Of a stretch of 64,000 nucleotides of DNA, positions 1 to 64,000 are shown piece after piece. A program made the position numbers and the translations under genes. The stretch is from the sequence record MT129654.1; one strand, 5' to 3'. Source of the stretch: Escherichia phage MN04. The notes under the pieces are model-generated. The model had not been told where the DNA came from. It made no database searches and saw only the letters and a list, made by a program, of their open reading frames with translations. How positions within the stretch are numbered: position 1 is the first letter of the stretch; every line of letters starts with the position of its first letter.

Positions 1-68
1 TTAAGGCCGTAGAATCATATAAAGTTACAACCGATGAATATGCTGATTGTTCTGGGCGAGCCGATGCG

Positions 69-482
69 GTGTATTTTAATGTTAAACTAACTCGTGAATA
101 TCTTTTGTCTTATGCCCCTTACCAATCCCAACAAAAGGACCCACAAATGGAACGTCGTATATCTATCGCTACCTCCACAGTATCATGTGACAGCGTAGGC
201 CAGTATGCAGCCTATGACAAATTCAAAACCACGGCTGTGCCTAGTCCATTCAATTCCGAACCGTATCATTGGAAAATTAAACCCGATAATTCTTTGGTTG
301 TTACTAACCCTACGATGAAACCTATTGAGACCTATTATGCAGATAGCATTCAGGAATCAATCCACCGTTTAAATGGTCAGATTGAAGATGAGAAAAAGAG
401 TATTCAAGACGTATTGATTCGCATCAAGAATATGGAAAACCAGCGTGACAAGCTCAGCGCGGCCCTATTAGCTCTAAAATAG
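69..482 (+). CDS. hypothetical early protein (137 aa)
   Basis: Six-frame ORF, co-oriented with the early gene block; no recognised motif. Start may lie upstream. Confidence 0.4.
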   Translation: MYFNVKLTREYLLSYAPYQSQQKDPQMERRISIATSTVSCDSVGQYAAYDKFKTTAVPSPFNSEPYHWKIKPDNSLVVTNPTMKPIETYYADSIQESIHRLNGQIEDEKKSIQDVLIRIKNMENQRDKLSAALLALK

Positions 483-483
483 T

Positions 484-513
484 GTTTACATCCAAGGACG
501 GATGGAGTATAAT
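484..513 (+). promoter_or_regulatory. early promoter (GTTTAC -35 / TATAAT -10), PeSL-like
   Basis: GTTTACA, 18-nt spacer, TATAAT, then CTATCAACTA and SD. Confidence 0.55.
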
Positions 514-541
514 CCTTTTATCAACTACTGAGGAGAATATC

Positions 542-1552
542 ATGACCCGTACTGAATACATTAATGCCTTTACTACGTATATCACTGCCAACACCCCTCC
601 ATTAACCCCATATGTGGTAATAGTTTCTAATATCAATAAATGGGTCGACCAAATTGATGATGCATTATCGCGCTGTTTCAAAGCTGAAATCGAAAAGATA
701 GCGGGTCGTTTGTTTATTCCTGATATCGTAGATACATTTAAAGGTTCTCGACTGCTTTCTCGACTGGTCAATAAGGACATCCTTTCTGAGTTCGGTAAAG
801 AGAAATATCCGGGTTCTAGCCATGTTGTTAGCTACAAATGGTTTGGTGATACCATAAAAGATTATGTCAAAATTAAAGGTATGGACCCTAGTAGTTTATT
901 TCCGCAACGTTGGGTTAGCGAATTCAAGGCTAACTCTGCATTAATTCTCAAAGCGGCCTCTAAAACTATAGTTTCCGGTGATTGTCGTACTATTCACCCG
1001 ATGGCTAATTGCATGATTAAAACAAATAGTTATAAAGGAAAAGCTATTATTTCTGTTATTTGGTCACCTAATAGGAAACCTAAAGATGATGCGGAAGTTG
1101 TAAAGTATCAAGATATTGCTTACGATACCTTGAATACTATCGAACAAGCCTTAGCTTTGATGAATACAGTAGAGAAATATGAGACCCAAGAAGTTAAACA
1201 CCACTTAGGCTGGAAAGGATATGAAGTTTTAGTAACAGTTCGCGAAATCAAATACCCTGTTCTAAAAACTGACGCTGAAATTTACCAAGAAAAATGTGAG
1301 GAAATTGTGAATACTGATAAAGAGCCTGCTACATTAGAAGACTTGATTAACGACTTGAACAGCCCTATCATGGCCCATACACCAATTACTAAATCCAAGT
1401 TACCGGAAATCGTTGCCTTAGAAAAAGCGTATAAAGATGCCTTGGCTATTAACAAAAAACTGACTGGCCAATATACTGCTGCCAAGAAACTTTGGGAAGA
1501 GTCTACCAATCGTTTAGACCGTCTTGAACAAGCCCTGGAGCTGTTGAAATGA
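542..1552 (+). CDS. hypothetical early protein (336 aa)
   Basis: Long ORF; start refined to ATG 542, preceded by CTGAGGAGAA SD and a PeSL-like promoter at 484-513. Confidence 0.5.
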   Translation: MTRTEYINAFTTYITANTPPLTPYVVIVSNINKWVDQIDDALSRCFKAEIEKIAGRLFIPDIVDTFKGSRLLSRLVNKDILSEFGKEKYPGSSHVVSYKWFGDTIKDYVKIKGMDPSSLFPQRWVSEFKANSALILKAASKTIVSGDCRTIHPMANCMIKTNSYKGKAIISVIWSPNRKPKDDAEVVKYQDIAYDTLNTIEQALALMNTVEKYETQEVKHHLGWKGYEVLVTVREIKYPVLKTDAEIYQEKCEEIVNTDKEPATLEDLINDLNSPIMAHTPITKSKLPEIVALEKAYKDALAINKKLTGQYTAAKKLWEESTNRLDRLEQALELLK

Positions 1553-1770
1553 AATACCAATTAGCTGACGATATTGACCAAACTATTCCTGATTGGAATG
1601 CTGTTATTAAAATTGTCGAACGCCGTGAAAAAGCTTCTAAGAATGTTCCGAACTGTCCGGAATGTGGTACTGAACAGGTTCAGTTAGTCCAATGGCGACA
1701 TAATCCGCTTCAGTACAAATGCCGACATTGTAAGCACAAATTTGAGCGAGATGAAAATGGCAAAGCGTAA
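1549..1770 (+). CDS. small zinc-ribbon protein (CPECG...CRHCKH)
   Basis: Two CxxC pairs in the translation; start overlaps the upstream stop (ATGA). Confidence 0.45.
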
Positions 1771-1993
1771 AGAATATGTAGAGGCTGCCGATAAGGCAGT
1801 CCGCGAACTCACCGTAGCTTATTATAAAGAGCATGGTAAATTCCCGGACAGTTATTCAGTATTGAAATCTGCTTTAACTCGTTCGTATAATAATATACTA
1901 TCTGATGTGTATGATTTAAAATACGAACACCTAGAAAAATATGGAACGGAACTTGACCGTTCTGAAGCATTCAAACAAGTATTAGGAATTTAA
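1742..1993 (+). CDS. hypothetical protein (83 aa)
   Basis: ORF in the tight gene array; start uncertain. Confidence 0.4.
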
Positions 1994-1994
1994 A

Positions 1995-2258
1995 ATGTTT
2001 AAAGTTTATGGGTATGATTCAAATATTCACCGTTGTGTTTTCTGTGATAATGCTAAACGACTACTTGATGTTAAGAAACAACCTTACGAATTCATTAACG
2101 TGATGCCGGAAAAAGGTGTATTTGATGATGAGAAGATTGCTGAACTCTTGGCTGCACTTGGTCGTGAATCTCAAGTAGGTTTGACTATGCCTCAGGTATT
2201 TGCTCCTGATGGAACTTCTATTGGTGGCTTTGACCAACTGCGAGCATATTTCAAATGA
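1995..2258 (+). CDS. nrdC: NrdC thioredoxin/glutaredoxin
   Basis: 87 aa, MFKVYGYDSNIHRCVFCDNAKRLL... near-identical in pattern to recalled T4 NrdC; CxxC active site. Confidence 0.85.
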   Translation: MFKVYGYDSNIHRCVFCDNAKRLLDVKKQPYEFINVMPEKGVFDDEKIAELLAALGRESQVGLTMPQVFAPDGTSIGGFDQLRAYFK

Positions 2259-2412
2259 TTGAATTATTGTTGGGTGTTTTGTATCTTATCATCGGCATTG
2301 GTTATGCTAAGACTCTAGCTAAATTAGATGATTCCGGTGACTTTTGTTCGTGGCTGACGTCTATGATTTGTTGGCCTTTATTTCTGGTTGGTGCTTCATT
2401 CTGGAACTTTAA

Positions 2413-2601
2413 ATGACTGAATTTGATATGGCTTATGGAACCTGCGCAAGAGAGTTTGCAAGTGAGTTTGATACTCCCGCGCCTAGTAAAGAAACCGTAT
2501 TGGCAAATCTCCCGGATTGGTTAAAAGAAGAAGCCACTGAATGGGGTTGGACTGATACTTGTGTACGTGACCAGCTATTTGAATTTATGGTGGAATTATG
2601 A
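2413..2601 (+). CDS. hypothetical acidic protein (62 aa)
   Basis: ORF, gene packing. Confidence 0.4.
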   Translation: MTEFDMAYGTCAREFASEFDTPAPSKETVLANLPDWLKEEATEWGWTDTCVRDQLFEFMVEL

Positions 2602-2906
2602 TTGAATTAAACGAACAGACCATTTTTCTAGGTGATGGCACCGAAGATGACCTAGAATATAAACTATACGAATATATGGTTTGGTTGGCTAAAGCAGAAG
2701 GTATTGACTTTGTTGTGGCTAATCCGTATGGTGAGAATACTGTTGTAATCGGTGACATTGCTTATGAAGTCCAATGGCAATACGTTGGGCTTGAATCTGA
2801 AGAATTTGAAGAAGATGAACATGGCGATTGGCATCCGGTTGGTCCTTGGTACTGGGACGACGGTGAGCCTGATTTTGAAGTATCAAGCTATTGGAGTGAC
2901 CAATGA
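2598..2906 (+). CDS. hypothetical acidic protein (102 aa)
   Basis: ORF with overlapping stop/start (ATGA). Confidence 0.45.
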   Translation: MIELNEQTIFLGDGTEDDLEYKLYEYMVWLAKAEGIDFVVANPYGENTVVIGDIAYEVQWQYVGLESEEFEEDEHGDWHPVGPWYWDDGEPDFEVSSYWSDQ

Positions 2907-3223
2907 CTATTGAAAATGAATTAGATGTTGATGCTGTTTTAAGCGAAATCATTGAAGACCATGATGCGTTTACTGAATCATACGAGTTTGAATTTTCGGA
3001 CTACCTGGTTCCGGTTGAATTAGGCGAATGGACACAAACCGGCAAATACCAATATCGCCAGGCAATTTATTTCAGCAAAAAACATAATGTGCATGTGGCT
3101 GTAAACGAAACTCGTACCGGCTCTTATCATACCGACTGGGACCATATGGTCCCGACTGTTGAACTGGTTAAGCTCCAAGAACGTGTCGTAACCCAAACTA
3201 TCCGAGAATGGATTACGCTATAA
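2903..3223 (+). CDS. hypothetical protein (106 aa)
   Basis: ORF with overlapping stop/start. Confidence 0.45.
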   Translation: MTIENELDVDAVLSEIIEDHDAFTESYEFEFSDYLVPVELGEWTQTGKYQYRQAIYFSKKHNVHVAVNETRTGSYHTDWDHMVPTVELVKLQERVVTQTIREWITL

Positions 3224-3340
3224 AACCATGGTATACCGCTCGATGGGAAACCGTCGAGCCAGAGGAACCGGTTTACAACGATTCCGAAATAGAGTATAAT
3301 GAACCTTCAAACAATGATTTAATCGATATGGAGTTTGGAT

Positions 3341-3514
3341 ATGAGTACCAAAATTGAAATTGGCCGTCATAAAGGCCGTCTGATTGAACATTCGCTTTAC
3401 GAGTTATCGGATTCAGGTTCTTTACCTGACCTAGAGTCTGATTTGATTAAAGCTGCAGCCGATTATATCCATTGGCTTGAAGCGCAACTCCGCTTTGCTG
3501 ATAAGGCGTTCTGA
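3341..3514 (+). CDS. hypothetical small protein (57 aa)
   Basis: ATG with GGAG upstream; stop overlaps the next start (ATGA). Not in the ORF track (<60 aa). Confidence 0.35.
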   Translation: MSTKIEIGRHKGRLIEHSLYELSDSGSLPDLESDLIKAAADYIHWLEAQLRFADKAF

Positions 3515-3699
3515 TGAAAACTGTATTAGTCTATACTGAAAAGTTAAATGGCGACAAGGTATGGAAACTTCTTATCAAAGGAAGTCCTAATGACCAGTTT
3601 ATGGCTACCTGCGTAGGATTATACACTCGTCCTACCAAAAAGATGATTCGTCAATTTAAACGGTTACACCGTATGTTTTACGGTACATTTGAAAAATAA
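3514..3699 (+). CDS. small basic protein with C-terminal RPTKKMIRQFKR motif
   Basis: Shares the PTK(R/K)xIRQ basic motif with ORFs at 27309 and 28339. Confidence 0.4.
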   Translation: MKTVLVYTEKLNGDKVWKLLIKGSPNDQFMATCVGLYTRPTKKMIRQFKRLHRMFYGTFEK

Positions 3700-3734
3700 T
3701 AAATACCCTTATCTAATAATGGTAAGGGTTTATT

Positions 3735-4208
3735 ATGTTGTTGACCGGCAAATTATACAAAGAAGAAAAACAAAAACTTTATGATGCACAATGTGGTAAG
3801 TGTTTGATTTGTAAACGTGAATTAAACCCTGATGTTCAAAGTAACCACCTTGACCACGACCATGAATTGAGCGGGCCAAAAGCTGGTAAGGTTCGTGGTT
3901 TACTATGTAACCTGTGCAATGCTGCAGAAGGACAAATGAAGCATAAGTTCAACCGTTCTGGTCTTAAAGGTCAAAACGTTGACTACCTCGAATGGTTAGA
4001 GAATTTGCTGGTCTATCTGAAATCTGATTACACTGAAAACAATATCCATCCTAATTTCGTTCCTGATAAAACCAAAGAGTTCAGTAGATTAGGTAAGGAA
4101 GAAATGATTGCTGAAATGCTTTCGCATGGAATGACTTATAATGAATCTGACACAAAGAAACAAATGGTCGATTCATTTAAAAAACAACTGAGGAAATCGC
4201 TTAAATGA
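3735..4208 (+). CDS. 49: recombination endonuclease VII (gp49)
   Basis: 157 aa; MLLTGKLYKEEKQK... and the HLDHDHEL...CNLCN zinc-site segment match recalled T4 endo VII. Confidence 0.9.
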   Translation: MLLTGKLYKEEKQKLYDAQCGKCLICKRELNPDVQSNHLDHDHELSGPKAGKVRGLLCNLCNAAEGQMKHKFNRSGLKGQNVDYLEWLENLLVYLKSDYTENNIHPNFVPDKTKEFSRLGKEEMIAEMLSHGMTYNESDTKKQMVDSFKKQLRKSLK

Positions 4209-4302
4209 TTAATTTTTATGCCTTAACCGAATCTATGAATGATATTATCCGGCGCATGGGTGTTGAGTATCCTGCTCAATGGTTATTTGTTGTAACTAAT
4301 AC

Positions 4303-4530
4303 ATGGACTATCGTATGAATAAATTTCGTAATGCTGCTTCTGATATCCTGGCCAATATTACATTTGTCCTGTTTATTGTGTGCCTTTTAATCCTGGTTAT
4401 CCCATTTGGATTGCTGTTTGTAATGATTGGTGCGCTGAGTACTGAAAAGGGTCTTGAAGGGTCTGAGTTCGAAAAACGAATCCAGGCTGTGCATAGTGTT
4501 ATTGCTAAAATGATGAAGGTGAAAGAATGA
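4303..4530 (+). CDS. small membrane protein (75 aa)
   Basis: Long hydrophobic stretch (FVLFIVCLLILVIPFGLLFVMIGAL). Confidence 0.4.
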   Translation: MDYRMNKFRNAASDILANITFVLFIVCLLILVIPFGLLFVMIGALSTEKGLEGSEFEKRIQAVHSVIAKMMKVKE

Positions 4531-4823
4531 AACGTTTTGAAGAGTATGTAGCTACTGATTGGGCGGCTTGGGACAAGTTTGGCCAAGAATGGTACTTCCA
4601 TGACTGTGACCTGAACCCGGAATTCTTTATCGGTAAGGAAGATGACCTTAAAGATATCTATGCTCTGTCAGAGATTCACGGTATTAAACCTACCGTCTAC
4701 TTCTCTTTTGATGATATGGGATTCCTTATCCAGATTTACATCCCGTATGGAACTAATGAAGACGAAGTTATCAAAACTTGGGACTACCAAGGAGTTATTT
4801 CCTGTGGACCAAAAGTTAACTAA
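4527..4823 (+). CDS. hypothetical protein (98 aa)
   Basis: ORF with overlapping start. Confidence 0.45.
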   Translation: MKRFEEYVATDWAAWDKFGQEWYFHDCDLNPEFFIGKEDDLKDIYALSEIHGIKPTVYFSFDDMGFLIQIYIPYGTNEDEVIKTWDYQGVISCGPKVN

Positions 4824-5121
4824 AATTGAGATTTATGGTATCCCTGAGACAGTCATGCGCTGTCCAGGGTGCATTGCAGTTCTATCGCTCCTAAATTCCC
4901 TTTCTATCCCACATACTTTCTATCCTGTGATTAACCAGACGCCGTCAGGCGCAGTATATGACAAGCCTCTTATAGTATCATTGGCCAAACGTGCTGGCTT
5001 CAAGAGCTTAGCTATACGCTATCCTGTAATCTTTGTTGATAATAAGAAAATAGAAAATATTCCTGCCTTCAAATCCCTTTTGATTGAGCTTGGCTATGAC
5101 CGAGATTTAATTGAAGATTAG
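4804..5121 (+). CDS. glutaredoxin-like CxxC protein (possible NrdH-like); start uncertain
   Basis: IEIYG-x7-RCPGC looks like a glutaredoxin beta1-CxxC; the only in-frame ATG upstream (4642) overlaps the neighbour, so GTG 4804 is proposed. Confidence 0.4.
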   Translation: MDQKLTKIEIYGIPETVMRCPGCIAVLSLLNSLSIPHTFYPVINQTPSGAVYDKPLIVSLAKRAGFKSLAIRYPVIFVDNKKIENIPAFKSLLIELGYDRDLIED

Positions 5122-5171
5122 TATTTACTTCCTCTCCTCATGTGTTATAGTCTATCCTATCAACACATGAG
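5122..5171 (+). promoter_or_regulatory. PeSL-like element with an 11-bp stem that includes the SD
   Basis: TATTTAC...TATAGT, plus inverted repeat CCTCATGTGTT / AACACATGAGG. Confidence 0.45.
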
Positions 5172-5180
5172 GAGAACATT

Positions 5181-5363
5181 ATGACCATCCAAGATAAAGA
5201 AATTAAAGCCGACCAGTATTATTTGGTAAATGGACGTGCGGTTCGTGTAATTGCTGCTAGTGATTCAGACGTATGGTATCGTGTACTAGACCATAAAAAT
5301 ATTCCATTGATGGTATGTGACGGTAGCTTGTTTTGTTCGATAGCTAAGGAAATTAAATTATGA
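5181..5363 (+). CDS. hypothetical protein (60 aa)
   Basis: ORF following a PeSL-like element whose stem contains the SD. Confidence 0.4.
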   Translation: MTIQDKEIKADQYYLVNGRAVRVIAASDSDVWYRVLDHKNIPLMVCDGSLFCSIAKEIKL

Positions 5364-5614
5364 GCCTGAAATTACATTCAATGAAAAATGTCATCACCCT
5401 TAATCTTGATGATGAGCGCCTGATTTTTCTCACCGTCACTGATAAGAATATTGAAATTGCAAATGGTCCTAAGACTTATTGCTGCCCAGTGAAGAATTGG
5501 AAGCATGTAACCTTTTTGACCCTGGCCGACCGTCTGAAAGACCTTAAGTTGGATTTGGATATCAAAGATATCCAGTACATTAAAAATCTTATTGGATACA
5601 AACTGTTGAGGTAA
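5360..5614 (+). CDS. hypothetical protein (84 aa)
   Basis: ORF, overlapping start. Confidence 0.4.
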   Translation: MSLKLHSMKNVITLNLDDERLIFLTVTDKNIEIANGPKTYCCPVKNWKHVTFLTLADRLKDLKLDLDIKDIQYIKNLIGYKLLR

Positions 5615-5616
5615 CT

Positions 5617-5910
5617 ATGGGTAAAACTATCCGTCGTAAAGAATTGCCATCTAGAGATTTTAATTGCATTGCTAGACGTAAAGCACCTGATGGCGTATCG
5701 GAAGAAACTTTGAATGAAAATATCTTCCGGTCAGATAAATGGAAACGCTTTAGCGGTGTTGATTCTGAAGTTAAGAATGAAATGAATCGCCAACTTCGTA
5801 AAGAAGTGAGAAAGCTGAAAAAAGATGTTTACAACGACGATGAACCTGATTACAATACTTCTCATCGAGTTGCAAAACGTAAATCAAACGAGTGCTATCG
5901 TTACAGCTGA
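5617..5910 (+). CDS. hypothetical basic protein (97 aa)
   Basis: ORF; Lys/Arg-rich. Confidence 0.4.
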   Translation: MGKTIRRKELPSRDFNCIARRKAPDGVSEETLNENIFRSDKWKRFSGVDSEVKNEMNRQLRKEVRKLKKDVYNDDEPDYNTSHRVAKRKSNECYRYS

Positions 5911-6049
5911 GGAAAATATGAATATCAAACGTATGCTTTTTAAACAAGGATTATACACCTTAAATGTTGCTCCAAAAGGCGATACGACTAAGTGGTCAGT
6001 AAATGACTGGATTGAATTTATTGATGAAAACGGCAACTGGAAAATTTAA

Positions 6050-6250
6050 ATGAATCCTGAATCTAAATTATCACAACGAATTGCTGAAGCCCGTCGTCAG
6101 TTCTTTGAAAATATGGTAGCTCAAGGTATTGATGACGAAGTTTTTCTAAACTGGTTTTGGAATAACAAATATTCAAAATGTGCAGGAGCAATATTAATAT
6201 CGGCCGCAATGATGTATGAAGGTTGGAAAGGCGCACTAGCACAAAAATAG
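6050..6250 (+). CDS. hypothetical protein (66 aa)
   Basis: ORF, gene packing. Confidence 0.4.
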   Translation: MNPESKLSQRIAEARRQFFENMVAQGIDDEVFLNWFWNNKYSKCAGAILISAAMMYEGWKGALAQK

Positions 6251-6279
6251 TTTACAAACTCTTGGGACCAGAGTATAAT
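6250..6279 (+). promoter_or_regulatory. early promoter, PeSL-like
   Basis: GTTTAC, 18 nt, TATAAT; the -10 sits in the loop of GGGACCA/TGGTCCC. Confidence 0.55.
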
Positions 6280-6319
6280 GGTCCCCACGGATTATAAATT
6301 TTAAACTGAGGAAATTATT

Positions 6320-6649
6320 ATGTCACAAGCTATTAAAAACGTACTGAACTCTTTCGCTTTCGATAAAGTTAATGAACTGATGAAAACTGGCTTTGTAACT
6401 CCTCAGGTTCTTGACCAATGGGTTGCTGAACTGTTACCAATCATGCACTCTAAAGACCAAAAAATTGGTAAGAACGGTATTCGTGAAATCCTGGTTCAAT
6501 ATATTCTTGATGAGTTTGATGTTGCTGCCTTCGGTGTTGAATCTAAAGCTTGGCACCCAGGTGAAATCACAGACAAAACCATCCGTCGTATGAAGAACCA
6601 ACGTAAGAAAAAATTCGTTGACCTGAAAATTGTTAAGGCTGCGAAATGA
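6320..6649 (+). CDS. hypothetical protein (109 aa)
   Basis: ATG preceded by CTGAGGAAATTATT TIR and a PeSL-like promoter at 6250-6279. Confidence 0.5.
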   Translation: MSQAIKNVLNSFAFDKVNELMKTGFVTPQVLDQWVAELLPIMHSKDQKIGKNGIREILVQYILDEFDVAAFGVESKAWHPGEITDKTIRRMKNQRKKKFVDLKIVKAAK

Positions 6650-6912
6650 TTAAAATAAAACTCTCTAATTACGATAAAAACTTGGAAATGATTGCTATGA
6701 AAGAAGAACTCCTGAATGATGTCCGCTTTACAGGTTATGCAGTCCAATTTAATGGTGATGGGGCTCTCCAGATTGAAGGTGACCACTTTATTATCGAATA
6801 TGAATTTAAACGGTACTGGCTATACGCTAAAGATGAAGTTGGCGGTATTGATTACGTCGATGAGTTTGATAATCTTGATGATGCATTAGAAGGAGCTCGA
6901 TTCCTACAATGA
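6646..6912 (+). CDS. hypothetical protein (88 aa)
   Basis: ORF, overlapping start. Confidence 0.45.
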   Translation: MIKIKLSNYDKNLEMIAMKEELLNDVRFTGYAVQFNGDGALQIEGDHFIIEYEFKRYWLYAKDEVGGIDYVDEFDNLDDALEGARFLQ

Positions 6913-7172
6913 AACCCATATCCACCACCCTCGCTTATGAAGGTCTCGGATTTTTCTTAATAGATAACTGTATGGATGTTGAGTTTGTTTGTGGTGAGAC
7001 TTCTTTAGTATGGAAGTCTCATATTTCCAAATACAACCATCGGGATTATCCGGAACTTTTTAAAGAATTTTGCGGATATATGTCCGAACATGGATGTACT
7101 GATACAATTTCTTATCCCGAGTTCATACAAATCCTTGAAACAGTATTTCAGGCTTATTGCTTACTCCGTTGA
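6909..7172 (+). CDS. hypothetical protein (87 aa)
   Basis: ORF, overlapping start. Confidence 0.45.
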   Translation: MKPISTTLAYEGLGFFLIDNCMDVEFVCGETSLVWKSHISKYNHRDYPELFKEFCGYMSEHGCTDTISYPEFIQILETVFQAYCLLR

Positions 7173-7238
7173 TGCTTTAAACGGGTCTCCAAATACTATG
7201 ATATAATAGACCTATGATTTGAGTTATCTGAGGTAACA

Positions 7239-7796
7239 ATGACCGAAATTAAACTGACTAAAAATAACTATGTAAATAATAAGGAGCTTCTGAAAGCCAT
7301 TACCCAGTGGAAAACGGAACTCCGAGAAAATACCGACCCTAATAAAATAGTTCGTCAGAACGACGTTATCGGCTTGGCTATTATGCTCATTGCTGAAGGC
7401 CTTTCTAAGCGTTTCAACTTCTCCGGATATACCCAATCTTGGAAGCAAGAAATGATTGCTGATGGAATCGAAGCCTCTATTAAAGGTCTTCATAACTTCG
7501 ACGAAACAAAATACGACAACCCACATGCATATATCACTATGGCTTGTTTTAATGCCTTTGTTCAGCGTATCAAGAAAGAACGTAAAGAAATGGCAAAGAA
7601 ATACAGCTACTTCGTCCATAACGTTTATGACGCCAATGACGACGACATGGTAGGTATCGCAGATGAAACTTTTATCCAGGATATTTACGACAAAATGACT
7701 CAGTATGAAACCTCTTTAGTTAAAGCGCCAGGGTCTGATAAGAGCGCTGAATCTAAAGTTGGTGAGCTGGATTTTTTATATGGAACTCAAGATTAA
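7239..7796 (+). CDS. 55: late-transcription sigma factor gp55
   Basis: 185 aa; [55 protein letters not shown] matches recalled T4 gp55. Confidence 0.9.
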
Positions 7797-8007
7797 CCTG
7801 GTAGGCCTTTTAGAAGAAGTAGATGGAGAGTATTCGGCAATTCCTTATGTTCTTAAAATGTATCTTAAGGATATTGCCAAGCTTCCTATTGTAATAGACC
7901 CAAAACACCCTGATTCGGTAGAAATTAAAGCTGAAAAAGGAACATTAACTTATAACTATCACGTTACCGACGAAGATTTTTATATAAAACTGAATTACAA
8001 GGATTAA
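7780..8007 (+). CDS. hypothetical protein (75 aa)
   Basis: ORF overlapping the 3' end of gene 55; start uncertain. Confidence 0.35.
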
Positions 8008-8008
8008 T

Positions 8009-8320
8009 ATGCAAAGCCATGACATTTCTCAATTGACTGATGAGCAAATTGAAGAAGCCCAGCAACGTTTAGAAGAGCACAATATTAAAGAAGCCAATTC
8101 GCAAGCGGCTAAGATTCTTAAGAAGAATGCTCGTGAAATCCGTCGTTTAAATCTCCATGCCCAAGGCGCTGTACTTGAAAACAACTTTGAAGCATATAAG
8201 TACGCTTTAATTAAATTACGCGGTATTTACCGTCAACCTGTTACTGATGAACTTGTTCAATTGATGTGGGAATCTACCCGCAAACAAATTTGGGAAATCG
8301 TCAATGGCTCTAGTAAATAA
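8009..8320 (+). CDS. hypothetical protein (103 aa)
   Basis: ORF, gene packing. Confidence 0.45.
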   Translation: MQSHDISQLTDEQIEEAQQRLEEHNIKEANSQAAKILKKNAREIRRLNLHAQGAVLENNFEAYKYALIKLRGIYRQPVTDELVQLMWESTRKQIWEIVNGSSK

Positions 8321-8592
8321 ACCCTTTAAACGGCTTCTTATTGGAGCCGCCTTCAGACTTCGCTCATACGGTAATATTTGTATTAAGCAGACCGAAACCG
8401 AATATAAAATGGTTGGGCAGTATTCCGATGAAATTTTTCGGATTGAGCCTGTAGCCAAGGTTTGGGTGGATTCACATCAACTTAAGAAGTGGTGGCAACG
8501 ATGATAACATGGACAGGTGGCTAATGAAAGACGAACATCCGGATTTTTAAGCTATGAATGACGAATACGAAAAAGTTTAAGAGGTTTTATGA

Positions 8593-8766
8593 ATGACGAA
8601 TTCGATGGATTTTGATAAGATTAAATCTGACAAAAATGAGATGATACTTAAATTTGAAGCTGCTCGTATTAAAGCGGAAAATGAAGGTATTATTACCTAT
8701 AAGCCTATCAAGTTCAGGTCTTCTCATGAACCTCTGTATGGTGTATTAATTGGTAAAGGAGCTTAG
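8593..8766 (+). CDS. hypothetical small protein (57 aa)
   Basis: ATG with GAGG upstream; ends at the terminator hairpin. Confidence 0.3.
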   Translation: MTNSMDFDKIKSDKNEMILKFEAARIKAENEGIITYKPIKFRSSHEPLYGVLIGKGA

Positions 8767-8778
8767 GCTCCTTTTTTG
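8757..8778 (+). terminator. intrinsic terminator
   Basis: GGAGCTTAGGCTCC hairpin followed by TTTTTT. Confidence 0.6.
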
Positions 8779-8800
8779 CTTTATATTCGGATGATAAAAT
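8777..8800 (+). promoter_or_regulatory. middle promoter candidate (MotA box + -10)
   Basis: TGCTTTA, 11-nt spacer, TAAAAT, upstream of the 47/46 unit. Confidence 0.45.
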
Positions 8801-8820
8801 GAACCAACTGAGGAGAACAT

Positions 8821-8964
8821 ATGGAATTACTTTTAGGATATGTCGTGTTATTCATGGCATTCTACACATTCACACGAGCCTGTTGGATAGGATTCTTTTC
8901 TACTCCTGATGGGTTCATCTCAATAATTTTATTTTGCATTGCGATAACGGTGCTCGGCTTATGA
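8821..8964 (+). CDS. small hydrophobic protein (47 aa)
   Basis: CTGAGGAGAACAT-ATG TIR; predicted TM peptide; stop overlaps the gene 47 start (ATGA). Confidence 0.35.
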   Translation: MELLLGYVVLFMAFYTFTRACWIGFFSTPDGFISIILFCIAITVLGL

Positions 8965-9983
8965 AAATATTAAACACAGGTGACTGGCACCTTGGAGTGA
9001 AGGCTGATGATGTGTGGGTACAAAATATCCAACGTCAAGGTATCCAAGACGCTATCAATTATTCTAAAGCAAATGGTATTACCGTGTGGATTCAATACGG
9101 TGATATCTTTGACGTTCGTAAAGCAATTACTCATAAGTGTATGGAATTCGCTCGCGAAATCTCTGATTTGCTTAAAGCTAATGGCATTACCATGTATACC
9201 ATTGTTGGTAATCATGATATGCACTACAAAAACACCCTAACTCCTAACGCTGCTTCTGAAGTTCTCGGTAAATACGACCATATCAAGGTTATTGAGAAAC
9301 CTACTACGGTTAACTTTGATGGCACCGAAATTGATTTGATTCCATGGATATGTGAAGAAAACACGACTGATATCATGGACCATATCAAAAATACCACAGC
9401 AGATTTCTGTATTGGACATTGGGAATTAAATGGTTTCTATTTCTATAAAGGAATGAAATCTCATGGTTTAGAACCTGATTTCCTTAAAAAGTATAAGCAA
9501 GTTTGGTCAGGCCACTTCCACACTATTTCTGATGCAGCAAACGTCAAGTACATTGGTACTCCATGGACCCTGACTGCAGGTGATGAGAACGACCCTCGTG
9601 GTTTCTGGATTTTCGATACCGAAACTCATAAAATGGATTTCATCATTAATGAAACCTGTTGGCATCGTAAGATTCATTATCCTAATGCGACTATCGATTA
9701 CAAAGATTTTACAAATATCGCAGTTCGTGTTATAGTCGATAAAATCGATGACGGCCTTACTAAGTTCGAATCAGAGCTTGAAAAGGTTGTTCACTCTTTA
9801 CGTATTGTGTCTAAGGTAGATAATAGTGTTGATATCGATGATTCTGAAGAGGAAGATGAAGTTAAATCCCTCTTGGATATGATGTATGATTATATCGACG
9901 CCCTTCCTGATGGCCACACTGAAGAAGACGTTAAAGCCCTTAAGACTATGGCCGCACAACTTTATAATGAGGTTACACGATGA
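8961..9983 (+). CDS. 47: recombination endonuclease subunit gp47 (Mre11-like)
   Basis: MKILNTGDWHLGVKADD..., GDIFDVRKAITHK, GNHDMHYKN metallophosphoesterase motifs; matches recalled T4 gp47. Start refined from the track's 8934. Confidence 0.9.
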   Translation: MKILNTGDWHLGVKADDVWVQNIQRQGIQDAINYSKANGITVWIQYGDIFDVRKAITHKCMEFAREISDLLKANGITMYTIVGNHDMHYKNTLTPNAASEVLGKYDHIKVIEKPTTVNFDGTEIDLIPWICEENTTDIMDHIKNTTADFCIGHWELNGFYFYKGMKSHGLEPDFLKKYKQVWSGHFHTISDAANVKYIGTPWTLTAGDENDPRGFWIFDTETHKMDFIINETCWHRKIHYPNATIDYKDFTNIAVRVIVDKIDDGLTKFESELEKVVHSLRIVSKVDNSVDIDDSEEEDEVKSLLDMMYDYIDALPDGHTEEDVKALKTMAAQLYNEVTR

Positions 9984-10243
9984 CTTTAGATGAATTCAAA
10001 AAATCGGGACTTGAACTGGAACACGACTGTATAGTTATTGACGATGATGGGCAACCTAGTACAATTAAGTTCTGGTTTGAAGCCGTGAGCACTCGTGATA
10101 CCGGCGAGCTTATTAAAGTTTATGTTGCTACCGATTGGGCTGTAGAATTTAGCTTTAATGTAATGGTAGATGATACTCCAGAAACATTAATTCATATGGC
10201 TGAATCATGCATCAAGGATGCTTATAACGATGAAGACTTTTAA
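9980..10243 (+). CDS. hypothetical protein (87 aa)
   Basis: ORF between 47 and 46; overlaps both neighbours slightly. Confidence 0.45.
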   Translation: MTLDEFKKSGLELEHDCIVIDDDGQPSTIKFWFEAVSTRDTGELIKVYVATDWAVEFSFNVMVDDTPETLIHMAESCIKDAYNDEDF

Positions 10244-11912
10244 GTTAAAAAAAGTAACGTATAAAAATATTATGTCGGTAGGGCAGCAGCCCATTACAAT
10301 CCAACTTGACAAGGTCCAAAAGACCTTAGTCACTGGTAAAAATGGTGCAGGGAAATCAACATTCCTTGAAGCTGTAACATTTGCTCTGTTCGGTAAGCCT
10401 TTTCGTGATGTTAAGAAAGGGCAGTTGATTAACTCAAGTAACAAGAAAGACCTTTTGGTCGAACTGTGGATGGAATATGATGGCAAAGAATACTATATCA
10501 AACGCGGGCAAAAACCCAACGTTTTTGAAATCTCTTGTGACGGTGAACGTCTTGATGAATCTGCCAGCAGTAAAGACTTCCAAGCGGAATTTGAACAGCT
10601 TATCGGAATGTCCTATGCAAGCTTCAAACAAATTGTCGTACTCGGCACAGCTGGATATACCCCTTTTATGGGCCTATCCACTCCTGCAAGAAGAAAACTC
10701 GTCGAAGACCTGTTAGAGGTTTCTGTATTAGCGGATATGGATAAGTTGAACAAATCTTTAATTCGTGAGACTAATAGCCAAATCCAAGTAATAGACGTTA
10801 AGCAAGATTCTATTACCCAACAAATTAAAATTTATAATGACAACGAAGAACGTCAACGTAAATTATCCGGCGAGAACGCCGCCCGCCTACAATTAATGTA
10901 TGATGAGCTCGTTAAAGAAGCCAGGACTGCGAAGGCGAGCATAGAATCCCTGACTGATGAATTACTCAATGTTATCGTAGATGATGACCCTAGCGACTCC
11001 ATGAGTGACCTGAGTAATAAAGGATTTGCAATCAAAAATGATATGGCAACCTTTACAAAGGTGGTTAAGTTATACGAAACTGGTGGTCACTGCCCTACGT
11101 GTATGCAAGGGTTAGAAGAGCACGGTAATATCCTTACTAAAATTAAGGATAAAAACTTTGAGCTTCAAAAATCTTTGGATAAGATTAATGAGCAATACCA
11201 AGAACTCAAGCTCATTAAGGACCAAGTAACCGAACAACGCAATAAAGCGTTGGCTATTAAATCTCAGATAGCTACTCATAAGCAGCAAGCCATTACTGCT
11301 GTAGAGAAAGCCAAAAAGGTTAAGGTATTAATTGACCAAGCGGCAGCTGAGTTCGTAAGTAATGCCGAAGAGATTGCTGTGCTTCAAGCAGAGCTTGATA
11401 AAATCGTCTCTACCAAATCGTCCTTGGTAATGGAAAAATATCATCGTGGAATTCTGACAGAAATGTTGAAGGATACTGGTATTAAAGGTTCCATTATTAA
11501 GAAATACATTCCTATCTTTAATAAGCAGATTAATTCTTATTTGAAGATTATGGAAGCGGACTACGTCTTTACCTTAGACGAAGAATTCAACGAGACGATT
11601 AAATCACGTGGACGTGAAGACTTTAGTTATGCTTCATTTTCACAGGGTGAGAAAGCACGTATTGATATCGCACTTCTTTTTACATGGCGTGATATTGCTT
11701 CTAAGGTATCAGGTGTTAATATCAGCACGTTAATTCTTGATGAAGTTTTTGATAGTGCCACGGATTCTGAAGGCGTTAAGAGCATTGCAACCATCTTGAA
11801 TAGCCTTGAGGATACGAACGTGTTCATTATCTCTCACCGAGACCATGACCCACAAGCTTATGGCCAACATCTTCAAATGAAGAAAGTTGGGCGATTCACG
11901 GTGTTAGAATGA
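10230..11912 (+). CDS. 46: recombination endonuclease subunit gp46 (Rad50/SbcC-like ATPase)
   Basis: Walker A GKNGAGKST, coiled-coil middle with CPTC zinc hook, C-terminal LDEVFDSATD signature; matches recalled T4 gp46. Confidence 0.9.
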   Translation: MKTFKLKKVTYKNIMSVGQQPITIQLDKVQKTLVTGKNGAGKSTFLEAVTFALFGKPFRDVKKGQLINSSNKKDLLVELWMEYDGKEYYIKRGQKPNVFEISCDGERLDESASSKDFQAEFEQLIGMSYASFKQIVVLGTAGYTPFMGLSTPARRKLVEDLLEVSVLADMDKLNKSLIRETNSQIQVIDVKQDSITQQIKIYNDNEERQRKLSGENAARLQLMYDELVKEARTAKASIESLTDELLNVIVDDDPSDSMSDLSNKGFAIKNDMATFTKVVKLYETGGHCPTCMQGLEEHGNILTKIKDKNFELQKSLDKINEQYQELKLIKDQVTEQRNKALAIKSQIATHKQQAITAVEKAKKVKVLIDQAAAEFVSNAEEIAVLQAELDKIVSTKSSLVMEKYHRGILTEMLKDTGIKGSIIKKYIPIFNKQINSYLKIMEADYVFTLDEEFNETIKSRGREDFSYASFSQGEKARIDIALLFTWRDIASKVSGVNISTLILDEVFDSATDSEGVKSIATILNSLEDTNVFIISHRDHDPQAYGQHLQMKKVGRFTVLE

Positions 11913-12100
11913 GTGATTTTATAACAGGCCAGCATTTGTTGGCCGTTCCAGAAATAAAGAGATATGTTTTAGTTAACAACTTCTCTGGAGACGAACATCT
12001 TGTTACTGAAGATTATCTCCAAAATGCTTTTAAGTCAGAATATGTTACAATCATGTCAAATAGAAATCCATCATGGTTTGTCTATGAGTACTTTGATTAA
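11909..12100 (+). CDS. hypothetical protein (63 aa)
   Basis: ORF, overlapping start. Confidence 0.4.
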   Translation: MSDFITGQHLLAVPEIKRYVLVNNFSGDEHLVTEDYLQNAFKSEYVTIMSNRNPSWFVYEYFD

Positions 12101-12102
12101 AT

Positions 12103-12126
12103 TGCTTTAAAATATTGATTTATAAT
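12103..12126 (+). promoter_or_regulatory. middle promoter candidate (MotA box + -10)
   Basis: TGCTTTA, 11-nt spacer, TATAAT, upstream of the 12157 ORF and gene 45. Confidence 0.5.
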
Positions 12127-12156
12127 ACATTTACCAACTAAATGAGAGAAAATATT

Positions 12157-12576
12157 ATGTTTGCTACTTCTAATGGCGTTACCGTTAAAGATATCCAAGT
12201 TAAAACCATCCGTACTGATTCCAACCCACATAATCAGAACCGTATCCGTAAATCATGGGTACTGAATATTGATACCGACTCTGCACGCCGATTGCAGTCT
12301 CTTCCACAAGAAACCAAGTTTATGCTGTACAGTATCATCGATAATGATGTATCTGATAAGTGGATTGAAATCATGCGTAAACACTTTAAAGATTCTTTGG
12401 CTGCAGGTGCTAAACTTGTTATCGACCGCGACGGTTCTGAACGTTTAGAAGATGATTATTGCGTCGACCCTGATGAGCAGTTGCTTGAAGCCGGTTCTAT
12501 TATTGCTTCCAAGATTCCAGAGTATATTGAATCTCTGCCTGAATCAATCCGTAAACAAATGATCGTAATTGCTTAA
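12157..12576 (+). CDS. hypothetical protein; RpbA-like by position only
   Basis: ORF between 46 and 45 behind a MotA-box promoter; no sequence-level support for the RpbA name. Confidence 0.4.
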   Translation: MFATSNGVTVKDIQVKTIRTDSNPHNQNRIRKSWVLNIDTDSARRLQSLPQETKFMLYSIIDNDVSDKWIEIMRKHFKDSLAAGAKLVIDRDGSERLEDDYCVDPDEQLLEAGSIIASKIPEYIESLPESIRKQMIVIA

Positions 12577-12601
12577 TAATTTGACTTGATAAGGAAACAT
12601 T

Positions 12602-13300
12602 ATGAAATTCTCTAAAGAAACCCTGAACATTCTTAAAAACTTCTCTGGTATTAACCCAGGCATTATGCTTAAACCAGGTAACACCATTCTGACCCGATCT
12701 GTTACCGGTGCAAGTTATGGTGAAGCTACTGTAAGTGATACCTTCGATATCGAAGCAGCAATCTATGATTTGAATGGCTTCTTAAGTATTCTGTCTTTGG
12801 TATCGGAAAGTGCTGAAGTTTCGGTAAGTGAAGACCAAACCACGTTAATTATTAAAGACCAACGTTCAACAATTAAGTGGCCTATTGCTGACCCAAGCAC
12901 AATCGCATTCCCAAGTAAAGCTATTCCGTTCCCTGTGGCTGAAGTTATTTTCGACCTGAAAGCCGAAGATTATCAACAGTTGATGCGTGTGTCCTCTGGT
13001 CTGAGTATTGATACATTTGCAATCACTGTAGACGATGGTAAAATTGTTATCAACGGTTATAAACAAGTCGACGATAAAGAATTAACTCGTCCATTGTATT
13101 CTCTGGTCGTGGCTGACCATGATGGTCCTGACTTTAAGTTCATCATTAACAAAACTAATATGAAAATGATGCCAGCCGATTATCATGTGTTGTTATGGGC
13201 GCGCGGTGAAGGCCAGGATGCTCGATTTGCAGCTAAGTTTGAAGGTACACAAGCTTCTTACGTATTAGCTATGGAAGCAGGCTCAAGCCACTCGTTCTAA
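12602..13300 (+). CDS. 45: sliding clamp gp45
   Basis: MKFSKETLNILKNFSGINPGIMLK... matches recalled T4 gp45 (about 228 aa). Confidence 0.9.
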   Translation: MKFSKETLNILKNFSGINPGIMLKPGNTILTRSVTGASYGEATVSDTFDIEAAIYDLNGFLSILSLVSESAEVSVSEDQTTLIIKDQRSTIKWPIADPSTIAFPSKAIPFPVAEVIFDLKAEDYQQLMRVSSGLSIDTFAITVDDGKIVINGYKQVDDKELTRPLYSLVVADHDGPDFKFIINKTNMKMMPADYHVLLWARGEGQDARFAAKFEGTQASYVLAMEAGSSHSF

Positions 13301-13361
13301 AGCATAGGGAGGAATTTCCTCCCTTGGAGTATAATGTAAAAACAAACCTGAGGAAATTAAT

Positions 13362-14321
13362 ATGCTTACAGTAAATAATAATGAATTCATGTGGGAACAG
13401 AAATATCGTCCAGGTACTTTATCTGAATGTATTCTGCCTGCTCATGATAAAGAAACTCTCCAAGCCATTGTTAATAAGGGCCTAATCCCTAACATTATCC
13501 TAGTCTCTGCTTCACCAGGCACAGGTAAAACTACCGTGGCTAAAGCATTGTGTGCCGATACAAATTCAGACATGTTGTTTGTTAACGGTTCCGACTGTCG
13601 TATTGATTTCGTTCGTAACGAACTTACTCGTTTTGCATCTTCTAAATCTATCGAAGGTAAACGTAAGGTAATTGTTATTGACGAATTCGACCGTGCTGGT
13701 GTTGCTGAAGCTCAACGCCACCTTCGTTCATTCTTAGAGGCCTATTCCTCAAACTGTTCTGTAATTATTACAGCAAACAATATTGATGGTATCATTGGTC
13801 CACTTCAATCCCGTTGTCGTGTAATTAAATTTGGTGAAGCCACTCCAGCTGACCAAACAGCCATGATGAAAGAAATGATTCATCGTGCAGTAGCAATTTG
13901 TAAAAATGAAAATGTTGAAGTCGAAGACCTTAAAGTTATTGCGGCTTTAGTTAAACAAAACTTCCCTGACTTCCGTAAAACAGTTAACCAACTGGACCGT
14001 TATTCCTCAAGTGGTAAAATCGATACAGGCATTTTGAGTATTGTAATGAATACCAATTCGCCTATTGATGAAGTAGTGGCTGCACTGAAAGATAAAAACT
14101 TTAAAGAACTCCGTGCATTAGCTCCACGTCATGTCAATGATTATGCCAACTTTATTATGACATTGGCTAACGAACTCTATGGTAAATTGCCTGGGCCGAG
14201 CATTGTTAGAATGTATGAAATCGTCGGTGAAAATAACCAATACCATGGTATTGCTGCTAACCCAGAAATTCACCTGACTTATCTGTTTATCCAACTTGCT
14301 CTGGAGCTCCAATGGCTATAA
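13362..14321 (+). CDS. 44: clamp-loader ATPase subunit gp44
   Basis: 319 aa; Walker A SPGTGKTT, DEFD Walker B, SRC motif (PLQSRCRV). Confidence 0.9.
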   Translation: MLTVNNNEFMWEQKYRPGTLSECILPAHDKETLQAIVNKGLIPNIILVSASPGTGKTTVAKALCADTNSDMLFVNGSDCRIDFVRNELTRFASSKSIEGKRKVIVIDEFDRAGVAEAQRHLRSFLEAYSSNCSVIITANNIDGIIGPLQSRCRVIKFGEATPADQTAMMKEMIHRAVAICKNENVEVEDLKVIAALVKQNFPDFRKTVNQLDRYSSSGKIDTGILSIVMNTNSPIDEVVAALKDKNFKELRALAPRHVNDYANFIMTLANELYGKLPGPSIVRMYEIVGENNQYHGIAANPEIHLTYLFIQLALELQWL

Positions 14322-14884
14322 GTCTTTTTGATGATGACGTTGAACTGAATGAACATGAAGTTGCTTGGAAACAACGTAACGACGCTGCTATTCAAGCCTT
14401 GGCCGATTCATTTAAAGAAAAGGCTGAAAACGAATTGTTTGCCATTATGAACGATATCACATACGGTAAAAAACAACGTAACTTGGCTCAATCAGAAAAC
14501 TATAACCAATTTTGGCTAGATAATAGTTTGAGCCAACACGTAGATTGCATTATGCAAGCCGCGATGGTTAACTGTCTTAAACTTGACGACCAAAGTCACT
14601 TCAATTATCTTTTACATGCTGTTCCTAAGGGTAAGAGATTTGGTAAATGGGCTAAGGCCCATGATGATGAAGTTAGTGTAGTTTTTATTACTCGTTTATT
14701 GATGAAATACCATTCAATTAATAATGATGACGCTTATCGTTATCTCGAGACTTATAAAATTAAAGGCCATCTTCCGGCAATGCTTAAGAAGATGAAAGGG
14801 TTGGTTACGGACGAGTTCCTGAAATCCGTAACTAAAAATGTGAAAGAACAAAAAGACTTGAAAAAGAAAGCATTGGAATGGTAA
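14312..14884 (+). CDS. 62: clamp-loader subunit gp62
   Basis: 190 aa; ...GKRFGKWAK... and C-terminal LKGLVTDEFLKSVTKNVKEQKDLKKKALEW match recalled T4 gp62; overlaps the 44 stop. Confidence 0.85.
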   Translation: MAISLFDDDVELNEHEVAWKQRNDAAIQALADSFKEKAENELFAIMNDITYGKKQRNLAQSENYNQFWLDNSLSQHVDCIMQAAMVNCLKLDDQSHFNYLLHAVPKGKRFGKWAKAHDDEVSVVFITRLLMKYHSINNDDAYRYLETYKIKGHLPAMLKKMKGLVTDEFLKSVTKNVKEQKDLKKKALEW

Positions 14885-14890
14885 ATTAAA

Positions 14891-15253
14891 ATGATTGAAA
14901 TTACTCTGAAGCAACCTGAAGACTTCCTAAAAGTGAAAGAGACCCTGACTCGTATGGGTATCGCTAATAATAAAGAAAAGAAACTATATCAATCCTGTCA
15001 CATTTTGCAAAAGCAAGGACGGTATTATATTGTCCACTTTAAAGAGATGTTGCGTATGGACGGTCGCCAGGTAGATATCGATGGTGAAGACTACCAACGC
15101 CGCGATTCTATCGCCCAGCTTCTTAAGGATTGGGGACTTATTGATATTGTAGACGATTCTGAATTGTTCGAAATTACTAATAATTTCCGTGTCATTTCCT
15201 TTAAACAAAAAAATGACTGGGAACTATTGTCTAAGTATACCATTGGTAATTAA
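14891..15253 (+). CDS. regA: translational repressor RegA
   Basis: 120 aa; MIEITLKQPEDFLKVKETLTRMGIANNKEK... nearly matches recalled T4 RegA. Confidence 0.9.
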   Translation: MIEITLKQPEDFLKVKETLTRMGIANNKEKKLYQSCHILQKQGRYYIVHFKEMLRMDGRQVDIDGEDYQRRDSIAQLLKDWGLIDIVDDSELFEITNNFRVISFKQKNDWELLSKYTIGN

Positions 15254-15254
15254 T

Positions 15255-15455
15255 ATGATTCTTGAAATTGAAACGTGTGAACGTCTTAAAGAGGTGTACG
15301 GGCTTTCACCAACTCAAACTGTTTTTGACCTTTCCGAAGAGCTCCAAATAGAATTTCAAAAGGACCTCCATAAGTTACTACATCCAGGTCAGCAAGTCTT
15401 CCAGGCTATGATTAGAACTAAGGCGAAGATGGCAATCCGACTATTAAACGTTTGA
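15255..15455 (+). CDS. hypothetical small protein (66 aa)
   Basis: ATG immediately after the regA stop; followed by a terminator. Confidence 0.35.
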   Translation: MILEIETCERLKEVYGLSPTQTVFDLSEELQIEFQKDLHKLLHPGQQVFQAMIRTKAKMAIRLLNV

Positions 15456-15473
15456 CAATAGAAATTTAAGCAA

Positions 15474-15495
15474 AGGGACTTCGGTCCCTTTTTGG
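15474..15495 (+). terminator. intrinsic terminator upstream of gene 43
   Basis: AGGGACTTCGGTCCCT hairpin followed by TTTTT; then GGAGTATAAT. Confidence 0.6.
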
Positions 15496-15551
15496 AGTAT
15501 AATTATTCATCAACAAACAAAAGACAATCACTCGTCTATAAAGGAAATGAA

Positions 15552-18263
15552 ATGCAAGAATTCTATTTGACAGTCGAACAAATCGGTGATAATATTCTCG
15601 AACGTTACATCGATAAAAATGGTAAAGAACGTAGTCGTGAAGTTCCTTACAAGCCTACAATGTTTATGCATGCCAACCCAGAGCAAGCCGTAAAATATAT
15701 TGACATCTACGGTAAGGGCTGTGTTAAGAAAGAATTCGATTCAATGCGCGATGCTTCTCAGTGGATGAAGCGCATGGACGATATGGGTCTCGAAGCCCTT
15801 GGTATGGACGACTATAAATTAGCCTATTTGTCTGATACCTATCGTAAAGAAATCAAGTATGATTCTTCCAAGATTCGTATTGCTAACTTCGACATCGAGG
15901 TAACATCTCCTGATGGATTCCCTGAACCTGCTCAGGCTAAACATCCTATCGATGCCATTACTCACTACGACTCGATTGATGATAAATTCTATGTATTTGA
16001 CCTTTTAGTTTCACCTTATGGTACGGTCGAAGAGTGGTCGATTAAAATCGCTGAGAAACTCCAAGACGAAGGTGGTGACGAAGTTCCACAAGAAATCATT
16101 GACAAAATCGTTTATCTTCCGTTTAATTCTGAAGAAGAAATGATGCTTGAGTATCTGAATTTCTGGCAACAGAAAACTCCTGTGATTTTGACTGGATGGA
16201 ATGTTGAATCATTTGACGTGCCATACGTTTATAACCGTCTTAAAAATCTGTTTGGCGAGAACACTGCTAAGCGATTAAGCCCACATCGTAAGACTCGTGT
16301 TAAAGTTATCGAGAATATGTACGGTGTTCGTGAAATTATTACACTGTTCGGTATCTCTGTTCTGGATTATATCGACCTTTATAAAAAATTCAGCTTTACC
16401 AACCAGCCTTCTTATTCTCTGGATTATGTTTCTGAATATGAATTGAAAGTAGGTAAGTTGAAATATGATGGTCCTATCTCCAAGTTACGTGAGACGAACC
16501 ACCAACGATATATTTCCTATAACATTATCGACGTATATCGTGTTGTACAGATTGATATGAAACGCCAGTTCATTCTTCTGAGTTTGGACATGGGTTACTA
16601 TGCCAAGATGCAGATTCAGTCGGTGTTCAGTCCAATTAAGACTTGGGACGCTATTATCTTTAATAGCCTTAAAGAACAGGGTAAAGTTATTCCTCAGGCC
16701 AAATCGCATGCGGTTCAACCTTATCCGGGTGCTTTCGTTAAGGAACCGATTCCTAACGCGTACAAATATGTAATGAGTTTCGACCTTACATCTCTGTACC
16801 CGAGTATCATTCGACAAGTGAATATAAGCCCAGAGACCATCGCAGGGACATTCGCTAACGCACCGATACATGAATATATTGCCGGAACTGCTCCGCGTCC
16901 TAGCGACACCTACAGTTGCTCTCCTAACGGCATGATGTACTATAAAGACCGTGATGGTGTGATTCCTACAGAAATCACGAAGGTGTTCTTACAGCGTAAA
17001 GAACATAAAGGTTATATGCTTGCAGCTCAACGTAACGGTGAGTTAATTAAAGAAGCATTAGAAAATCCTAATCCGTCTGTTGATAGCCCACTGGATATCG
17101 ATTATCGTTTCGACTTCTCTGACGAAATCAAAGCCCAGATTAAAAAATTGTCAGCATCTTCTTTAAAAGAAATGTTATTCAAAGCCGAACGTACTGAAGT
17201 CGCAGGTATGACTGCTCAGATTAACCGTAAGTTGCTTATCAACTCCCTTTATGGTGCACTTGGTAACGTATGGTTCCGTTACTATGACCTCAGGAACGCA
17301 ACTGCAATCACATTGTTTGGTCAAATGGCCCTCCAATGGATTGAACGTAAGGTTAACGAATATCTGAATAGCGTGTGTAAGACTGAAAACCAGAAGTTCG
17401 TGCTTTATGGTGATACCGACTCCATTTATGTTAAGGCTGATGCAATTATCAATAAAGTAGGCGAAGATAAATTCCGTGATACTAACCACTGGGTTGACTT
17501 CTTAGATAAATTTGCACGTGAACGTATGGAACCAGCTATTGATGCAGGCTTCCGTGAGATGTGTGAATACATGAACAATAAACAGCACTTGATGTTCATG
17601 GACCGAGAAGCTATCGCTGGTCCTCCACTTGGTTCTAAAGGTCTTGGTGGATTCTGGACAGGCAAGAAACGTTATGCACTGAACGTTTGGGACATGGAAG
17701 GTACTCGTTATGCCGAACCACACTTGAAAATCATGGGTCTCGAAACCCAGAAATCAAGTACACCTAAAGCGGTTCAGAAAGCACTGAAAGAATGCATCCG
17801 TCGTATGCTTCAAGAAGGCGAGGCCTCTTTGCAAGAGTATTTCAAACAGTTTAATAAGGAATTTAACGAATTAGACTATGTAAGCATTGCTGCAGTATCC
17901 AGTGCTAACAACATTGAGAAATATAATGAAGGTGGTTTCCCTGGTTCTAAATGTCCGTACCACATCAAAGGTTGCTTAGCTTACATGCGTGCTTCTGCTG
18001 GTGATTTGACAATGCCTCGAATCGTTGATGGTGAAAAGGTATATGTACTGCCACTTAAAGAAGGCAACCCGTTCGGTGAAGCTTGTATGGCATGGCCGTC
18101 AGGTATTGAACTTCCGATTCAGATTCGTGACCAAGTCCTCCGTTGGATGGACTACAACGTACTGTTCCAAAAGACCTTTATCAAACCTCTGACCGGTTTT
18201 ACTGAGTCTGCTAAAATCGACTACGAGAAAAAAGCAACATTATTTGACATGTTCGACTTTTAA
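15552..18263 (+). CDS. 43: DNA polymerase gp43 (family B)
   Basis: 903 aa from ATG 15552 (MQEFYLTVEQIGD...); exo motifs FDIEV and YNIID, pol motifs DLTSLYPSII and YGDTDS; very close to recalled RB69 gp43. The track start 15492 is an in-frame upstream extension. Confidence 0.95.
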   Translation: MQEFYLTVEQIGDNILERYIDKNGKERSREVPYKPTMFMHANPEQAVKYIDIYGKGCVKKEFDSMRDASQWMKRMDDMGLEALGMDDYKLAYLSDTYRKEIKYDSSKIRIANFDIEVTSPDGFPEPAQAKHPIDAITHYDSIDDKFYVFDLLVSPYGTVEEWSIKIAEKLQDEGGDEVPQEIIDKIVYLPFNSEEEMMLEYLNFWQQKTPVILTGWNVESFDVPYVYNRLKNLFGENTAKRLSPHRKTRVKVIENMYGVREIITLFGISVLDYIDLYKKFSFTNQPSYSLDYVSEYELKVGKLKYDGPISKLRETNHQRYISYNIIDVYRVVQIDMKRQFILLSLDMGYYAKMQIQSVFSPIKTWDAIIFNSLKEQGKVIPQAKSHAVQPYPGAFVKEPIPNAYKYVMSFDLTSLYPSIIRQVNISPETIAGTFANAPIHEYIAGTAPRPSDTYSCSPNGMMYYKDRDGVIPTEITKVFLQRKEHKGYMLAAQRNGELIKEALENPNPSVDSPLDIDYRFDFSDEIKAQIKKLSASSLKEMLFKAERTEVAGMTAQINRKLLINSLYGALGNVWFRYYDLRNATAITLFGQMALQWIERKVNEYLNSVCKTENQKFVLYGDTDSIYVKADAIINKVGEDKFRDTNHWVDFLDKFARERMEPAIDAGFREMCEYMNNKQHLMFMDREAIAGPPLGSKGLGGFWTGKKRYALNVWDMEGTRYAEPHLKIMGLETQKSSTPKAVQKALKECIRRMLQEGEASLQEYFKQFNKEFNELDYVSIAAVSSANNIEKYNEGGFPGSKCPYHIKGCLAYMRASAGDLTMPRIVDGEKVYVLPLKEGNPFGEACMAWPSGIELPIQIRDQVLRWMDYNVLFQKTFIKPLTGFTESAKIDYEKKATLFDMFDF

Positions 18264-18265
18264 GT

Positions 18266-18295
18266 GTTTACATACCACATGGAACGTGGTAGTAT
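18266..18295 (+). promoter_or_regulatory. early promoter, PeSL-like
   Basis: GTTTAC, 18 nt, TAGTAT, then CTATCAACTACATGAGGAA. Confidence 0.5.
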
Positions 18296-18325
18296 CCTTC
18301 CTATCAACTACATGAGGAAATTATA

Positions 18326-18562
18326 ATGGAAGCTTTAATCGTTAGTGCTGGTGTTTTAGGATTTGGTTCTCTGGTTATTATGTTCATTGGTTACTTTTTA
18401 CCATGGATTCTGGCTCTTCTGCGAGGCACTCGTAGCAATGTTGGAATCTTCTTCCTTAATCTCCTGTTAGGATGGACTATGATTGGTTGGGTAGTGGCTT
18501 TAATCTGGGCTATCGTCGCTGAACGTAAATCAAACGCACAAATCATTATCGTTAAACAATGA
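18326..18562 (+). CDS. small two-TM membrane protein; Imm-like by position
   Basis: 78 aa with two hydrophobic helices, directly downstream of 43 where T4 has imm; no sequence-level confirmation. Confidence 0.4.
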   Translation: MEALIVSAGVLGFGSLVIMFIGYFLPWILALLRGTRSNVGIFFLNLLLGWTMIGWVVALIWAIVAERKSNAQIIIVKQ

Positions 18563-18703
18563 AGATAATTATTTTATTTCTTATAATGGCTGCCTTTACC
18601 ATTTATTGGGCAGTGGCAATTCCTCCAATGATTCCAACATTAATCATGGGATGGATTATTCTTATAGCACAAATTAAGTATAACTGTTTTAATTGAGGAT
18701 ATT

Positions 18704-19204
18704 ATGAAAAAGTTAATTATCGCAATGAGTATGCTCCTATCAGGTTGCGCAGTCCAATACGGTGATGCAGTTTCGGCTGATGAAGTTGGTAAAGCTCGTA
18801 TCGCAGCTGAACAGAAACAATTCGACGGCGAAATGAAATTCCGTGCCGGTTCTGGACTTGTGTATACCCGAGCTAATAATCAATGTGGTAATAACTGTGC
18901 AAAATATGCTCAAAGGGAAATCGAATTCCAACGTGAACAAGAGTCTAAGCGTGAAGCGGTACTAGCCAAACACCAGGCAGAAATGAAGCGCCAAGATGAT
19001 TTGTACAAAAAGCAGAAACTGTATTCTATGTGTGTAAACCATATCAATTTACAGATTTCTGTCCATGAGGCTCGTTATTACGAAATGCTCGAAACCGAGA
19101 GCTTCGATAAGGCTCGTGATTATAAGAAACAAATCAACAAGCTTAAGACCAAAGTGCCTGCTGCAGTAGAACAGTGCATGGAATACGGTAAAGATAAGAT
19201 TTAA
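18704..19204 (+). CDS. putative lipoprotein (166 aa)
   Basis: Signal peptide with lipobox LLSGC. Confidence 0.5.
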   Translation: MKKLIIAMSMLLSGCAVQYGDAVSADEVGKARIAAEQKQFDGEMKFRAGSGLVYTRANNQCGNNCAKYAQREIEFQREQESKREAVLAKHQAEMKRQDDLYKKQKLYSMCVNHINLQISVHEARYYEMLETESFDKARDYKKQINKLKTKVPAAVEQCMEYGKDKI

Positions 19205-19264
19205 GCAATAGAAATTTATTAAAAATAGTGTATAATGTACCTACATTCACTTGAGGAACAGATA

Positions 19265-20938
19265 ATGAAAAAGGTTGTTATTTTAGGCGCAGGTCTTGGC
19301 TCACGGTTGTATCCAATTACTAACGAAATCCCGAAGGTATTGGTTAACTATAAACAACATACGGTATTAAAGCATTTGTATGATTTGTATAGTAACCAAT
19401 CAGATGAAATTATTCTGGTTATTCACAGCAAATTTAACGACCTCGTTAAAGGCTATATTAAATCCATTAACATGATTACTGGTGATAAGCCTAAATTCAC
19501 TATTCGTAACGTTGATGTTGCTAATGGTTCAGCTCATGCTATCGATTGCATTGCCGAAGATATCATTGGCCATAACGTCCTGTTTAACTGGTGTGACATC
19601 ATTCCTGAAGGTCATAAAGTTGAGTGGGGTAACGACTACTGTTATACCTATGGAACTGACTGTCGTTTTACATTTGAAGAACCGTACTTACGTGAAATTG
19701 GCACTGGTGGTGGCGTAGTTGGTTTATATCAGGTGGCTAATTGGACAGGTTTCGACCGTTCTAATTACGGTGAAGACCTTGCTGATAACCTGGATTCAAT
19801 GGTCTATTTGACTGAACGTAAACTGGACTTTGTAGTTGATGTCGGTGACAAATTGAAACTGGCTAAGGCCCATGAAGATTCTGAAATTAACCGTGAATTT
19901 AATAAATTAGAATTCACCGAGAATCTGGCTATTAAAGTACCAACTAACGAATTAGGTAAAGAAATTCAATCTAAAGAAATCAATTGGTATAATTCTATTG
20001 ATTCTGAATTCGTTCCTAGCATTGTAGACTTTTCTCCAGGCGAATTCATTAAAATGGAACGTATCTTTGGTCGGACCATGGCAGATGCCTACCGGTTTAT
20101 GTCCAAAGAAACTAAAGTCCTCATGGTTTATAAGGTCATTAGTGCATTACGTTCATTCGGTGGAACTATTGATAATCCGTCCGATGAACAATGGTATTCC
20201 GATGTTAAGAAAGAAGTATTGGACAAGGTCCTTATTCGTAATGCTTCTATTGCCGGATTGATTGAAGGCTTTGCTCCACAAGGCATTACCCATGTTAACG
20301 ATTTCAAAGTAGGCGACCCTGAAAAACTTCTCCGCCATGCACTAGAAATTCTGTCTGAACATAAAGAACCGTACCAACTTATTCATGGCGACCCACACTA
20401 CAGTAATATTATGCTGTCGGACGAAGGTGATATTAAAATCATCGACCCACGTGGTTATTTCGGTAATAGTTCTAAAGGCCCTGCGATTTATGATGAAGCT
20501 AAGGTGCTTTATTCTATCGATGGCTATGACAAATTTAACTCAGACCCTCTATGGGGTGGATTAACCCGTAACGGAACTCGTGTATTCGTTGATATTGAAA
20601 AGGTTATGCCTTTAGACGATATCCCTATGTGCACATTTAAGCACAAGCTCTGGATTGCTGTTATTTGGATGGCTCTGGCAGGTTACTTTAAGAATAACCC
20701 TCTGAAAGCTCTGGGTGCTTATTATAACGGTTTGTACCAACTGAGTGTGCTGCTGAAGCGGCATCCTCGTAAGCGTAAGCTTATTACAGGTGAATTTGTC
20801 GATGAAGTTCGTGACCCTATCACGGCCCAAATTATTACTCGTTGTCCTGATAAGTGGGTTTTGCTTGACCAGGAAACTGGTGTAAAATATAAACCTACAG
20901 GTTCTACTGAACTCCACAAACAATGGAAGAAAATTTAA
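19265..20938 (+). CDS. bifunctional nucleotidyltransferase / APH-choline-kinase-like kinase fusion
   Basis: N-terminal ILGAGLGSRLYPIT (sugar-1-P/LicC-type nucleotidyltransferase G-x-G-x-R motif); C-terminal LIHGDPHYSNIM...IIDPRGYFG (Brenner kinase motif plus metal-binding DxG). Function inferred from motifs only. Confidence 0.6.
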   Translation: MKKVVILGAGLGSRLYPITNEIPKVLVNYKQHTVLKHLYDLYSNQSDEIILVIHSKFNDLVKGYIKSINMITGDKPKFTIRNVDVANGSAHAIDCIAEDIIGHNVLFNWCDIIPEGHKVEWGNDYCYTYGTDCRFTFEEPYLREIGTGGGVVGLYQVANWTGFDRSNYGEDLADNLDSMVYLTERKLDFVVDVGDKLKLAKAHEDSEINREFNKLEFTENLAIKVPTNELGKEIQSKEINWYNSIDSEFVPSIVDFSPGEFIKMERIFGRTMADAYRFMSKETKVLMVYKVISALRSFGGTIDNPSDEQWYSDVKKEVLDKVLIRNASIAGLIEGFAPQGITHVNDFKVGDPEKLLRHALEILSEHKEPYQLIHGDPHYSNIMLSDEGDIKIIDPRGYFGNSSKGPAIYDEAKVLYSIDGYDKFNSDPLWGGLTRNGTRVFVDIEKVMPLDDIPMCTFKHKLWIAVIWMALAGYFKNNPLKALGAYYNGLYQLSVLLKRHPRKRKLITGEFVDEVRDPITAQIITRCPDKWVLLDQETGVKYKPTGSTELHKQWKKI

Positions 20939-21321
20939 TGTCGCATCGAGTAGAAAATAAGCCACATTTATGTTTTGATATCGATAACACAATCACGATT
21001 TGGAACCATGACCGTGATTATGAGAACTTTAAACCGGACACCGAAATGGTGTCCATGATTAATAAGCTTTATGATGAAGGGTACGAGATTACATTGTTCA
21101 CCGCGCGTGGCATGACTTCATGTGGCCCAGGTCGAATCTTGGTTGAAGTAGTTCCTGCATTGGTTAAGAACCTTGAAAAGATTGGATTGAAATATCATAA
21201 TCTGCTTACACATAAGCCGAGTTATACTTTTATCATCGATGACCGAGCAATCCGTCCCGACCACTTTAAAGAAATGGTTCGTGAAGGAACTCTTGATAGT
21301 TATAAGGCCTATCATCCATGA
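20938..21321 (+). CDS. HAD-superfamily phosphatase-like protein
   Basis: LCFDIDNTIT (HAD motif I DxDxT) and TLFTARG; small KdsC-sized protein. Confidence 0.5.
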   Translation: MSHRVENKPHLCFDIDNTITIWNHDRDYENFKPDTEMVSMINKLYDEGYEITLFTARGMTSCGPGRILVEVVPALVKNLEKIGLKYHNLLTHKPSYTFIIDDRAIRPDHFKEMVREGTLDSYKAYHP

Positions 21322-21854
21322 ATCCAAAAATCATTGTTATAGACGGCCCGGATAATTCCGGGAAGTCCACTTTAATTAAAAATCTGTTATCCAATAAGAA
21401 ATACCGCCTTATTGATTTTCCTAAAAAGATTAATGGTAAGTGTATTTCATTAGGAACTGATAACGATAAGGCTTTAGTTGAAACTCTGTATAAGTTTTTA
21501 GACCCTAATTTCGTTTATATCCTTGACCGTGGTTATCCAAGTAATATTGTTTACTCAGGATTCCTTCGTGGTGAAATGGACCCTTATGTAGAACTGGAAG
21601 ATTGGAAAGGGTTTAAATCTGAATTTAACGTTATCGAGGTTATTTTAACTCGCAATCCATTAGACGAAGACTTCGAAGACGACCTTATTAAATTAACCAA
21701 AGATGAGTTCAACCTAACTATCCGGCAATACGAAACATGTTTTGAAAACGTGTTTAAAATCTTAAATCATGACGGCCATAATAATTTGCTTAATGTTGAT
21801 ATGGTAGAATTAAAACGTCTGAACGAATATATTGAAAATAAGGTGAATAGATGA
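21318..21854 (+). CDS. P-loop small-molecule/nucleotide kinase-like protein
   Basis: Walker A IVIDGPDNSGKSTL at the N-terminus; 178 aa. Confidence 0.5.
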   Translation: MNPKIIVIDGPDNSGKSTLIKNLLSNKKYRLIDFPKKINGKCISLGTDNDKALVETLYKFLDPNFVYILDRGYPSNIVYSGFLRGEMDPYVELEDWKGFKSEFNVIEVILTRNPLDEDFEDDLIKLTKDEFNLTIRQYETCFENVFKILNHDGHNNLLNVDMVELKRLNEYIENKVNR

Positions 21855-22549
21855 AACACATTACCGCTGTTAGTTTTGAAAATGCATTTAAACAAATGAA
21901 CGAAGAAATCCTGGAAGCTCCACAGTTTGCAGTTGATTCTCGTATCGGACGTTGTTATGAAATTGGTTCTGCTTCGGTAGAAGTACTGGATGCAAGCACC
22001 TATAAATTCACCGATCCTCGTATTAATCGTATTAGTTATGAATATGCCGAATCTTTCTGGAAGTTTATGATTTCTGGTGGTACTGACGCCGCCGAAGCAT
22101 TTAAGGAATACCCTAATGTTGCTAAGTTCATTGATAAGCCGAAAAGTGACGTATTGCCTGCAAACTTCAACACTTTCTATGGACCTCGAATTGTGGCCCA
22201 ACTCCCAGCCTTACTTAAAGAGCTTAAAGAAAAGCCTAACTCAAGACGCGTTGTGTTCCAGATTCTCCAAGAACAAGACCAAGCCCTCCTTGATTCTGAC
22301 GAATCCTTAGAATATCCTTGCACCGATTCGGTAACGTATTATATTCGTGATGGACGTCTGTATGCACACACTCATATGCGTTCACAGAACTGTGCTATTG
22401 TTATGCAGCTGGATTTCTATCTGCAGGGTAAACTGATGGCATTTATTGCTGAACAGTGCGGTGTCGGTTTAGGTACATATTCCCACACCATGGTAAGTGC
22501 ACACGTGTTTGAACGTGATTTTGACTACGTCCGAGGTTTCCTGAAATGA
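21851..22549 (+). CDS. 42: thymidylate-synthase-family pyrimidine hydroxymethylase (divergent dCMP hydroxymethylase, gp42 position)
   Basis: NSRR and CTDSVTYYIRDGRL...MRSQN align to the catalytic-Cys region of recalled T4 gp42, at lower identity than the neighbouring core genes. Confidence 0.6.
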   Translation: MKHITAVSFENAFKQMNEEILEAPQFAVDSRIGRCYEIGSASVEVLDASTYKFTDPRINRISYEYAESFWKFMISGGTDAAEAFKEYPNVAKFIDKPKSDVLPANFNTFYGPRIVAQLPALLKELKEKPNSRRVVFQILQEQDQALLDSDESLEYPCTDSVTYYIRDGRLYAHTHMRSQNCAIVMQLDFYLQGKLMAFIAEQCGVGLGTYSHTMVSAHVFERDFDYVRGFLK

Positions 22550-23439
22550 GTTTGTTTATCGTTCCTATTTTCAGTATGCGTAGTTACGAAACAGGTGAAT
22601 ATGCCGTCCTTAAGGACGGCAATTTTCAACTCCATTTAAATCGTGCTCGTCCAGGTGATTATCTGGCTTATCCTAGAAATTCGAGCGATATCAAAGAATG
22701 CATTGAATTATTCCCAGATCTGAATTTCGTACCACTTTGGTATAAAGAAAATGCTTATGAAACCCGTAAACATTTCTGGTCTGAAAATGAGTTTGTAGTC
22801 GATTCACTAATCGAATACTACGATTGCTCAGGACTGGTAACCGATATCACTGGTTACGATGGTGCTCATACTGTACAATTCAACTTTAATATCACAATGG
22901 ACCCTGAAGTTCCTCGTTATTATATCGACGAGTTCATTGATATTGATGTGGCTTCAGTTGAACGTTCACTTTATACTACAGTCCTGAATCAATGCCAGAA
23001 AGACGTCTTGGTGTCACGAGGTGCATCCTCTGATAAGATTTTTGTAGACCAAAAGGTAATTAATCCTGCAGTAATTGAGCGTTACTCTGAAGGTCTAGCG
23101 CCTATTAAAATTGATGGTATTTTCCATCCATTCCGTATTTCAGATAAGTGTTATCAATTCGAAAGAGTTGTAGACCAAGCTGCCGCTGAAGGTGCTCGTC
23201 TTTATATCACCGATCCGAATGATTCATTTAAGCGCGAAGACTATCGTCCTGATGTAGAGATTATTAAATTCAAACCAAGTAAGGTTGAATATTATCAAAT
23301 TCTGAAATCAAGACCACATATCATTTATCATGAGAACCCAGGTTTAGTATTCCATCCTGGTCTGGCTGAATTCATTTATTTCGGTGCCAATATTCATTCT
23401 GAATACGAAATGCCACGTTATGAGGACGTAGTATGCTAG
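22546..23439 (+). CDS. hypothetical protein; candidate DNA glycosyl/modification transferase (occupies the T4 beta-gt position)
   Basis: 297-aa ORF between the gp42-like gene and uvsX; functional call is by synteny only, no recognised motif. Confidence 0.35.
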   Translation: MSLFIVPIFSMRSYETGEYAVLKDGNFQLHLNRARPGDYLAYPRNSSDIKECIELFPDLNFVPLWYKENAYETRKHFWSENEFVVDSLIEYYDCSGLVTDITGYDGAHTVQFNFNITMDPEVPRYYIDEFIDIDVASVERSLYTTVLNQCQKDVLVSRGASSDKIFVDQKVINPAVIERYSEGLAPIKIDGIFHPFRISDKCYQFERVVDQAAAEGARLYITDPNDSFKREDYRPDVEIIKFKPSKVEYYQILKSRPHIIYHENPGLVFHPGLAEFIYFGANIHSEYEMPRYEDVVC

Positions 23440-23642
23440 GTCCTCTATTGCTTTTTATAGGTTTGTTATTATTCTCTTTCGGAGCCTTGCTATTACTAGT
23501 GTGGCTCGAGAAACGAGAAGTTCGGAAGATAGTCGATAAGGCTATCAACCGAGGAATTAAGTAATGCTGTAGCTGTGAAGTGATATAATTACCCTATCTT
23601 AAAACGTGAGAAAAAATATAATGATGCCTATGGAAAAATATA

Positions 23643-24815
23643 ATGTCTGATTTAAAATCCCGTTTGATTAAAGCTTCTACTTCTAAAATGACTGCCGACC
23701 TGACCAAATCTAAATTGTTTAATGGTCGTGACGAAGTTCCTACTCGTATTCCTATGCTTAATATTGCATTGGGTGGTGCATTGAATGCAGGCTTACAATC
23801 AGGTTTGACAATCTTTGCTGCACCGTCTAAACACTTTAAAACGTTGTTTGGATTAACTATGGTTGCGGCGTATATGAAGAAATATCCAGACGCAATTTGC
23901 TTGTTCTATGACTCTGAGTTCGGTGCTTCAGAATCTTATTTCCGTTCAATGGGTGTTGACCTGGAACGTGTGGTTCATACGCCAATCCAGTCAGTCGAAC
24001 AACTGAAGGTTGACATGACCAACCAATTAGAAGAAATTACTCGTGGCGAAAAGGTTATTATCTTTATCGACTCCATCGGTAACACTGCTTCTAAGAAAGA
24101 AACCGAAGATGCTTTGAACGAGAAAGTTGTAGGTGATATGACTCGTGCTAAGTCTCTGAAATCTCTGTTCCGTATCGTAACACCTTATCTGACTATCAAG
24201 GATATTCCTTGTGTAGCAATTAACCATACGGCTATGGAAATTGGTGGAATGTATCCTAAAGAGATTATGGGTGGTGGTACTGGTATTCTGTACTCTGCTT
24301 CTACTGTGTTCTTTATCTCTAAACGTCAGGTTAAAGATGGCACCGAGCTCACTGGTTATGACTTCACCCTGAAGGCCGAAAAATCTCGTACTGTTAAAGA
24401 GAAATCAACGTTCCCAATTACTGTGAACTTTGAAGGTGGTATTGACCCATTCAGTGGATTGCTCGAAATGGCTACTGATATTGGCTTTGTTGTGAAACCT
24501 AAAGCTGGTTGGTATAATCGTGCATTCCTTGACGAAACCACAGGTGAAATGGTTCAAGAAGAAAAATCATGGCGTGCTAAAGCTACCGATTGTGTCGAGT
24601 TCTGGGGACCACTGTTTAAACATGCTCCATTCCGTGAAGCAATCGAGAATAAGTATAAGCTCGGTGCAATTAATTCTATTAAAGAAGTCGATGATGCGGT
24701 GAACGACCTTATTAACTCTCGTGTCTCTAAGAACGTTGCTGTTAAATTAGGTGGCAATGCCCAAAGTGCCGCTGATATCGAAAACGATTTAGAAGAGATG
24801 GATTTAGATGACTGA
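23643..24815 (+). CDS. uvsX: recombinase UvsX (RecA-like)
   Basis: 390 aa; MSDLKSRLIKASTSK..., Walker A-like region, EDALNEKVVGDMTRAKSLKSLFRIVTPY; matches recalled T4 UvsX. Confidence 0.95.
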   Translation: MSDLKSRLIKASTSKMTADLTKSKLFNGRDEVPTRIPMLNIALGGALNAGLQSGLTIFAAPSKHFKTLFGLTMVAAYMKKYPDAICLFYDSEFGASESYFRSMGVDLERVVHTPIQSVEQLKVDMTNQLEEITRGEKVIIFIDSIGNTASKKETEDALNEKVVGDMTRAKSLKSLFRIVTPYLTIKDIPCVAINHTAMEIGGMYPKEIMGGGTGILYSASTVFFISKRQVKDGTELTGYDFTLKAEKSRTVKEKSTFPITVNFEGGIDPFSGLLEMATDIGFVVKPKAGWYNRAFLDETTGEMVQEEKSWRAKATDCVEFWGPLFKHAPFREAIENKYKLGAINSIKEVDDAVNDLINSRVSKNVAVKLGGNAQSAADIENDLEEMDLDD

Positions 24816-25137
24816 TTTATCTGATTTAGATAATTTTGTTAAAGATACTGAAGAGGGTCCTAGTGACCCTCGTTATTATGAGAAATCGTTAGATATAATC
24901 CGTAAGTCAATGGGTTCTGTTAAGCAGGAAATTATGCTTACATTACCCGATGGCACTGCTCACATCGTTTATGTGATGAATATTGTTATTGAGAAAGATG
25001 GAAAAGTGTCGGTTGATTTCGGAACGCCTTCCGAAGACCGAAAAGAAGAGCTAGCGCTTCATGTAGAAAAATGTGTTACAATGCAAATACAAGAAGAACT
25101 GGATAAAATTAAATCTAAGAGGTGGTGGAAGTGGTAG
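24808..25137 (+). CDS. hypothetical protein; gp40-like by position
   Basis: 109-aa ORF between uvsX and 41, as in T4; no sequence confirmation. Confidence 0.4.
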   Translation: MTDLSDLDNFVKDTEEGPSDPRYYEKSLDIIRKSMGSVKQEIMLTLPDGTAHIVYVMNIVIEKDGKVSVDFGTPSEDRKEELALHVEKCVTMQIQEELDKIKSKRWWKW

Positions 25138-26561
25138 AAACTATTTTGGCTCAACTGCTAGGCAATAGTGATTATTTCACTAAGGTCTGGCCTTATATGA
25201 ATGATTCTTATTTTGACCAGGGTCCGGCAAAGACCCTTTTCAAAGAAATCAAAAAACATGTCAATGAATATAATGCGGTGCCTTCTAAAAATGCTTTGAG
25301 TATTGCATTAGATAACAGCACCCTTTCAGAAGTTGAACACCAAGGAGCTAAAGAGCTTTTAAGTTCACTGAACGCTGGCCCTGAAGACCAAGAATGGTTG
25401 GTTAAAGAGACAGAGAAATATGTTCAGAAGGCAGCGATGTATAATGCCACTTCAAAAATTATTGAAATTCAAACTAATGCCGACCTTCCGGTTGAGCAAC
25501 AAAATAGAAAACTCCCAGGTATTGGTGCTATTCCAGATATCATGCGTGATGCATTATCGATTTGTTTCGATTCTGAATTAGGCCATGACTGGATGGATGA
25601 CTATGAAGAACGTTTTAAAAGTTATTCCGATAAAGCACGTAAGGTTCCATTCCGTCTTAATATTCTGAATAAGATTACTAAGGGTGGCGCTGAGTTTGGT
25701 ACTGAAAACGTATTGTTGGCAGGAACAAACGTAGGTAAGTCTCTGGGTCTGTGTTCATTGGCTGCTGATTACCTTCAATCCGGTTACGATGTTCTTTATA
25801 TCTCCATGGAGATGGCAGAGGAAGTATGCGCTAAGCGTATCGATGCTAACCTTCTAGATGTATCACTGGATGATATTGATGATGGTCACGTCTCATGGCC
25901 TGAATATAAAGCTAAGATGGATAAGTGGCGTTCAACTGCTACTTTAGGTCGTTTAAAGATTAAACAGTATCCTACTGGTGGTGCTAATGCCGATACATTC
26001 CGTGCATTATTAAACGAATACAAGCTCAAACAAAACTTTGTCCCACAGGTCGTTATCGTCGACTACTTGGCTATCTGTGCTTCATCCCGTACGAAAGTTT
26101 TCTCTGAAAACAGTTATGGATTGATTAAGATGGTTGCCGAAGAACTACGTGGACTTGCAGTAGAGAAGAAATTATTGTTGTGGACTGCAGCCCAGACTAC
26201 TCGTGGTGCGAACGTTGCCGCCGAAATCGATATGGCTGATATCGCTGAATCCTTTGGTATTGCACATACTGCAGACTTCATGTTAGGTGTGGTCGAGACA
26301 GAAGAGTTTGCTCAGATGGGTATGCAGATGGTTAAGCAGCTTAAATCTCGTTATGGTGATAAGAGCTACTACAACAAATTTAAGATTGGTGTTAAGAAAG
26401 GAAACCAGCGTTGGTATGAAGTTGAAGACGATTCTAACCCAGGCCCAGTGAACACCGTTCGTGAGGCTACAGGTGAAATGAACCGCCAAGCAGAGGTCAA
26501 TCGCCAGTCGCGTGTTAATAGAAGCGATTTAGACGATTTAGCAGCATCTATCAAATTTTAA
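25122..26561 (+). CDS. 41: replicative helicase gp41 (DnaB-like)
   Basis: 479 aa; GTNVGKSLGLCSLAADYL Walker A and IVDYLAIC; matches recalled T4 gp41. Confidence 0.95.
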   Translation: MVEVVETILAQLLGNSDYFTKVWPYMNDSYFDQGPAKTLFKEIKKHVNEYNAVPSKNALSIALDNSTLSEVEHQGAKELLSSLNAGPEDQEWLVKETEKYVQKAAMYNATSKIIEIQTNADLPVEQQNRKLPGIGAIPDIMRDALSICFDSELGHDWMDDYEERFKSYSDKARKVPFRLNILNKITKGGAEFGTENVLLAGTNVGKSLGLCSLAADYLQSGYDVLYISMEMAEEVCAKRIDANLLDVSLDDIDDGHVSWPEYKAKMDKWRSTATLGRLKIKQYPTGGANADTFRALLNEYKLKQNFVPQVVIVDYLAICASSRTKVFSENSYGLIKMVAEELRGLAVEKKLLLWTAAQTTRGANVAAEIDMADIAESFGIAHTADFMLGVVETEEFAQMGMQMVKQLKSRYGDKSYYNKFKIGVKKGNQRWYEVEDDSNPGPVNTVREATGEMNRQAEVNRQSRVNRSDLDDLAASIKF

Positions 26562-26586
26562 GGAGCTTCGGCTCCTTTTTTTTGTT
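26561..26586 (+). terminator. intrinsic terminator after gene 41
   Basis: AGGAGCTTCGGCTCCT hairpin plus T9. Confidence 0.7.
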
Positions 26587-26592
26587 TTAAGG

Positions 26593-26621
26593 GTTTACTT
26601 CTCCTGTAGGCATGATACTAT
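26593..26621 (+). promoter_or_regulatory. early promoter, PeSL-like
   Basis: GTTTAC, 17 nt, TACTAT with TG at -15, then AGACCTATCAACT. Confidence 0.55.
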
Positions 26622-26645
26622 AGACCTATCAACTTGGAGAACAAA

Positions 26646-26963
26646 ATGAAAACCATCGACTGTAAAGCGGAATATAAAGTGTATTACCATGGAAGTTGTA
26701 GTGTTGCTAATATTGGTAATATGCTTTGTCCTCCTGAGGAAACAGGAGTTCTGTCTGAAACTGGTCGTAAGAAAAACCTAAATCGTGTGTTCTTTACTGA
26801 AGATATCGGTTTGGCTAAGATTTATGCTGGACGAGCTGCTCGTTCGGTGGGAGGAGAACCTCGTCTTTATCGTGTAATTGCTCCGGTAGATGTGGTTTGT
26901 TTAAATGATACCAAAGGCGCTACGGTTTATCACGCTGAATGGGCCTTCTGTGAGGAAATCTAA
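26646..26963 (+). CDS. hypothetical protein (105 aa)
   Basis: ATG with GGAGAA SD after a PeSL-like promoter. Confidence 0.45.
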   Translation: MKTIDCKAEYKVYYHGSCSVANIGNMLCPPEETGVLSETGRKKNLNRVFFTEDIGLAKIYAGRAARSVGGEPRLYRVIAPVDVVCLNDTKGATVYHAEWAFCEEI

Positions 26964-27167
26964 ATGTATAAATTAGAGAACGTAGTGTTTATTGGTTGGT
27001 TTGAAAATGGTAATATGTTTACCAAAGAAACTGCGCTGGATGTTAGTGACCAAAAAATGATTGAATGGGTTACAGTGCAGTATGCAGAAGTGAATAATGC
27101 ACTGGTGAAAGCCTTTGTTAATGACAATAAAGTTTTTGAATATGATGCCCGCATTGAGGAAATCTAA
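26964..27167 (+). CDS. dmd: Dmd-like antitoxin (discriminator of mRNA degradation)
   Basis: VVFIGWFENGNMFTKE...QYAEVNNALVKAF resembles recalled T4 Dmd, in the 41-61 interval as in T4. Confidence 0.7.
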   Translation: MYKLENVVFIGWFENGNMFTKETALDVSDQKMIEWVTVQYAEVNNALVKAFVNDNKVFEYDARIEEI

Positions 27168-27308
27168 ATGGAAGAGGTTGAATGTGTAGTATGTGGTTGT
27201 TCGGTATGTGAAGACCAGGCAGTATTTGATGCTTGGGACAACGCAACTTGTTTAGACTGCGATAGCGAATACGAAGAAATTGCTCATAAACATGAAGACG
27301 AGGAATAA
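27168..27308 (+). CDS. small Cys-rich acidic protein (46 aa)
   Basis: CVVCGCSVC...CLDC; start overlaps the dmd stop. Confidence 0.35.
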   Translation: MEEVECVVCGCSVCEDQAVFDAWDNATCLDCDSEYEEIAHKHEDEE

Positions 27309-27548
27309 ATGAATATTGTATTAATGAAGCCAACCCCTAGCTCTTTTTGGAATAAATCTTTTGGTAAGCATAATATGTTTATCCAACGCACCGTAAGCAG
27401 CTGGGAACTAGTTCTTTCAGTAGGTCATAATGATTATGAACAGGAATATGTAGAGTTCTTCGAATTTCCTGTGAAGCCTACTAAGCGTCAGATTCGTCAG
27501 ACCAAACGTAAATTCCGTAAAATTTATTTGGAAGATTCGTTAAAATAA
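27309..27548 (+). CDS. small basic protein with PTKRQIRQTKRKFRK motif
   Basis: Paralogue of the 3514 and 28339 ORFs by shared C-terminal motif. Confidence 0.4.
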   Translation: MNIVLMKPTPSSFWNKSFGKHNMFIQRTVSSWELVLSVGHNDYEQEYVEFFEFPVKPTKRQIRQTKRKFRKIYLEDSLK

Positions 27549-27549
27549 A

Positions 27550-27579
27550 GTTTACATCGGTCTATGGTAGTGATACTAT
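27550..27579 (+). promoter_or_regulatory. early promoter, PeSL-like
   Basis: GTTTAC, 18 nt, TACTAT, then AGACCTATCCACT. Confidence 0.55.
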
Positions 27580-27607
27580 AGACCTATCCACTAATGAGGA
27601 GTTAAAA

Positions 27608-27901
27608 ATGAAAAAGTTATTAATCGCAGCAATCCTTACAGTAGCATCATGTGGCACGGCTCCGGTAACTGCCGGATTGGATAAAGACCTTTGTGAATGG
27701 TCTATGACTGCAGACCAAGAGTCAGTTGAACATCAGATTTATGCCGATATCATGAACATCACTAAACGTGACCGTCCTGACATGGTTAAAGAAGTGTCCG
27801 ACCAATTAGCTTCAACCGGTGTTATGCAGTACAACTATGTTTTGTATTGTGACGCTAATTTCGATAACAAAAACATTGTTAAAGAGGTTACAGGTGAGTA
27901 A
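27608..27901 (+). CDS. secreted/lipoprotein-like small protein; Sp-like by size and position
   Basis: 97 aa, signal peptide with a Cys (ILTVASCG); same size and locus as T4 sp. Confidence 0.45.
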   Translation: MKKLLIAAILTVASCGTAPVTAGLDKDLCEWSMTADQESVEHQIYADIMNITKRDRPDMVKEVSDQLASTGVMQYNYVLYCDANFDNKNIVKEVTGE

Positions 27902-27902
27902 A

Positions 27903-28337
27903 ATGATTAACAGAACTTTGGTTATTAAAAAGCTTCGTTGTAAAAATCCAAACGCACAAGCATACAGGATGTTTTGGAGCGACGACCATCAGTACCTAGG
28001 TTATTTTATTGTTGATAGCGACGATAGAATTGTATTCGCTCATAAACTTCTTAACAGAGAATTAAACCATTGGCAAGAACTTATTGCTGTTAAGTCTAAA
28101 TTATTTTCGCTCAATGCAATGCACCAATTGGTTTATTTTTTCGCTGACGGGTTTCCGGACAAGGTTGAATTTGAAGGATTCGAATTTAAAGATATCCACC
28201 CGGGCAACGAATTGAACGACCGCGTTAATATGGATATCCCTAGCAAGTATATCAAAAACAGTCTGTTGAAAATTCTGGAAGCTCCGGTTTATTCAATTGA
28301 CGACCAGATTTTTAATGCCTTTATGAACCGAGGTTGA
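27903..28337 (+). CDS. hypothetical protein (144 aa)
   Basis: ATG right after the upstream stop; the track's longer ORF (27819) overlaps the preceding gene. Confidence 0.45.
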   Translation: MINRTLVIKKLRCKNPNAQAYRMFWSDDHQYLGYFIVDSDDRIVFAHKLLNRELNHWQELIAVKSKLFSLNAMHQLVYFFADGFPDKVEFEGFEFKDIHPGNELNDRVNMDIPSKYIKNSLLKILEAPVYSIDDQIFNAFMNRG

Positions 28338-28338
28338 T

Positions 28339-28560
28339 ATGTTTGTCTTAACTCAATTCTCTAAAGCAGTGTATAGTTACTCTTGTCAGTGGGAAGTCTT
28401 TATTGATTCTCCTTCGCCCAAGTACGGCGTTTTTGGACGAGTAACTACTCAGGCTTACGTTGCACGACCTACTAAAAGACAGATTCGTAAGCTTAAAAAG
28501 GCACACCGTCAACTGATTAAAAGAAGGGAACAATATGAGTGCAATGTGTACGGGCTCTAA
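28339..28560 (+). CDS. small basic protein with RPTKRQIRKLKK motif
   Basis: Paralogue of the 3514 and 27309 ORFs. Confidence 0.4.
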   Translation: MFVLTQFSKAVYSYSCQWEVFIDSPSPKYGVFGRVTTQAYVARPTKRQIRKLKKAHRQLIKRREQYECNVYGL

Positions 28561-28726
28561 GATTTCTGTATTCGAACTGTTCGAAGAATATGAAATCGTA
28601 TCAAAAGACCAAGAAGCTATCCATATTATTGCAGGTGATGGCGTAACTTGGATTATCCCACTTTACCACGAAGATACGTATGAAGTCACTGATGCAAATG
28701 GTGATAAAGCTATTTTCGTAATATAA
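28535..28726 (+). CDS. hypothetical protein (63 aa)
   Basis: ORF; start uncertain. Confidence 0.35.
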   Translation: MSAMCTGSKISVFELFEEYEIVSKDQEAIHIIAGDGVTWIIPLYHEDTYEVTDANGDKAIFVI

Positions 28727-28729
28727 ATA
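28722..28729 (+). promoter_or_regulatory. late promoter consensus TATAAATA
   Basis: Exact TATAAATA about 14 nt before the SD of the 28743 small ORF. Confidence 0.4.
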
Positions 28730-28742
28730 AGGCCAGGAGCCT

Positions 28743-28904
28743 ATGAAATCTTTTAAAGAAGTTATGAACGAAGATATGGTCGCAGGCGATGCTGGTGGAA
28801 ATCCATCTAATATTGCCTCCGGAACTACCTCAGGCGCAGTCGTCAACAAAGGGCCTGAACAAATCCCATCTAAAAAGCGTAAAGAAAAATCCGAAAACGA
28901 ATGA
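28743..28904 (+). CDS. small Gly/Lys-rich protein (53 aa) behind a late-promoter consensus
   Basis: TATAAATA at 28722-28729, then GGAG and ATG 28743. Not in the ORF track (<60 aa). Confidence 0.35.
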   Translation: MKSFKEVMNEDMVAGDAGGNPSNIASGTTSGAVVNKGPEQIPSKKRKEKSENE

Positions 28905-28942
28905 TATAATGGCTCTATTAATTTAGAGCCCAAGGAAAAATA

Positions 28943-29971
28943 ATGTCATATGTCGATAGAGAATTTGCTGTACGTGCCTTGAATTACCAACCTAAATTCA
29001 GACAAGTAACTGGTAGTGATTTTAAATTAAATTGTCGTTGCCGTGTATGTGGTGACTCCCAAAAAGATGAAAACAAAGCTCGATTCTGGGCCTATCCGGC
29101 CAATGACGGCTCTGTAATGCTACACTGTTTTAACTGTGATTATTCGGCAGGAATTAAGAAGTACCTATACGAATATGAGCCTGATTTATATCGCGAATAT
29201 ATTCTTGAGAAACATAAAGAGCAATCGTTCGGGAGACAAGCTGCACCTAAGGTGGAGATATCTGAAAAAATTAAAGCTAAGATGCCTGTCATTGAAAAGC
29301 TTAATTTCTGTGAACGATTAGATAGAATGCCGAAAGACCATCCTATTATTAAGTATGTAACTCTGCGGTGCATTCCTGAAAATAAATGGAATCGGTTATG
29401 GTTTACTAAAGAATGGCCTGCATTGGTGAATTCTGTTAATCCAGGGACCTATTCCAAAGAAATGCCTGAACCACGTTTGGTTATTCCAATTTTCAATAAG
29501 AATAAGCAAATTGAAAGTTTTCAGGGCCGAGCCTTACGTAAAGATGCTCCACAAAAATATATTACAATAAAAGCTCATGACCAAGCTACAAAAATATATG
29601 GAATGGATACAGTTGACGAACGTCAATTGGTGTGGGTAATGGAAGGTCCTATTGATTCATTATTCGTACCTAATGCAATAGCAATTACTGGTGGGTCGTT
29701 GGACTTGGCTATGGTTCCGTGTAAAGAAACTCGTGCCTGGGTAATGGACAATGAACCCCGTCATCCTGACACAATTAAGCGTATGCAACGATTAGTTGAT
29801 GCCGGCGAAAGGGTCCTATTCTGGGACAAGGCTCCATGGCCTTCTAAAGATATAAATGATATGGTTATGAAAGATAAAGCTGATATAAATGATATATTGA
29901 CGTATATGAAAGCTAATATAGCCCAAGGGTTAATGGCAAAAATGAGGCTTTCAAAATATTCTAAAATTTAG
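28943..29971 (+). CDS. 61: DNA primase gp61
   Basis: 342 aa; zinc ribbon CRCRVCGDS...CFNC and VMEGPIDSLF Toprim; matches recalled T4 gp61. Confidence 0.9.
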   Translation: MSYVDREFAVRALNYQPKFRQVTGSDFKLNCRCRVCGDSQKDENKARFWAYPANDGSVMLHCFNCDYSAGIKKYLYEYEPDLYREYILEKHKEQSFGRQAAPKVEISEKIKAKMPVIEKLNFCERLDRMPKDHPIIKYVTLRCIPENKWNRLWFTKEWPALVNSVNPGTYSKEMPEPRLVIPIFNKNKQIESFQGRALRKDAPQKYITIKAHDQATKIYGMDTVDERQLVWVMEGPIDSLFVPNAIAITGGSLDLAMVPCKETRAWVMDNEPRHPDTIKRMQRLVDAGERVLFWDKAPWPSKDINDMVMKDKADINDILTYMKANIAQGLMAKMRLSKYSKI

Positions 29972-30168
29972 ACAGGAACTCCGCTAAAGAATCCAATTAT
30001 GCTTAATACGTGTTCCATTGTAACCGCTGGTAAAATTACCCCTTGGCTAGCGGCTACAGGAACTACTAAAAGATTCCAAAGGAATACGTCTAGCGCAAGA
30101 AAACCTAACATCATTTTCTTGTCTTTCTTTTCAGCCAATTTCCAGATTTGGTAAAAAATACTACCCAT
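29968..30168 (-). CDS. small hydrophobic protein on the opposite strand (66 aa)
   Basis: Strong SD (AGGAGG, 6 nt before ATG) on the - strand between 61 and 56; hydrophobic C-terminal half. Confidence 0.45.
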   Translation of the reverse strand: MGSIFYQIWKLAEKKDKKMMLGFLALDVFLWNLLVVPVAASQGVILPAVTMEHVLSIIGFFSGVPV

Positions 30169-30262
30169 GTTATCCTCCTGTTAAATTAATATTTATTCGC
30201 TTTAATCTAGCAGTTTATAATTATCTAACTTACTAACAAATGAATTGATAAGGAAAAATATA

Positions 30263-30784
30263 ATGGCTCATTTTAATGAATGTTCTCAACTGATTGCCGG
30301 TGCCGATAAAGCTGAAGAAGCTTATTTTAATGCTCTGATTCACGAAGATAAAGACCCTCTGCAGGTTATGCTTGATATGCAGAAATCTTTGCAGGTTCGT
30401 TTAGCTAAAGATAAGCCTGAATATAATCGTCATCCTGATGATTTGGCCACTGCGGGTGAAGTTGTCGATTGGCTTCGCAACCAGAAAGATTATATTGATG
30501 ACGAATTCCGTGAACTTCTGACTTCTCTTGGTGGTATGAGTAATGGTGAAAAAGATGCATCTGCAGTATGGAAGCCTTGGAAAGCTCAACATGCTGAACG
30601 TCGTGAAACCCTGATTAACGATTTGTCTCCTGAAGACCAGCTCGAAATTAAATTCGAAATGATTGATATTCTGCACTTTGTTCTGAATATGTTCCAGGGT
30701 CTTGGACTGACCGCTGAAGAAATCTTTAAACTGTATTACCTTAAAAATGCCGAGAACTTTGCTCGTCAAGACCGAGGTTATTAA
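30263..30784 (+). CDS. 56: dCTPase/dUTPase gp56 (MazG-like)
   Basis: 173 aa from ATG 30263; at the T4 gene 56 locus; function from recalled homology. Confidence 0.75.
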   Translation: MAHFNECSQLIAGADKAEEAYFNALIHEDKDPLQVMLDMQKSLQVRLAKDKPEYNRHPDDLATAGEVVDWLRNQKDYIDDEFRELLTSLGGMSNGEKDASAVWKPWKAQHAERRETLINDLSPEDQLEIKFEMIDILHFVLNMFQGLGLTAEEIFKLYYLKNAENFARQDRGY

Positions 30785-30786
30785 GT

Positions 30787-30794
30787 TATAAATA
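30787..30794 (+). promoter_or_regulatory. late promoter (TATAAATA) for soc
   Basis: Exact TATAAATA about 20 nt before the soc SD; soc is a late capsid gene in T4. Confidence 0.6.
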
Positions 30795-30825
30795 CACCTG
30801 TAATTAAACAACAAAGGAGTTAATT

Positions 30826-31059
30826 ATGGGTGGTTTCGTTAATATCAAAACCTTTACGCATCCAGCTGGTGAAGGTAAAGAAGTTAAAGGTACTGAGGTT
30901 TCAGTCCCGTTTGAAATCTATTCAAATGAGCATCGTATTGCCAATGCTCATTATCAGACTTTCCCTTCGGCCGTTGCAGCCTATACTACTGTAGTGACTG
31001 ATGCAGCCGATTGGCGAACTAAGAACGCGGCGATGTTTACGCCAACTGATATTGTTTAA
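30826..31059 (+). CDS. soc: small outer capsid protein Soc
   Basis: 77 aa; FVNIKTF...AHYQTFPS matches recalled T4 Soc; exact late promoter TATAAATA 30787-30794 upstream. Confidence 0.8.
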   Translation: MGGFVNIKTFTHPAGEGKEVKGTEVSVPFEIYSNEHRIANAHYQTFPSAVAAYTTVVTDAADWRTKNAAMFTPTDIV

Positions 31060-31064
31060 TTATA

Positions 31065-31088
31065 AGGAACCTTCGGGTTCCTTTTTTC
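31065..31088 (+). terminator. intrinsic terminator after soc
   Basis: AGGAACCTTCGGGTTCCT hairpin plus T6. Confidence 0.7.
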
Positions 31089-31097
31089 GTTTTAGTA

Positions 31098-31127
31098 GTT
31101 TACTTTACGAGTAGGCCATGTTAAGAT
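31098..31127 (+). promoter_or_regulatory. early promoter, PeSL-like (weaker -10)
   Basis: GTTTAC, 18 nt, TAAGAT. Confidence 0.4.
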
Positions 31128-31153
31128 AGATGTATCTTATAGAGGAGAACACT

Positions 31154-31363
31154 ATGTTAAATCGTTGGATTAAACCAAATAAAACTTTGGATGAAATTAT
31201 CGCTAATCACGTATTGAAAAAGTACTTCTATACTCCTTGGTATACCGAAGTTATTGTCCATTCATTTATGATGCATGAAGACGGTTCTATCGAATTTAAT
31301 GCCGAAATCCGTCACGAGACTGATGATATTGATAAGGTTGAATTTAAACGAGGTTTCCTATGA
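31154..31363 (+). CDS. hypothetical protein (69 aa)
   Basis: AGAGGAGAA SD before ATG 31154, downstream of a PeSL-like promoter. Confidence 0.4.
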   Translation: MLNRWIKPNKTLDEIIANHVLKKYFYTPWYTEVIVHSFMMHEDGSIEFNAEIRHETDDIDKVEFKRGFL

Positions 31364-31677
31364 TTCGTTGGCTTAAGAATTTTTTCAAGACCACTCCTGG
31401 TGAAGGTGTAGTTCCTATCTCAGGTCCGAAGGAATATGTTTATGTAGGCGATGGTATGATGGAAGAAGTTACCCGTCAACCTGAAAAGGCGGGTAATGTG
31501 GATGCCAAGGCTATTCCTTTGAATTCTAAAAAGTTTAAAGAACATCTAGAAGCTAGTCGAACAAGCCATATTGATACCACTCCTATTATGGTTGCGGCTG
31601 CCGTTAGTTCTTGGACCGGCGATTCGTCTTATTCTGACTCAGGAAGCTGTGACTCATCGTCCGGCTCGTGTGATTAA
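31360..31677 (+). CDS. hypothetical protein (105 aa)
   Basis: ORF, overlapping start; Ser/Cys-rich C-terminus. Confidence 0.45.
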   Translation: MIRWLKNFFKTTPGEGVVPISGPKEYVYVGDGMMEEVTRQPEKAGNVDAKAIPLNSKKFKEHLEASRTSHIDTTPIMVAAAVSSWTGDSSYSDSGSCDSSSGSCD

Positions 31678-31877
31678 TGAAACCTTTATCATGGCTTAAA
31701 GATTGGCTAGACCGTCCTGGTGATTATCTTGATGACGGTTGGTTAGACCAAGCTAATGCAGAAATGAAACGTGAATCCGAGGAATGGATTCTTAAAGGCA
31801 TCCGTGACGAACGCGAAAAGAAATTAGAACGCGAGGCCCTTAGGATTATGCGTGATATCTATGGGGATAAATCATGA
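31677..31877 (+). CDS. hypothetical protein (66 aa)
   Basis: ORF, gene packing. Confidence 0.4.
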
Positions 31878-32027
31878 CTATTGAAGAAGCTGAAGCACGT
31901 ACTAAAGAGGCAATGGATTTGCTTCTTAAAATTGGTAGTAAAATGATGGAAGAAAACGAGAAATACATCCAGGAAAATAAAATTCCGGATGGTCCTTTAG
32001 TAGGTAAACTAAAAAGAGGAAAACATA

Positions 32028-32519
32028 ATGAAAGTCTATGAACTCGAATTCCATGTACGTGATTCATCAGGCCAAACGCATCCTTATGATGCTACGGCGT
32101 GTCTTATCTTTGTCGACAATGGTATGAATTCTATAACCCAGTTAGAAACACGATTAAAAGATATTAAGCTGCCAGAAAATATTCTGATGAAGGCTTACCA
32201 TAACAAAAATGTTGATGTCGCTGAGGGATGCCCTTTTAGTGTGGCTCAAGCCTTGCATATCAAAGGCTATCGTTACCCGGCGGACCCGTATGCCGAAGGA
32301 ACAATGGATATTTTCTATAAAGATAGAGATAGAATGGCTACTGAACGTCTTAAAGGTCGTACTTATCTGATTTCTACCGTCGAAGACCTGACGGAGGTAG
32401 AATGTCAGATTTGGAAACACTTTGATATTGGTTTGCGTTTTACCCCGACCGAAGAAGCTATTCGTGATGCTAAGTTACGAGCTCGTATGTATGGTTATGG
32501 TCCTATCGGTGGTTACTAA
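32028..32519 (+). CDS. hypothetical protein (163 aa); Mrh-like by position only
   Basis: ORF between soc and the mod genes. Confidence 0.4.
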
Positions 32520-32707
32520 TGGACTTATTTGATATGTTTGTCATTCCGGACCCTGAGCCTGAAACAACTCAGGAGCCGCCTGTTGACCTTGTCAACGAAC
32601 TTGATATGATTATACAGAAGCACGGTTTTAAGTTGCCTAAAGATGCCCTGGCTGACCTTGCTTCTTACTATCAAGACCCTCCACCATGGGCACCTTGGGT
32701 AAAATAA
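32519..32707 (+). CDS. hypothetical acidic protein (62 aa)
   Basis: ORF, overlapping start. Confidence 0.35.
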   Translation: MDLFDMFVIPDPEPETTQEPPVDLVNELDMIIQKHGFKLPKDALADLASYYQDPPPWAPWVK

Positions 32708-32940
32708 TGAATTGGCTAACTAATATACCTACATCGGCATTAGATATCGACCGTAAACAAGCCCGTAAGGAAATCGAGCAAAAAAATATTCAGGCAAAAG
32801 CTCCTAAGATTACGGCCAAGGCGCCGGAAATAAAAAGCTCTTATGAAACAAAAAGCTCTTATACTTCATATACCCAATCCCTAACAGGCCAAGCCGCTGA
32901 CATTGCGGTGTTTGGCGTCCCACTCGGTGTGTTTAAGTAG
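32707..32940 (+). CDS. hypothetical protein (77 aa)
   Basis: ATG overlapping the upstream stop. Confidence 0.4.
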   Translation: MNWLTNIPTSALDIDRKQARKEIEQKNIQAKAPKITAKAPEIKSSYETKSSYTSYTQSLTGQAADIAVFGVPLGVFK

Positions 32941-32997
32941 TTTACACCTCCTCCCTTCATGTTATAATGACCTCTAAATCACTGGAGGTCATATGAA
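32940..32997 (+). promoter_or_regulatory. early promoter plus SD-sequestering stem-loop before modB
   Basis: GTTTACA...TATAAT, then ATGACCTC / GAGGTCAT inverted repeat enclosing GGAGG and the ATG. Confidence 0.5.
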
Positions 32998-33562
32998 CAT
33001 CGAACAAAAATGTCTTTATCAAGACCGAATCAATTCCAAATTTTCAAAATCTGAACAAGCGTTGTTAGAGAAATGTCTGGATGCCAAAAAAGACCCTAAC
33101 TTCCATTACGACCTAGACAAACTGGTTCGTAAGCATGTCACTTCAGTGGTTCCGGTAGAGCTTTATCGTGGGATTACCACCAGAGAACTTGGGCAATTAG
33201 AGCTCCTTTCAGTAGGATGTCAATGGTCTCCTGGCCGGGTTACTTCTTTTAGTACACAATACTCTCAGGCTTGCCAGTTCGCAGGGTCATGGGAATATGG
33301 AACCAAAACCATTTTAAGTCTCAGGAATGCACCCTTCATTTTTGACTACTACAATCATGCTATCGACCTTGTTCTTGCAGGGAGTGCGGACGAACTTGAA
33401 ATAGATGAAACCCGTATTGACCTCTATGATATGGTCGAAACCGAATGTGAGTTCATGGTCTCTAGCCTATCACGATTTGAGATTGTTGAAATCGAAACTA
33501 TCAAAAGAGACCCATACGACATCGAGTACAAAATAATTCATTTAAAAATGTTGGATTTTTAG
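32993..33562 (+). CDS. modB: ADP-ribosyltransferase ModB-like
   Basis: R-S-E-type hints (LYRGIT, S-x-S, acidic E-x-E region); paralogous to the next gene; soc-dda locus as in T4. Confidence 0.5.
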   Translation: MNIEQKCLYQDRINSKFSKSEQALLEKCLDAKKDPNFHYDLDKLVRKHVTSVVPVELYRGITTRELGQLELLSVGCQWSPGRVTSFSTQYSQACQFAGSWEYGTKTILSLRNAPFIFDYYNHAIDLVLAGSADELEIDETRIDLYDMVETECEFMVSSLSRFEIVEIETIKRDPYDIEYKIIHLKMLDF

Positions 33563-33591
33563 TTTACAGGCAAGGAAGCTTGTGGTACTAT
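33562..33591 (+). promoter_or_regulatory. early promoter, PeSL-like
   Basis: GTTTAC, 18 nt, TACTAT. Confidence 0.5.
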
Positions 33592-33616
33592 CTTTCTATC
33601 AACTGAGGAGAATAAT

Positions 33617-34231
33617 ATGTTATATCCAAGCCATAAATTAGCAGAATTTATCAACAATGCCAAATGCGACGATTTCCGTGAGAATACCCAGATAGAAATT
33701 GATGAGGTGTATTCTGATTTAGAACAGAGCACGCTCTGGCAGTGTATGGAAAATAAACCTGATTCTATCCAGGAAACTCTGAACAAAATTATTCGTAAGA
33801 ACCTGACTTCTGTAGTGCCTGATAAGCTCTATCGCGGTATATCTAAAAAGACCCTGAAGTATCTAGAGTCCACAATGTGTGTGGGTGCGGTAATTGAATT
33901 CGACCGCGTGATGAGCTTCTCTAAAGACTTCAACGTAGCAAGGAATTTCGCATCTTATAACTTCTACGGCACATTTAATATCTTTTGTATTAATGATGCG
34001 CCATTTGTGTACAATTATCAGGAAGAAATCTTTAAAATGTTATGTGCTGCGCCCCCTGAAGAGTTCCCAGGCGCATTTCCTGAATCTACACGTGTAGCAA
34101 ACTTACAATTAATTAATGATGAAGATGAGATGATGTTCCCTGCGGGAACTACGCTGCGCGTAGACTCTATTGAGAGAAATCCTAAATGGAATAATTACAC
34201 CATTTGGAATCTTTCCGTTCTTTCTTACTGA
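33617..34231 (+). CDS. modA: ADP-ribosyltransferase ModA-like
   Basis: LTSVVPDKLYRGIS block shared with the upstream paralogue (HVTSVVPVELYRGIT); position matches T4 modA. Confidence 0.5.
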   Translation: MLYPSHKLAEFINNAKCDDFRENTQIEIDEVYSDLEQSTLWQCMENKPDSIQETLNKIIRKNLTSVVPDKLYRGISKKTLKYLESTMCVGAVIEFDRVMSFSKDFNVARNFASYNFYGTFNIFCINDAPFVYNYQEEIFKMLCAAPPEEFPGAFPESTRVANLQLINDEDEMMFPAGTTLRVDSIERNPKWNNYTIWNLSVLSY

Positions 34232-34300
34232 ACCACCCGGTTTAATTGAAAGGCAAAGTCCTTGATTCATTATACTGTTGAAAATTTAAAGCAAAAAAGT

Positions 34301-34329
34301 GTTTACTTTATTAAGCAACATGATACTAT
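34301..34329 (+). promoter_or_regulatory. early promoter, PeSL-like
   Basis: GTTTAC, 17 nt, TACTAT, then AGACCTATCAACT. Confidence 0.55.
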
Positions 34330-34368
34330 AGACCTATCAACTAATCGTCCGTAAGATGAGAAAATATC

Positions 34369-35118
34369 ATGCCTACTATTAAAACTAACGATGAATTTGA
34401 GTTAAAGGTTTACAACCGCCGCAAACACACCAAAGCTTCTGCTTATAAACGCGGTAAGGACTTCAATCTGTCCAGTAAGTATGTTCGTAGACTTCTCGAA
34501 CAAAAAGTGTGCGCTTATTCAGGCGAGTACTTTGATGAAAATTCAGTTAATGATAAGATTTCATTTGAACGTTTTAACAACGATATCGGTTATATTGAGG
34601 GTAATGTAATCCCAGTTAAAGTTAAGTATAACAGCTTACGTGCCGATTTGTCCCTTGATGAACTGAAACGTGCTCAGACTCGTTTAGCAGTTCGTATTTC
34701 AGGTAGTTCTAAAATGCCTAATAGTTTTAAAGTTACTCCTGATAACTATTATAAAATCCGTAAAATCGTTAAAAATATAAAAGATACCCAAAGAGGTCTT
34801 AAAAAACGTGAAAAACGTCTTAAAGACCTTATTAAATCGGGAGCTACTGATAAGACTCCTTCTGTTATCGCGGTTAAGGCCCGTATCCATGGTTCTAACG
34901 CTTCAATAGGTACTATGGAAAAAGGTCTTAAATCTTTAATTGGTGGGCCTGATTGGCGTGTTAAGTTTAAATTGTCTGAAGCAGAAACGCGTTACGATAT
35001 GTATGATAAAATTATTCAAGGTCTGGAGCGTTTAGAACACCTTTCTTTTATTGACAAATTGAAGTTGAAAAAAGGTCTTCCGCTGAATGCTTCAATTTTT
35101 TCACTGATTAGAGGTTAA
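34369..35118 (+). CDS. hypothetical protein (249 aa); Srd-like by size and position only
   Basis: ORF between modA and dda where T4 has srd; basic, coiled-coil-like C-terminal half. Confidence 0.4.
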   Translation: MPTIKTNDEFELKVYNRRKHTKASAYKRGKDFNLSSKYVRRLLEQKVCAYSGEYFDENSVNDKISFERFNNDIGYIEGNVIPVKVKYNSLRADLSLDELKRAQTRLAVRISGSSKMPNSFKVTPDNYYKIRKIVKNIKDTQRGLKKREKRLKDLIKSGATDKTPSVIAVKARIHGSNASIGTMEKGLKSLIGGPDWRVKFKLSEAETRYDMYDKIIQGLERLEHLSFIDKLKLKKGLPLNASIFSLIRG

Positions 35119-35119
35119 C

Positions 35120-35419
35120 GTGATGTACTATGCATACGTATTAGTTCACAAGGACAAAGATGGGTATGAAATTCCATTAGAAGATGCCGGTGAAGTGACT
35201 TTGTATTCGACAAAGATTGGAGCCGACACTGCTTTAGAGGCTTATGAAATCTCAACAAAAAGATATCTTCGGCTTGGACGCCTTGAAACAGTGTGCACGC
35301 CAAGAAAGTGGTGGTTTGATAAGTGGGAAACTAAAACGGTTTTTCCTACCAAAGAACGGGCCCGAGAATTAAAATTGATTTTAGACACTTTATATGTTAA
35401 GCGAGTAAAATTGGCATGA
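35120..35419 (+). CDS. hypothetical protein (99 aa)
   Basis: ORF immediately upstream of dda. Confidence 0.45.
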   Translation: MMYYAYVLVHKDKDGYEIPLEDAGEVTLYSTKIGADTALEAYEISTKRYLRLGRLETVCTPRKWWFDKWETKTVFPTKERARELKLILDTLYVKRVKLA

Positions 35420-36747
35420 TTACATTTGAAGACTTGAATATTGGGCAACGGACGGCCTTTAAAGAAATCATTGAAGCTATTAAACGACGTAAGGGCGAAT
35501 GGATTACATTGAATGGTCCTGCTGGTACAGGTAAAACGACCCTTACTAAATTTATCCTTGACCACTTAGTCAAGAATGGCGAACTCGGAGTTATTTTGAC
35601 CGCACCTACACACGCGGCCAAGAAGGTATTGTCGAAACTCGCAGGCCAAGAAGCATCGACAATCCACCGAATCTTAAAGATTAACCCGACTACATACGAA
35701 GACCAGGATATTTTTGAACAACGTGAAGCTCCTGACTTGAGCAAATGTAATGTTCTTGTGGTCGACGAAGGCTCAATGATTGACGGTAAGTTGTTTAAGA
35801 TTATCGAAGCTTCAGTTCCGCCATGGTGCACTGTACTGGGGATTGGCGACCGAGCTCAGTTACAACCTGTAGAACCAGGAAGTGATGGAAGTCCTCAGTT
35901 GTCTCCATTCTTTACCCATCCTAAAATTAAACAGCTACACCTTACTGAAGTAATGCGTAGTAATGCTCCTATCATTGAGGTTGCTACTGAAATCCGTAAT
36001 GGTGGATGGTTCCGAGATTGTATATTCGAAGGTCACGGTGTCCATGGTTTTAAATCTCAAACGGCTTTAAAAGATTTTATGATGAATTATTTTTCCATCG
36101 TAAAAGATGCTGATGCCTTGTTTGAGAACAGGATGTTTGCTTATACAAATAAATCAGTTGAAAAACTGAATAGCATTATTCGTAAAAAGCTTTATGAAAC
36201 CGATACGCCTTATATCAAGGGCGAAATCCTCGTGATGCAAGAGCCTTTTATTAAGGAACTTGAATACGACGGTAAGAAATTCTCTGAAACCATTTTTAAT
36301 AACGGCCAGATGGTTCGTATTTTAGATGTGAACCACACCTCATTGTTCTTGTCTGCCAAGGATGTAGGCACTCGCCAGATGATTAATTACTGGGACCTCC
36401 AGGTTGAATCTGTTGATGAGGATGACGAGTACTATGTAGAACACTTGAAAGTTATTGATGAGGCTTCAGTTGAGAAGTTCCATTATTTCTTGGCTAAGGT
36501 GGCTACTGAGTACAAGGCTATGCGTGGAACAGGTAAGAAACCTAAGTGGGCTGATTTCTGGAAAGCTAAGAGAATGTTCACTAAGGTTCGAGCTCTTCCG
36601 GTGAGCACTGTCCATAAATCACAGGGTCTTACTGTCCAAAACAGTTTCATCTATACTCCGTGCATGCACATGGCAGATGCCAATTTAGCTTCACAGCTGG
36701 CTTATGTTAGTATTACCCGTGCTCGCACTGATGCCTATTATGTTTGA
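35416..36747 (+). CDS. dda: Dda DNA helicase (SF1B)
   Basis: 443 aa; Walker A GPAGTGKTT and VLVVDEGSM; matches recalled T4 Dda. Confidence 0.9.
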   Translation: MITFEDLNIGQRTAFKEIIEAIKRRKGEWITLNGPAGTGKTTLTKFILDHLVKNGELGVILTAPTHAAKKVLSKLAGQEASTIHRILKINPTTYEDQDIFEQREAPDLSKCNVLVVDEGSMIDGKLFKIIEASVPPWCTVLGIGDRAQLQPVEPGSDGSPQLSPFFTHPKIKQLHLTEVMRSNAPIIEVATEIRNGGWFRDCIFEGHGVHGFKSQTALKDFMMNYFSIVKDADALFENRMFAYTNKSVEKLNSIIRKKLYETDTPYIKGEILVMQEPFIKELEYDGKKFSETIFNNGQMVRILDVNHTSLFLSAKDVGTRQMINYWDLQVESVDEDDEYYVEHLKVIDEASVEKFHYFLAKVATEYKAMRGTGKKPKWADFWKAKRMFTKVRALPVSTVHKSQGLTVQNSFIYTPCMHMADANLASQLAYVSITRARTDAYYV

Positions 36748-36754
36748 GGAAAAT

Positions 36755-36994
36755 ATGATTAAAGTAACTAAAGACCAATTTTATAAGTTGAAATTCGAGA
36801 CGGAATATATTATTAAGGTCAACCCAGACGATACAAATATCCGTGGCAAGGCTCATAAGGTCTTGCATTCACTTAAAGAGATTGAAAGTGATTTTATTGC
36901 AGTGCAAAAACTGATGGACGACAATATCTCTTCGGTTTATATTGAAGACTATACTGTTGGCCAAATCCGAGACCTTATGAGGTACGTTAAATGA
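36755..36994 (+). CDS. hypothetical protein (79 aa)
   Basis: GAGGAAAAT-ATG TIR; ORF between dda and dexA. Confidence 0.4.
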   Translation: MIKVTKDQFYKLKFETEYIIKVNPDDTNIRGKAHKVLHSLKEIESDFIAVQKLMDDNISSVYIEDYTVGQIRDLMRYVK

Positions 36995-37665
36995 AAGATA
37001 TAATTATTGACTTCGAAACCTTTGCCACTACCCAAAATGCAGCAGTTATCGACCTCGCCGTAATTGCTTATGACCCTAATCCAGAGGTAGTAGAATCGTT
37101 TGAAGAGCTTACTCAACGCGGTCTTCGTATTAAATTTGATTTGGCTTCTCAACGCGATAAACGTCTGTTCTCTAAAAGCACATTGCAGTGGTGGAAAGAA
37201 CAAGGACCTGAAGCACGTAAAAACCTGGCTCCGTCCGAAATTGATGTGAGTACTTCTATCGGCATTGGTAATTTCCTGGAATACTGCCGTAAAAACGAAG
37301 TGGACCAATGGAAATCCCAGATGTGGTGCCGCGGAATGTCCTTTGACTTTCCGATCTTAGTCGACCTTATTCGTGATGCTTATCGTTCTGAAGGTGTTCC
37401 TGAGAACGAAATCGATACAACTAAGTTGGAACCGGTTAAATTCTGGAACCAACGTGATATCCGCACGGCCATTGAAGCCTATTCACTGACGCGTGGATTA
37501 AGCATGTGCCCTCTGCCTAACGGAACATTGAATGGCTTTGTAGCCCATGACTCTATCCATGACTGTGCTAAGGATATCTTGATGCTGAAATATGCCCAAC
37601 GATATGCTTTAAACCTGGAAGATGTTCCTGAGAATCCAGACCCATTAAGTGTAAAAAATCGATAA
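36991..37665 (+). CDS. dexA: exonuclease A (DexA)
   Basis: 224 aa; IIIDFETFATTQNAAVIDLAVIAYDPNPEVV and CRGMSFDFPILVDLIRD match recalled T4 DexA. Confidence 0.8.
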   Translation: MKDIIIDFETFATTQNAAVIDLAVIAYDPNPEVVESFEELTQRGLRIKFDLASQRDKRLFSKSTLQWWKEQGPEARKNLAPSEIDVSTSIGIGNFLEYCRKNEVDQWKSQMWCRGMSFDFPILVDLIRDAYRSEGVPENEIDTTKLEPVKFWNQRDIRTAIEAYSLTRGLSMCPLPNGTLNGFVAHDSIHDCAKDILMLKYAQRYALNLEDVPENPDPLSVKNR

Positions 37666-37669
37666 AAGT

Positions 37670-37698
37670 GTTTACTTCTCCTCATGACATGATATTAT
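37670..37698 (+). promoter_or_regulatory. early promoter, PeSL-like with stem-loop
   Basis: GTTTAC, 17 nt, TATTAT; TCCTCATG / CATGAGGA inverted repeat. Confidence 0.5.
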
Positions 37699-37725
37699 CT
37701 ACCCTATCAACATGAGGAGAACAAA

Positions 37726-38229
37726 ATGAAAATTTATCGAGTTGAGTCATCGTTCAGTATCTTAGATGATGGAAACGCTATCACAATACGACGAGACCTC
37801 TGTACTCAAATGACTCCGTATAGAAGTACAATGGACTCATGGAGTGAAGGCTGGTTATTGGAAGTAGGTTTCGACAGACCCAATTTTAAGCATCGTCATA
37901 CCATCAATAAAAATATTCCACTACCAAGTCAAGATAAGTTGCTGGTAGAAAATTCTAATAAAACCATTAGAACTAAGTGGAAACGGCCTGATTATGAAGA
38001 CTGTGATGATTATATTCCAGGTTGGTTTGTTAACCTCTACCATTTTGCTTTTGCCAGTGAGTATGATATGATGCGCTGGTTCACTCGTGAAGAGCGTAAA
38101 GAATTATCTTCTAAAGGATTCTATCTTGCCGTTTACGAAATACCTGAAGATGAGGTAGTCATTGGTGACCGCCAAGTAATGTTCCGCAAGTCCCATGCTG
38201 AACTCGTAGATTTTATTGAAATGAGATAA
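37726..38229 (+). CDS. hypothetical protein (167 aa)
   Basis: GAGGAGAA SD behind a PeSL-like promoter. Confidence 0.5.
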   Translation: MKIYRVESSFSILDDGNAITIRRDLCTQMTPYRSTMDSWSEGWLLEVGFDRPNFKHRHTINKNIPLPSQDKLLVENSNKTIRTKWKRPDYEDCDDYIPGWFVNLYHFAFASEYDMMRWFTREERKELSSKGFYLAVYEIPEDEVVIGDRQVMFRKSHAELVDFIEMR

Positions 38230-38231
38230 TT

Positions 38232-38783
38232 ATGAAATTTAATTATAATCCCAAATACACACCGAACCCGGCGGCCAAATTGATTGATTTTGATGTTTTA
38301 AGCACTTATGCAGCCCCTATTGAACCATTAGAAATTAAGGAAACCACTATGACTACTCAGACTATCGAAATCGGTAAAACCTACAAACTGGTTGAACCTG
38401 AAATTAAAACTAAGGCCTTGATTTCTGGTTATAAAACTCTGACTGATGTTTTTGGCGAAGGCGAATTTATTGTTGAAGAATTCGCTAAAAGTGAGTGGTT
38501 TGACAAATCTTACGTCATCCACGGTCGCCGGTTAGATAATAACAAAATAGAGAAAAACCTGGTTTATGAAGATGAATTTGGGCTTTTCCGTGAAGTCGGA
38601 GTCGAACAAGACCCTACAGACCTGTTGTGTGCTGCTGTGGCTATCCGTCGTCCTTTTGATAATCCTATCTGTGGTTGGGTAACAGACCAGTGGATTGAAG
38701 ATGGTGTTGAACTCCTGAACGTTGTACATGCTGGTGATTTTAGCGTAGTACCTCGTAGTGCAGTGGTTAATGTATTGAATTAA
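38232..38783 (+). CDS. hypothetical protein (183 aa), tandem paralogue A
   Basis: C-terminal W(V/I)TDQW(I/V)E(D/G)GV(E/K)L..V...G.F.VVP shared with the 38857 ORF. Confidence 0.5.
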   Translation: MKFNYNPKYTPNPAAKLIDFDVLSTYAAPIEPLEIKETTMTTQTIEIGKTYKLVEPEIKTKALISGYKTLTDVFGEGEFIVEEFAKSEWFDKSYVIHGRRLDNNKIEKNLVYEDEFGLFREVGVEQDPTDLLCAAVAIRRPFDNPICGWVTDQWIEDGVELLNVVHAGDFSVVPRSAVVNVLN

Positions 38784-38785
38784 TA

Positions 38786-38814
38786 GTTTACTTTATCGAG
38801 AGCCATGTTATAAT
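38786..38814 (+). promoter_or_regulatory. early promoter, PeSL-like
   Basis: GTTTAC, 17 nt, TATAAT; -10 in the loop of GAGAGCCAT/ATGGCTCT. Confidence 0.55.
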
Positions 38815-38856
38815 GGCTCTTATGGATTATAATCCTTTAACCAAGAGAGAAAAATT

Positions 38857-39408
38857 ATGATTACTATCGGTGAAATTGTTCGTGTATCCAAAGAATCTCG
38901 CTCAAAAGCCGCAGGTCGTTTTGTTGAAGTTGCAGGTATTCGTACCAATTTAGTAGGTGGAATTAAAGAAGTTAAAGTGCGTATTATTCCTAAAAATGGC
39001 CAGACCGAAACCGAATTTGCTTATGTTCGCCCTAAATTTTTAAAATCGACTGAATTTACCGGATACATCGCTCCTGTAGTTGAAGAAGTTGAATCCCATG
39101 ATGGGTATGTATGTGAAAGCAATGATATTCGCGGCGTAGTAGCTCAAGACGTTGAAACTATTGACCAATCTCATGTCGGCGTTGATTTCAAATGGAAATT
39201 AGGTCGAGGAGTGTGTTTTAATACTCCTAAACCGTTCAAATATGTTGACGAACCTTTTGGTACTTACGAAACCAGTAGCATGTCTGGTTACATCACAGAC
39301 CAGTGGGTTGAAGGTGGCGTTAAGCTCTATAACATCGTGTTCCTTGGAACCTTTAAGGTTGTTCCTGAAAGCTTTATTGTTGAATATGCTAACATTCACC
39401 GTGCATAA
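38857..39408 (+). CDS. hypothetical protein (183 aa), tandem paralogue B
   Basis: Same length and conserved C-terminal block as the 38232 ORF. Confidence 0.5.
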   Translation: MITIGEIVRVSKESRSKAAGRFVEVAGIRTNLVGGIKEVKVRIIPKNGQTETEFAYVRPKFLKSTEFTGYIAPVVEEVESHDGYVCESNDIRGVVAQDVETIDQSHVGVDFKWKLGRGVCFNTPKPFKYVDEPFGTYETSSMSGYITDQWVEGGVKLYNIVFLGTFKVVPESFIVEYANIHRA

Positions 39409-39569
39409 AGTTTAAAAAACAGTATACAATACGGTAGGGTAGTGATAAGATTACCCTATCAAAACAAATGAGTGAAATGGAGAATAAAAATGTTTGCACC
39501 TTATATTATGATTACAGTTATCGTTATCTGTCTGTATCTTTTAATTAAAGCTTGTTAAGGAGATTTAAA

Positions 39570-39791
39570 ATGACTACTAAAATCACTGCAAACTCGACTC
39601 GTGAAGAATTTGAAGATGTTCTGTTCAACCCTGATTTAATCGTGGTTCAAAAGGAACATTCTGATACGTTTTCTCATTTATCGTCGGTTTATGTATACGA
39701 AAATCAAGGTGATAAAAACCCTATGTATGCAGTGTTCCGTGAAATCACTGCTGAAGGCACCGACTTCTGGAAGGAAACTTACAATGCTTAA
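39570..39791 (+). CDS. hypothetical protein (73 aa)
   Basis: AAGGAG SD before ATG 39570. Confidence 0.4.
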   Translation: MTTKITANSTREEFEDVLFNPDLIVVQKEHSDTFSHLSSVYVYENQGDKNPMYAVFREITAEGTDFWKETYNA

Positions 39792-40287
39792 TCAAGAACT
39801 TGAATTTGAAAAAGGTAAATGGTACTATTTTAAAGATGACGCGGCAGAAGCTGAATTCCGTAAGCTGAATTCCCATAATATTAGGACTCCTAATAATTCT
39901 TCTATAGCAGATATTATTGTCAATTCTGAAGGTTTTTGCCCTGTTAGATTAGCGGCAGGTTATGTGATGAACGTGGACTTGGCTTATGGTGATAACATTG
40001 ATATGGTTTTATATCCAAGCGAGCGTAAATTCTTTACGGAAATGGTTGTAGTTGACAGTGAAGACGAATGGGCCGAAGATGGTTTTTCTGAAGAAGACCG
40101 GTCTGAACCGAGTGATTTCCCTTTGACTAAAATCACTATGGAAATGGGTTTAGTTGGCGGTGAAGACCAGTCTGAAGACGCAGCCCCATATGAACCGAGT
40201 GATTTCCCTTTGACTAAAATCACTATCTCCAATAATTCTGAAGCCTGGACTGTTTACCGGATGTTGAAAGCCCACTTTAAGGAATAA
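39784..40287 (+). CDS. hypothetical acidic protein with internal 11-aa repeat (EPSDFPLTKIT x2)
   Basis: ORF; nucleotide direct repeat inside the CDS. Confidence 0.45.
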   Translation: MLNQELEFEKGKWYYFKDDAAEAEFRKLNSHNIRTPNNSSIADIIVNSEGFCPVRLAAGYVMNVDLAYGDNIDMVLYPSERKFFTEMVVVDSEDEWAEDGFSEEDRSEPSDFPLTKITMEMGLVGGEDQSEDAAPYEPSDFPLTKITISNNSEAWTVYRMLKAHFKE

Positions 40288-40288
40288 T

Positions 40289-40465
40289 ATGCCACTTTAT
40301 GATTACAAATGCCAATCCGAAGACTGTGCAAAAGAATACGAAAAAATCAAGAAAATCTCTGAAAGAGATAATGATGTTTGCCCTGATTGCCATCGGTTGG
40401 CTGTTCGGTTAGTTTCAGCTCCTAAACATGTTAACGGCGGGTTCTATGACCTGCTAACTAAGTGA
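40289..40465 (+). CDS. small zinc-ribbon protein (58 aa), FmdB-like
   Basis: MPLYDYKCQSEDC...CPDCH; two CxxC pairs. Not in the ORF track (<60 aa). Confidence 0.4.
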   Translation: MPLYDYKCQSEDCAKEYEKIKKISERDNDVCPDCHRLAVRLVSAPKHVNGGFYDLLTK

Positions 40466-40471
40466 GAAATT

Positions 40472-40732
40472 ATGAAATATGTTAATCGTTCTATTGCAGC
40501 TCTTGTACTAGCAGTTTCGTTGGTTGGTTGTACTGATGCTGATAATGCCACCCGTGTATTGGATGCAAATGGCTACGAACAAATCCAAATCACAGGATAC
40601 AACTTATTTGGCTGTTCTGAAGATGATTTCCAACGTACAGGCTTTATTGCTGTAGGGCCGACAGGTAAAAGGGTTGAAGGAACAGTTTGTTCTGGGTTAT
40701 TCTTTAAAAAGTCAACCATTCGGTTTGATTAA
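40472..40732 (+). CDS. putative lipoprotein (86 aa)
   Basis: Signal peptide with lipobox LVGC; followed by a terminator. Confidence 0.45.
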   Translation: MKYVNRSIAALVLAVSLVGCTDADNATRVLDANGYEQIQITGYNLFGCSEDDFQRTGFIAVGPTGKRVEGTVCSGLFFKKSTIRFD

Positions 40733-40750
40733 GGGCTTCGGCCCTTTTAT
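40733..40750 (+). terminator. intrinsic terminator candidate
   Basis: GGGCTTCGGCCC hairpin plus a short T-run. Confidence 0.45.
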
Positions 40751-40774
40751 GCTTTAAGTGAAATGGGATAATAT
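40750..40774 (+). promoter_or_regulatory. middle promoter candidate (MotA box + -10)
   Basis: TGCTTTA, 12-nt spacer, TAATAT, upstream of gene 39. Confidence 0.45.
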
Positions 40775-40798
40775 TCTCCTACTACATGAGGAAATAAC

Positions 40799-42616
40799 AT
40801 GATTAAGAATGAAATTAAAGTACTGTCCGACATTGAACATATCAAAAAACGTAGTGGGATGTATATTGGCTCAAGTGCTAATGAAGCTCACGGTCGATTC
40901 CTGTTTGGTAATTTTACCCAGGTGAACTATGTTCCAGGGCTAGTTAAATTAATTGACGAAATCATTGATAACTCTGTCGATGAAGCTATTCGTACCAATT
41001 TTAAATTTGCAAATAAAATCGATGTTCAAATTAAGAATAATCAGGTTTCAGTTTCTGATAATGGCCGTGGTATTCCTCAAGCAATGGTTACCGACCAAAA
41101 CGGTGAACAAATTCCGGGCCCTGTAGCTGCATGGACTATTCCAAAGGCCGGTGGTAACTTTGGAGATGACGCCGAGCGTAAAACAGGCGGCATGAACGGT
41201 GTTGGTAGTAGTTTAACTAATATCTTCTCTGTTTTGTTCACAGGCATCACCTCTGATGGTGAGAATGAGATTACTGTTAACTGTTCCAACGGAATGGAAA
41301 ACAAAGGTTGGTCTACTAAGAAATCTAAAGGTAAGGGTACTTCGGTTATATTCACCCCAGACTTTAACCATTTCGAAGAAAATAGTCTGTCCCAAATTTA
41401 TCTGGATATTACATTAGACCGTCTTCAAACACTGGCCGTAATTTATCCAGATATCCAATTTACTTTTAATGGTAAAAAAGTAGATGGCAACTTTAAAAAG
41501 TATGCTAAGCAATTTGGTGAAGACTTTGTAATCCAAGAAACCGATAATGTTTCGATGGCATTTACTCCTTCTCCGGACGGGTTCCGTCAACTGACGTATG
41601 TAAACAATATCCATACTAAGAACGGTGGTCACCACGTTGAATGTGTGTTTGATGATATCTGTGAGCACCTTCTGCCTGGTATTAAAAAGAAATATAAAGG
41701 AATCGAAGTAACTAAGGCTCGTGTTAAAGAATGCCTTACTATGGTAATGTTCATTCGTGATATGAGCAATATGCGTTTTGATTCGCAGACTAAAGAGCGA
41801 TTAACCTCTCCGTTTGGCGAGATTCGTAACCATATCCAAATTGATGCTAAGAAAATTGCAACGGCTATTCTTAAGGTCGATGGGTTGATTATGCCTATCG
41901 TCGAAGCCGCTTTAGCACGTAAACTCGCTGCCGAAAAAGCCGCCGAAACAAAAGCTGCTAAGAAAGCTTTGAAAGCCAAGGTCCATAAGCATATTAAAGC
42001 CAATATGTATGGCAAAGATGCTGATACGACTTTATTCCTTACGGAAGGTGATTCTGCAATGGGTCCTTTCATTGAAGTTCGTAATAAAGACCTCCAAGGT
42101 GGTTATCCGTTACGCGGAAAGGTTATGAATACCTGGGGTATGACTGCTGCTGATATCATGAAGAACAAAGAATTGTTTGATATCTGTGCAATCACTGGAC
42201 TGGTTATTGGTGAACCTGCAGATAAAACCAACTATCGTAATATCGCTATCATGACTGACGCCGATGTGGATGGTACTGGTTCGATTTATCCTTCGTTATT
42301 AGCTTTCTTTAGTCAGTGGCCGGAATTGTTTGAACAGGGACGAATTCGTTTCTGTAAGACTCCTGTAATCATTGCTCAGGTTGGTAAAGAACAGGAATGG
42401 TTCTATGATGTACCTAGTTATACCAAAGCTAAGGACTCTCTACCAAAACATTCCATTCGATATATTAAAGGTTTAGGTTCTCTTGAGAAAGCTGAATATC
42501 GTCGAATGATTCAAGACCCTAAATTTGATGTGGTTCAATTACCTGAAGATTGGAAAGAACAGTTCGAAATGCTCCTAGGGAATGACCCACAGCTGCGTAA
42601 GGCTTGGATGTCATAA
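40799..42616 (+). CDS. 39: DNA topoisomerase II large subunit gp39, fused 39+60 form (GyrB-like)
   Basis: 605 aa continuous ORF; GHKL ATPase region (IDEIIDNSVDEA, GRGIP) and Toprim LFLTEGDSA. Confidence 0.9.
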   Translation: MIKNEIKVLSDIEHIKKRSGMYIGSSANEAHGRFLFGNFTQVNYVPGLVKLIDEIIDNSVDEAIRTNFKFANKIDVQIKNNQVSVSDNGRGIPQAMVTDQNGEQIPGPVAAWTIPKAGGNFGDDAERKTGGMNGVGSSLTNIFSVLFTGITSDGENEITVNCSNGMENKGWSTKKSKGKGTSVIFTPDFNHFEENSLSQIYLDITLDRLQTLAVIYPDIQFTFNGKKVDGNFKKYAKQFGEDFVIQETDNVSMAFTPSPDGFRQLTYVNNIHTKNGGHHVECVFDDICEHLLPGIKKKYKGIEVTKARVKECLTMVMFIRDMSNMRFDSQTKERLTSPFGEIRNHIQIDAKKIATAILKVDGLIMPIVEAALARKLAAEKAAETKAAKKALKAKVHKHIKANMYGKDADTTLFLTEGDSAMGPFIEVRNKDLQGGYPLRGKVMNTWGMTAADIMKNKELFDICAITGLVIGEPADKTNYRNIAIMTDADVDGTGSIYPSLLAFFSQWPELFEQGRIRFCKTPVIIAQVGKEQEWFYDVPSYTKAKDSLPKHSIRYIKGLGSLEKAEYRRMIQDPKFDVVQLPEDWKEQFEMLLGNDPQLRKAWMS

Positions 42617-42823
42617 TAAATACGTACGGTACATGAGTACCGTATAAAAGGAGACTTTATGAGAAAGTACTGGGTTACGCTCGTCACAGGTGAATATGGT
42701 TATCTCTGGACAGATACACGTCCTCTTTTTGCAGAGTACGTTACTATCACAGTTGAAACATGGGACGGCGAAGTTTACCAAACCCGTGGTCAAGTTTATA
42801 GAGTCGATTCAAGCAACTAATTA

Positions 42824-42846
42824 AGGGCCGCAAGGCCCTTTTTTGG
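42824..42846 (+). terminator. intrinsic terminator
   Basis: AGGGCCGCAAGGCCCT hairpin plus T6. Confidence 0.65.
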
Positions 42847-42895
42847 GGTTTACAACAGATTAAAAGTGTGATACGATTCTCTAAGAGGTGAGAAT

Positions 42896-43219
42896 ATGAT
42901 TATGCAAGATAATAGTATAGTGAACACTGGCAACTTGGCTTTGTCTTTTATGGAGACCGCAATTCGCAATTGTAAAGACGAAGGAGTAGTGATTACAAGC
43001 GGCAAGGGACTAGAATATCTCAAGGCTGTAAAATCTATTGCCTTAAAGATTAAAGATAACCAGGCGCTCTCTCCTGTTGTCCAGGAAAAGGTTCTAGAGA
43101 TATTGTATCGCCACAGAGAGCACAAAAGTACAATGGGTTCTATGAGAAGAATTCTGGCTGAACTAGGTTCTACCAGAGAATATGTTCAACATGAGGTAGT
43201 TAAAAATGACAAACTTTAA
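42896..43219 (+). CDS. hypothetical protein (107 aa)
   Basis: GAGGTGAGAAT-ATG TIR. Confidence 0.45.
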   Translation: MIMQDNSIVNTGNLALSFMETAIRNCKDEGVVITSGKGLEYLKAVKSIALKIKDNQALSPVVQEKVLEILYRHREHKSTMGSMRRILAELGSTREYVQHEVVKNDKL

Positions 43220-43409
43220 AGTCAACATTGATTTGTTTGATAAAGCTGTCCACAAAGAATTCCGGCTAATCCAGAGATTTTTTGATATCAATGCAGCTGA
43301 AGATTTTAAAGAACGCTTTAAAGAAATCAGATATAAAATACTCAACGACATCGCTACTAAGGAAGAGCTCCTTGAAGTAGCAGATATTTTTAAACGTAAC
43401 CTGAATTGA
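43206..43409 (+). CDS. hypothetical protein (67 aa)
   Basis: ORF upstream of rIIA. Confidence 0.4.
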   Translation: MTNFKVNIDLFDKAVHKEFRLIQRFFDINAAEDFKERFKEIRYKILNDIATKEELLEVADIFKRNLN

Positions 43410-43416
43410 GAAAAAT

Positions 43417-45627
43417 ATGATTATTGAAACCGAAAAAGAACAAATCATTGGCAACGGCTCTAAGTCCACAGGATTTACTATCCAGGCTTCGCCTAAGGTC
43501 TTTAAAATTCTTTCATCAGACCTTTATAGTAATAAGGTACGTGCCGTAGTTCGTGAACTAATTACCAACATGATTGATGCTCATATTCTGAATGGTAATA
43601 AAGAACGTTGGAAAGTACAGGTTCCTGGTAAGCTCGACCCTCGCTTTGTGTGCCGTGATTTCGGCCCAGGTATGAGCGATTTCCAGATTCGTGGTGATGA
43701 AAACGAAACCGGTTTGTATAACTCTTATTTCGCATCATCTAAAACTGCTTCTAATGATTTCATCGGCGGCTTTGGCCTTGGTTCAAAATCTCCGTTCAGT
43801 TATACCGAAACGTTTAATATTACCTCATGGCACAATGGCGAAGTTCGCGGTTATGTAGCTTATATGGATGGTGATGGGCCGCAGATTAAACCTACTTTCG
43901 TAGAACCTATGCAGCCAGGTGATAAAACAGGTATCGAAATCACGGTTCCTGTCGATGAAGAAGATTTCCGTAAGTTTGAAACTGAAGTTCGATATATCAT
44001 GCGTCCGTTCATTGGACTTGGCGATGTTGACGGTGTTGAAGTTGATTATTTCCCTGAATTTGAAGACTACTATCCTGTAACCACTACAAATTATGGCAGC
44101 TTCGAACGTTCAGGACTTTATGCAGTTTATGGTGGTATTGTTTATCCATTGGATTCTGCTTATAATAAAGGCACATGGATGCGTACTCGCCATGATGTAG
44201 TTTATATTAAGTTCCCTATGGGTTCGCTGGATATTGCTCCGTCTCGTGAAGTGTTGTCTCTTGATAAACGTACGATGGAAAATATTGCAACCCGTATCGA
44301 AGCACTGGATGCAGTGGTCTTTAAAAACGATACACAAGAATGGGTTGAATCTGATAATCCACGCCATGTTTATCGCGACCTTTCTAACCTTGGTTACAGT
44401 GCTCGTGACTATCTTACCAAAAAAGGTGGGACTAGCCTGTTTACTACAGAAAAATTGACATATGAGAAATTATACCAACGTTACACACTTCAAAACGACC
44501 TTATTAATTTAGGTGTGGTTTACGAAATCGTTTCAGACCCACGTTTGAAACGAATTAAGCCGAGTGGTAATACTTCTTCGGTGGCAGGACTTAGTAGCCT
44601 ATTAGGCATTAATAATAAAGAAATCCATATTGTTTATGATGATGAAAAGGGTCGTGTGCCACTAGTTCGAGGACTTTGGGCTCTGGCAATGGACAACAGT
44701 GCTTCGGCTAAGAAAATTGTTAAAGAGAACAATATTCCTAAATACGGAACCGACCTTATTTTTGTCGACCCAAATTCAATGCTGCAAATGCAACAACTTG
44801 AAAAGGTTAAAGAACTTTTTAAAGGTGACACTATTCATTTTTATAAAGTCTCTGAACTGAATAAAATTGTTAAGCCATGGATTCCGGTTACTGTCCGTTC
44901 ATCAGAACCTCGTCCTAAAACACCAAGTGCTTATCGTTGGTTCATTAAAGACGGACGTTGGCAACAAGAGACCTTGTACTTAACTGCTGCAGAAGCAGAA
45001 GAAATTACAGGGTACGTATTGTTTGGTAGTCGTTCTGATATCATGGGAATGGACGAAGCTTATGGTATCTTTGACATCAACACCACTACCATGTGTCGTA
45101 TGGCTAATTTGATTGGTGCTACCGAATTCCATATCATTCGTCCTCAAATTGCCAAAAAGATTAAAAAGTTAGGCCAATGTGAATGCTTGATGGAAACCAC
45201 GTTAGAAGCTTATGCCCAAGCCTTAGACGAAGTAGATGTTGACGATTACCTTGGTAGTAACACCCGTGCAAGATATTATCTTGAAATCATTGCCAAGTTC
45301 CCTGAGCTAGGTTTCATGACCAAGTATTTCAGTGATAAGCCGGTGTCTGAAGCATATACTCGTCTGAGCAATTTCTATGATATATTCCGTTATATGAATT
45401 TCCATGGCTATATCACTGATGACAAGCTTTCAGTTATCAAGAAAATTTGTAACACGACGTTCTATACGTTAACCGAAAATGCTTCAAGTAACAATGATAA
45501 AATGACTATACAGTTTGAATCTGATTACCATTTAGTTTCGGACTACATGTATCGTCGTGGAACATCCATTACCGAGGCTTCTGTAGCTCAAATCGTTAAA
45601 TTCATGAAAGCCGTGGAAGCGGCTTAA
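43417..45627 (+). CDS. rIIA: rIIA protein
   Basis: 736 aa; MIIETEKEQIIGNGSKS... and VVRELITNMIDAH N-terminal block match recalled T4 rIIA. Confidence 0.85.
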   Translation: MIIETEKEQIIGNGSKSTGFTIQASPKVFKILSSDLYSNKVRAVVRELITNMIDAHILNGNKERWKVQVPGKLDPRFVCRDFGPGMSDFQIRGDENETGLYNSYFASSKTASNDFIGGFGLGSKSPFSYTETFNITSWHNGEVRGYVAYMDGDGPQIKPTFVEPMQPGDKTGIEITVPVDEEDFRKFETEVRYIMRPFIGLGDVDGVEVDYFPEFEDYYPVTTTNYGSFERSGLYAVYGGIVYPLDSAYNKGTWMRTRHDVVYIKFPMGSLDIAPSREVLSLDKRTMENIATRIEALDAVVFKNDTQEWVESDNPRHVYRDLSNLGYSARDYLTKKGGTSLFTTEKLTYEKLYQRYTLQNDLINLGVVYEIVSDPRLKRIKPSGNTSSVAGLSSLLGINNKEIHIVYDDEKGRVPLVRGLWALAMDNSASAKKIVKENNIPKYGTDLIFVDPNSMLQMQQLEKVKELFKGDTIHFYKVSELNKIVKPWIPVTVRSSEPRPKTPSAYRWFIKDGRWQQETLYLTAAEAEEITGYVLFGSRSDIMGMDEAYGIFDINTTTMCRMANLIGATEFHIIRPQIAKKIKKLGQCECLMETTLEAYAQALDEVDVDDYLGSNTRARYYLEIIAKFPELGFMTKYFSDKPVSEAYTRLSNFYDIFRYMNFHGYITDDKLSVIKKICNTTFYTLTENASSNNDKMTIQFESDYHLVSDYMYRRGTSITEASVAQIVKFMKAVEAA

Positions 45628-45641
45628 TCTAAGGAAATATT

Positions 45642-46610
45642 ATGTACAATATTAAATGTCTATCCGAATCTGAACAGGTTGAAATCGTTAAGTTATATAT
45701 TTCTGGTAATTATACCCAACAAGAACTAGCCGACTGGTATAGTGTATCAGTTGATACAATCCGCAGAGTTTTGAATAACCATAAAGAAGCAGGACAAGCA
45801 CAAGTGGTTATTACCGGAAATATTACGGTAACGGTTCCTAACGAGCCTCGTGTAGTTCCGGTTGAAGTTACTATTGGTGGCTCTCGTCCGGAAATTATCT
45901 GGAACGCCAGTTCTAAATTCGTATCCATCACTGAAGGTCGTACAGTATGGAATACTACTAATAAGAACAAACACTTTGATGCCATCGTACAGGCCCTTAA
46001 AGAATCCCGTTTTGATGATGCGATTAAACTGATTTCCATTAAAGAAGCTGTTAAGGCTTTCGTTAAAGGTAACGTTCGTATTGAAGGTGGACGTCTGGTT
46101 TATCAAGGTATCGAATTGCGTTCAGGGTTGATTGACCGTATTATCACCTCAATGGAAAATGGCGAAGATTTTGAATTCTACCTGCCGTTCCTTGAGAATC
46201 TGTTAGAAAACCCAAGCGAAAAAGCTGTACAGCGTCTGTTCGACTTCCTGGTCGCGAACGATATCAAAATCACTGAAGACGGCCACTTTATCGCATGGAA
46301 AGTTGTTAATTCCGATTACACCGACTGCCGTACTGGTACGTTTGATAACTCGCCAGGTAAGCCAGTTAAAATGCCTCGTTCGCGTGTAAATGATGACGAC
46401 GAAGTAACTTGTTCAAGTGGTCTGCACGTTTGCTCTCGTAGCTATATTGGTCATTTTGGTAACTCTAACTGTAAAGTAGTTTCATGCAAAGTTAACCCGC
46501 GTGATGTTGTTAGTATCCCAGTTGATTATGGTGATGCTAAAATGCGTGTATGTTATTATGAAGTTCTGGAAGACGTCACTGAACAGTTCGCAAACGAATA
46601 CAAATACTAA
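45642..46610 (+). CDS. rIIB: rIIB protein
   Basis: 322 aa; MYNIKCLSESEQVEIVKLYISGNYTQQELADW... and C-terminal KMRVCYYEVLEDVTEQF match recalled T4 rIIB. Confidence 0.85.
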   Translation: MYNIKCLSESEQVEIVKLYISGNYTQQELADWYSVSVDTIRRVLNNHKEAGQAQVVITGNITVTVPNEPRVVPVEVTIGGSRPEIIWNASSKFVSITEGRTVWNTTNKNKHFDAIVQALKESRFDDAIKLISIKEAVKAFVKGNVRIEGGRLVYQGIELRSGLIDRIITSMENGEDFEFYLPFLENLLENPSEKAVQRLFDFLVANDIKITEDGHFIAWKVVNSDYTDCRTGTFDNSPGKPVKMPRSRVNDDDEVTCSSGLHVCSRSYIGHFGNSNCKVVSCKVNPRDVVSIPVDYGDAKMRVCYYEVLEDVTEQFANEYKY

Positions 46611-46648
46611 ATCAATAAACGGAGGCTCCGGCCTCCTAAGAGGAAATT

Positions 46649-46846
46649 ATGTTAGATTACCAAGCACGTGTAATTGATGAATATGCCCAACTGGTCTTGA
46701 AAATTAATGCACTTGAAGAGTTTATTAAAGGCGTCGTTTTTGAAACTCTTGATATCCGTCAACAAGGGTTACTGATTGCACAACTGGATGCAATGGGTGC
46801 ATATGCTCATTGTTTAGAGGTTCGTATTTCTTATTTCGGTGAGTAA
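46649..46846 (+). CDS. hypothetical protein (65 aa)
   Basis: AAGAGGAAATT-ATG TIR after an rIIB-distal hairpin. Confidence 0.4.
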   Translation: MLDYQARVIDEYAQLVLKINALEEFIKGVVFETLDIRQQGLLIAQLDAMGAYAHCLEVRISYFGE

Positions 46847-46847
46847 A

Positions 46848-47165
46848 ATGATTAATTTCATGAACGTCGGCGACGAAGATATCAAAGATAGTTATCTCCA
46901 AGGTAATCATGTGGCCGATAAGGTTTATTGTGTGGATGTAATCAAATCTGATAAAGCTACAGGCCATCTTTTTGCAACAGATGTGATTTTCGATTCAGTT
47001 GAAAACCTTAAAAAATTAGACCACAGTAAATTGAGTGAAAACTCTCGTATCTATTTTGGTAATGTTCACGTCGAAGAATTGTATATTGGTGGTGATTATG
47101 AATCCGTCAAATCCGGGACTAGTTCGACTGTCGAAGATGCCGACATTTACCCTGAAGACATCTGA
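46848..47165 (+). CDS. hypothetical protein (105 aa)
   Basis: ORF, start refined to ATG 46848. Confidence 0.4.
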   Translation: MINFMNVGDEDIKDSYLQGNHVADKVYCVDVIKSDKATGHLFATDVIFDSVENLKKLDHSKLSENSRIYFGNVHVEELYIGGDYESVKSGTSSTVEDADIYPEDI

Positions 47166-47178
47166 TTTAACGGGTGAA

Positions 47179-47655
47179 ATGAAGGTCAAGATTAAGGATA
47201 CCGTATTGTATTCCTTAAGCCAGGACCCATCCCAAGATAAGAAAGAAGTATTGACTCGGTGTGTTATTGCAACGTATGCAGAGTACATGGTGGCTGATTG
47301 GTTGAAAGGATATGTCAACAGTGGTCTGGAAGACCATGACGACCCTTATACCTACGCCTGGGACGTTTTAGCCCATCCTATGTACTGTGGACTACGTGTA
47401 GAGGTCAAGACCCACCAATCTGATTCTAAGTGGATTTCCTGCACTACAGGATACTCAGGTGACTTCCCTTATGGAACAGGGATAAACCTAGGACCGCTCT
47501 TGAATCATAAAGTTGCAGACTGTATAATTATATTCGACACTTCAGTAAATGAGGCAGGCGACGTCCTGTTCACTCCTAAGTTCTCTGGTGACAGAGAATC
47601 CATCAAAAAGCTAGTCCGTAAGAGTAATTACAACGGCTGGTATCTCGCCTTATAA
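47179..47655 (+). CDS. hypothetical protein (158 aa); sits where T4 has denB, not verified
   Basis: Start chosen at ATG 47179 to avoid overlap; the track's 47035 start overlaps the upstream ORF. Confidence 0.35.
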   Translation: MKVKIKDTVLYSLSQDPSQDKKEVLTRCVIATYAEYMVADWLKGYVNSGLEDHDDPYTYAWDVLAHPMYCGLRVEVKTHQSDSKWISCTTGYSGDFPYGTGINLGPLLNHKVADCIIIFDTSVNEAGDVLFTPKFSGDRESIKKLVRKSNYNGWYLAL

Positions 47656-47669
47656 TTTTAAAAATAAGT

Positions 47670-47699
47670 GTTTACATACACCATGGATGGTGTTACTAT
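47670..47699 (+). promoter_or_regulatory. early promoter, PeSL-like
   Basis: GTTTAC, 18 nt, TACTAT, then CTATCAACTACATGAGAGG. Confidence 0.55.
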
Positions 47700-47730
47700 C
47701 TTCCTATCAACTACATGAGAGGAAAACAAA

Positions 47731-47991
47731 ATGGATATCAAATTATATTACGCTAAACACAAAGTTACGGGTAAAGTTGTTGCCGCAATGTACGATGCAT
47801 CAGGTGAAGATGTTATTACGGAATTATCCCTTTCTAATTGTAGATTTCTTCGTCCTTTGATAGCGTCAAAAAAAGATTTACAAAAACTTATCGACGGTAA
47901 ATTAGATAATGTCGATGATATAGATATCCATTATGAACTCCGCCATGCACTGAATGATGGGTTTATGGAAATAAAAGAGCTAGTATTATGA
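47731..47991 (+). CDS. hypothetical protein (86 aa)
   Basis: GAGAGGAAAA SD behind a PeSL-like promoter. Confidence 0.45.
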   Translation: MDIKLYYAKHKVTGKVVAAMYDASGEDVITELSLSNCRFLRPLIASKKDLQKLIDGKLDNVDDIDIHYELRHALNDGFMEIKELVL

Positions 47992-48081
47992 GTAGCAAAA
48001 TGTGGTGCCTTATTTGGATAGCCTGTATCCCAGTGATTTGCGTATGTTTTAGTTTATTGTTGTGGAAATTGGCATAAATCA

Positions 48082-48110
48082 GTATACATCTCCATTAGAC
48101 ATGATATTAT
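48082..48110 (+). promoter_or_regulatory. early promoter, PeSL-like (variant -35 GTATAC)
   Basis: GTATAC, 17 nt, TATTAT, then AGACCTATCAACT. Confidence 0.45.
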
Positions 48111-48420
48111 AGACCTATCAACTAATGGAGATGATTATGAAAAACTTACTTAAAGCAATTTGGAACATGTTTGTGTTATTGGTTGTATTGAGCATTTTCC
48201 CAATAGTTTTTATGATTGACCATGTACGTGTATTCTTTAACTTCTGAGGAAAATATTATGGGTAATCGAATTTATAAAGTAAAGTTGCATGGTAAAGTGA
48301 TTACTACCGTTAGTTTTAATTTTTATATCAGCGCTGACTGCGCCCGCGATATCCTCATCGAGGAAGGATATAGCGAATACATCCAAATTGAAGAAGTTCT
48401 TTAATTCTGAGGAAAATATT

Positions 48421-48645
48421 ATGAAACTTTTTAAAGATATCGCAGTTGGTGAAAAATTTGTCTTAGGTAATGGTCAACAATTGATTCGCATTTCTCCTTT
48501 AATGGATAATAGTGAGCGGCCCATTCGTACTGAAAACTGTTTGGATTATCCTTTTTATCAAAAGCGTTTTGCTATTGAAAATAATACCGAGTGTTTCACG
48601 GTTGATGAACTGATGGAATTATCAGAAGAAGTCGACTCTGAATAA
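48421..48645 (+). CDS. hypothetical protein (74 aa)
   Basis: CTGAGGAAAATATT-ATG TIR. Confidence 0.4.
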   Translation: MKLFKDIAVGEKFVLGNGQQLIRISPLMDNSERPIRTENCLDYPFYQKRFAIENNTECFTVDELMELSEEVDSE

Positions 48646-48659
48646 TTGAGGAAAATATT

Positions 48660-49004
48660 ATGTCTAAAGTATTTTTTGGTAATTCTAAAGTTATGTTCTT
48701 TGAGCAACTCAGTCTTAAAGAGGCATTGGCAGCCTTCAATCAAGAACTGGTTACTGGGTTAGATTCAAAAACTATGGCAAGTGCGGATTTCGTTTTCGTT
48801 CAAGACCCGGATACAGGGTTTTATCGATTCATCAAATTCCGTATGAGCATGGACCCTGACTATCGTAGTGCTTACTATGTGAGTTACGAAAATGTTATCG
48901 AAGAATTACGTGATACCTATGGACGTGCTTTGAACCCACTGAATAAGGTTTATAATGCGTCCTTTTATACGAGCGGATTTATTTTAGAACAGCTACAAAA
49001 ATAG
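48660..49004 (+). CDS. hypothetical protein (114 aa)
   Basis: TTGAGGAAAATATT-ATG TIR. Confidence 0.45.
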   Translation: MSKVFFGNSKVMFFEQLSLKEALAAFNQELVTGLDSKTMASADFVFVQDPDTGFYRFIKFRMSMDPDYRSAYYVSYENVIEELRDTYGRALNPLNKVYNASFYTSGFILEQLQK

Positions 49005-49032
49005 TTTACAACCTCGAGAATCATGTTATAAT
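49004..49032 (+). promoter_or_regulatory. early promoter, PeSL-like
   Basis: GTTTAC, 17 nt, TATAAT; flanking near-palindrome GAGAATCAT/ATGGTTCTC. Confidence 0.55.
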
Positions 49033-49081
49033 GGTTCTCGTTGACTGGATAACAAAACATTAATCTACTGAGGAAATTGAT

Positions 49082-49531
49082 ATGAATACTTATATGACTC
49101 GCGGTAACGTTCTGTCTGCTGGTGCTACTACTGTTGCTTATGTTAAGAATGGCGAATACCAAAATGGTAAGCCTTCTAAAGAAATCTCAGCCCAGCCAGG
49201 CTTCTACTTCTTTGTTAAAGGTGAAGCAGATTCTCGTGTCGTAGCCGCTCGCTTTTATGTCGGCAACCAACGTTCAGCTCAAGGTCTTGATGGTATTGTG
49301 GCTAACATTCGTAAGAAACGTTCGCAATCAGCTCGTACTATGGCTGTGAATGGTGTAGTGTATGAAGTTCTTTATGTACCTGCTTCTAAAATGAAACCAC
49401 TGACTACAGGTTTTGGTAAGGGTCAAATTGCAATGGCTTTCACTCGCAACCATAGTTCCGACCTTCAGACCCTGGAAGAAATGAACCGCATGTTGGCTGA
49501 TAACTTTAAATTCGTTCTGCAGGCTTACTAA
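49082..49531 (+). CDS. ndd: nucleoid disruption protein Ndd
   Basis: 149 aa; RFYVGNQRS...[17 protein letters not shown]...TRNH...[19 protein letters not shown] matches recalled T4 Ndd. Confidence 0.85.
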
Positions 49532-49608
49532 TGAGCAATTTCCATAACGAACATGTGATGCAGTTCTATCGTAACAATCTTAAAACTAAAGGCGTCTTCG
49601 GACGCTAA
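49531..49608 (+). CDS. stp: Stp peptide (anticodon-nuclease activator / restriction inhibitor)
   Basis: 25 codons, [25 protein letters not shown], essentially identical to the recalled 26-residue T4 Stp; start overlaps the ndd stop. Confidence 0.8.
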
Positions 49609-49618
49609 TGAGGAAAAT

Positions 49619-49780
49619 ATGATTATCCTAGTTTTTATTGAACTTATTATGGCTATGGTTTGTTCAGTTTGCTTCTTTTTAGGTGTATGGACCCCTGGTC
49701 CGGTATTCTTAAGTTTTCTGTTTATTGGCTGGGTTCTTTCTACTTTTGTCGGTTTACTTAAGACGATTAAAAATGATTAA
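49619..49780 (+). CDS. small membrane peptide (53 aa); Ac-like by size and position
   Basis: AGGAAAAT-ATG; hydrophobic core; sits between stp and 52 where T4 has ac. Confidence 0.35.
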   Translation: MIILVFIELIMAMVCSVCFFLGVWTPGPVFLSFLFIGWVLSTFVGLLKTIKND

Positions 49781-49917
49781 GAAAATCTTGGGCTACTCGG
49801 TAGCCCTTGCTGCTTTATTGGTAGCACTGTATTATGGAGTAATATTCGGTCTTATCCAAGTTGTGCTTTTTATTTCCGATGTTATTATGGTTATTCATTC
49901 ACTAGTATGGTAAAATT

Positions 49918-51297
49918 ATGGCTGATGTAATTGATACCCTTTTTAAACAATCCTTAGATGTTTACGATGATGCTTTTACTCGTCGTGACTTAAAAAGCAT
50001 TATCGACAATGAAGCGCTGGCTTATGCAATGTATACTGTCGAAAACCGCGCCATTCCAAATATGATTGATGGCTTTAAACCTGTACAACGTTTTGTAGTT
50101 GCTCGTTGTCTTGATATGGCTCGTGGTAATAAAGAAAAATTCCACAAACTAGCTTCTATTGCAGGTGGTGTAGCCGACCTTGGATATCACCACGGTGAAG
50201 GTTCTGCTCAAGAAGCAGGTGCTCTGATGGCTAACACATGGAACAACAACTTCCCACTGTTGGATGGCCAAGGCAACTTTGGTTCTCGATTAGTTCAAAA
50301 GGCTGCAGCCTCTCGTTATATTTTTGCACGAATTGGAACTAATTTCGCAAAGGTTTATAAGGATACAGAATATGCTCCGGTTCATGCGGATGTCGAACAT
50401 AAGCCACCAGCTTTTTATCTGCCTATTATTCCTACTGTTCTTCTTAATGGTATTTCCGGTATTGCGACTGGTTATGCAACTAATATTCTTCCTCATAGTT
50501 TTGATTCTGTTAAGAAAGCTGTATTGCAGGTTCTTCAAGAAAAACGCGTAACCAAGCCTAAGGTGGCTTATCCGGAATTCCGTGGCGATGTGGTTGAGAT
50601 TGAACCAGGTAGTTATGAACTACGAGGCACGTATAAGTTCACATCTCGAACCCAAATGCATATCACAGAAATCCCGTACAAATACGACCGTGAAACGTAC
50701 GTGGCCAAGGTACTGGACCCTTTAGAAGACAAAGGGTATATCACGTATGATGACGACTGTGACGAGAATGGTTTCGGCTTCAAGGTTAAGATTCGTAAAG
50801 AATATGAATTGCCTACTGAAGAAAATAAGAAGCATGAAAAAATCATGAAGGACTTCGGGTTAATCGAACGTCGTTCGCAAAACCTGACCGTCATTAATGA
50901 GAAAGGTAAACTTAAGGTTTACGAAGATGTAGTTGAACTGATTCGTGATTTCGTTGAGGTCCGTAAGACCTTTGTACAAAAACGTATTGATGGTAAAATC
51001 ATCGAAACCGAAGAAGCTTTCAAACTGGCATTGGCTAAAGCTACATTCATTAAAGATGTTATTGATGGTGTGGTGGTTATCCAAGGTAAGACCCGTAAAG
51101 TTTTAACCGAAGAATTGGCCAGCAATAAAGTCTACGGTGAATACGCTGATAAACTCGTAGCAATGAATATTTTCCATATCACGTCCGATGAAGCTAAGAA
51201 ACTGGCTTTGGAAGCCAAGGCTAAGAAAGAAGAGCACCAATACTGGAAAACCACTGATGTTGTAACTGAGTATGTTAAAGATTTGGAGGCTCTATGA
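49918..51297 (+). CDS. 52: DNA topoisomerase II medium subunit gp52 (GyrA-like)
   Basis: 459 aa; ENRAIPNMIDGFKPVQRF (GyrA-type segment). Confidence 0.9.
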   Translation: MADVIDTLFKQSLDVYDDAFTRRDLKSIIDNEALAYAMYTVENRAIPNMIDGFKPVQRFVVARCLDMARGNKEKFHKLASIAGGVADLGYHHGEGSAQEAGALMANTWNNNFPLLDGQGNFGSRLVQKAAASRYIFARIGTNFAKVYKDTEYAPVHADVEHKPPAFYLPIIPTVLLNGISGIATGYATNILPHSFDSVKKAVLQVLQEKRVTKPKVAYPEFRGDVVEIEPGSYELRGTYKFTSRTQMHITEIPYKYDRETYVAKVLDPLEDKGYITYDDDCDENGFGFKVKIRKEYELPTEENKKHEKIMKDFGLIERRSQNLTVINEKGKLKVYEDVVELIRDFVEVRKTFVQKRIDGKIIETEEAFKLALAKATFIKDVIDGVVVIQGKTRKVLTEELASNKVYGEYADKLVAMNIFHITSDEAKKLALEAKAKKEEHQYWKTTDVVTEYVKDLEAL

Positions 51298-51398
51298 GCC
51301 TTGGAGTCGAGTTCTTGTTACTCTGTATCTTTGCTGTTATCCTAGGCCTGGCGACAGGCTTAGCTATAGGTTTAATAGCAGCCCACTTTAAAAAGTAA
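51294..51398 (+). CDS. small hydrophobic peptide (34 aa)
   Basis: ATG overlapping the gene 52 stop; single predicted TM helix; followed by a terminator. Confidence 0.3.
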   Translation: MSLGVEFLLLCIFAVILGLATGLAIGLIAAHFKK

Positions 51399-51420
51399 GG
51401 AACCTTCGGGTTCCTTTTTG
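51398..51420 (+). terminator. intrinsic terminator after gene 52
   Basis: AGGAACCTTCGGGTTCCT hairpin plus T5 (same sequence as at 31065). Confidence 0.65.
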
Positions 51421-51438
51421 GGTTTAGTGCAAAAAAGT

Positions 51439-51467
51439 GTTTACATCTGCTTTAAACATGATACTAT
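51439..51467 (+). promoter_or_regulatory. early promoter, PeSL-like (duplicate copy 1)
   Basis: GTTTAC, 17 nt, TACTAT, then AGACCTATCAAATAAATGAACTGAAAC. Confidence 0.55.
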
Positions 51468-51515
51468 AGACCTATCAAATAAATGAACTGAAACAAACAA
51501 CCCGGAGATACAAAA

Positions 51516-51743
51516 ATGAAATTTAAAATCGAAAACGAAATCGTTAAAGCTAAAAATGCTCTGACTGCTAACAAACTGGTTGTAGATGGTATTGAATATG
51601 ATATCTGTGGAGTTCGTGAAGAAAAACCCGGTGTTCTGACTTTCTTCACAATGATTTTTAAATTTAAAGGTGACACAGAATTCAAACAGTTTGATTTTGC
51701 CCCTGAAGACGAAATCGAAGTTCGTAATCTGAACATTAAGTAA
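51516..51743 (+). CDS. hypothetical protein (75 aa), flanked by duplicated PeSL-like elements
   Basis: ORF with GGAG SD between two near-identical ~60-bp cassettes. Confidence 0.45.
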   Translation: MKFKIENEIVKAKNALTANKLVVDGIEYDICGVREEKPGVLTFFTMIFKFKGDTEFKQFDFAPEDEIEVRNLNIK

Positions 51744-51782
51744 GTACTTTATTAGAGCTCTTGAAAAAGAGCTCAAAATAAA

Positions 51783-51811
51783 GTTTACTTCTGCTTTAAA
51801 CATGATACTAT
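51783..51811 (+). promoter_or_regulatory. early promoter, PeSL-like (duplicate copy 2)
   Basis: Near-identical to the 51439 copy over about 60 bp. Confidence 0.55.
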
Positions 51812-51848
51812 AGACCTATCAAATAAATGAACTGAAACGGAGATTAAA

Positions 51849-52484
51849 ATGTCTAAAATTACTTATATCATCAAAGCTTCTGAAGACGCCCTGAATGAAA
51901 AAACCGCTTCAATCTTAGTACATATCATCAAGCATAACTTCATCACTTCAGGCGAAGTCCGTGAAGCCCTGAGTGAACAATTTAGTGCAGCGGTAGTTAA
52001 CTCTAACATTGGTGTATTGATTAAGAAAGGATTCATCGAAAAATCTGGTGATGGACTGGTGGCTACGGGTGAAGCAATGGACCTAGTTCAAAAAGCTGCT
52101 GACCTGTTCGCTTCTGAAAATGCTCCAGAGATGTTGGAAAAACGTAAAACTCGCAGTTCACGTGGTGTTACTCCTGAAATGGTAGTATTGGCTGGTGAAG
52201 TTAAATCTTTGTTAGAAGACCGAATCGAGATTCGTGAAATCGCTGAAAACCGTAGCAATCTTGAAGTTCGATTCGCTAAACGTACCAACGGTATTCGTCA
52301 AATCGAAGTCCGTCGTGACGGAATGATGCGTATCTTCGGTTATAATATGACCGATAAAGAAAAACAAGTGTTTACTTCCTTGAATCTTGATGTTAAGATT
52401 AAGACTGGTGGTAAGAATACTTATATCGACTTCCAAAACGTATCATCTGAAGTTATCAAAACCGTAACCAACGCAATTATCTGA
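51849..52484 (+). CDS. motA: middle-transcription activator MotA
   Basis: 211 aa; MSKITYIIKAS...NSNIGVLIKKGFIEKSGDGL matches recalled T4 MotA (also 211 aa). Confidence 0.85.
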   Translation: MSKITYIIKASEDALNEKTASILVHIIKHNFITSGEVREALSEQFSAAVVNSNIGVLIKKGFIEKSGDGLVATGEAMDLVQKAADLFASENAPEMLEKRKTRSSRGVTPEMVVLAGEVKSLLEDRIEIREIAENRSNLEVRFAKRTNGIRQIEVRRDGMMRIFGYNMTDKEKQVFTSLNLDVKIKTGGKNTYIDFQNVSSEVIKTVTNAII

Positions 52485-52498
52485 CTGAGGAAATTATT

Positions 52499-52828
52499 AT
52501 GAACAAGCTGAATATTGTTAATGAACTTCGTCGTTGTGCAGAACCTACTCAAGAAGGTTGGGATATTTGGTACCATGGCGCTTATCTCGGCACTATTGTT
52601 AAGATTAAAGCAGGTAAATACTTAATCATCCGTGGTGGTTCTGAAGCTTCTATGGGAATTCGTAAGAACTTTATGGCAGCCATCAGCACCTTTGTTCCAG
52701 CTGCTTATGAAGTCTATAAAGCCGACTACAAAGAATACCAGGAATCACAACCGGTTATTCGTTCAATTGGTGTTAATAAAGCTCAACAGAAAACTTTATG
52801 GCAACGTGTTAAAGGATGGTTCAAATGA
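52499..52828 (+). CDS. hypothetical protein (109 aa)
   Basis: CTGAGGAAATTATT-ATG TIR. Confidence 0.45.
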   Translation: MNKLNIVNELRRCAEPTQEGWDIWYHGAYLGTIVKIKAGKYLIIRGGSEASMGIRKNFMAAISTFVPAAYEVYKADYKEYQESQPVIRSIGVNKAQQKTLWQRVKGWFK

Positions 52829-53163
52829 TTCCGATGGAACTTAACTGGGACGGCGAAGGTCATTCCCTTAAATTGATTGAAGAACAGCGTAATGATTGGG
52901 ACGAGCGTGTAGCTTTAGTAAACGGTATTAAGAAAATTTACCAACTCAACCTTCATATTGACAATGTTCATCTTGAATTTGGTATGCAGTTATTGCGGTT
53001 TCTTGAGATTATTTTTATAGAAAAGGTAAACATAACTTCGCATGGTGCTGGCCAATCGGTTGTTATTAAATTATCATCCTATTATAAAGGTGATTTAATT
53101 GAAACAGCCACCAAAATTCAAGAATTTGCTAAAGATAACGGCCATAAGGTGATTTTCAAATGA
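52816..53163 (+). CDS. hypothetical protein (115 aa)
   Basis: ORF, overlapping start. Confidence 0.45.
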
Positions 53164-53648
53164 ATCCATTAAAAGGTAAAGAATTATCCTTTAAAGACCG
53201 TATGGCTTTATTAGATAAAGCTCTTTCTCGTGAAACACCTGAAAGCTTAGCAGCTAAATTACGAGCCTATGGTGATTACACTGAATATTCGGAAGAGGAT
53301 GTTTTGGAAGAGGTTCCTGAAATCTGTTGGCAGATTGCTCATTGGAACAACAATGAAAAATATCAGCGACGAATTGTGTGTGCAGCCAATCGCTTTAAGT
53401 TAAAAGACGGCGGGACTTTGGTTATTCCTGGCGCGCGTCATTATTCAAAAGATATGGCGGAAGTGCTTGACCAAGTAAGTGATAAACTTGTGTCAGAGCA
53501 TGTTTGCGGTGATGACCAAGGATTTATCGACCAATACTCAAATTATTGGACTCGCGAAGAAGCAATGATTATTGCAACATATGCTAATCAAGTTCGTATT
53601 GAACGTGGTGGTAGTGAAAAAGAACTTTACTCTGAGGACCTTTACTAA
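53160..53648 (+). CDS. hypothetical protein (162 aa)
   Basis: ORF, overlapping start. Confidence 0.45.
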
Positions 53649-53929
53649 TGAATCTTAAACAACTCCAGATTGATGCAATCGAAGCCCATATCAACCATAT
53701 TAAACGTCTGAATGTTATGGTGGAAGATAATTGGGGAACTTATGTCAACCAACCGGCTTGGGATGCATTAGATCATGAATATATAAAGAATATTAGTTCT
53801 AAGACAATTCATGGGAATATGGAAGGGTTGAAGCCGTTCCTACGTGATATGTATATTGCAACTAATAAAGAAATTATCAGTTCTCTTGAATATCAATTAA
53901 GGAAATTACGTGAACAATCTTGTAGCTAA
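53648..53929 (+). CDS. hypothetical protein (93 aa); Arn-like by size and position only
   Basis: ORF between motA and asiA where T4 has arn; no sequence confirmation. Confidence 0.3.
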   Translation: MNLKQLQIDAIEAHINHIKRLNVMVEDNWGTYVNQPAWDALDHEYIKNISSKTIHGNMEGLKPFLRDMYIATNKEIISSLEYQLRKLREQSCS

Positions 53930-54232
53930 GCACGATTTCAATAAGGCTTCGGTCCATAAGGACAAGAAGAAAAATTTTAAAGAGTCCAAGCGTAAGCAGA
54001 AACATAAGGGTAAAGGGTATGAGTCATAACTTAGAGAATACCGTAACAGGTATGCGTACGCGTGAGCAGGAGTGCTTTGAGGAATTCCTAGGAGCTGATT
54101 TTAAGTTCCAGGAACCTATTGAAGAAATGTATCAGGAATATGTTAAAAAGAACGAAGAACATGTTTACAATCCATAAGGATATGTTATTATAGCCTTATC
54201 AGATAATGTCGTACTGAATTGAAGAGAATATT

Positions 54233-54508
54233 ATGACTAAAATTGAAATCGTTTCCGAAATTGCTACTATTGTTTCCATTTTGATTAAAACGGATTGTGA
54301 AGACATCATGCAACGCCGTGATGAGTTTATTGCCTTTTTGAATGAGTTGGGTATTCGTAATGAACATGGAAAGGAACTTAACGGTCTATCTTTTAATAAA
54401 CTCTTTAAGTCTTTAACTGAAGATGAACGTGATACTCTTATTGAGCAATTTAATGAAGGGTATGAAGATATACACCGTTATCTAATGATGTATACCTCCA
54501 ATTTTTAA
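54233..54508 (+). CDS. asiA: anti-sigma70 factor AsiA
   Basis: 91 aa; IVSILIK...FIAFLNELGI...LIEQFNEGYEDIHRYLMMYT matches recalled T4 AsiA. Confidence 0.8.
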   Translation: MTKIEIVSEIATIVSILIKTDCEDIMQRRDEFIAFLNELGIRNEHGKELNGLSFNKLFKSLTEDERDTLIEQFNEGYEDIHRYLMMYTSNF

Positions 54509-55158
54509 CGAGTTCGACCTAATGTCCTCCCGGCCTGACCACACATAGACGAAAGTCTAGGAAATCCTAAATCCGGTTTGATGTCATACCAGTATAATGA
54601 TATCGAACCGGCATAGATGTTATCCAAATTAAAAAACGGACATGAAAACATATACGTGAAATGGGTTTTCTTCTTTGTAGGAAGGAACACAGTTTCTGTA
54701 CTTGATTCAAAATAATTCCCGTTAACTCCCGCCATATACTCCACTGACGTTTTGTCAATCGGAAATCCTCCCGTATTTTTTGCGTCTACCGTTTCCGGTA
54801 ATTTACCCTCATAAGCAACCATGTCCACAAAATAATTCATGTTGGTTGGTCTAAAAGAATATATTGCTGTGAAGTCTGCGCCTGAAGAAGAATGCACTAT
54901 TCGGAGCTGCTCGATAGCCGCAATTTTAAATCTATTGTCCTGGTCTTGTCTAATCATTTCAGTATAAGAGGCATAAGTTGTCTCTTTATAAAAGTTTAGA
55001 ATATATTCGCCTTTATACCAAACCAGTGCCATAAAGAACAATAATATTACGACTAGGACCCGGGAAAAAACTACTTTCCCGGAAGAAGTATCTTTAAAAA
55101 TTCTATCAAGAAGTCCAAAAAGTAGGTCTGATAATGAAAATCCTACTTTTGGTTCCAT
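54505..55158 (-). CDS. t: holin T
   Basis: 217 aa; DLLFGLLDRIFKD, single N-terminal TM, YSFRP...YFVD..AYEGKLP, CPFFNLDNIYAG match recalled T4 T; late promoter TATAAATA just upstream. Confidence 0.9.
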   Translation of the reverse strand: MEPKVGFSLSDLLFGLLDRIFKDTSSGKVVFSRVLVVILLFFMALVWYKGEYILNFYKETTYASYTEMIRQDQDNRFKIAAIEQLRIVHSSSGADFTAIYSFRPTNMNYFVDMVAYEGKLPETVDAKNTGGFPIDKTSVEYMAGVNGNYFESSTETVFLPTKKKTHFTYMFSCPFFNLDNIYAGSISLYWYDIKPDLGFPRLSSMCGQAGRTLGRTR

Positions 55159-55176
55159 ACTTTTCTCCTTTAAAGA

Positions 55177-55184
55177 TATTTATA
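55177..55184 (-). promoter_or_regulatory. late promoter (TATAAATA) for holin t
   Basis: Reverse complement of TATTTATA gives exact TATAAATA on the - strand, just upstream of the t SD. Confidence 0.6.
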
Positions 55185-55200
55185 ATTTAATACTTTCGTA

Positions 55201-55974
55201 TTATAACCAAGAGCCGTAGATAGTGCCTGTAGCGCCCCATGATGGGGCGGAACCGAATACTGCTCTACCAGGAGCACCACCACCCGACCTGGATAAGTTT
55301 TTACCCCATCCATCTCCGCCCCAACCTCCAGCATCACCGCCATTGCCTCCGCCGAATTGGGAAGTGTAACCGGCGCCACCTGGACCATCATAACTAGCAT
55401 TGCCACCTGGCCAATTAACACCACCGCCGCCGAGACCAAATGGTCTGCCGCCACCGCCACCTGCTGTAGAATTTGCAGGCCAACTATTCTGTAATGATAC
55501 GGCACCGCCGCCACCACCACCGGAGGCTATCACACCATAATTCCAAATGCGAAGTCGCCCACCAATATCATTTTGGATTACGTCACCACCATTAGTGCCT
55601 GGGCTTCCATTTACGCTACCATTACCACCTCGGCCCCACATATGAACACCACCATGAATATTCAAAGTAACATATTCGTTAGGGGTATCACCGTACATAA
55701 AGAACAACGGAACATCTTTAGTATATGATACTAAGTTGCCTGTGATATTAAACACTATAGGAGCACCGCCGGCTTCAAAACAACGGTCTCTAAACCATTG
55801 CCCGTTAAAGTTATGGTCGGCCCCAAGCGTGTGAATTACTTCAACAGATCGACCTATCATATTACTCATCCAAAAAGGAACACCCATTCTTAATCTTACG
55901 GCTGCTCCTGCCATCCAAGGGTCTCCAGTTTGTACCCTTGCAGACCATCCTACCCACGGTCCTTCAACTGCCAT
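55201..55974 (-). CDS. 38: long tail fibre adhesin gp38 (T2-type, glycine-rich)
   Basis: 257 aa from the ATG behind GGAGG (the track's TTG start rejected); poly-Gly motifs ([25 protein letters not shown]) between conserved N- and C-terminal parts. Confidence 0.8.
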
Positions 55975-56005
55975 ATAAACCTCCAAGGGGCCTAAGCCCC
56001 TCTTA

Positions 56006-59000
56006 TTATTTTAACAATGATTTAACTAAAGCTTTAAGTTCTTCAATCTCTGATTTCAATTCTGTTATTTCGGCAGTATGCTCATTGATTGCAGCTGTAT
56101 TTAAACCAATTACACCGTTATAGTTCAAACGAAGTAAAGCTTCACTATTAGGGTCACCTTCAACCAATTCAGGTAAAATAGCTTGAACTTCTTGGGCAAT
56201 TAAACCAGCATTAGGTTCCCATTTCTGATTACCTTCCTCATCTAGGCCTCGCTTCTGCATATAAGTGTAACCGTTAATTTTAGAAAGCTTCTGAGAAGCA
56301 TTTTCAAATTTAACAAGGTCTTTTTTAACGCGAATATCAGAACGAACATAAACATCACGGACATATGTAGAATAGGCATCACTTTGTTGGATTAAATGAC
56401 CAAAAGAAATAATAGCCCTTCCTGTTTCGGTCCACAAAGCACCGGTGGTATCCCAAAGACCTTGATGGATATGGTAAGAGCTAGACCAAGATGCAATATG
56501 CATACCATTGGCAACCATATTGATTCGGCCATCACCGCCGTGTGATAATCCTGTGTCATTATCACCAATAGCAATACTAGGAGAGCCTAATCCGTTAACA
56601 GTTCCAACACCAATGGCAGGAGTCTGGACTAAAGTCGGGGCGTAAAATAAACCGCTAGAGTGGAATTCGAAAATACCTACAGGACCGTCGCCACGCTCGG
56701 CATTACCTACTCGAATTATCGCTTGTCCCCATGCTTGTGGAGTACGACGCATGCCTAATTCAACAGAAGTAGTATAACCCTGACCACTAATTACAGATCG
56801 GCCTTTAATAATGGGATAATAACTGTCTTCACCCACACTACCAAACTCAAGGAAATAAGGTGCTTCTAAGCCCCATTGGTCACCCCATGCACCAGATTTA
56901 TGTGCAATCCAGTTGGAACCGTTCATATAAATACGGTCTCGGTTTACATTGAATACTGAAGCACCTTGTGGAGATAAAACAACCTCACCATTATGGGTGA
57001 TATTAATACCACCTTGGGATTGGAAGCTCCAGAAGGCTAAACCGTTATCAGCACCACCATTACCTACATACCAGTTATCAACACCACCTTTTTTACCCTT
57101 AACATAACCAGCTTCATCTGCCGGATAATCAATAACAATAGCGTCTGAATTGGTTTTAAGAGTTAAGCGGCCTGTCATTGTGTCCCCGCCTTTACCAACA
57201 CGAGTATTCACCGCTGCGTCAAGGTTAGTAGCACCGCTATACTTGTTCCAAATAGAACCTGCAATATTACCATCAGTATTCATGAAAGCTGTACCGGCAT
57301 ATAAGCGGTTCTGAGCCATGAAGTTACCTTCTTTGGTAAAGCGCCAATATTTTAATCCTGTAGCATCACCATCACCAAGCAAATCACCTTGAGCAACAAT
57401 TCGATATTCACTTGTAGCTCGGTCCATACCTTGAGTAACAGTTACGTTCGAATCAATATTTTTCTGCTTAGTAATAGGGTAAAATGCTTGAGTTGCAGCA
57501 TCGAGCGTTTGATATACCAGAGCTTTAGTCGTGTTCTGGTTGGCATAAGATGCACCGTTACTATTAGGGAATTCTAATGCACCATTACCCCTAAAATAAA
57601 CCTGGTCTGCTTCTAAGTTAGGGATTTTAACCCGACCGGTGTCTAACATAATACTTAATGGGCGTAATGGACCCAATCCGCCACTTTCACCAGCATTAAC
57701 ATTGGTTGGGATAATATGTAGCTGGTCTTCTGAATTTCGAAAAATAACACCATACTTATCATTCCAAATACGAAGACCACTAGCAGCGCGGACTTTAATT
57801 TCATTGGAAACATATAGATTGCGTTTTAAAGATGTATCTTGACTGACAGACAATCCTTCGACGATGTTCATCGTGCCGTTTAAATAAGATTCGACTTTAC
57901 CTGCCGTATTTCGTTGAATATAGTGCATCCAGCCGGTAGCATCAGATGTTTCCAATACGTTTTTACGAGAACCACCTACCGTATTAAAAGTGTCACCCCA
58001 ACCTTTGAGCTCTATATTATCAACTGAACTATATCCTGAGGTACTTCCTTTAAAAAGCACAGTGGAAGCGTTACCACGACCGTCAATATTAACCGAACCA
58101 CCACGGACTTCAACGTTACCAGGAGTAACCAACAACCCACCATCAGTGTTAACGTTTGTTACACCTTTACCACGGAAATAATGGTGGTATTTACCACTCT
58201 GATGATAACCTAAAAGAGTCTGCCCATCACCAAAGCCGTTTTTATCATTAGTAGTATTAACAATAACTAATGGATAGTTTTGAGCTGTAGGAAGAATTAA
58301 ATCAGAACCGTTGGTTGAATAACCCGCAACTAACTGTTTAAGGCTTGTAACTTCAGTCGGAGTTGTAAGTAAAGTATAAGCTCCATTATTAACTGTATGG
58401 AACTGGCCGTCTTGTTTCCATTTCAAACCTGTGTTATTGTCACCAAGAGCAATTGAAGCCGTCCCTAATTCAGAATATCCTTTAGGGCCACCTGGAAGAC
58501 CTACAGAAATAGAATGACCGGCTTTCAATCCACCTGCCCAGTTAAACGACAAAATATAAGTGTCTAAGCCATCTCCGGAATACCAGGCTATTCCGTCATT
58601 AACATTAACTTCGTGGAAAATACCTGCTCCTACAGCATTTCGCATAACACGGAGGTGGTTAATAGCCGTTTCGCTTTCTGCCAATGGAGTGTTATTTGAT
58701 AATGAAGATATATCGTAATCGCCGGCGGCTTTACCGTCGGTAATAACTTTATTAGTATAAATTATTGGAGATTTTACCGATGTTCCACCAGAAATAGATG
58801 GAGCATAAAATAAACCGTCACCGTTGAATGCAAAAATATTAGATGTTGAATTAGTGTAATCCTGAACACGAACATTTAAGATTTGCTTGGTATCCCCAGC
58901 ACGGTTTTGAGAATAAATTATGCCTCTTTCACGCGCATCAGCCAAATCCTGGAATCGAACGTGGGTAGTTCCTGCACCCCGTACAAGAACTTCACCGTTA

Positions 59001-59320
59001 TCTGTCATTAGGCGAGATTTTGCTGTGATATCACCATTTGCTGTTATACTTCCGGATGTCGTATAACTACCTGTTTGGGTAAAAGCACCCTTCAGGGCAT
59101 AATCGCCGGTCTGGTTGTAGTTACCGTTATGAATAACGTTTCCGTCGATATTACCACCTTTAGCAAAGCCAAGGTCGATAATCGCTCCAGTGTCATCTTT
59201 GGTAAATAACAAACGGTCTTTTAAGTTAATAGCCAGCTCGCCTTCAGCCAACTGCGCTGGCGTAGGACGTACACCAGCTACTTTACTTCTTTTAAATTGT
59301 ATCTGTTTTAAAGTAGCCAT
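56006..59320 (-). CDS. 37: long tail fibre distal subunit gp37
   Basis: 1104 aa; [36 protein letters not shown] matches the recalled T4 gp37 N-terminus; C-terminal intramolecular-chaperone-like domain. Confidence 0.9.
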
Positions 59321-59328
59321 AATGCCTC

Positions 59329-59976
59329 TTAATAATAACCAAAATCTTGAATAGAATCTTTTTGAACAATCTGGTCAAAGCGAGGAACGTGTCCTGCACC
59401 AGAGGCCGGATTCCGTGAAATAAAGTTAGGAGCCGCTAGCACTCCATCCATTATTTGCATGTCAGTATTATTTATTTGGACCTGTTTTGCGTTATCTACT
59501 AATGACAATCCAACTTGAGCTTTAGTAGGGGTGTTGCCTGGGCTGAATACGCGGCCTGATTCATCATATACTTGACGGAATAATGAATCACCCATTACGG
59601 TAAGACGTTTAGCCCCAACTGTTGTATTTGGGTCAAATATCATAAACGGAGTACCATCTTCCGTTTCATATCCAAAAGCACCTTTAATACGGAAAGAAGC
59701 TGTGAACGGAGCCCCGCCGGTTCTTGCTCCTAATTTAATACCATATCCATTAGTATCATTAAAGGTCAAACCTTTTTCAAAATACACGTTGTTCTTATAA
59801 TTACCGCCGTTAGCTTTTGAAACGAAATCGTTATCAACTGCTTGAGGTTTATTATACTCGGTGTAAACTTTATATGTTTTGTAAAGAAGGTCATTTGATA
59901 CAGGCGTTAAGGGGAAATTACCTTGGTGCCATAATACCGAACCTCCTGCTGTAGAACCTAATTTTAAATCTGCCAT
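59329..59976 (-). CDS. 36: long tail fibre subunit gp36
   Basis: 215 aa; MADLKLGSTAGGSVLWHQGNFPL...HVPRFDQIVQKDSIQDFGYY matches recalled T4 gp36 termini. Confidence 0.85.
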   Translation of the reverse strand: MADLKLGSTAGGSVLWHQGNFPLTPVSNDLLYKTYKVYTEYNKPQAVDNDFVSKANGGNYKNNVYFEKGLTFNDTNGYGIKLGARTGGAPFTASFRIKGAFGYETEDGTPFMIFDPNTTVGAKRLTVMGDSLFRQVYDESGRVFSPGNTPTKAQVGLSLVDNAKQVQINNTDMQIMDGVLAAPNFISRNPASGAGHVPRFDQIVQKDSIQDFGYY

Positions 59977-60033
59977 TTTGAGTTTCCTTTGGGAGTTATA
60001 GCCTTTTATATATATTTATGGCTGTAGAAAACG

Positions 60034-60058
60034 AAAAAAAGGAACCCGAAGGTTCCTT
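60034..60058 (-). terminator. intrinsic terminator after gene 35 (- strand)
   Basis: Reverse complement reads AAGGAACCTTCGGGTTCCTTTTTTT. Confidence 0.65.
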
Positions 60059-61178
60059 AATATTTTTCTCTAAATTCAGCGACCCAAACCTGACCAGGTT
60101 TAGTGCCTGTTTTATCATATAGCTGGGCTATGGTAGTACCCATATTTTTAGTTTCCGTACCAAAGTTCATACGAATACCGTTAACACCAAATTCAGCAGG
60201 TTTTGGCTGAGGTTCTGATTCAGATATCTCACCGAACATAACATTTCGAACTCCGCCTTGGCCAGCCGAAGCTGTTTTTCTGGCATAAAGGGTAAAGTCT
60301 GTAGTACCTTCAGGAACCATTACTACCCGTTCAAACGTCATCCATGCACCAGCAGGAACGTTGGAAGGAACGTCCATATTAACTGTCCCAGTTAAAGCAC
60401 CTGAAGCATTAAAAAATCTAACAGACATCTGAGAAGTCCCGACGTCTTTTAAAGCCTGGTCGCACATCATTTGAAACTTAAGGTAAAAGAATTCACCTGG
60501 TTTCATATTATAATCTGTTAATGGGGTAGTAGGAGATTCGGTGGGAAATCGCTTAATTTCATCTCCCTCATTGCTTAGATAAGTGCTTTCGTCTTCAACA
60601 ATTCTGACAGGATATCCTGTACCACCGACGTCGCTGATATCATCAAATACCACTTCTAATGGAGTAGAAACATCTTCGACAAGCACCCCATCATTATAAA
60701 GCACATGTTCCATTACTATAGCATTCCTTCCCGAAACATAAAATGCTGAATAAGACGGCTCGAAGCGGTCTATTAGCCATTTAGATGGAAATGCGGTACT
60801 TCCTGCTGCATGGAACCAATCGATAAGTTTTTGTGAAGCATTTAATCTACCGGAAGATACTAAACAAACTATTCTATTGGCTGGTATAGAATTTATATAC
60901 GTTATAAAAGCTTCAGAAATAACATCAAAATCTTTTGTAAAACTATAAGTTTTGTTAGCCACTATTTTGGGTTCAGCACTAACATCGATTTCTATAAGGT
61001 TTAATCCATTTTGAAAATTTTGGGAACCGAAGTTCCCATCTTGAAATTTAACATATGCCTTTGTGGTAGACTTAGTACAACTACCCGCTATACTAAGTTT
61101 ATACCTTACGGCATTGTTTTCAGATAATGTAGGAACCTGGACATATCCTTGTCCAAATTCTGCCATAAATCTTTCCAT
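60057..61178 (-). CDS. 35: long tail fibre hinge protein gp35
   Basis: 373 aa ORF in the conserved 34-35-36-37 order; size matches T4 gp35. Confidence 0.8.
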   Translation of the reverse strand: MERFMAEFGQGYVQVPTLSENNAVRYKLSIAGSCTKSTTKAYVKFQDGNFGSQNFQNGLNLIEIDVSAEPKIVANKTYSFTKDFDVISEAFITYINSIPANRIVCLVSSGRLNASQKLIDWFHAAGSTAFPSKWLIDRFEPSYSAFYVSGRNAIVMEHVLYNDGVLVEDVSTPLEVVFDDISDVGGTGYPVRIVEDESTYLSNEGDEIKRFPTESPTTPLTDYNMKPGEFFYLKFQMMCDQALKDVGTSQMSVRFFNASGALTGTVNMDVPSNVPAGAWMTFERVVMVPEGTTDFTLYARKTASAGQGGVRNVMFGEISESEPQPKPAEFGVNGIRMNFGTETKNMGTTIAQLYDKTGTKPGQVWVAEFREKY

Positions 61179-61186
61179 AATACCTC

Positions 61187-64000
61187 TTATTCAATCCACT
61201 CAAATTTAACGGATTTAGTGACCGGGTCAGGAATAATGCGAACGTTACCAATACGTAACCAATCAAGGATTGTAATGTTACCCATTGTAGCGTTATCAGC
61301 AGGCAATGCACCAACCTCTTCCGCAGAAGGAGGGTTATCTGCGGTATAGACCATAGAGAACGTAGTCCATGCGTTTTTATTTTTCTGCCAGGTGCGAGTA
61401 TAACGAATAGTACCACCATTCAATCCTGTAGGATAGCACACCCAATCCTGATAACATGAATCCAATGTATTACCAAACTGTGTTAACGTACCAGGATATT
61501 TAACTTCCTTATCACGAACAGAATAATCAAACCAAGTACCACGTAATTTCTGACCTGATGTACCGAGAACTTCGTCACCAAAACTACCGTCTTCGTTACG
61601 ATAACGAATAGCCGGGGAACTAAATGCACCCGTTTCTGTCAACCAACCAGAAGCATTCCATATCTCATCAGAAACACCTGCAGGTTTAGTTTGGACCGTA
61701 TCGATATTAACCTGACGTTTAGTTTTCATCGTCCAATAACCTGGGAACAGGTTAAATGTAGCCGAATCATTGATATCGACAGACCAGAAGCCAACTGTTT
61801 CTGCAGTAGGGGCCTGGGATGCTAATGTAGGTTTAACACCAACAGAGCGGACGTATTTTTGAGCAACCAAACCATTGTTTGCCGATACTTGCCCTGTAGA
61901 AACGATAGTACCTGAAGTAGTTACGTTTTGCAATGAAGACAGAGCAGAAGCATTTAGTGTGGTTGTAGAAACACCGTTAGAAGTGGTTATACCTGTGATA
62001 TTAGCATTCTTAGAAATACTAATGGAACCACTATTAACAGCAAAGTCACCAGTCGTATTAAAGGTCCAGTAGGAAGATTCTAAAGAACCCGGCGATGGAA
62101 GATAATGTATTTTAAAATCACGAGTTCCATCGTTTACAGTGCCTAAAGAGAATGTACCTTGCCCTAAACGTTGTTTAACAATAGGATGGAACTTGGCATC
62201 CGGGGTCGAATTTATCTCGGCAAAAATCGGAGCTAAAGTATCGCCTTGAGAGTTCCAAGTACCGGCACCTGACTGTGGTCCTACAAATTTAATAGATTTA
62301 CCTGAGCTAACAGATACATCATTTTTAAAAGTAGAATTCCCGGTTACTTCCAGAGAACCTAAAATAGTGTTGCCGGTAATATTAGCAGTACTAGAAGACA
62401 CCAGAGGAGCCGCCAGGTTCAATTGTTTGGTCAGGATTAAAGAACCATTAACCGTTTGGTCGACGTCTCTACGAATGAACTGAAGTGAATCCAGACCATC
62501 CAATTTCTCGGAGTTCACAGCCGTAGCATTTATAGGTAAAAAGTTCTGTAAAGTTTTATTCATCTCGTAAGATGAAACCGCATAACCTGTTTTAGGATAG
62601 TTGGCTGCATTCAGAACAGTATCGTCGTTCTCATAAAGGCCTGTACCTGAGTTAAATTTAACACCAGAACCGGTAACTTTATTTCCTGAGTAAGTCAAAG
62701 CACCTTCGGTCAATTTAACAAATCCACGACGAAGTGCAGTAGCTTCCCAAGTGGTTTCGGACTGTACTACATATTTTAAACCAGAAGGGCTTACAGCCAG
62801 AACTTTAGAAGTTCCTGCAGTGGTTTCGGTATTCGTTGCAACACGAATAATACCTTCAGAACTTTCAGTAGATTTTTTAGAGTGTAATTTCAAAGGAGTG
62901 ATGATGGTTTTGTCATCAGTGCCAACATTGACTTCGGTCTGGGTAGCCAGACGAGCGGTACCACGTTGGGTCTCATTTGCTTCTCTAATATCTAGTGTAT
63001 AATGGTTCCATAAGGTTCCTGATTCAATCAAACCGCTGGCTGCTGAGACAGAAGTTCTAGCAGTATCATTAAGTCTTGTTTTAATTTTCAACGGAGTTGA
63101 AATAACATTATCTAACGTACCAGCATCAAATTCTGCTTGGGTTGCAATTCTAGCAATACCAGTCAATCCTTCCGTAGCTTTCCTGTCATTTAACGTTTTA
63201 GGCGTTACCGCACGAGTATAATCTGTTCCAGTATCGGTCTCTACTTGCGTAGCAATTTCAATTAACCCTGTACGAGTATCAAGAGCCACACGGGCATGCA
63301 ACGTTTCAGGAGAAACCGCACTGTTAGCAAATCCGCTAGCAGACTGTCCAGTATTAACTTCTGACTGGGTAGAAAGATATACTGTACCTTGTTGGGCTTG
63401 AGTAGCTTTATATTGGTCAAGTGCTTTAGGAGAAATAACCAAATTGCCTACGTTCTTATTATAAACGTTAGTACCTACAGTGTCCCTAGCAGTCGCAGGA
63501 GTGGTGTCCACCGTAGAGGTATATTTTACAATACCTGAAAGACTTTCAGTGCCCTGGCGCGTCTGTAGCTTCTTAGGAGTAATAATGGTGGTATCGTCAA
63601 CACCAGCATCAGTTTCCTGTTGCGTAGCAATTTCAGCTACACCACGACGAGTTTCGGTTGCAGTACGTTCGTTTAATTTCTTAGGAGAAATAATCAAATC
63701 GTCCTGGAATGCGAAGGTTGTGTCCTGGTTCACCTGAGCAGTAGTAGCAATACGAGCAATACCACGACGAGTTTCAGTGGCAACACGATTGGCTAAAGTC
63801 TGCGGAGTAATTGCAAGTTCTTTTTCAGGATTATTTTCATGGTCGACGTTTGCCTGGGTCTGAGACGCAAGGGCAATAACACCTAGACGAGCACGAGTTA
63901 AATCATCCTTAGAATCAACACGTTCTACCGTAGGAACGTTCTGAGCAACAACCCAATATTTACCACCTGTAGTGGTGTCTTCGATATAACTCAGTTCAAT
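61187..64000 (-). CDS. 34: long tail fibre proximal subunit gp34 (partial; N-terminus beyond the window)
   Basis: C-terminus GTLTQFGNTLDS..YQDW..YPT...ALP.DNATMGN.TI.D.LRIGNVRI.PDPV.K.VKFEW.E and internal PKKLNERTATETRRGVAEIATQQET repeats match recalled T4 gp34; the frame is still open at the window edge. Confidence 0.85.
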   Translation of the reverse strand: MELSYIEDTTTGGKYWVVAQNVPTVERVDSKDDLTRARLGVIALASQTQANVDHENNPEKELAITPQTLANRVATETRRGIARIATTAQVNQDTTFAFQDDLIISPKKLNERTATETRRGVAEIATQQETDAGVDDTTIITPKKLQTRQGTESLSGIVKYTSTVDTTPATARDTVGTNVYNKNVGNLVISPKALDQYKATQAQQGTVYLSTQSEVNTGQSASGFANSAVSPETLHARVALDTRTGLIEIATQVETDTGTDYTRAVTPKTLNDRKATEGLTGIARIATQAEFDAGTLDNVISTPLKIKTRLNDTARTSVSAASGLIESGTLWNHYTLDIREANETQRGTARLATQTEVNVGTDDKTIITPLKLHSKKSTESSEGIIRVATNTETTAGTSKVLAVSPSGLKYVVQSETTWEATALRRGFVKLTEGALTYSGNKVTGSGVKFNSGTGLYENDDTVLNAANYPKTGYAVSSYEMNKTLQNFLPINATAVNSEKLDGLDSLQFIRRDVDQTVNGSLILTKQLNLAAPLVSSSTANITGNTILGSLEVTGNSTFKNDVSVSSGKSIKFVGPQSGAGTWNSQGDTLAPIFAEINSTPDAKFHPIVKQRLGQGTFSLGTVNDGTRDFKIHYLPSPGSLESSYWTFNTTGDFAVNSGSISISKNANITGITTSNGVSTTTLNASALSSLQNVTTSGTIVSTGQVSANNGLVAQKYVRSVGVKPTLASQAPTAETVGFWSVDINDSATFNLFPGYWTMKTKRQVNIDTVQTKPAGVSDEIWNASGWLTETGAFSSPAIRYRNEDGSFGDEVLGTSGQKLRGTWFDYSVRDKEVKYPGTLTQFGNTLDSCYQDWVCYPTGLNGGTIRYTRTWQKNKNAWTTFSMVYTADNPPSAEEVGALPADNATMGNITILDWLRIGNVRIIPDPVTKSVKFEWIE

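Follow-up and report, generated by a model that had tools for sequence, protein, structure and literature searches.

A putative PeSL-bounded single-gene cassette between gene 52 and motA in a JS10-like Dhakavirus

The junction between gene 52 and motA in Escherichia phage MN04, a JS10-like Dhakavirus, very probably carries a single-gene ORFan cassette enclosed by two elements of the PeSL (promoter-early stem-loop) type, each composed of one copy of a direct repeat and a stem-loop. We analysed a window of 64,000 nucleotides of this phage (MT129654.1). Escherichia phage JS10 (Dhakavirus, Tevenvirinae) matches the region at 98.2% identity and has the same arrangement. The reading that we hold with high confidence is PeSL-mediated modular shuffling, with the general recombination system as the agent. 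General recombination would cross over at the promoter copies and at the -10/+1 and SD/ATG motifs, which are conserved. If the two direct repeats recombined with each other, a 344-bp unit would be deleted, perhaps in the form of a small circle, and the reverse reaction, or a double crossover in co-infection, would insert or replace a cassette. The 344-bp unit could also move between loci and between genera. Because each cassette ends in its own promoter copy, motA would keep an early promoter after a cassette is gained or lost. What we infer from these comparisons is the activity of promoters and terminators, the role of homologous recombination, any circular intermediate and the direction that each event took.

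All features of the junction lie on the + strand. The conserved upstream flank is gene 52, encoding the medium subunit of topoisomerase II (49918..51297; Pfam DNA_topoisoIV, 1.8e-74), whose JS10 counterpart is annotated as gp52 and has 98.2% nucleotide identity. A hydrophobic ORF of 34 aa (51294..51398; phrog_16377 at 2.3e-21) overlaps the gene 52 stop codon; it is an annotated CDS in CLB_P2, KIT01 and UP19 and has the same position as T4 motA.1. A terminator scan identified the left PeSL stem-loop, SL1 (51397..51421), in which a GGAACC-UUCG-GGUUCC hairpin (51397-51416) is followed by a T-run. SL1 looks like an intrinsic terminator, and its predicted fold of -11.4 kcal/mol is modest compared with shuffled sequences (z = -1.8). 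Repeat copy 1 (51430-51494) contains an A-rich UP region, a -35 GTTTAC (51439-51444), a 17-nt spacer and a TG-extended -10 TACTAT (51462-51467), and it continues for about 20 nt of 5'UTR past a predicted transcription start near 51474. An ORF-A-specific 5'UTR with a GGAG Shine-Dalgarno sequence (51495..51515), which is the same in Tequatrovirus ACG-C40 except for one extra A, leads to the cassette payload, ORF-A (51516..51743; phrog_10955). The initial annotation had placed an ATG-initiated ORF of 75 aa with these ends between the copies, and the ORF list bears this out.

The right PeSL stem-loop, SL2 (51746..51784), is an extended hairpin with the core GAGCUCUU-GAAA-AAGAGCUC, whose 3' arm reaches into the UP region of the second promoter. 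Its predicted fold of -17.7 kcal/mol (z = -6.4) was equalled in stability by none of 200 shuffles. SL2 has no T-run, so its function as a terminator is doubtful and it may not stop transcription. An identical SL2 stands behind the unrelated ORF-B in JS98, CLB_P2 and IME08. Repeat copy 2 (51774-51838; -35 at 51783-51788, -10 at 51806-51811) is the early promoter and 5'UTR of motA. The conserved downstream flank is motA itself, the activator of middle transcription (51849..52484; MotA_activ 2.2e-38 and MotCF 1.8e-13). GGAG serves as the Shine-Dalgarno sequence of both ORF-A (51504-51507) and motA (51839-51842). The T4 endoribonuclease RegB cleaves the GGAG motif in early mRNAs, including that of motA; therefore, the cassette may share the post-transcriptional shut-off of motA. 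Elsewhere in the window, the SL1 sequence (TAAGGAACCTTCGGGTTCCTTTTT) occurs again at 31063-31092 with 93% identity and with an early promoter behind it (GTTTAC at 31098). The segment 31063-31130 looks like a second PeSL with an SL1-type stem-loop, a possible recombination partner about 20 kb away.

A repeat search defined the direct repeat as 65 nt, 51430-51494 and 51774-51838, with 61 of the 65 positions identical (94%) and a start-to-start period of 344 nt. The initial annotation had reported near-identical segments at 51437-51500 and 51782-51845. The duplication is real, and these coordinates are a few bases off, since they imply an offset of 345 nt and the actual one is 344. The two copies share an exact run of 49 nt (51446-51494 = 51790-51838), and past 51494 and 51838 the likeness ends (AAACAACCC... 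versus GGAGATTAA...). When up to 3 mismatches were allowed, the 49-nt run occurred twice in the 64-kb window, and 0 occurrences were expected from 100 shuffles. As part of the same joint reading, and with the same high confidence, we regard the copies as probable duplicates of one T4-type early promoter together with the start of its 5'UTR.

Early promoters of the T4 type have a strong consensus, and the likeness might come from this consensus, in which case the two promoters would be independent, with no recent common origin, and would have no role in rearrangement. About 18 early-promoter-like sites were found in the window, all on the + strand, and the core CATGATACTATAGACCTATCAA is common to several of them (26593, 27550, 34301), which agrees with such an explanation. 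However, the identity of the repeat pair extends to the non-consensus spacer and to about 20 nt of transcribed UTR, and the pair stands well apart from the other 152 promoter pairs. It is 89% identical over 71 aligned nt, compared with a mean of 43% (sd 10%) and a next-best value of 70% among the 18 sites, and its longest exact run is 49 nt versus 24 nt for the next-best pair. Independent promoters are also at odds with the indel and replacement breakpoints in relatives, which coincide with these elements, and with the match of KIT01 to a simulated deletion junction (both described below). We consider this explanation very unlikely.

Two other repeats were seen in the window. A 50-nt direct repeat (40090-40139 and 40177-40226; 88% identity, 87-nt spacing) lies in an ORF of 198 aa (39691-40287); a relation to the cassette was rejected, as it is an in-frame intragenic duplication of about 29 codons. 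At 63249-63811, a 68-nt unit occurs three times with 63-74% identity and spacings of 375 and 120 nt, which probably reflects a protein motif repeated within a gene close to the window end.

For PeSLs of the T4/PST type, the promoter consensus is TTTACW-N17-TAYWAT (PMC4122927). Both repeat copies fit it, with GTTTACA or GTTTACT, a 17-nt spacer and TACTAT. The A-rich stretch found upstream of T4/PST PeSL promoters is present as CAAAAAAGT (51430-51438) in copy 1 and as CAAAATAAA (51774-51782) in copy 2. A stem-loop stands just upstream of each promoter, SL1 before copy 1 and SL2 before copy 2, and a Shine-Dalgarno sequence with a start codon lies 3' of each, GGAGATAC-AAAA-ATG for ORF-A and GGAGATTAAA-ATG for motA. 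With promoter, A-rich stretch, stem-loop and SD/ATG in place, both elements thus have all the sequence features of a PeSL. Like PeSLs, they are also intergenic, flank an ORFan and coincide with indels or replacements in close relatives, as seen in five junction states. The ORFs found at this site, ORF-A, ORF-B and ORF-C, each belong to a PHROG of unknown function.

The spacers of both promoters, directly 5' of motA in the second case, contain TGCTTTA, the core of the MotA box (51448-51454 and 51792-51798). Middle promoters that depend on MotA have a mot box, TGCTTtA, 11-13 bp upstream of the -10 and have no -35. We considered a middle-promoter (PmSL) reading and rejected it, because the motif stands 7 nt from the -10, not 11-13, and is missing from the native motA promoter of T4; a -35 GTTTAC is also present here. 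Similar CTGCTTTAA spacers are found ahead of ORF-A homologs in Moonvirus and Karamvirus.

The initial annotation had suggested comparing the gene 52-motA junction among related phages, and had named as the contrary case that all relatives are alike with diverged flanks. We compared the 52-motA interval from a sample of 16 relatives; one of these, CUA3, which is N-masked across the cassette, was left out, and BLAST counts of relatives include duplicate RefSeq and GenBank records. The relatives are not alike, and presence of the ORF varies among them. Five states were found in the sampled Dhakavirus genomes, and the breakpoints between them fall within the promoter/UTR elements. The site is empty in NC-G and KIT01, which have SL1, a single promoter and motA; repeat copy 2, the motA promoter, is the sole promoter copy there. 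ORF-A is present in JS10, UP19, IME281 and Esco_phi_B-01 in the arrangement of the window. In JS98 and CLB_P2, the same SL1 plus promoter and SL2 plus promoter enclose an unrelated ORF of 71 aa, ORF-B (phrog_6200), and IME341 and 04086 carry a third ORF, ORF-C, of 73 aa (phrog_13302). IME08 carries a tandem of ORF-B and ORF-C and has three promoter copies. In Tequatrovirus, T4 has an empty site with its own, different motA promoter, and ACG-C40 has ORF-A within an inter-genus island.

Some irregularities were noticed in the records of these relatives. In CUA3 (PP410321.1; L008, 1680-2035), Ns cover the ORF-A cassette and a variable UTR segment at a length equal to that of JS10. This suggests that a phage without ORF-A, or with another cassette, was assembled with JS10 as the reference. 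We did not accept CUA3 as a further junction type, because the masking covers exactly the ORF-A cassette and makes the record unusable. In IME08 (HM071924.1; L004, 2230-3159), ORF-C is unannotated and the motA start is annotated 75 nt upstream of the conserved ATGTCTAAA (708 versus 633 nt), probably an annotation error due to the extra cassette. Gene 52 of 04086 (OR842557.1; L011, 180-1782) is split into three annotated CDS, and the alignment of the region falls into 5 pieces; the topoisomerase gene may contain frameshifts or an insertion.

These states bear on how the cassette moves. Exchange might occur by double-crossover replacement between co-infecting phages only, at whatever homology the flanks offer and with no intramolecular excision or circle integration, and the duplicated promoter would then be baggage of the imported unit. 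The swap of ORF-A for ORF-B between identical left (SL1 plus promoter) and right (SL2 plus promoter) elements is most simply a double crossover. The equal closeness of the JS98 and JS10 flanks to the window also fits, as does the right edge of the Tequatrovirus island, which lies in the motA start codon region outside the repeat. However, presence and absence states differ by exactly one repeat period, and the empty site of KIT01 retains AACTGAAAC, as a repeat-by-repeat intramolecular deletion would leave. The tandem cassettes of IME08 with three promoter copies also argue against replacement only. Furthermore, experiments in RB49 and phi1 have shown circles that form between adjacent PeSLs (Arbiol et al. 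2010, PMC2839356). Replacement only is a possible route, to which we give clearly less than an even chance.

Traces of recombination are visible in the elements themselves. The repeat has no fixed 3' limit, even among phages that hardly differ otherwise. The window, JS10 and UP19 have an exact run of 49 nt, IME281 and Esco_phi_B-01 one of 40 nt, and ACG-C40 one of 23 nt. In IME281 and Esco_phi_B-01, the right copy finishes in the native motA UTR (...AAATAAATG|GTTATC). At the empty site of KIT01, the UTR segment AACTGAAAC is of the cassette type and GTTTACATCTGC is the variant of the left copy. When one period was deleted from the window in silico, the resulting junction matched KIT01 at 135 of 137 comparable positions, and the differences were homopolymer lengths and an SD variant. 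Instead of resulting from a deletion, the KIT01 site could represent the ancestral state. In ACG-C40, the right-hand element is chimeric: the 5' half of SL2 is joined to TGCAAAAAAGTGTTTAC, which belongs to the UP region of the left copy in the window.

Cassette and flanks also have different histories, to judge from the alignments, in that the cassette state is incongruent with flank similarity. JS98, which is in the ORF-B state, has flanks 98.1% (gene 52) and 98.3% (motA) identical to the window, as close as those of JS10 in the ORF-A state. The corresponding values are 93.8% and 96.9% for UP19, which has ORF-A, and 92.1% and 94.9% for KIT01, which is empty. Among the ORF-A-bearing Dhakaviruses, the 344-nt unit has 0-2 mismatches, compared with 1.9-5.3% difference in the flanks (Fisher p = 0.004 to 1e-5). 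The initial annotation had interpreted the arrangement as that expected of a one-gene module inserted or duplicated by recombination between PeSL copies, or poised for excision. The junction states, the KIT01 junction, the incongruence with the flanks and the conservation of the cassette support this interpretation.

ORF-A homologs in other genera and loci are 58-82% identical, with 42 invariant alignment columns. Those of 58-71% identity occupy several contexts. In Moonvirus NM4.3, the homolog lies between 52 and motA; in Jiaodavirus K65PH164, it adjoins the tRNA cluster; in Gelderlandvirus Melville, it follows a nucleotidyltransferase gene; and in Karamvirus RZH, it has a similar, unannotated gene context. 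Each of these homologs has a GTTTAC-type promoter upstream and a second one immediately past the stop codon. NM4.3 and RZH have nearly the same promoter and UTR despite their different loci. Mosigvirus LH01 has an ORF-B homolog between 52 and motA and an ORF-C homolog in the internal-protein/tRNA region. The structure model of ORF-A, a confident one, predicts an SH3-like barrel.

The geometry of a direct repeat is by itself compatible with a simpler history, in which the motA promoter region was locally duplicated in tandem in one lineage and inherited vertically, with an ORF that is non-functional or arose de novo. However, the homologs in other genera and loci, their 42 invariant columns and the confident fold do not agree with such an origin of the ORF, and neither the incongruence between cassette state and flanks nor the near-identity of the cassette across genera agrees with vertical inheritance. 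We regard this history as extremely unlikely.

A dedicated enzyme, such as a homing endonuclease or a site-specific recombinase, might move the cassette instead of general recombination, and it might be encoded in trans elsewhere. Phages of the T4 type are rich in homing genes of the seg, mob and HNH kinds, and these promote localized gene conversion. However, no nuclease or recombinase domain was found in ORF-A, ORF-B or ORF-C (71-75 aa), and the ORF-A model is an SH3-like barrel. ORF-A had no nuclease match in Pfam, NCBIfam or PHROG and so lacks the mark of a homing endonuclease or a mobile intron, and we rejected such an enzyme as the payload. The ORFs scanned at 49000-54500 matched only the Ndd, topoisomerase and MotA families. 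A dedicated enzyme is therefore an improbable agent.

PeSL-mediated shuffling by general recombination, which remains our preferred reading, may also have acted across a genus boundary. A segment of 386 nt on the + strand (51472..51857) is about 98% identical to Tequatrovirus ACG-C40, with 7 mismatches and 1 indel, whereas the ACG-C40 flanks are only 60-76% identical to the window, with 76% for gene 52 and 65% for motA (island versus flanks, Fisher p = 1.5e-32). According to published values, the T4 and JS98 groups share an ANI of 67-72%. The left end of this inter-genus exchange island, CTATCAA, is at about the predicted +1 of the ORF-A mRNA, and the right end is ATGTCTAAA of motA. In ACG-C40, the left promoter is the native T4 motA promoter, and motA is, as far as the sequence tells, driven by a Dhakavirus-type promoter and UTR. 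Transfer from Dhakavirus to Tequatrovirus appears to be the favoured direction, because the right promoter of ACG-C40 is the one native at empty Dhakavirus sites and that of T4 differs. BLAST returned about 130 phage records with the ACG-C40 pattern, in which the match starts at the left -10 box; taxonomy was checked for ACG-C40 only, and the Tequatrovirus status of the rest is taken from their names and the shared breakpoint. If these records all share the structure of ACG-C40, motA there would be driven by a Dhakavirus-type promoter and UTR that were imported alongside the ORFan.

At the inter-genus crossovers, shared sequence amounts to 7-10 nt only (CTATCAA and ATGTCTAAA). The authors of the PeSL model cite homology patches of about 50 bp for T4 recombination. 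Since 7-10 nt is far below this length, at least the inter-genus events may depend on microhomology or on illegitimate recombination, not on homologous recombination of the classical kind. We tentatively raise the idea, itself rather doubtful, that the mobile unit is a whole early transcription unit plus the promoter and 5'UTR of the next gene, from about the +1 of the ORF-A mRNA to the motA ATG, and that it crosses between Dhakavirus and Tequatrovirus via 7-10 nt crossovers. If this is true, the early-promoter architecture would be a docking site throughout the subfamily, with gene flow across ANI discontinuities and with rewiring of core-gene regulation as a side effect.

The elements resemble several known systems. 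As in the PeSLs of RB49 and phi1 (PMC2839356), a stem-loop, an AT-rich stretch, an early promoter, a Shine-Dalgarno sequence and ATG surround single ORFans, which are present or absent in close relatives, and a single element remains at an empty site. In contrast, RB49 and phi1 have near-perfect sigma-70 promoters (TTGACA/TATAAT) instead of the T4 GTTTAC type, and their stems are G-run/C-run stems that often lie inside the promoter, whereas the stems here are upstream and have other sequences. Circles are an experimental result there, and the present case is known from sequence alone. The PeSLs of T4 and PST (Comeau, Arbiol & Krisch 2014, PMC4122927) are similar in that their consensus is matched exactly here, the stem-loop immediately precedes the promoter and ORF exchanges are tied to the elements, e.g., ndd.4/.5 versus ORF268/269. 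Unlike that case, the junction presents a multi-state series at one site and an inter-genus exchange at about 70% ANI. At the internal-protein (IP) locus of T-even phages, repeats based on early promoters shuffle small genes (Repoila et al. 1994, as discussed in PMC2839356 and PMC4122927). There too, early-promoter repeats with AT-rich stem-loops bound alternative small genes, and the Mosigvirus ORF-C homolog is in that region, although the locus and the payloads are different. Integron gene cassettes are comparable by analogy only: single-gene modules enter, leave and change order at one fixed site via small circles. Integrons, however, need an integrase and attC/attI and their cassettes are usually promoterless, whereas here each cassette has a promoter, no recombinase was found and exchange is apparently homology-driven.

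A literature search on JS10, JS98 and motA returned nothing on the gene 52-motA junction. In the two PeSL papers (PMC2839356 and PMC4122927), motA, JS10 and IME08 are unmentioned and JS98 appears once, for the gene 43 region only; PMC4122927 names none of the four. The mechanism of PeSL shuffling is already described, and the gene 52-motA cassette is a clear new example of it, not a new mechanism or a new kind of element. The PeSL model has been based mainly on three pairwise genome comparisons and on inverse PCR in RB49 and phi1. The junction offers a clean natural series for this model, consisting of the empty site, ORF-A, ORF-B, ORF-C, ORF-B plus ORF-C and the inter-genus copy. A 344-bp unit with a 49-nt exact repeat beside the easily scored motA is also a convenient system for excision and integration rates and for homology requirements. 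The exchange between genera and the replaced motA promoter add to the interest of this cassette. In summary, the PeSL mechanism appears to ferry ORFans over genus boundaries, and it can replace the promoter of a core regulator.

Follow-up and report, generated by a model that had tools for sequence, protein, structure and literature searches.

We found that the locus described here very probably encodes the distal tip module of a long tail fiber of the T2/T6/S16 type, carried by a Dhakavirus-like T-even coliphage. In the window (the whole analyzed stretch of 64,000 nucleotides from Escherichia phage MN04), the genes follow the order 36-37-38-t with a convergent asiA, and gp37, gp38 and the holin t are all encoded on the minus strand (Table 1). 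Gene 38 lies directly downstream of gene 37, with a gap of 31 nt after the gene 37 stop codon, and is followed by the holin gene.

The gp38 sequence was 100% identical to the MN04 gp38. The same gene order is seen in Dhakavirus JS10, with which the 1,145-nt region under study shares 97.5% nucleotide identity. The JS10 gp38 was 99.2% identical and differed at two residues (K225N and A243S), while the JS10 gp37 showed 91% amino acid identity and diverged solely within residues ~75-185.

Between gene 38 and the holin gene we observed an exact copy of TATAAATA, the consensus of T4 late promoters. Scans of the whole window for tRNAs and Rfam families produced no matches. The scan for sigma-70 promoters and terminators around the locus stayed at the background level, with the exception of a hairpin in the 37-38 intergenic gap.

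Table 1. Coordinates of the features of the tail fiber tip locus, with the basis of each assignment
Feature	Coordinates	Strand	Basis
Gene 37, long tail fiber distal subunit, 1104 aa, 118.7 kDa precursor	56006..59320	-	ORF; Pfam; JS10 identity
Last ~50 residues of predicted mature gp37 (...YVRDVYVR993), interdigitated beta-helix tip	56342..56500	-	Alignment to 6F45_A
Predicted autocleavage site, between R993 and S994	56339..56344	-	DVYVR^SDIRVKK aligned to S16 DLNVS^SDRRIKK (PMC7917993)
C-terminal intramolecular chaperone domain, gp37 residues 994-1104, 111 aa, 12.4 kDa	56009..56341	-	PF13884
Pfam S74 core, gp37 residues 994-1053	56162..56341	-	PF13884
Long C-terminal helix, gp37 residues ~1067-1103	56012..56122	-	
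Conserved 7-bp hairpin, 37-38 intergenic gap	55985..56002	-	Folding energy and conservation
Gene 38, monomeric tail fiber tip adhesin, 257 aa	55201..55974	-	PF05268 and PF21721; PDB matches
gp38 N-terminal attachment domain, residues 1-40, Trp prongs W7, W20, W35	55855..55974	-	Gp38_N; conservation
gp38 specificity region, residues 114-236, conserved Gly-rich motifs alternating with hypervariable segments	55267..55635	-	Entropy, 69 homologs
Predicted receptor loop A, S120-P125 (SVNGSP)	55600..55617	-	Pairwise alignment to PP01 loop A, W119-I124 (PMC12892980)
Predicted receptor loop B, L161-T170	55465..55494	-	Mapped from PP01 loop B
Predicted receptor loop C, G184-W188	55411..55425	-	Mapped from PP01 loop C
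Region with predicted loops D and E, about residues 203-233, including Q206	55276..55368	-	PP01 alignment
T4-type late-promoter consensus between gene 38 and holin t	55177..55184	-	Exact motif
Gene t, holin, 217 aa, downstream neighbor	54505..55158	-	PF11031 Phage_holin_T, 1.4e-66

Family and fold of gp38

The gp38 ORF starts with an ATG (M1 of MAVEGPW) that has a GGAGG Shine-Dalgarno sequence 5 nt upstream. A longer product of 261 aa, starting from the TTG at 55986, was rejected since the homologs and the Pfam Gp38_N domain begin at the ATG, which the Shine-Dalgarno sequence also fits.

The sequence-only reading had described gp38 as a 257-aa protein with poly-glycine segments and with the architecture of T2/S16-type adhesins. 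The coordinates fit this description, and glycine accounted for 66 of the 257 residues (25.7%) and for 53 of the 149 (35.6%) in residues 109-257, compared to a background of 6.8% for the window's 43 long ORFs, among which gp38 was the most glycine-rich. The binomial P of the excess was ~4e-21 for the whole protein and ~2e-24 for residues 109-257. Glycine runs occupy G152-157, G172-176, G182-185, G208-210 and G231-233, and ten GG pairs come in addition.

The adhesin architecture held up as well. The Pfam GP38 adhesin family (PF05268) matched with E-value 1.7e-81 and 273.7 bits, and Gp38_N (PF21721), covering residues 1-40, with 3e-19 and 69.2 bits, against a cutoff of 25 in both cases. By sequence, gp38 matched two solved structures, the PP01 receptor-binding domain 9V85 (6e-74, 64% identity) and, in an end-to-end alignment, S16 gp38 6F45_D (2e-48, about 45% identity). 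The AlphaFold2 model (pLDDT 90.7, pTM 0.82) led Foldseek to the same pair in the PDB: 9V85 was the best structural match (E 7e-26, TMt 0.92, rmsd 1.8 Å), followed by 6F45_D (E 1e-23, TMq 0.85; TM 0.85-0.88), and beyond these two no PDB match to the model fell below E 4. The assignment of gp38 to the T2/S16-type adhesins is thus supported by Pfam, by the two solved gp38 structures and by the predicted fold, and the model supports a beta-helix plus a polyglycine-II sandwich. With S16, gp38 shares the three-domain layout of attachment domain, beta-helix and sandwich.

In the modeled N-terminal domain we saw three helices, at residues 8-16, 21-27 and 36-39. Of the 69 homologs, 67 have W7, 66 have W20 and 59 have W35; the role of these tryptophans as prongs is taken from S16 gp38 (PMC6851490).

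Orthologs in JS10, IME281, RB69 and other phages are labeled 'gp38 distal long tail fiber assembly catalyst', and T4 resembles MN04 in the genome position of genes 37 and 38 and in the overall organization of the long tail fiber. In a T4-type arrangement, gp38 would be an assembly catalyst only, staying outside the virion, and the C-terminus of gp37 would bind the receptor. We regard such an arrangement as extremely improbable. T4 gp38, an unrelated chaperone absent from virions, had no similarity to MN04 gp38 (BLASTP E 1.1) and matched no Pfam family, whereas MN04 gp38 matched the adhesin families; the 'assembly catalyst' annotation was rejected on these grounds as a legacy name. Furthermore, MN04 gp37 ends in an S74 chaperone, while T4 gp37 lacks an S74 domain and has a receptor-binding tip of its own with a Collar domain. 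The RB69 record itself carries a note calling the T2-type gp38 the adhesin. Going by S16, T2, PP01 and the OmpF-dependent relatives, we infer that the gp38 adhesin would be present in virions, where it would cap the gp37 trimer (PMC6851490, PMC3157838, PMC12892980, PMC8594841).

The C-terminal domain of gp37 and its predicted cleavage

Pfam placed three domains in gp37: Gp34_trimer, gp37_trimer and Peptidase_S74. The match to the last of these (PF13884, cutoff 22) reached 51.4 bits with E-value 1.3e-13 for the C-terminal fragment and 47.3 bits for the whole gp37. This domain forms the extreme C-terminus (residues 994-1104 of 1104) and is preceded by the trimer domains and by a homolog of the S16 gp37 beta-helix. 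It contains a Ser-x4-Lys motif, SDIRVK, with the serine at 994 and the lysine at 999, which aligned with SD.R.K of S16, MyRF, 8JOV and 3GUD; S994, D995 and K999 were kept in every homolog covering the site. The serine and the lysine of S74 domains reportedly constitute a catalytic dyad (Schulz et al. 2010, cited in PMC7917993).

Searching for homologs of the 134-aa gp37 tail yielded 13 proteins, a number adequate for a profile and a thin alignment for structure prediction. The profile search matched the MyRF ICA 7DC3 (1e-10) and 8JOV (1.7e-9) and, weakly, 3GUD (a GA-1-type neck appendage) and 8HQZ_d (the T5 L-shaped fiber). Block-mean pLDDT of the AlphaFold2 model of the chaperone domain was 84-96. 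Foldseek was run with a monomer, while the domain works as a trimer; it matched MyRF ICA 7DC3 (E 9e-6, prob 1.0, TM 0.57) and, marginally, the endosialidase chaperone 3GW6 (E 0.1-0.7, prob 0.4-0.87). The Peptidase S74 chaperones (endoNF 3GW6, MyRF ICA 7DC3, T5 pb1) resemble the gp37 tail in the Pfam match, in the N-terminal Ser-x4-Lys, in having a long C-terminal helix after a beta-hairpin core, and in terminating a trimeric beta-helical fiber. Sequence identity to members beyond the T-even phages is low (about 12-25%).

By its sequence matches and by the fold match to MyRF ICA, the gp37 tail is assigned to the Peptidase_S74 intramolecular chaperones, Ser/Lys motif included. This agrees with the earlier suggestion of a resemblance to auto-cleaving chaperone domains. 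Of the limits proposed for the domain at that time, the start at SDIRVKKDL (S994) was kept, and the region of interest, ending at 56345, takes in 4 nt upstream of that serine codon. The proposed end at ...ILPELV had to be moved, since the domain reaches residue 1104 and includes the long C-terminal helix.

The alignment of the tail to the S16 gp37 fragment 6F45_A (E 1.7e-38) covered the cleavage site and the entire chaperone. In S16, autocleavage at VS^SD removes the last 113 residues of gp37 and uncovers the face on which gp38 docks (PMC7917993). For T2 and T6, a statement in PMC3157838 that cites Drexler 1986 has gp37 cleaved and then capped by gp38. By analogy, a cut at DVYVR^SD is predicted to yield a mature gp37 of 106.3 kDa and a fragment of 12.4 kDa. 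Immediately before the scissile bond, MN04 has an arginine and S16 a serine, and the chaperone has 111 residues compared to 113. The function of the gp37 tip as the docking face for gp38 is adopted from the S16 structure (PMC6851490, PMC7917993). Docking of a separate adhesin on the newly released C-terminus is a difference from the endosialidases.

The cleavage of MN04 gp37 is a prediction from sequence, and some members of the S74 family are known from sequence alone. One may therefore think of a degenerate S74-like domain retained on the mature gp37, with gp38 binding elsewhere or nowhere, which we consider highly improbable. The Ser and Lys of SDxRxK are intact and conserved. The domain is 93% identical at the nucleotide level to that of PSD2002, a phage from the same genus with 64% identity in gp38, despite mosaic flanks on both sides, and it is nearly identical in PP01, which implies strong selection. 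In addition, S16 gp38 docks on a face exposed solely by cleavage (PMC7917993, PMC6851490). Returning to the self-cleaving chaperone, we expect that it is probably discarded after folding.

Specificity region and probable receptor of gp38

Per-column entropy over the 69 homologs averaged 0.74 bits at the glycines of the gp38 C-terminal domain and 1.71 bits elsewhere. The invariant or near-invariant stretches were G114-117, G152-157 and G172-180 (the GRGG, GGGGGG and GGGGGRPFG blocks), and the variable blocks fell at about 120-128, 158-171, 181-189, 201-209 and 214-232. In close relatives, cross-linking, mutagenesis and swaps placed the receptor contacts in the loops between the glycine motifs (PMC12892980, PMC3157838, bioRxiv 10.64898/2026.04.02.716166).

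The proposal of the sequence-only reading that these loops are the likely specificity sites is consistent with both observations. Its wider claim, that gp38 and the gp37 domain together determine host range, stands for the gp38 loops; the chaperone domain, being probably discarded after folding, would be an assembly device and not a host-range determinant.

Predicted loop B coincides with a high-entropy block and holds the sole segment of the gp38 model with pLDDT <50 (residues 164-166), as expected of a flexible exposed loop. The limits of loops D and E are approximate because the PP01 alignment is gapped there, with both loops differing in PP01; the position of Q206 comes from a gap-free alignment with RB51. 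PP01 binds O157 OmpC, which is contacted by its loops D and E (PMC12892980). S16 gp38, with loop sequences different from those of MN04, has the Salmonella OmpC as receptor.

On sequence grounds, the receptor of gp38 is likely OmpF. Identity of MN04 gp38 was 93% to RB69, 91% to RB51 and 87% to Bas47 (AlbertHofmann), and all three phages are OmpF-dependent (PMC3157838, PMC8594841, bioRxiv 10.64898/2026.04.02.716166). They belong to other genera (Mosigvirus, Tequatrovirus), their gp38 proteins are of equal length or within 2 aa, and their hypervariable segments are nearly identical to those of MN04.

On the other hand, the same machinery could serve a receptor other than OmpF if the residues that differ from RB51 and RB69 had retargeted gp38 to a different target among porins and porin alleles (e.g., OmpW, OmpC, Tsx, OmpA or FadL). 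About 10 such differences fall in the specificity region (S120T, S124N, PA166-167AP, S169A, L181I, G196A, W218R, K225N, N226H and A243S), and a single change, Q206L, is enough to switch an RB51-type gp38 from OmpF to OmpW (bioRxiv 10.64898/2026.04.02.716166). At position 218, MN04 has a tryptophan, found in 3 of the 69 aligned sequences with its own included, where RB51, RB69 and Bas47 have an arginine. Still, we think such a retargeting unlikely: Q206 is kept in MN04 as in the three relatives, HVS2 and HVS3 match those of the OmpF users once two loop B differences, the PA/AP swap and an S-to-A change, are set aside, and the more distant Bas47 is also an OmpF user (PMC8594841).

Proposed assembly model, intergenic hairpin and use of the locus

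In the model that we propose, gp37 would be synthesized as the 118.7 kDa precursor, whose residues S994-K1104 (111 residues) would fold as the Peptidase_S74 intramolecular chaperone. The chaperone would nucleate trimerization and folding of the beta-helical fiber, starting from the C-terminal end, and the S994/K999 dyad would then cleave the R993-S994 bond. Departure of the 12.4 kDa chaperone trimer would expose a flat trimeric end (...DVYVR), to be capped by one gp38 monomer through the three-helix N-terminal domain with its Trp prongs. The remainder of gp38 would form a small beta-helix with a polyglycine-II sandwich made from the conserved glycine runs, and the hypervariable segments between the runs would become distal loops that bind a porin of the outer membrane, with OmpF as the most probable one. 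We saw no sequence feature that contradicts this model. Its receptor identity, cleavage step and 3:1 docking are carried over from S16, T2, PP01, RB51 and Bas47.

The intergenic hairpin abuts the GGAGG Shine-Dalgarno sequence of gene 38 (55980..55984) on its upstream side and is terminator-like on the plus strand. The 56-nt stretch containing it had a folding energy of -17.8 kcal/mol (z -2.7). We found the hairpin kept in JS10, RB51, RB69 and PP01, and a compensatory pair swap in Bas47.

An adhesin cap, a polyglycine sandwich, a self-cleaving chaperone and modular exchange at glycine motifs are already described biology. We consider it quite unlikely that gp38 has been retuned by its substitutions (among them W218, K225/N226 and, in loop B, the PA/AP swap) toward some other porin or allele of a porin, or that the hairpin next to the ribosome-binding site of gene 38 is a regulatory element, e.g., one setting the 1:3 ratio of gp38 to gp37 or stopping antisense early transcription. 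The Q206L conversion of an OmpF binder into an OmpW binder is a precedent for such retuning.

In practical terms, the locus allows a sequence-based prediction of the host range and of the receptor, which is probably OmpF. For retargeting the phage, the stretch to swap or mutate would be the specificity region, roughly 370 nt in length.

Gene layout at the tip locus

Genes 37, 38 and t, coding for the distal subunit of the long tail fibre (gp37), the tip adhesin (gp38) and the holin, were found consecutively on the minus strand by ORF listing and Pfam. The span 55201..56345 takes in gene 38 and the final 112 codons of gene 37, with 31 nt of intergenic DNA in between.

Features of the tip locus, with nucleotide identity to the same-genus phage PSD2002
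Feature	Position	Strand	Description	Identity to PSD2002
Gene 37	59320..56006	-	1104-aa ORF; Pfam Gp34_trimer, gp37_trimer, Peptidase_S74	
gp37 shaft			mosaic over full length	46-89%
gp37 patch divergent from JS10	58770..59100		residues ~75-185	
gp37 chaperone domain	56009..56341			93%
gp37 S994 codon	56341..56339		first residue of SDIRVKKDL	
37-38 gap hairpin	55985..56002	-	GAGGGGC-UUAG-GCCCCUU	
Gene 38	55974..55201	-	257-aa ORF from ATG; Pfam GP38 (1.7e-81), Gp38_N (3e-19)	
gp38 N-terminal half				81-82%
gp38 C-terminal half				50-66%
gp38 predicted loops A, B, C	S120-P125, L161-T170, G184-W188		mapped by alignment to PP01	
gp38 predicted loops D, E	within about residues 203-233		from PP01; placement less precise	
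TATAAATA	55177..55184	-	exact T4 late-promoter consensus	
Gene t	55158..54505	-	217-aa ORF; Pfam T holin (1.4e-66)	92-99%
asiA	54233..54508	+		
asiA/t overlap	54505..54508		4 nt, at stop codons	

M1 (MAVEGPW) is the first residue in all gp38 homologues and in the Pfam N-terminal model, and a Shine-Dalgarno sequence (GGAGG) precedes the ATG by 5 nt; therefore, the length of 257 aa given in the sequence-only reading stands. On the same grounds the TTG start at 55986, an option of the ORF lister, was ruled out.

Most of the 37-38 gap is taken up by a 7-bp GC-rich hairpin ending 0 nt ahead of the gene 38 Shine-Dalgarno sequence. It is kept in JS10, RB51, RB69 and PP01, the Bas47 version carrying a compensatory swap (G-C to C-G), and in the plus-strand reading it has an intrinsic terminator score. 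It might regulate the translation or stoichiometry of gp38, stabilise the mRNA or stop antisense early transcription.

The exact TATAAATA motif falls in the space separating the stop of gene 38 from the start of t, 19 nt ahead of the t ATG; it is a candidate promoter and suggests that t may be served by a late promoter of its own. The overlap of the convergent genes asiA and t is also present in the Dhakavirus relatives JS10 and PSD2002, whereas the T4 genes lie end to end and do not overlap. The JS10 annotation names the three genes 37, 38 and t and has asiA, motA and gene 52 running towards them from the opposite strand. Neither a tRNA gene nor an Rfam family at its gathering score was detected in scans of the whole 64-kb window (1..64000).

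The gp38 adhesin and its variable loops

The gp38 protein is an adhesin of the T2/S16 type, as had been proposed. Besides the Pfam matches, it aligned end to end with the receptor recognition protein of Salmonella phage S16 (6F45_D, E 2e-48), and its residues 36-255 aligned with the receptor-binding domain of gp38 of the Tequatrovirus PP01 (9V85, E 6e-74). The AlphaFold2 model, made with 69 homologues as input (pLDDT 90.7, pTM 0.82), has three helices at the N-terminus; beta strands and long Gly-rich stretches without regular structure come after them. A fold search of the PDB with this model returned 9V85 (TMt 0.92, rmsd 1.8 A) and 6F45_D (TMq 0.85) and nothing beyond them, the next match having E >4. 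Three tryptophans plug S16 gp38 into gp37 (PMC6851490); the corresponding W7, W20 and W35 are conserved in 67/69, 66/69 and 59/69 homologues, respectively. The JS10 and RB69 orthologues are labelled 'assembly catalyst', which we consider a legacy name because gp38 does not resemble T4 gp38 in sequence (E 1.1) and T4 gp37, unlike gp37 here, lacks the S74 domain.

Glycine makes up 66 of the 257 residues (25.7%; P about 4e-21) and 53 of the 149 residues at 109-257 (P about 2e-24), compared to a background of 6.8% over the window's 43 long ORFs, among which gp38 is the richest by far. The runs (G152-157, G172-176, G182-185, G208-210 and G231-233) are accompanied by ten GG pairs, a pattern that exceeds chance. 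Across the 69 homologues, GRGG (114-117), GGGGGG (152-157) and GGGGGRPFG (172-180) were invariant or nearly so, and the mean column entropy in the C-domain was 0.74 bits at glycine positions compared to 1.71 bits at the others. The variable blocks lie at about 120-128, 158-171, 181-189, 201-209 and 214-232. Poly-glycine segments separated by variable loops were thus borne out. Residues 164-166, in loop B, were the sole segment of the model with pLDDT <50.

In PP01, loops D and E were put on OmpC by cross-linking and mutagenesis (PMC12892980). Deletions in T6 gp38 showed that every glycine motif and hypervariable segment tested was needed, and the glycine motifs are where exchange takes place (PMC3157838). 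A swap of the distal gp38 half led to the use of a different porin (bioRxiv 10.64898/2026.04.02.716166). The variability among homologues and these experiments on relatives support the suggestion that the loops between glycine motifs are the likely specificity sites.

The gp37 C-terminal chaperone

The tail of gp37 is an S74 intramolecular chaperone, in agreement with its earlier description as chaperone-like. Residues 994-1053 matched Peptidase_S74 with E 1.3e-13 and 51.4 bits (Pfam cutoff 22 bits), and the last 151 residues aligned with the S16 gp37 construct (E 1.7e-38). A profile built from the gp37 tail plus homologues matched the MyRF ICA domain (1e-10) and the tail fibre in 8JOV (1.7e-9) and, weakly, the neck-appendage chaperone 3GUD and the T5 L-shaped fibre 8HQZ_d. 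We observed the catalytic SD.R.K motif in register in every printed alignment (S16, MyRF, 8JOV, 3GUD), with S994, D995 and K999 kept in all homologues covering these positions. In the monomer AF2 model, the chaperone domain (block-mean pLDDT 84-96) shows a beta-hairpin core with a C-terminal helix of 37 residues; the fold search with this model placed MyRF ICA first (E 9e-6), and the endosialidase chaperone 3GW6, a marginal match, came after it (E 0.1-0.7, prob up to 0.87).

S16 gp37 loses its last 113 residues by autocleavage at DLNVS^SDRRIKK, and the docking face for gp38 is thereby exposed (PMC7917993). At the homologous site of this phage, DVYVR993|S994DIRVKK, a cut is predicted to give a mature gp37 of 106.3 kDa and a released fragment of 12.4 kDa. 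For T2 and T6, gp37 cleavage followed by gp38 capping is long established, according to a passage of PMC3157838 citing Drexler et al. 1986. The analysis of this sequence itself establishes the homology, the catalytic motif, the predicted folds, the docking tryptophans and the pattern of conserved and variable positions. From relatives we infer that the chaperone would drive trimer folding, C-terminus first, and would then cut itself off; one gp38 monomer would dock on the new gp37 end, and the distal loops of gp38 would bind a porin. The chaperone would be an assembly device, probably absent from the virion and thus not itself a determinant of host range. Of the two host-range determinants named in the sequence-only reading, gp38 with its loops is supported, and the chaperone is probably not one.

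Mosaicism and the likely receptor

The 1145 nt of the span were 97.5% identical to JS10, and gp38 showed 100% protein identity to Escherichia phage MN04 gp38. The tip feature is already known, with near-identical sequences deposited and structures of close homologues solved; the observation is confirmed and its interpretation supported. The closest backbones over 24 kb were other Dhakavirus phages (91-95%). Nucleotide identity to PSD2002 changes sharply along the locus. At the protein level, gp38 is only 64% identical to that of PSD2002, compared to 93% for the Mosigvirus RB69. This mosaicism reflects a known process, in which adhesin specificity domains are exchanged as cassettes.

The gp37 chaperone domain forms an island of high conservation flanked by two hypervariable regions, and that of PP01 is almost identical to it at the protein level. 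This domain and the gp38 N-terminal domain could jointly serve as a homology arm for adhesin-cassette exchange. We also observed that gp37 was 91% identical to JS10 gp37 overall, with nearly all divergence in one N-proximal patch, which suggests that this part of the fibre shaft has undergone recombination.

Besides RB69, close gp38 relatives were found in RB51 (91%) and Bas47 (AlbertHofmann; 87%), with zero indels relative to RB51 and RB69. OmpF is needed by RB69 and RB51 (PMC3157838), and the ompF dependence of Bas47 was complemented (PMC8594841). RB51 uses OmpF, while RB68 with Q206L uses OmpW (bioRxiv 10.64898/2026.04.02.716166); Q206 is present here. Given this closeness and Q206, OmpF is our best guess for the receptor, and quite a probable one. 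The specificity region carries about 10 substitutions, among them W218, seen in just 3 of the 69 aligned sequences with the window's own counted. These substitutions leave room for an altered allele preference.
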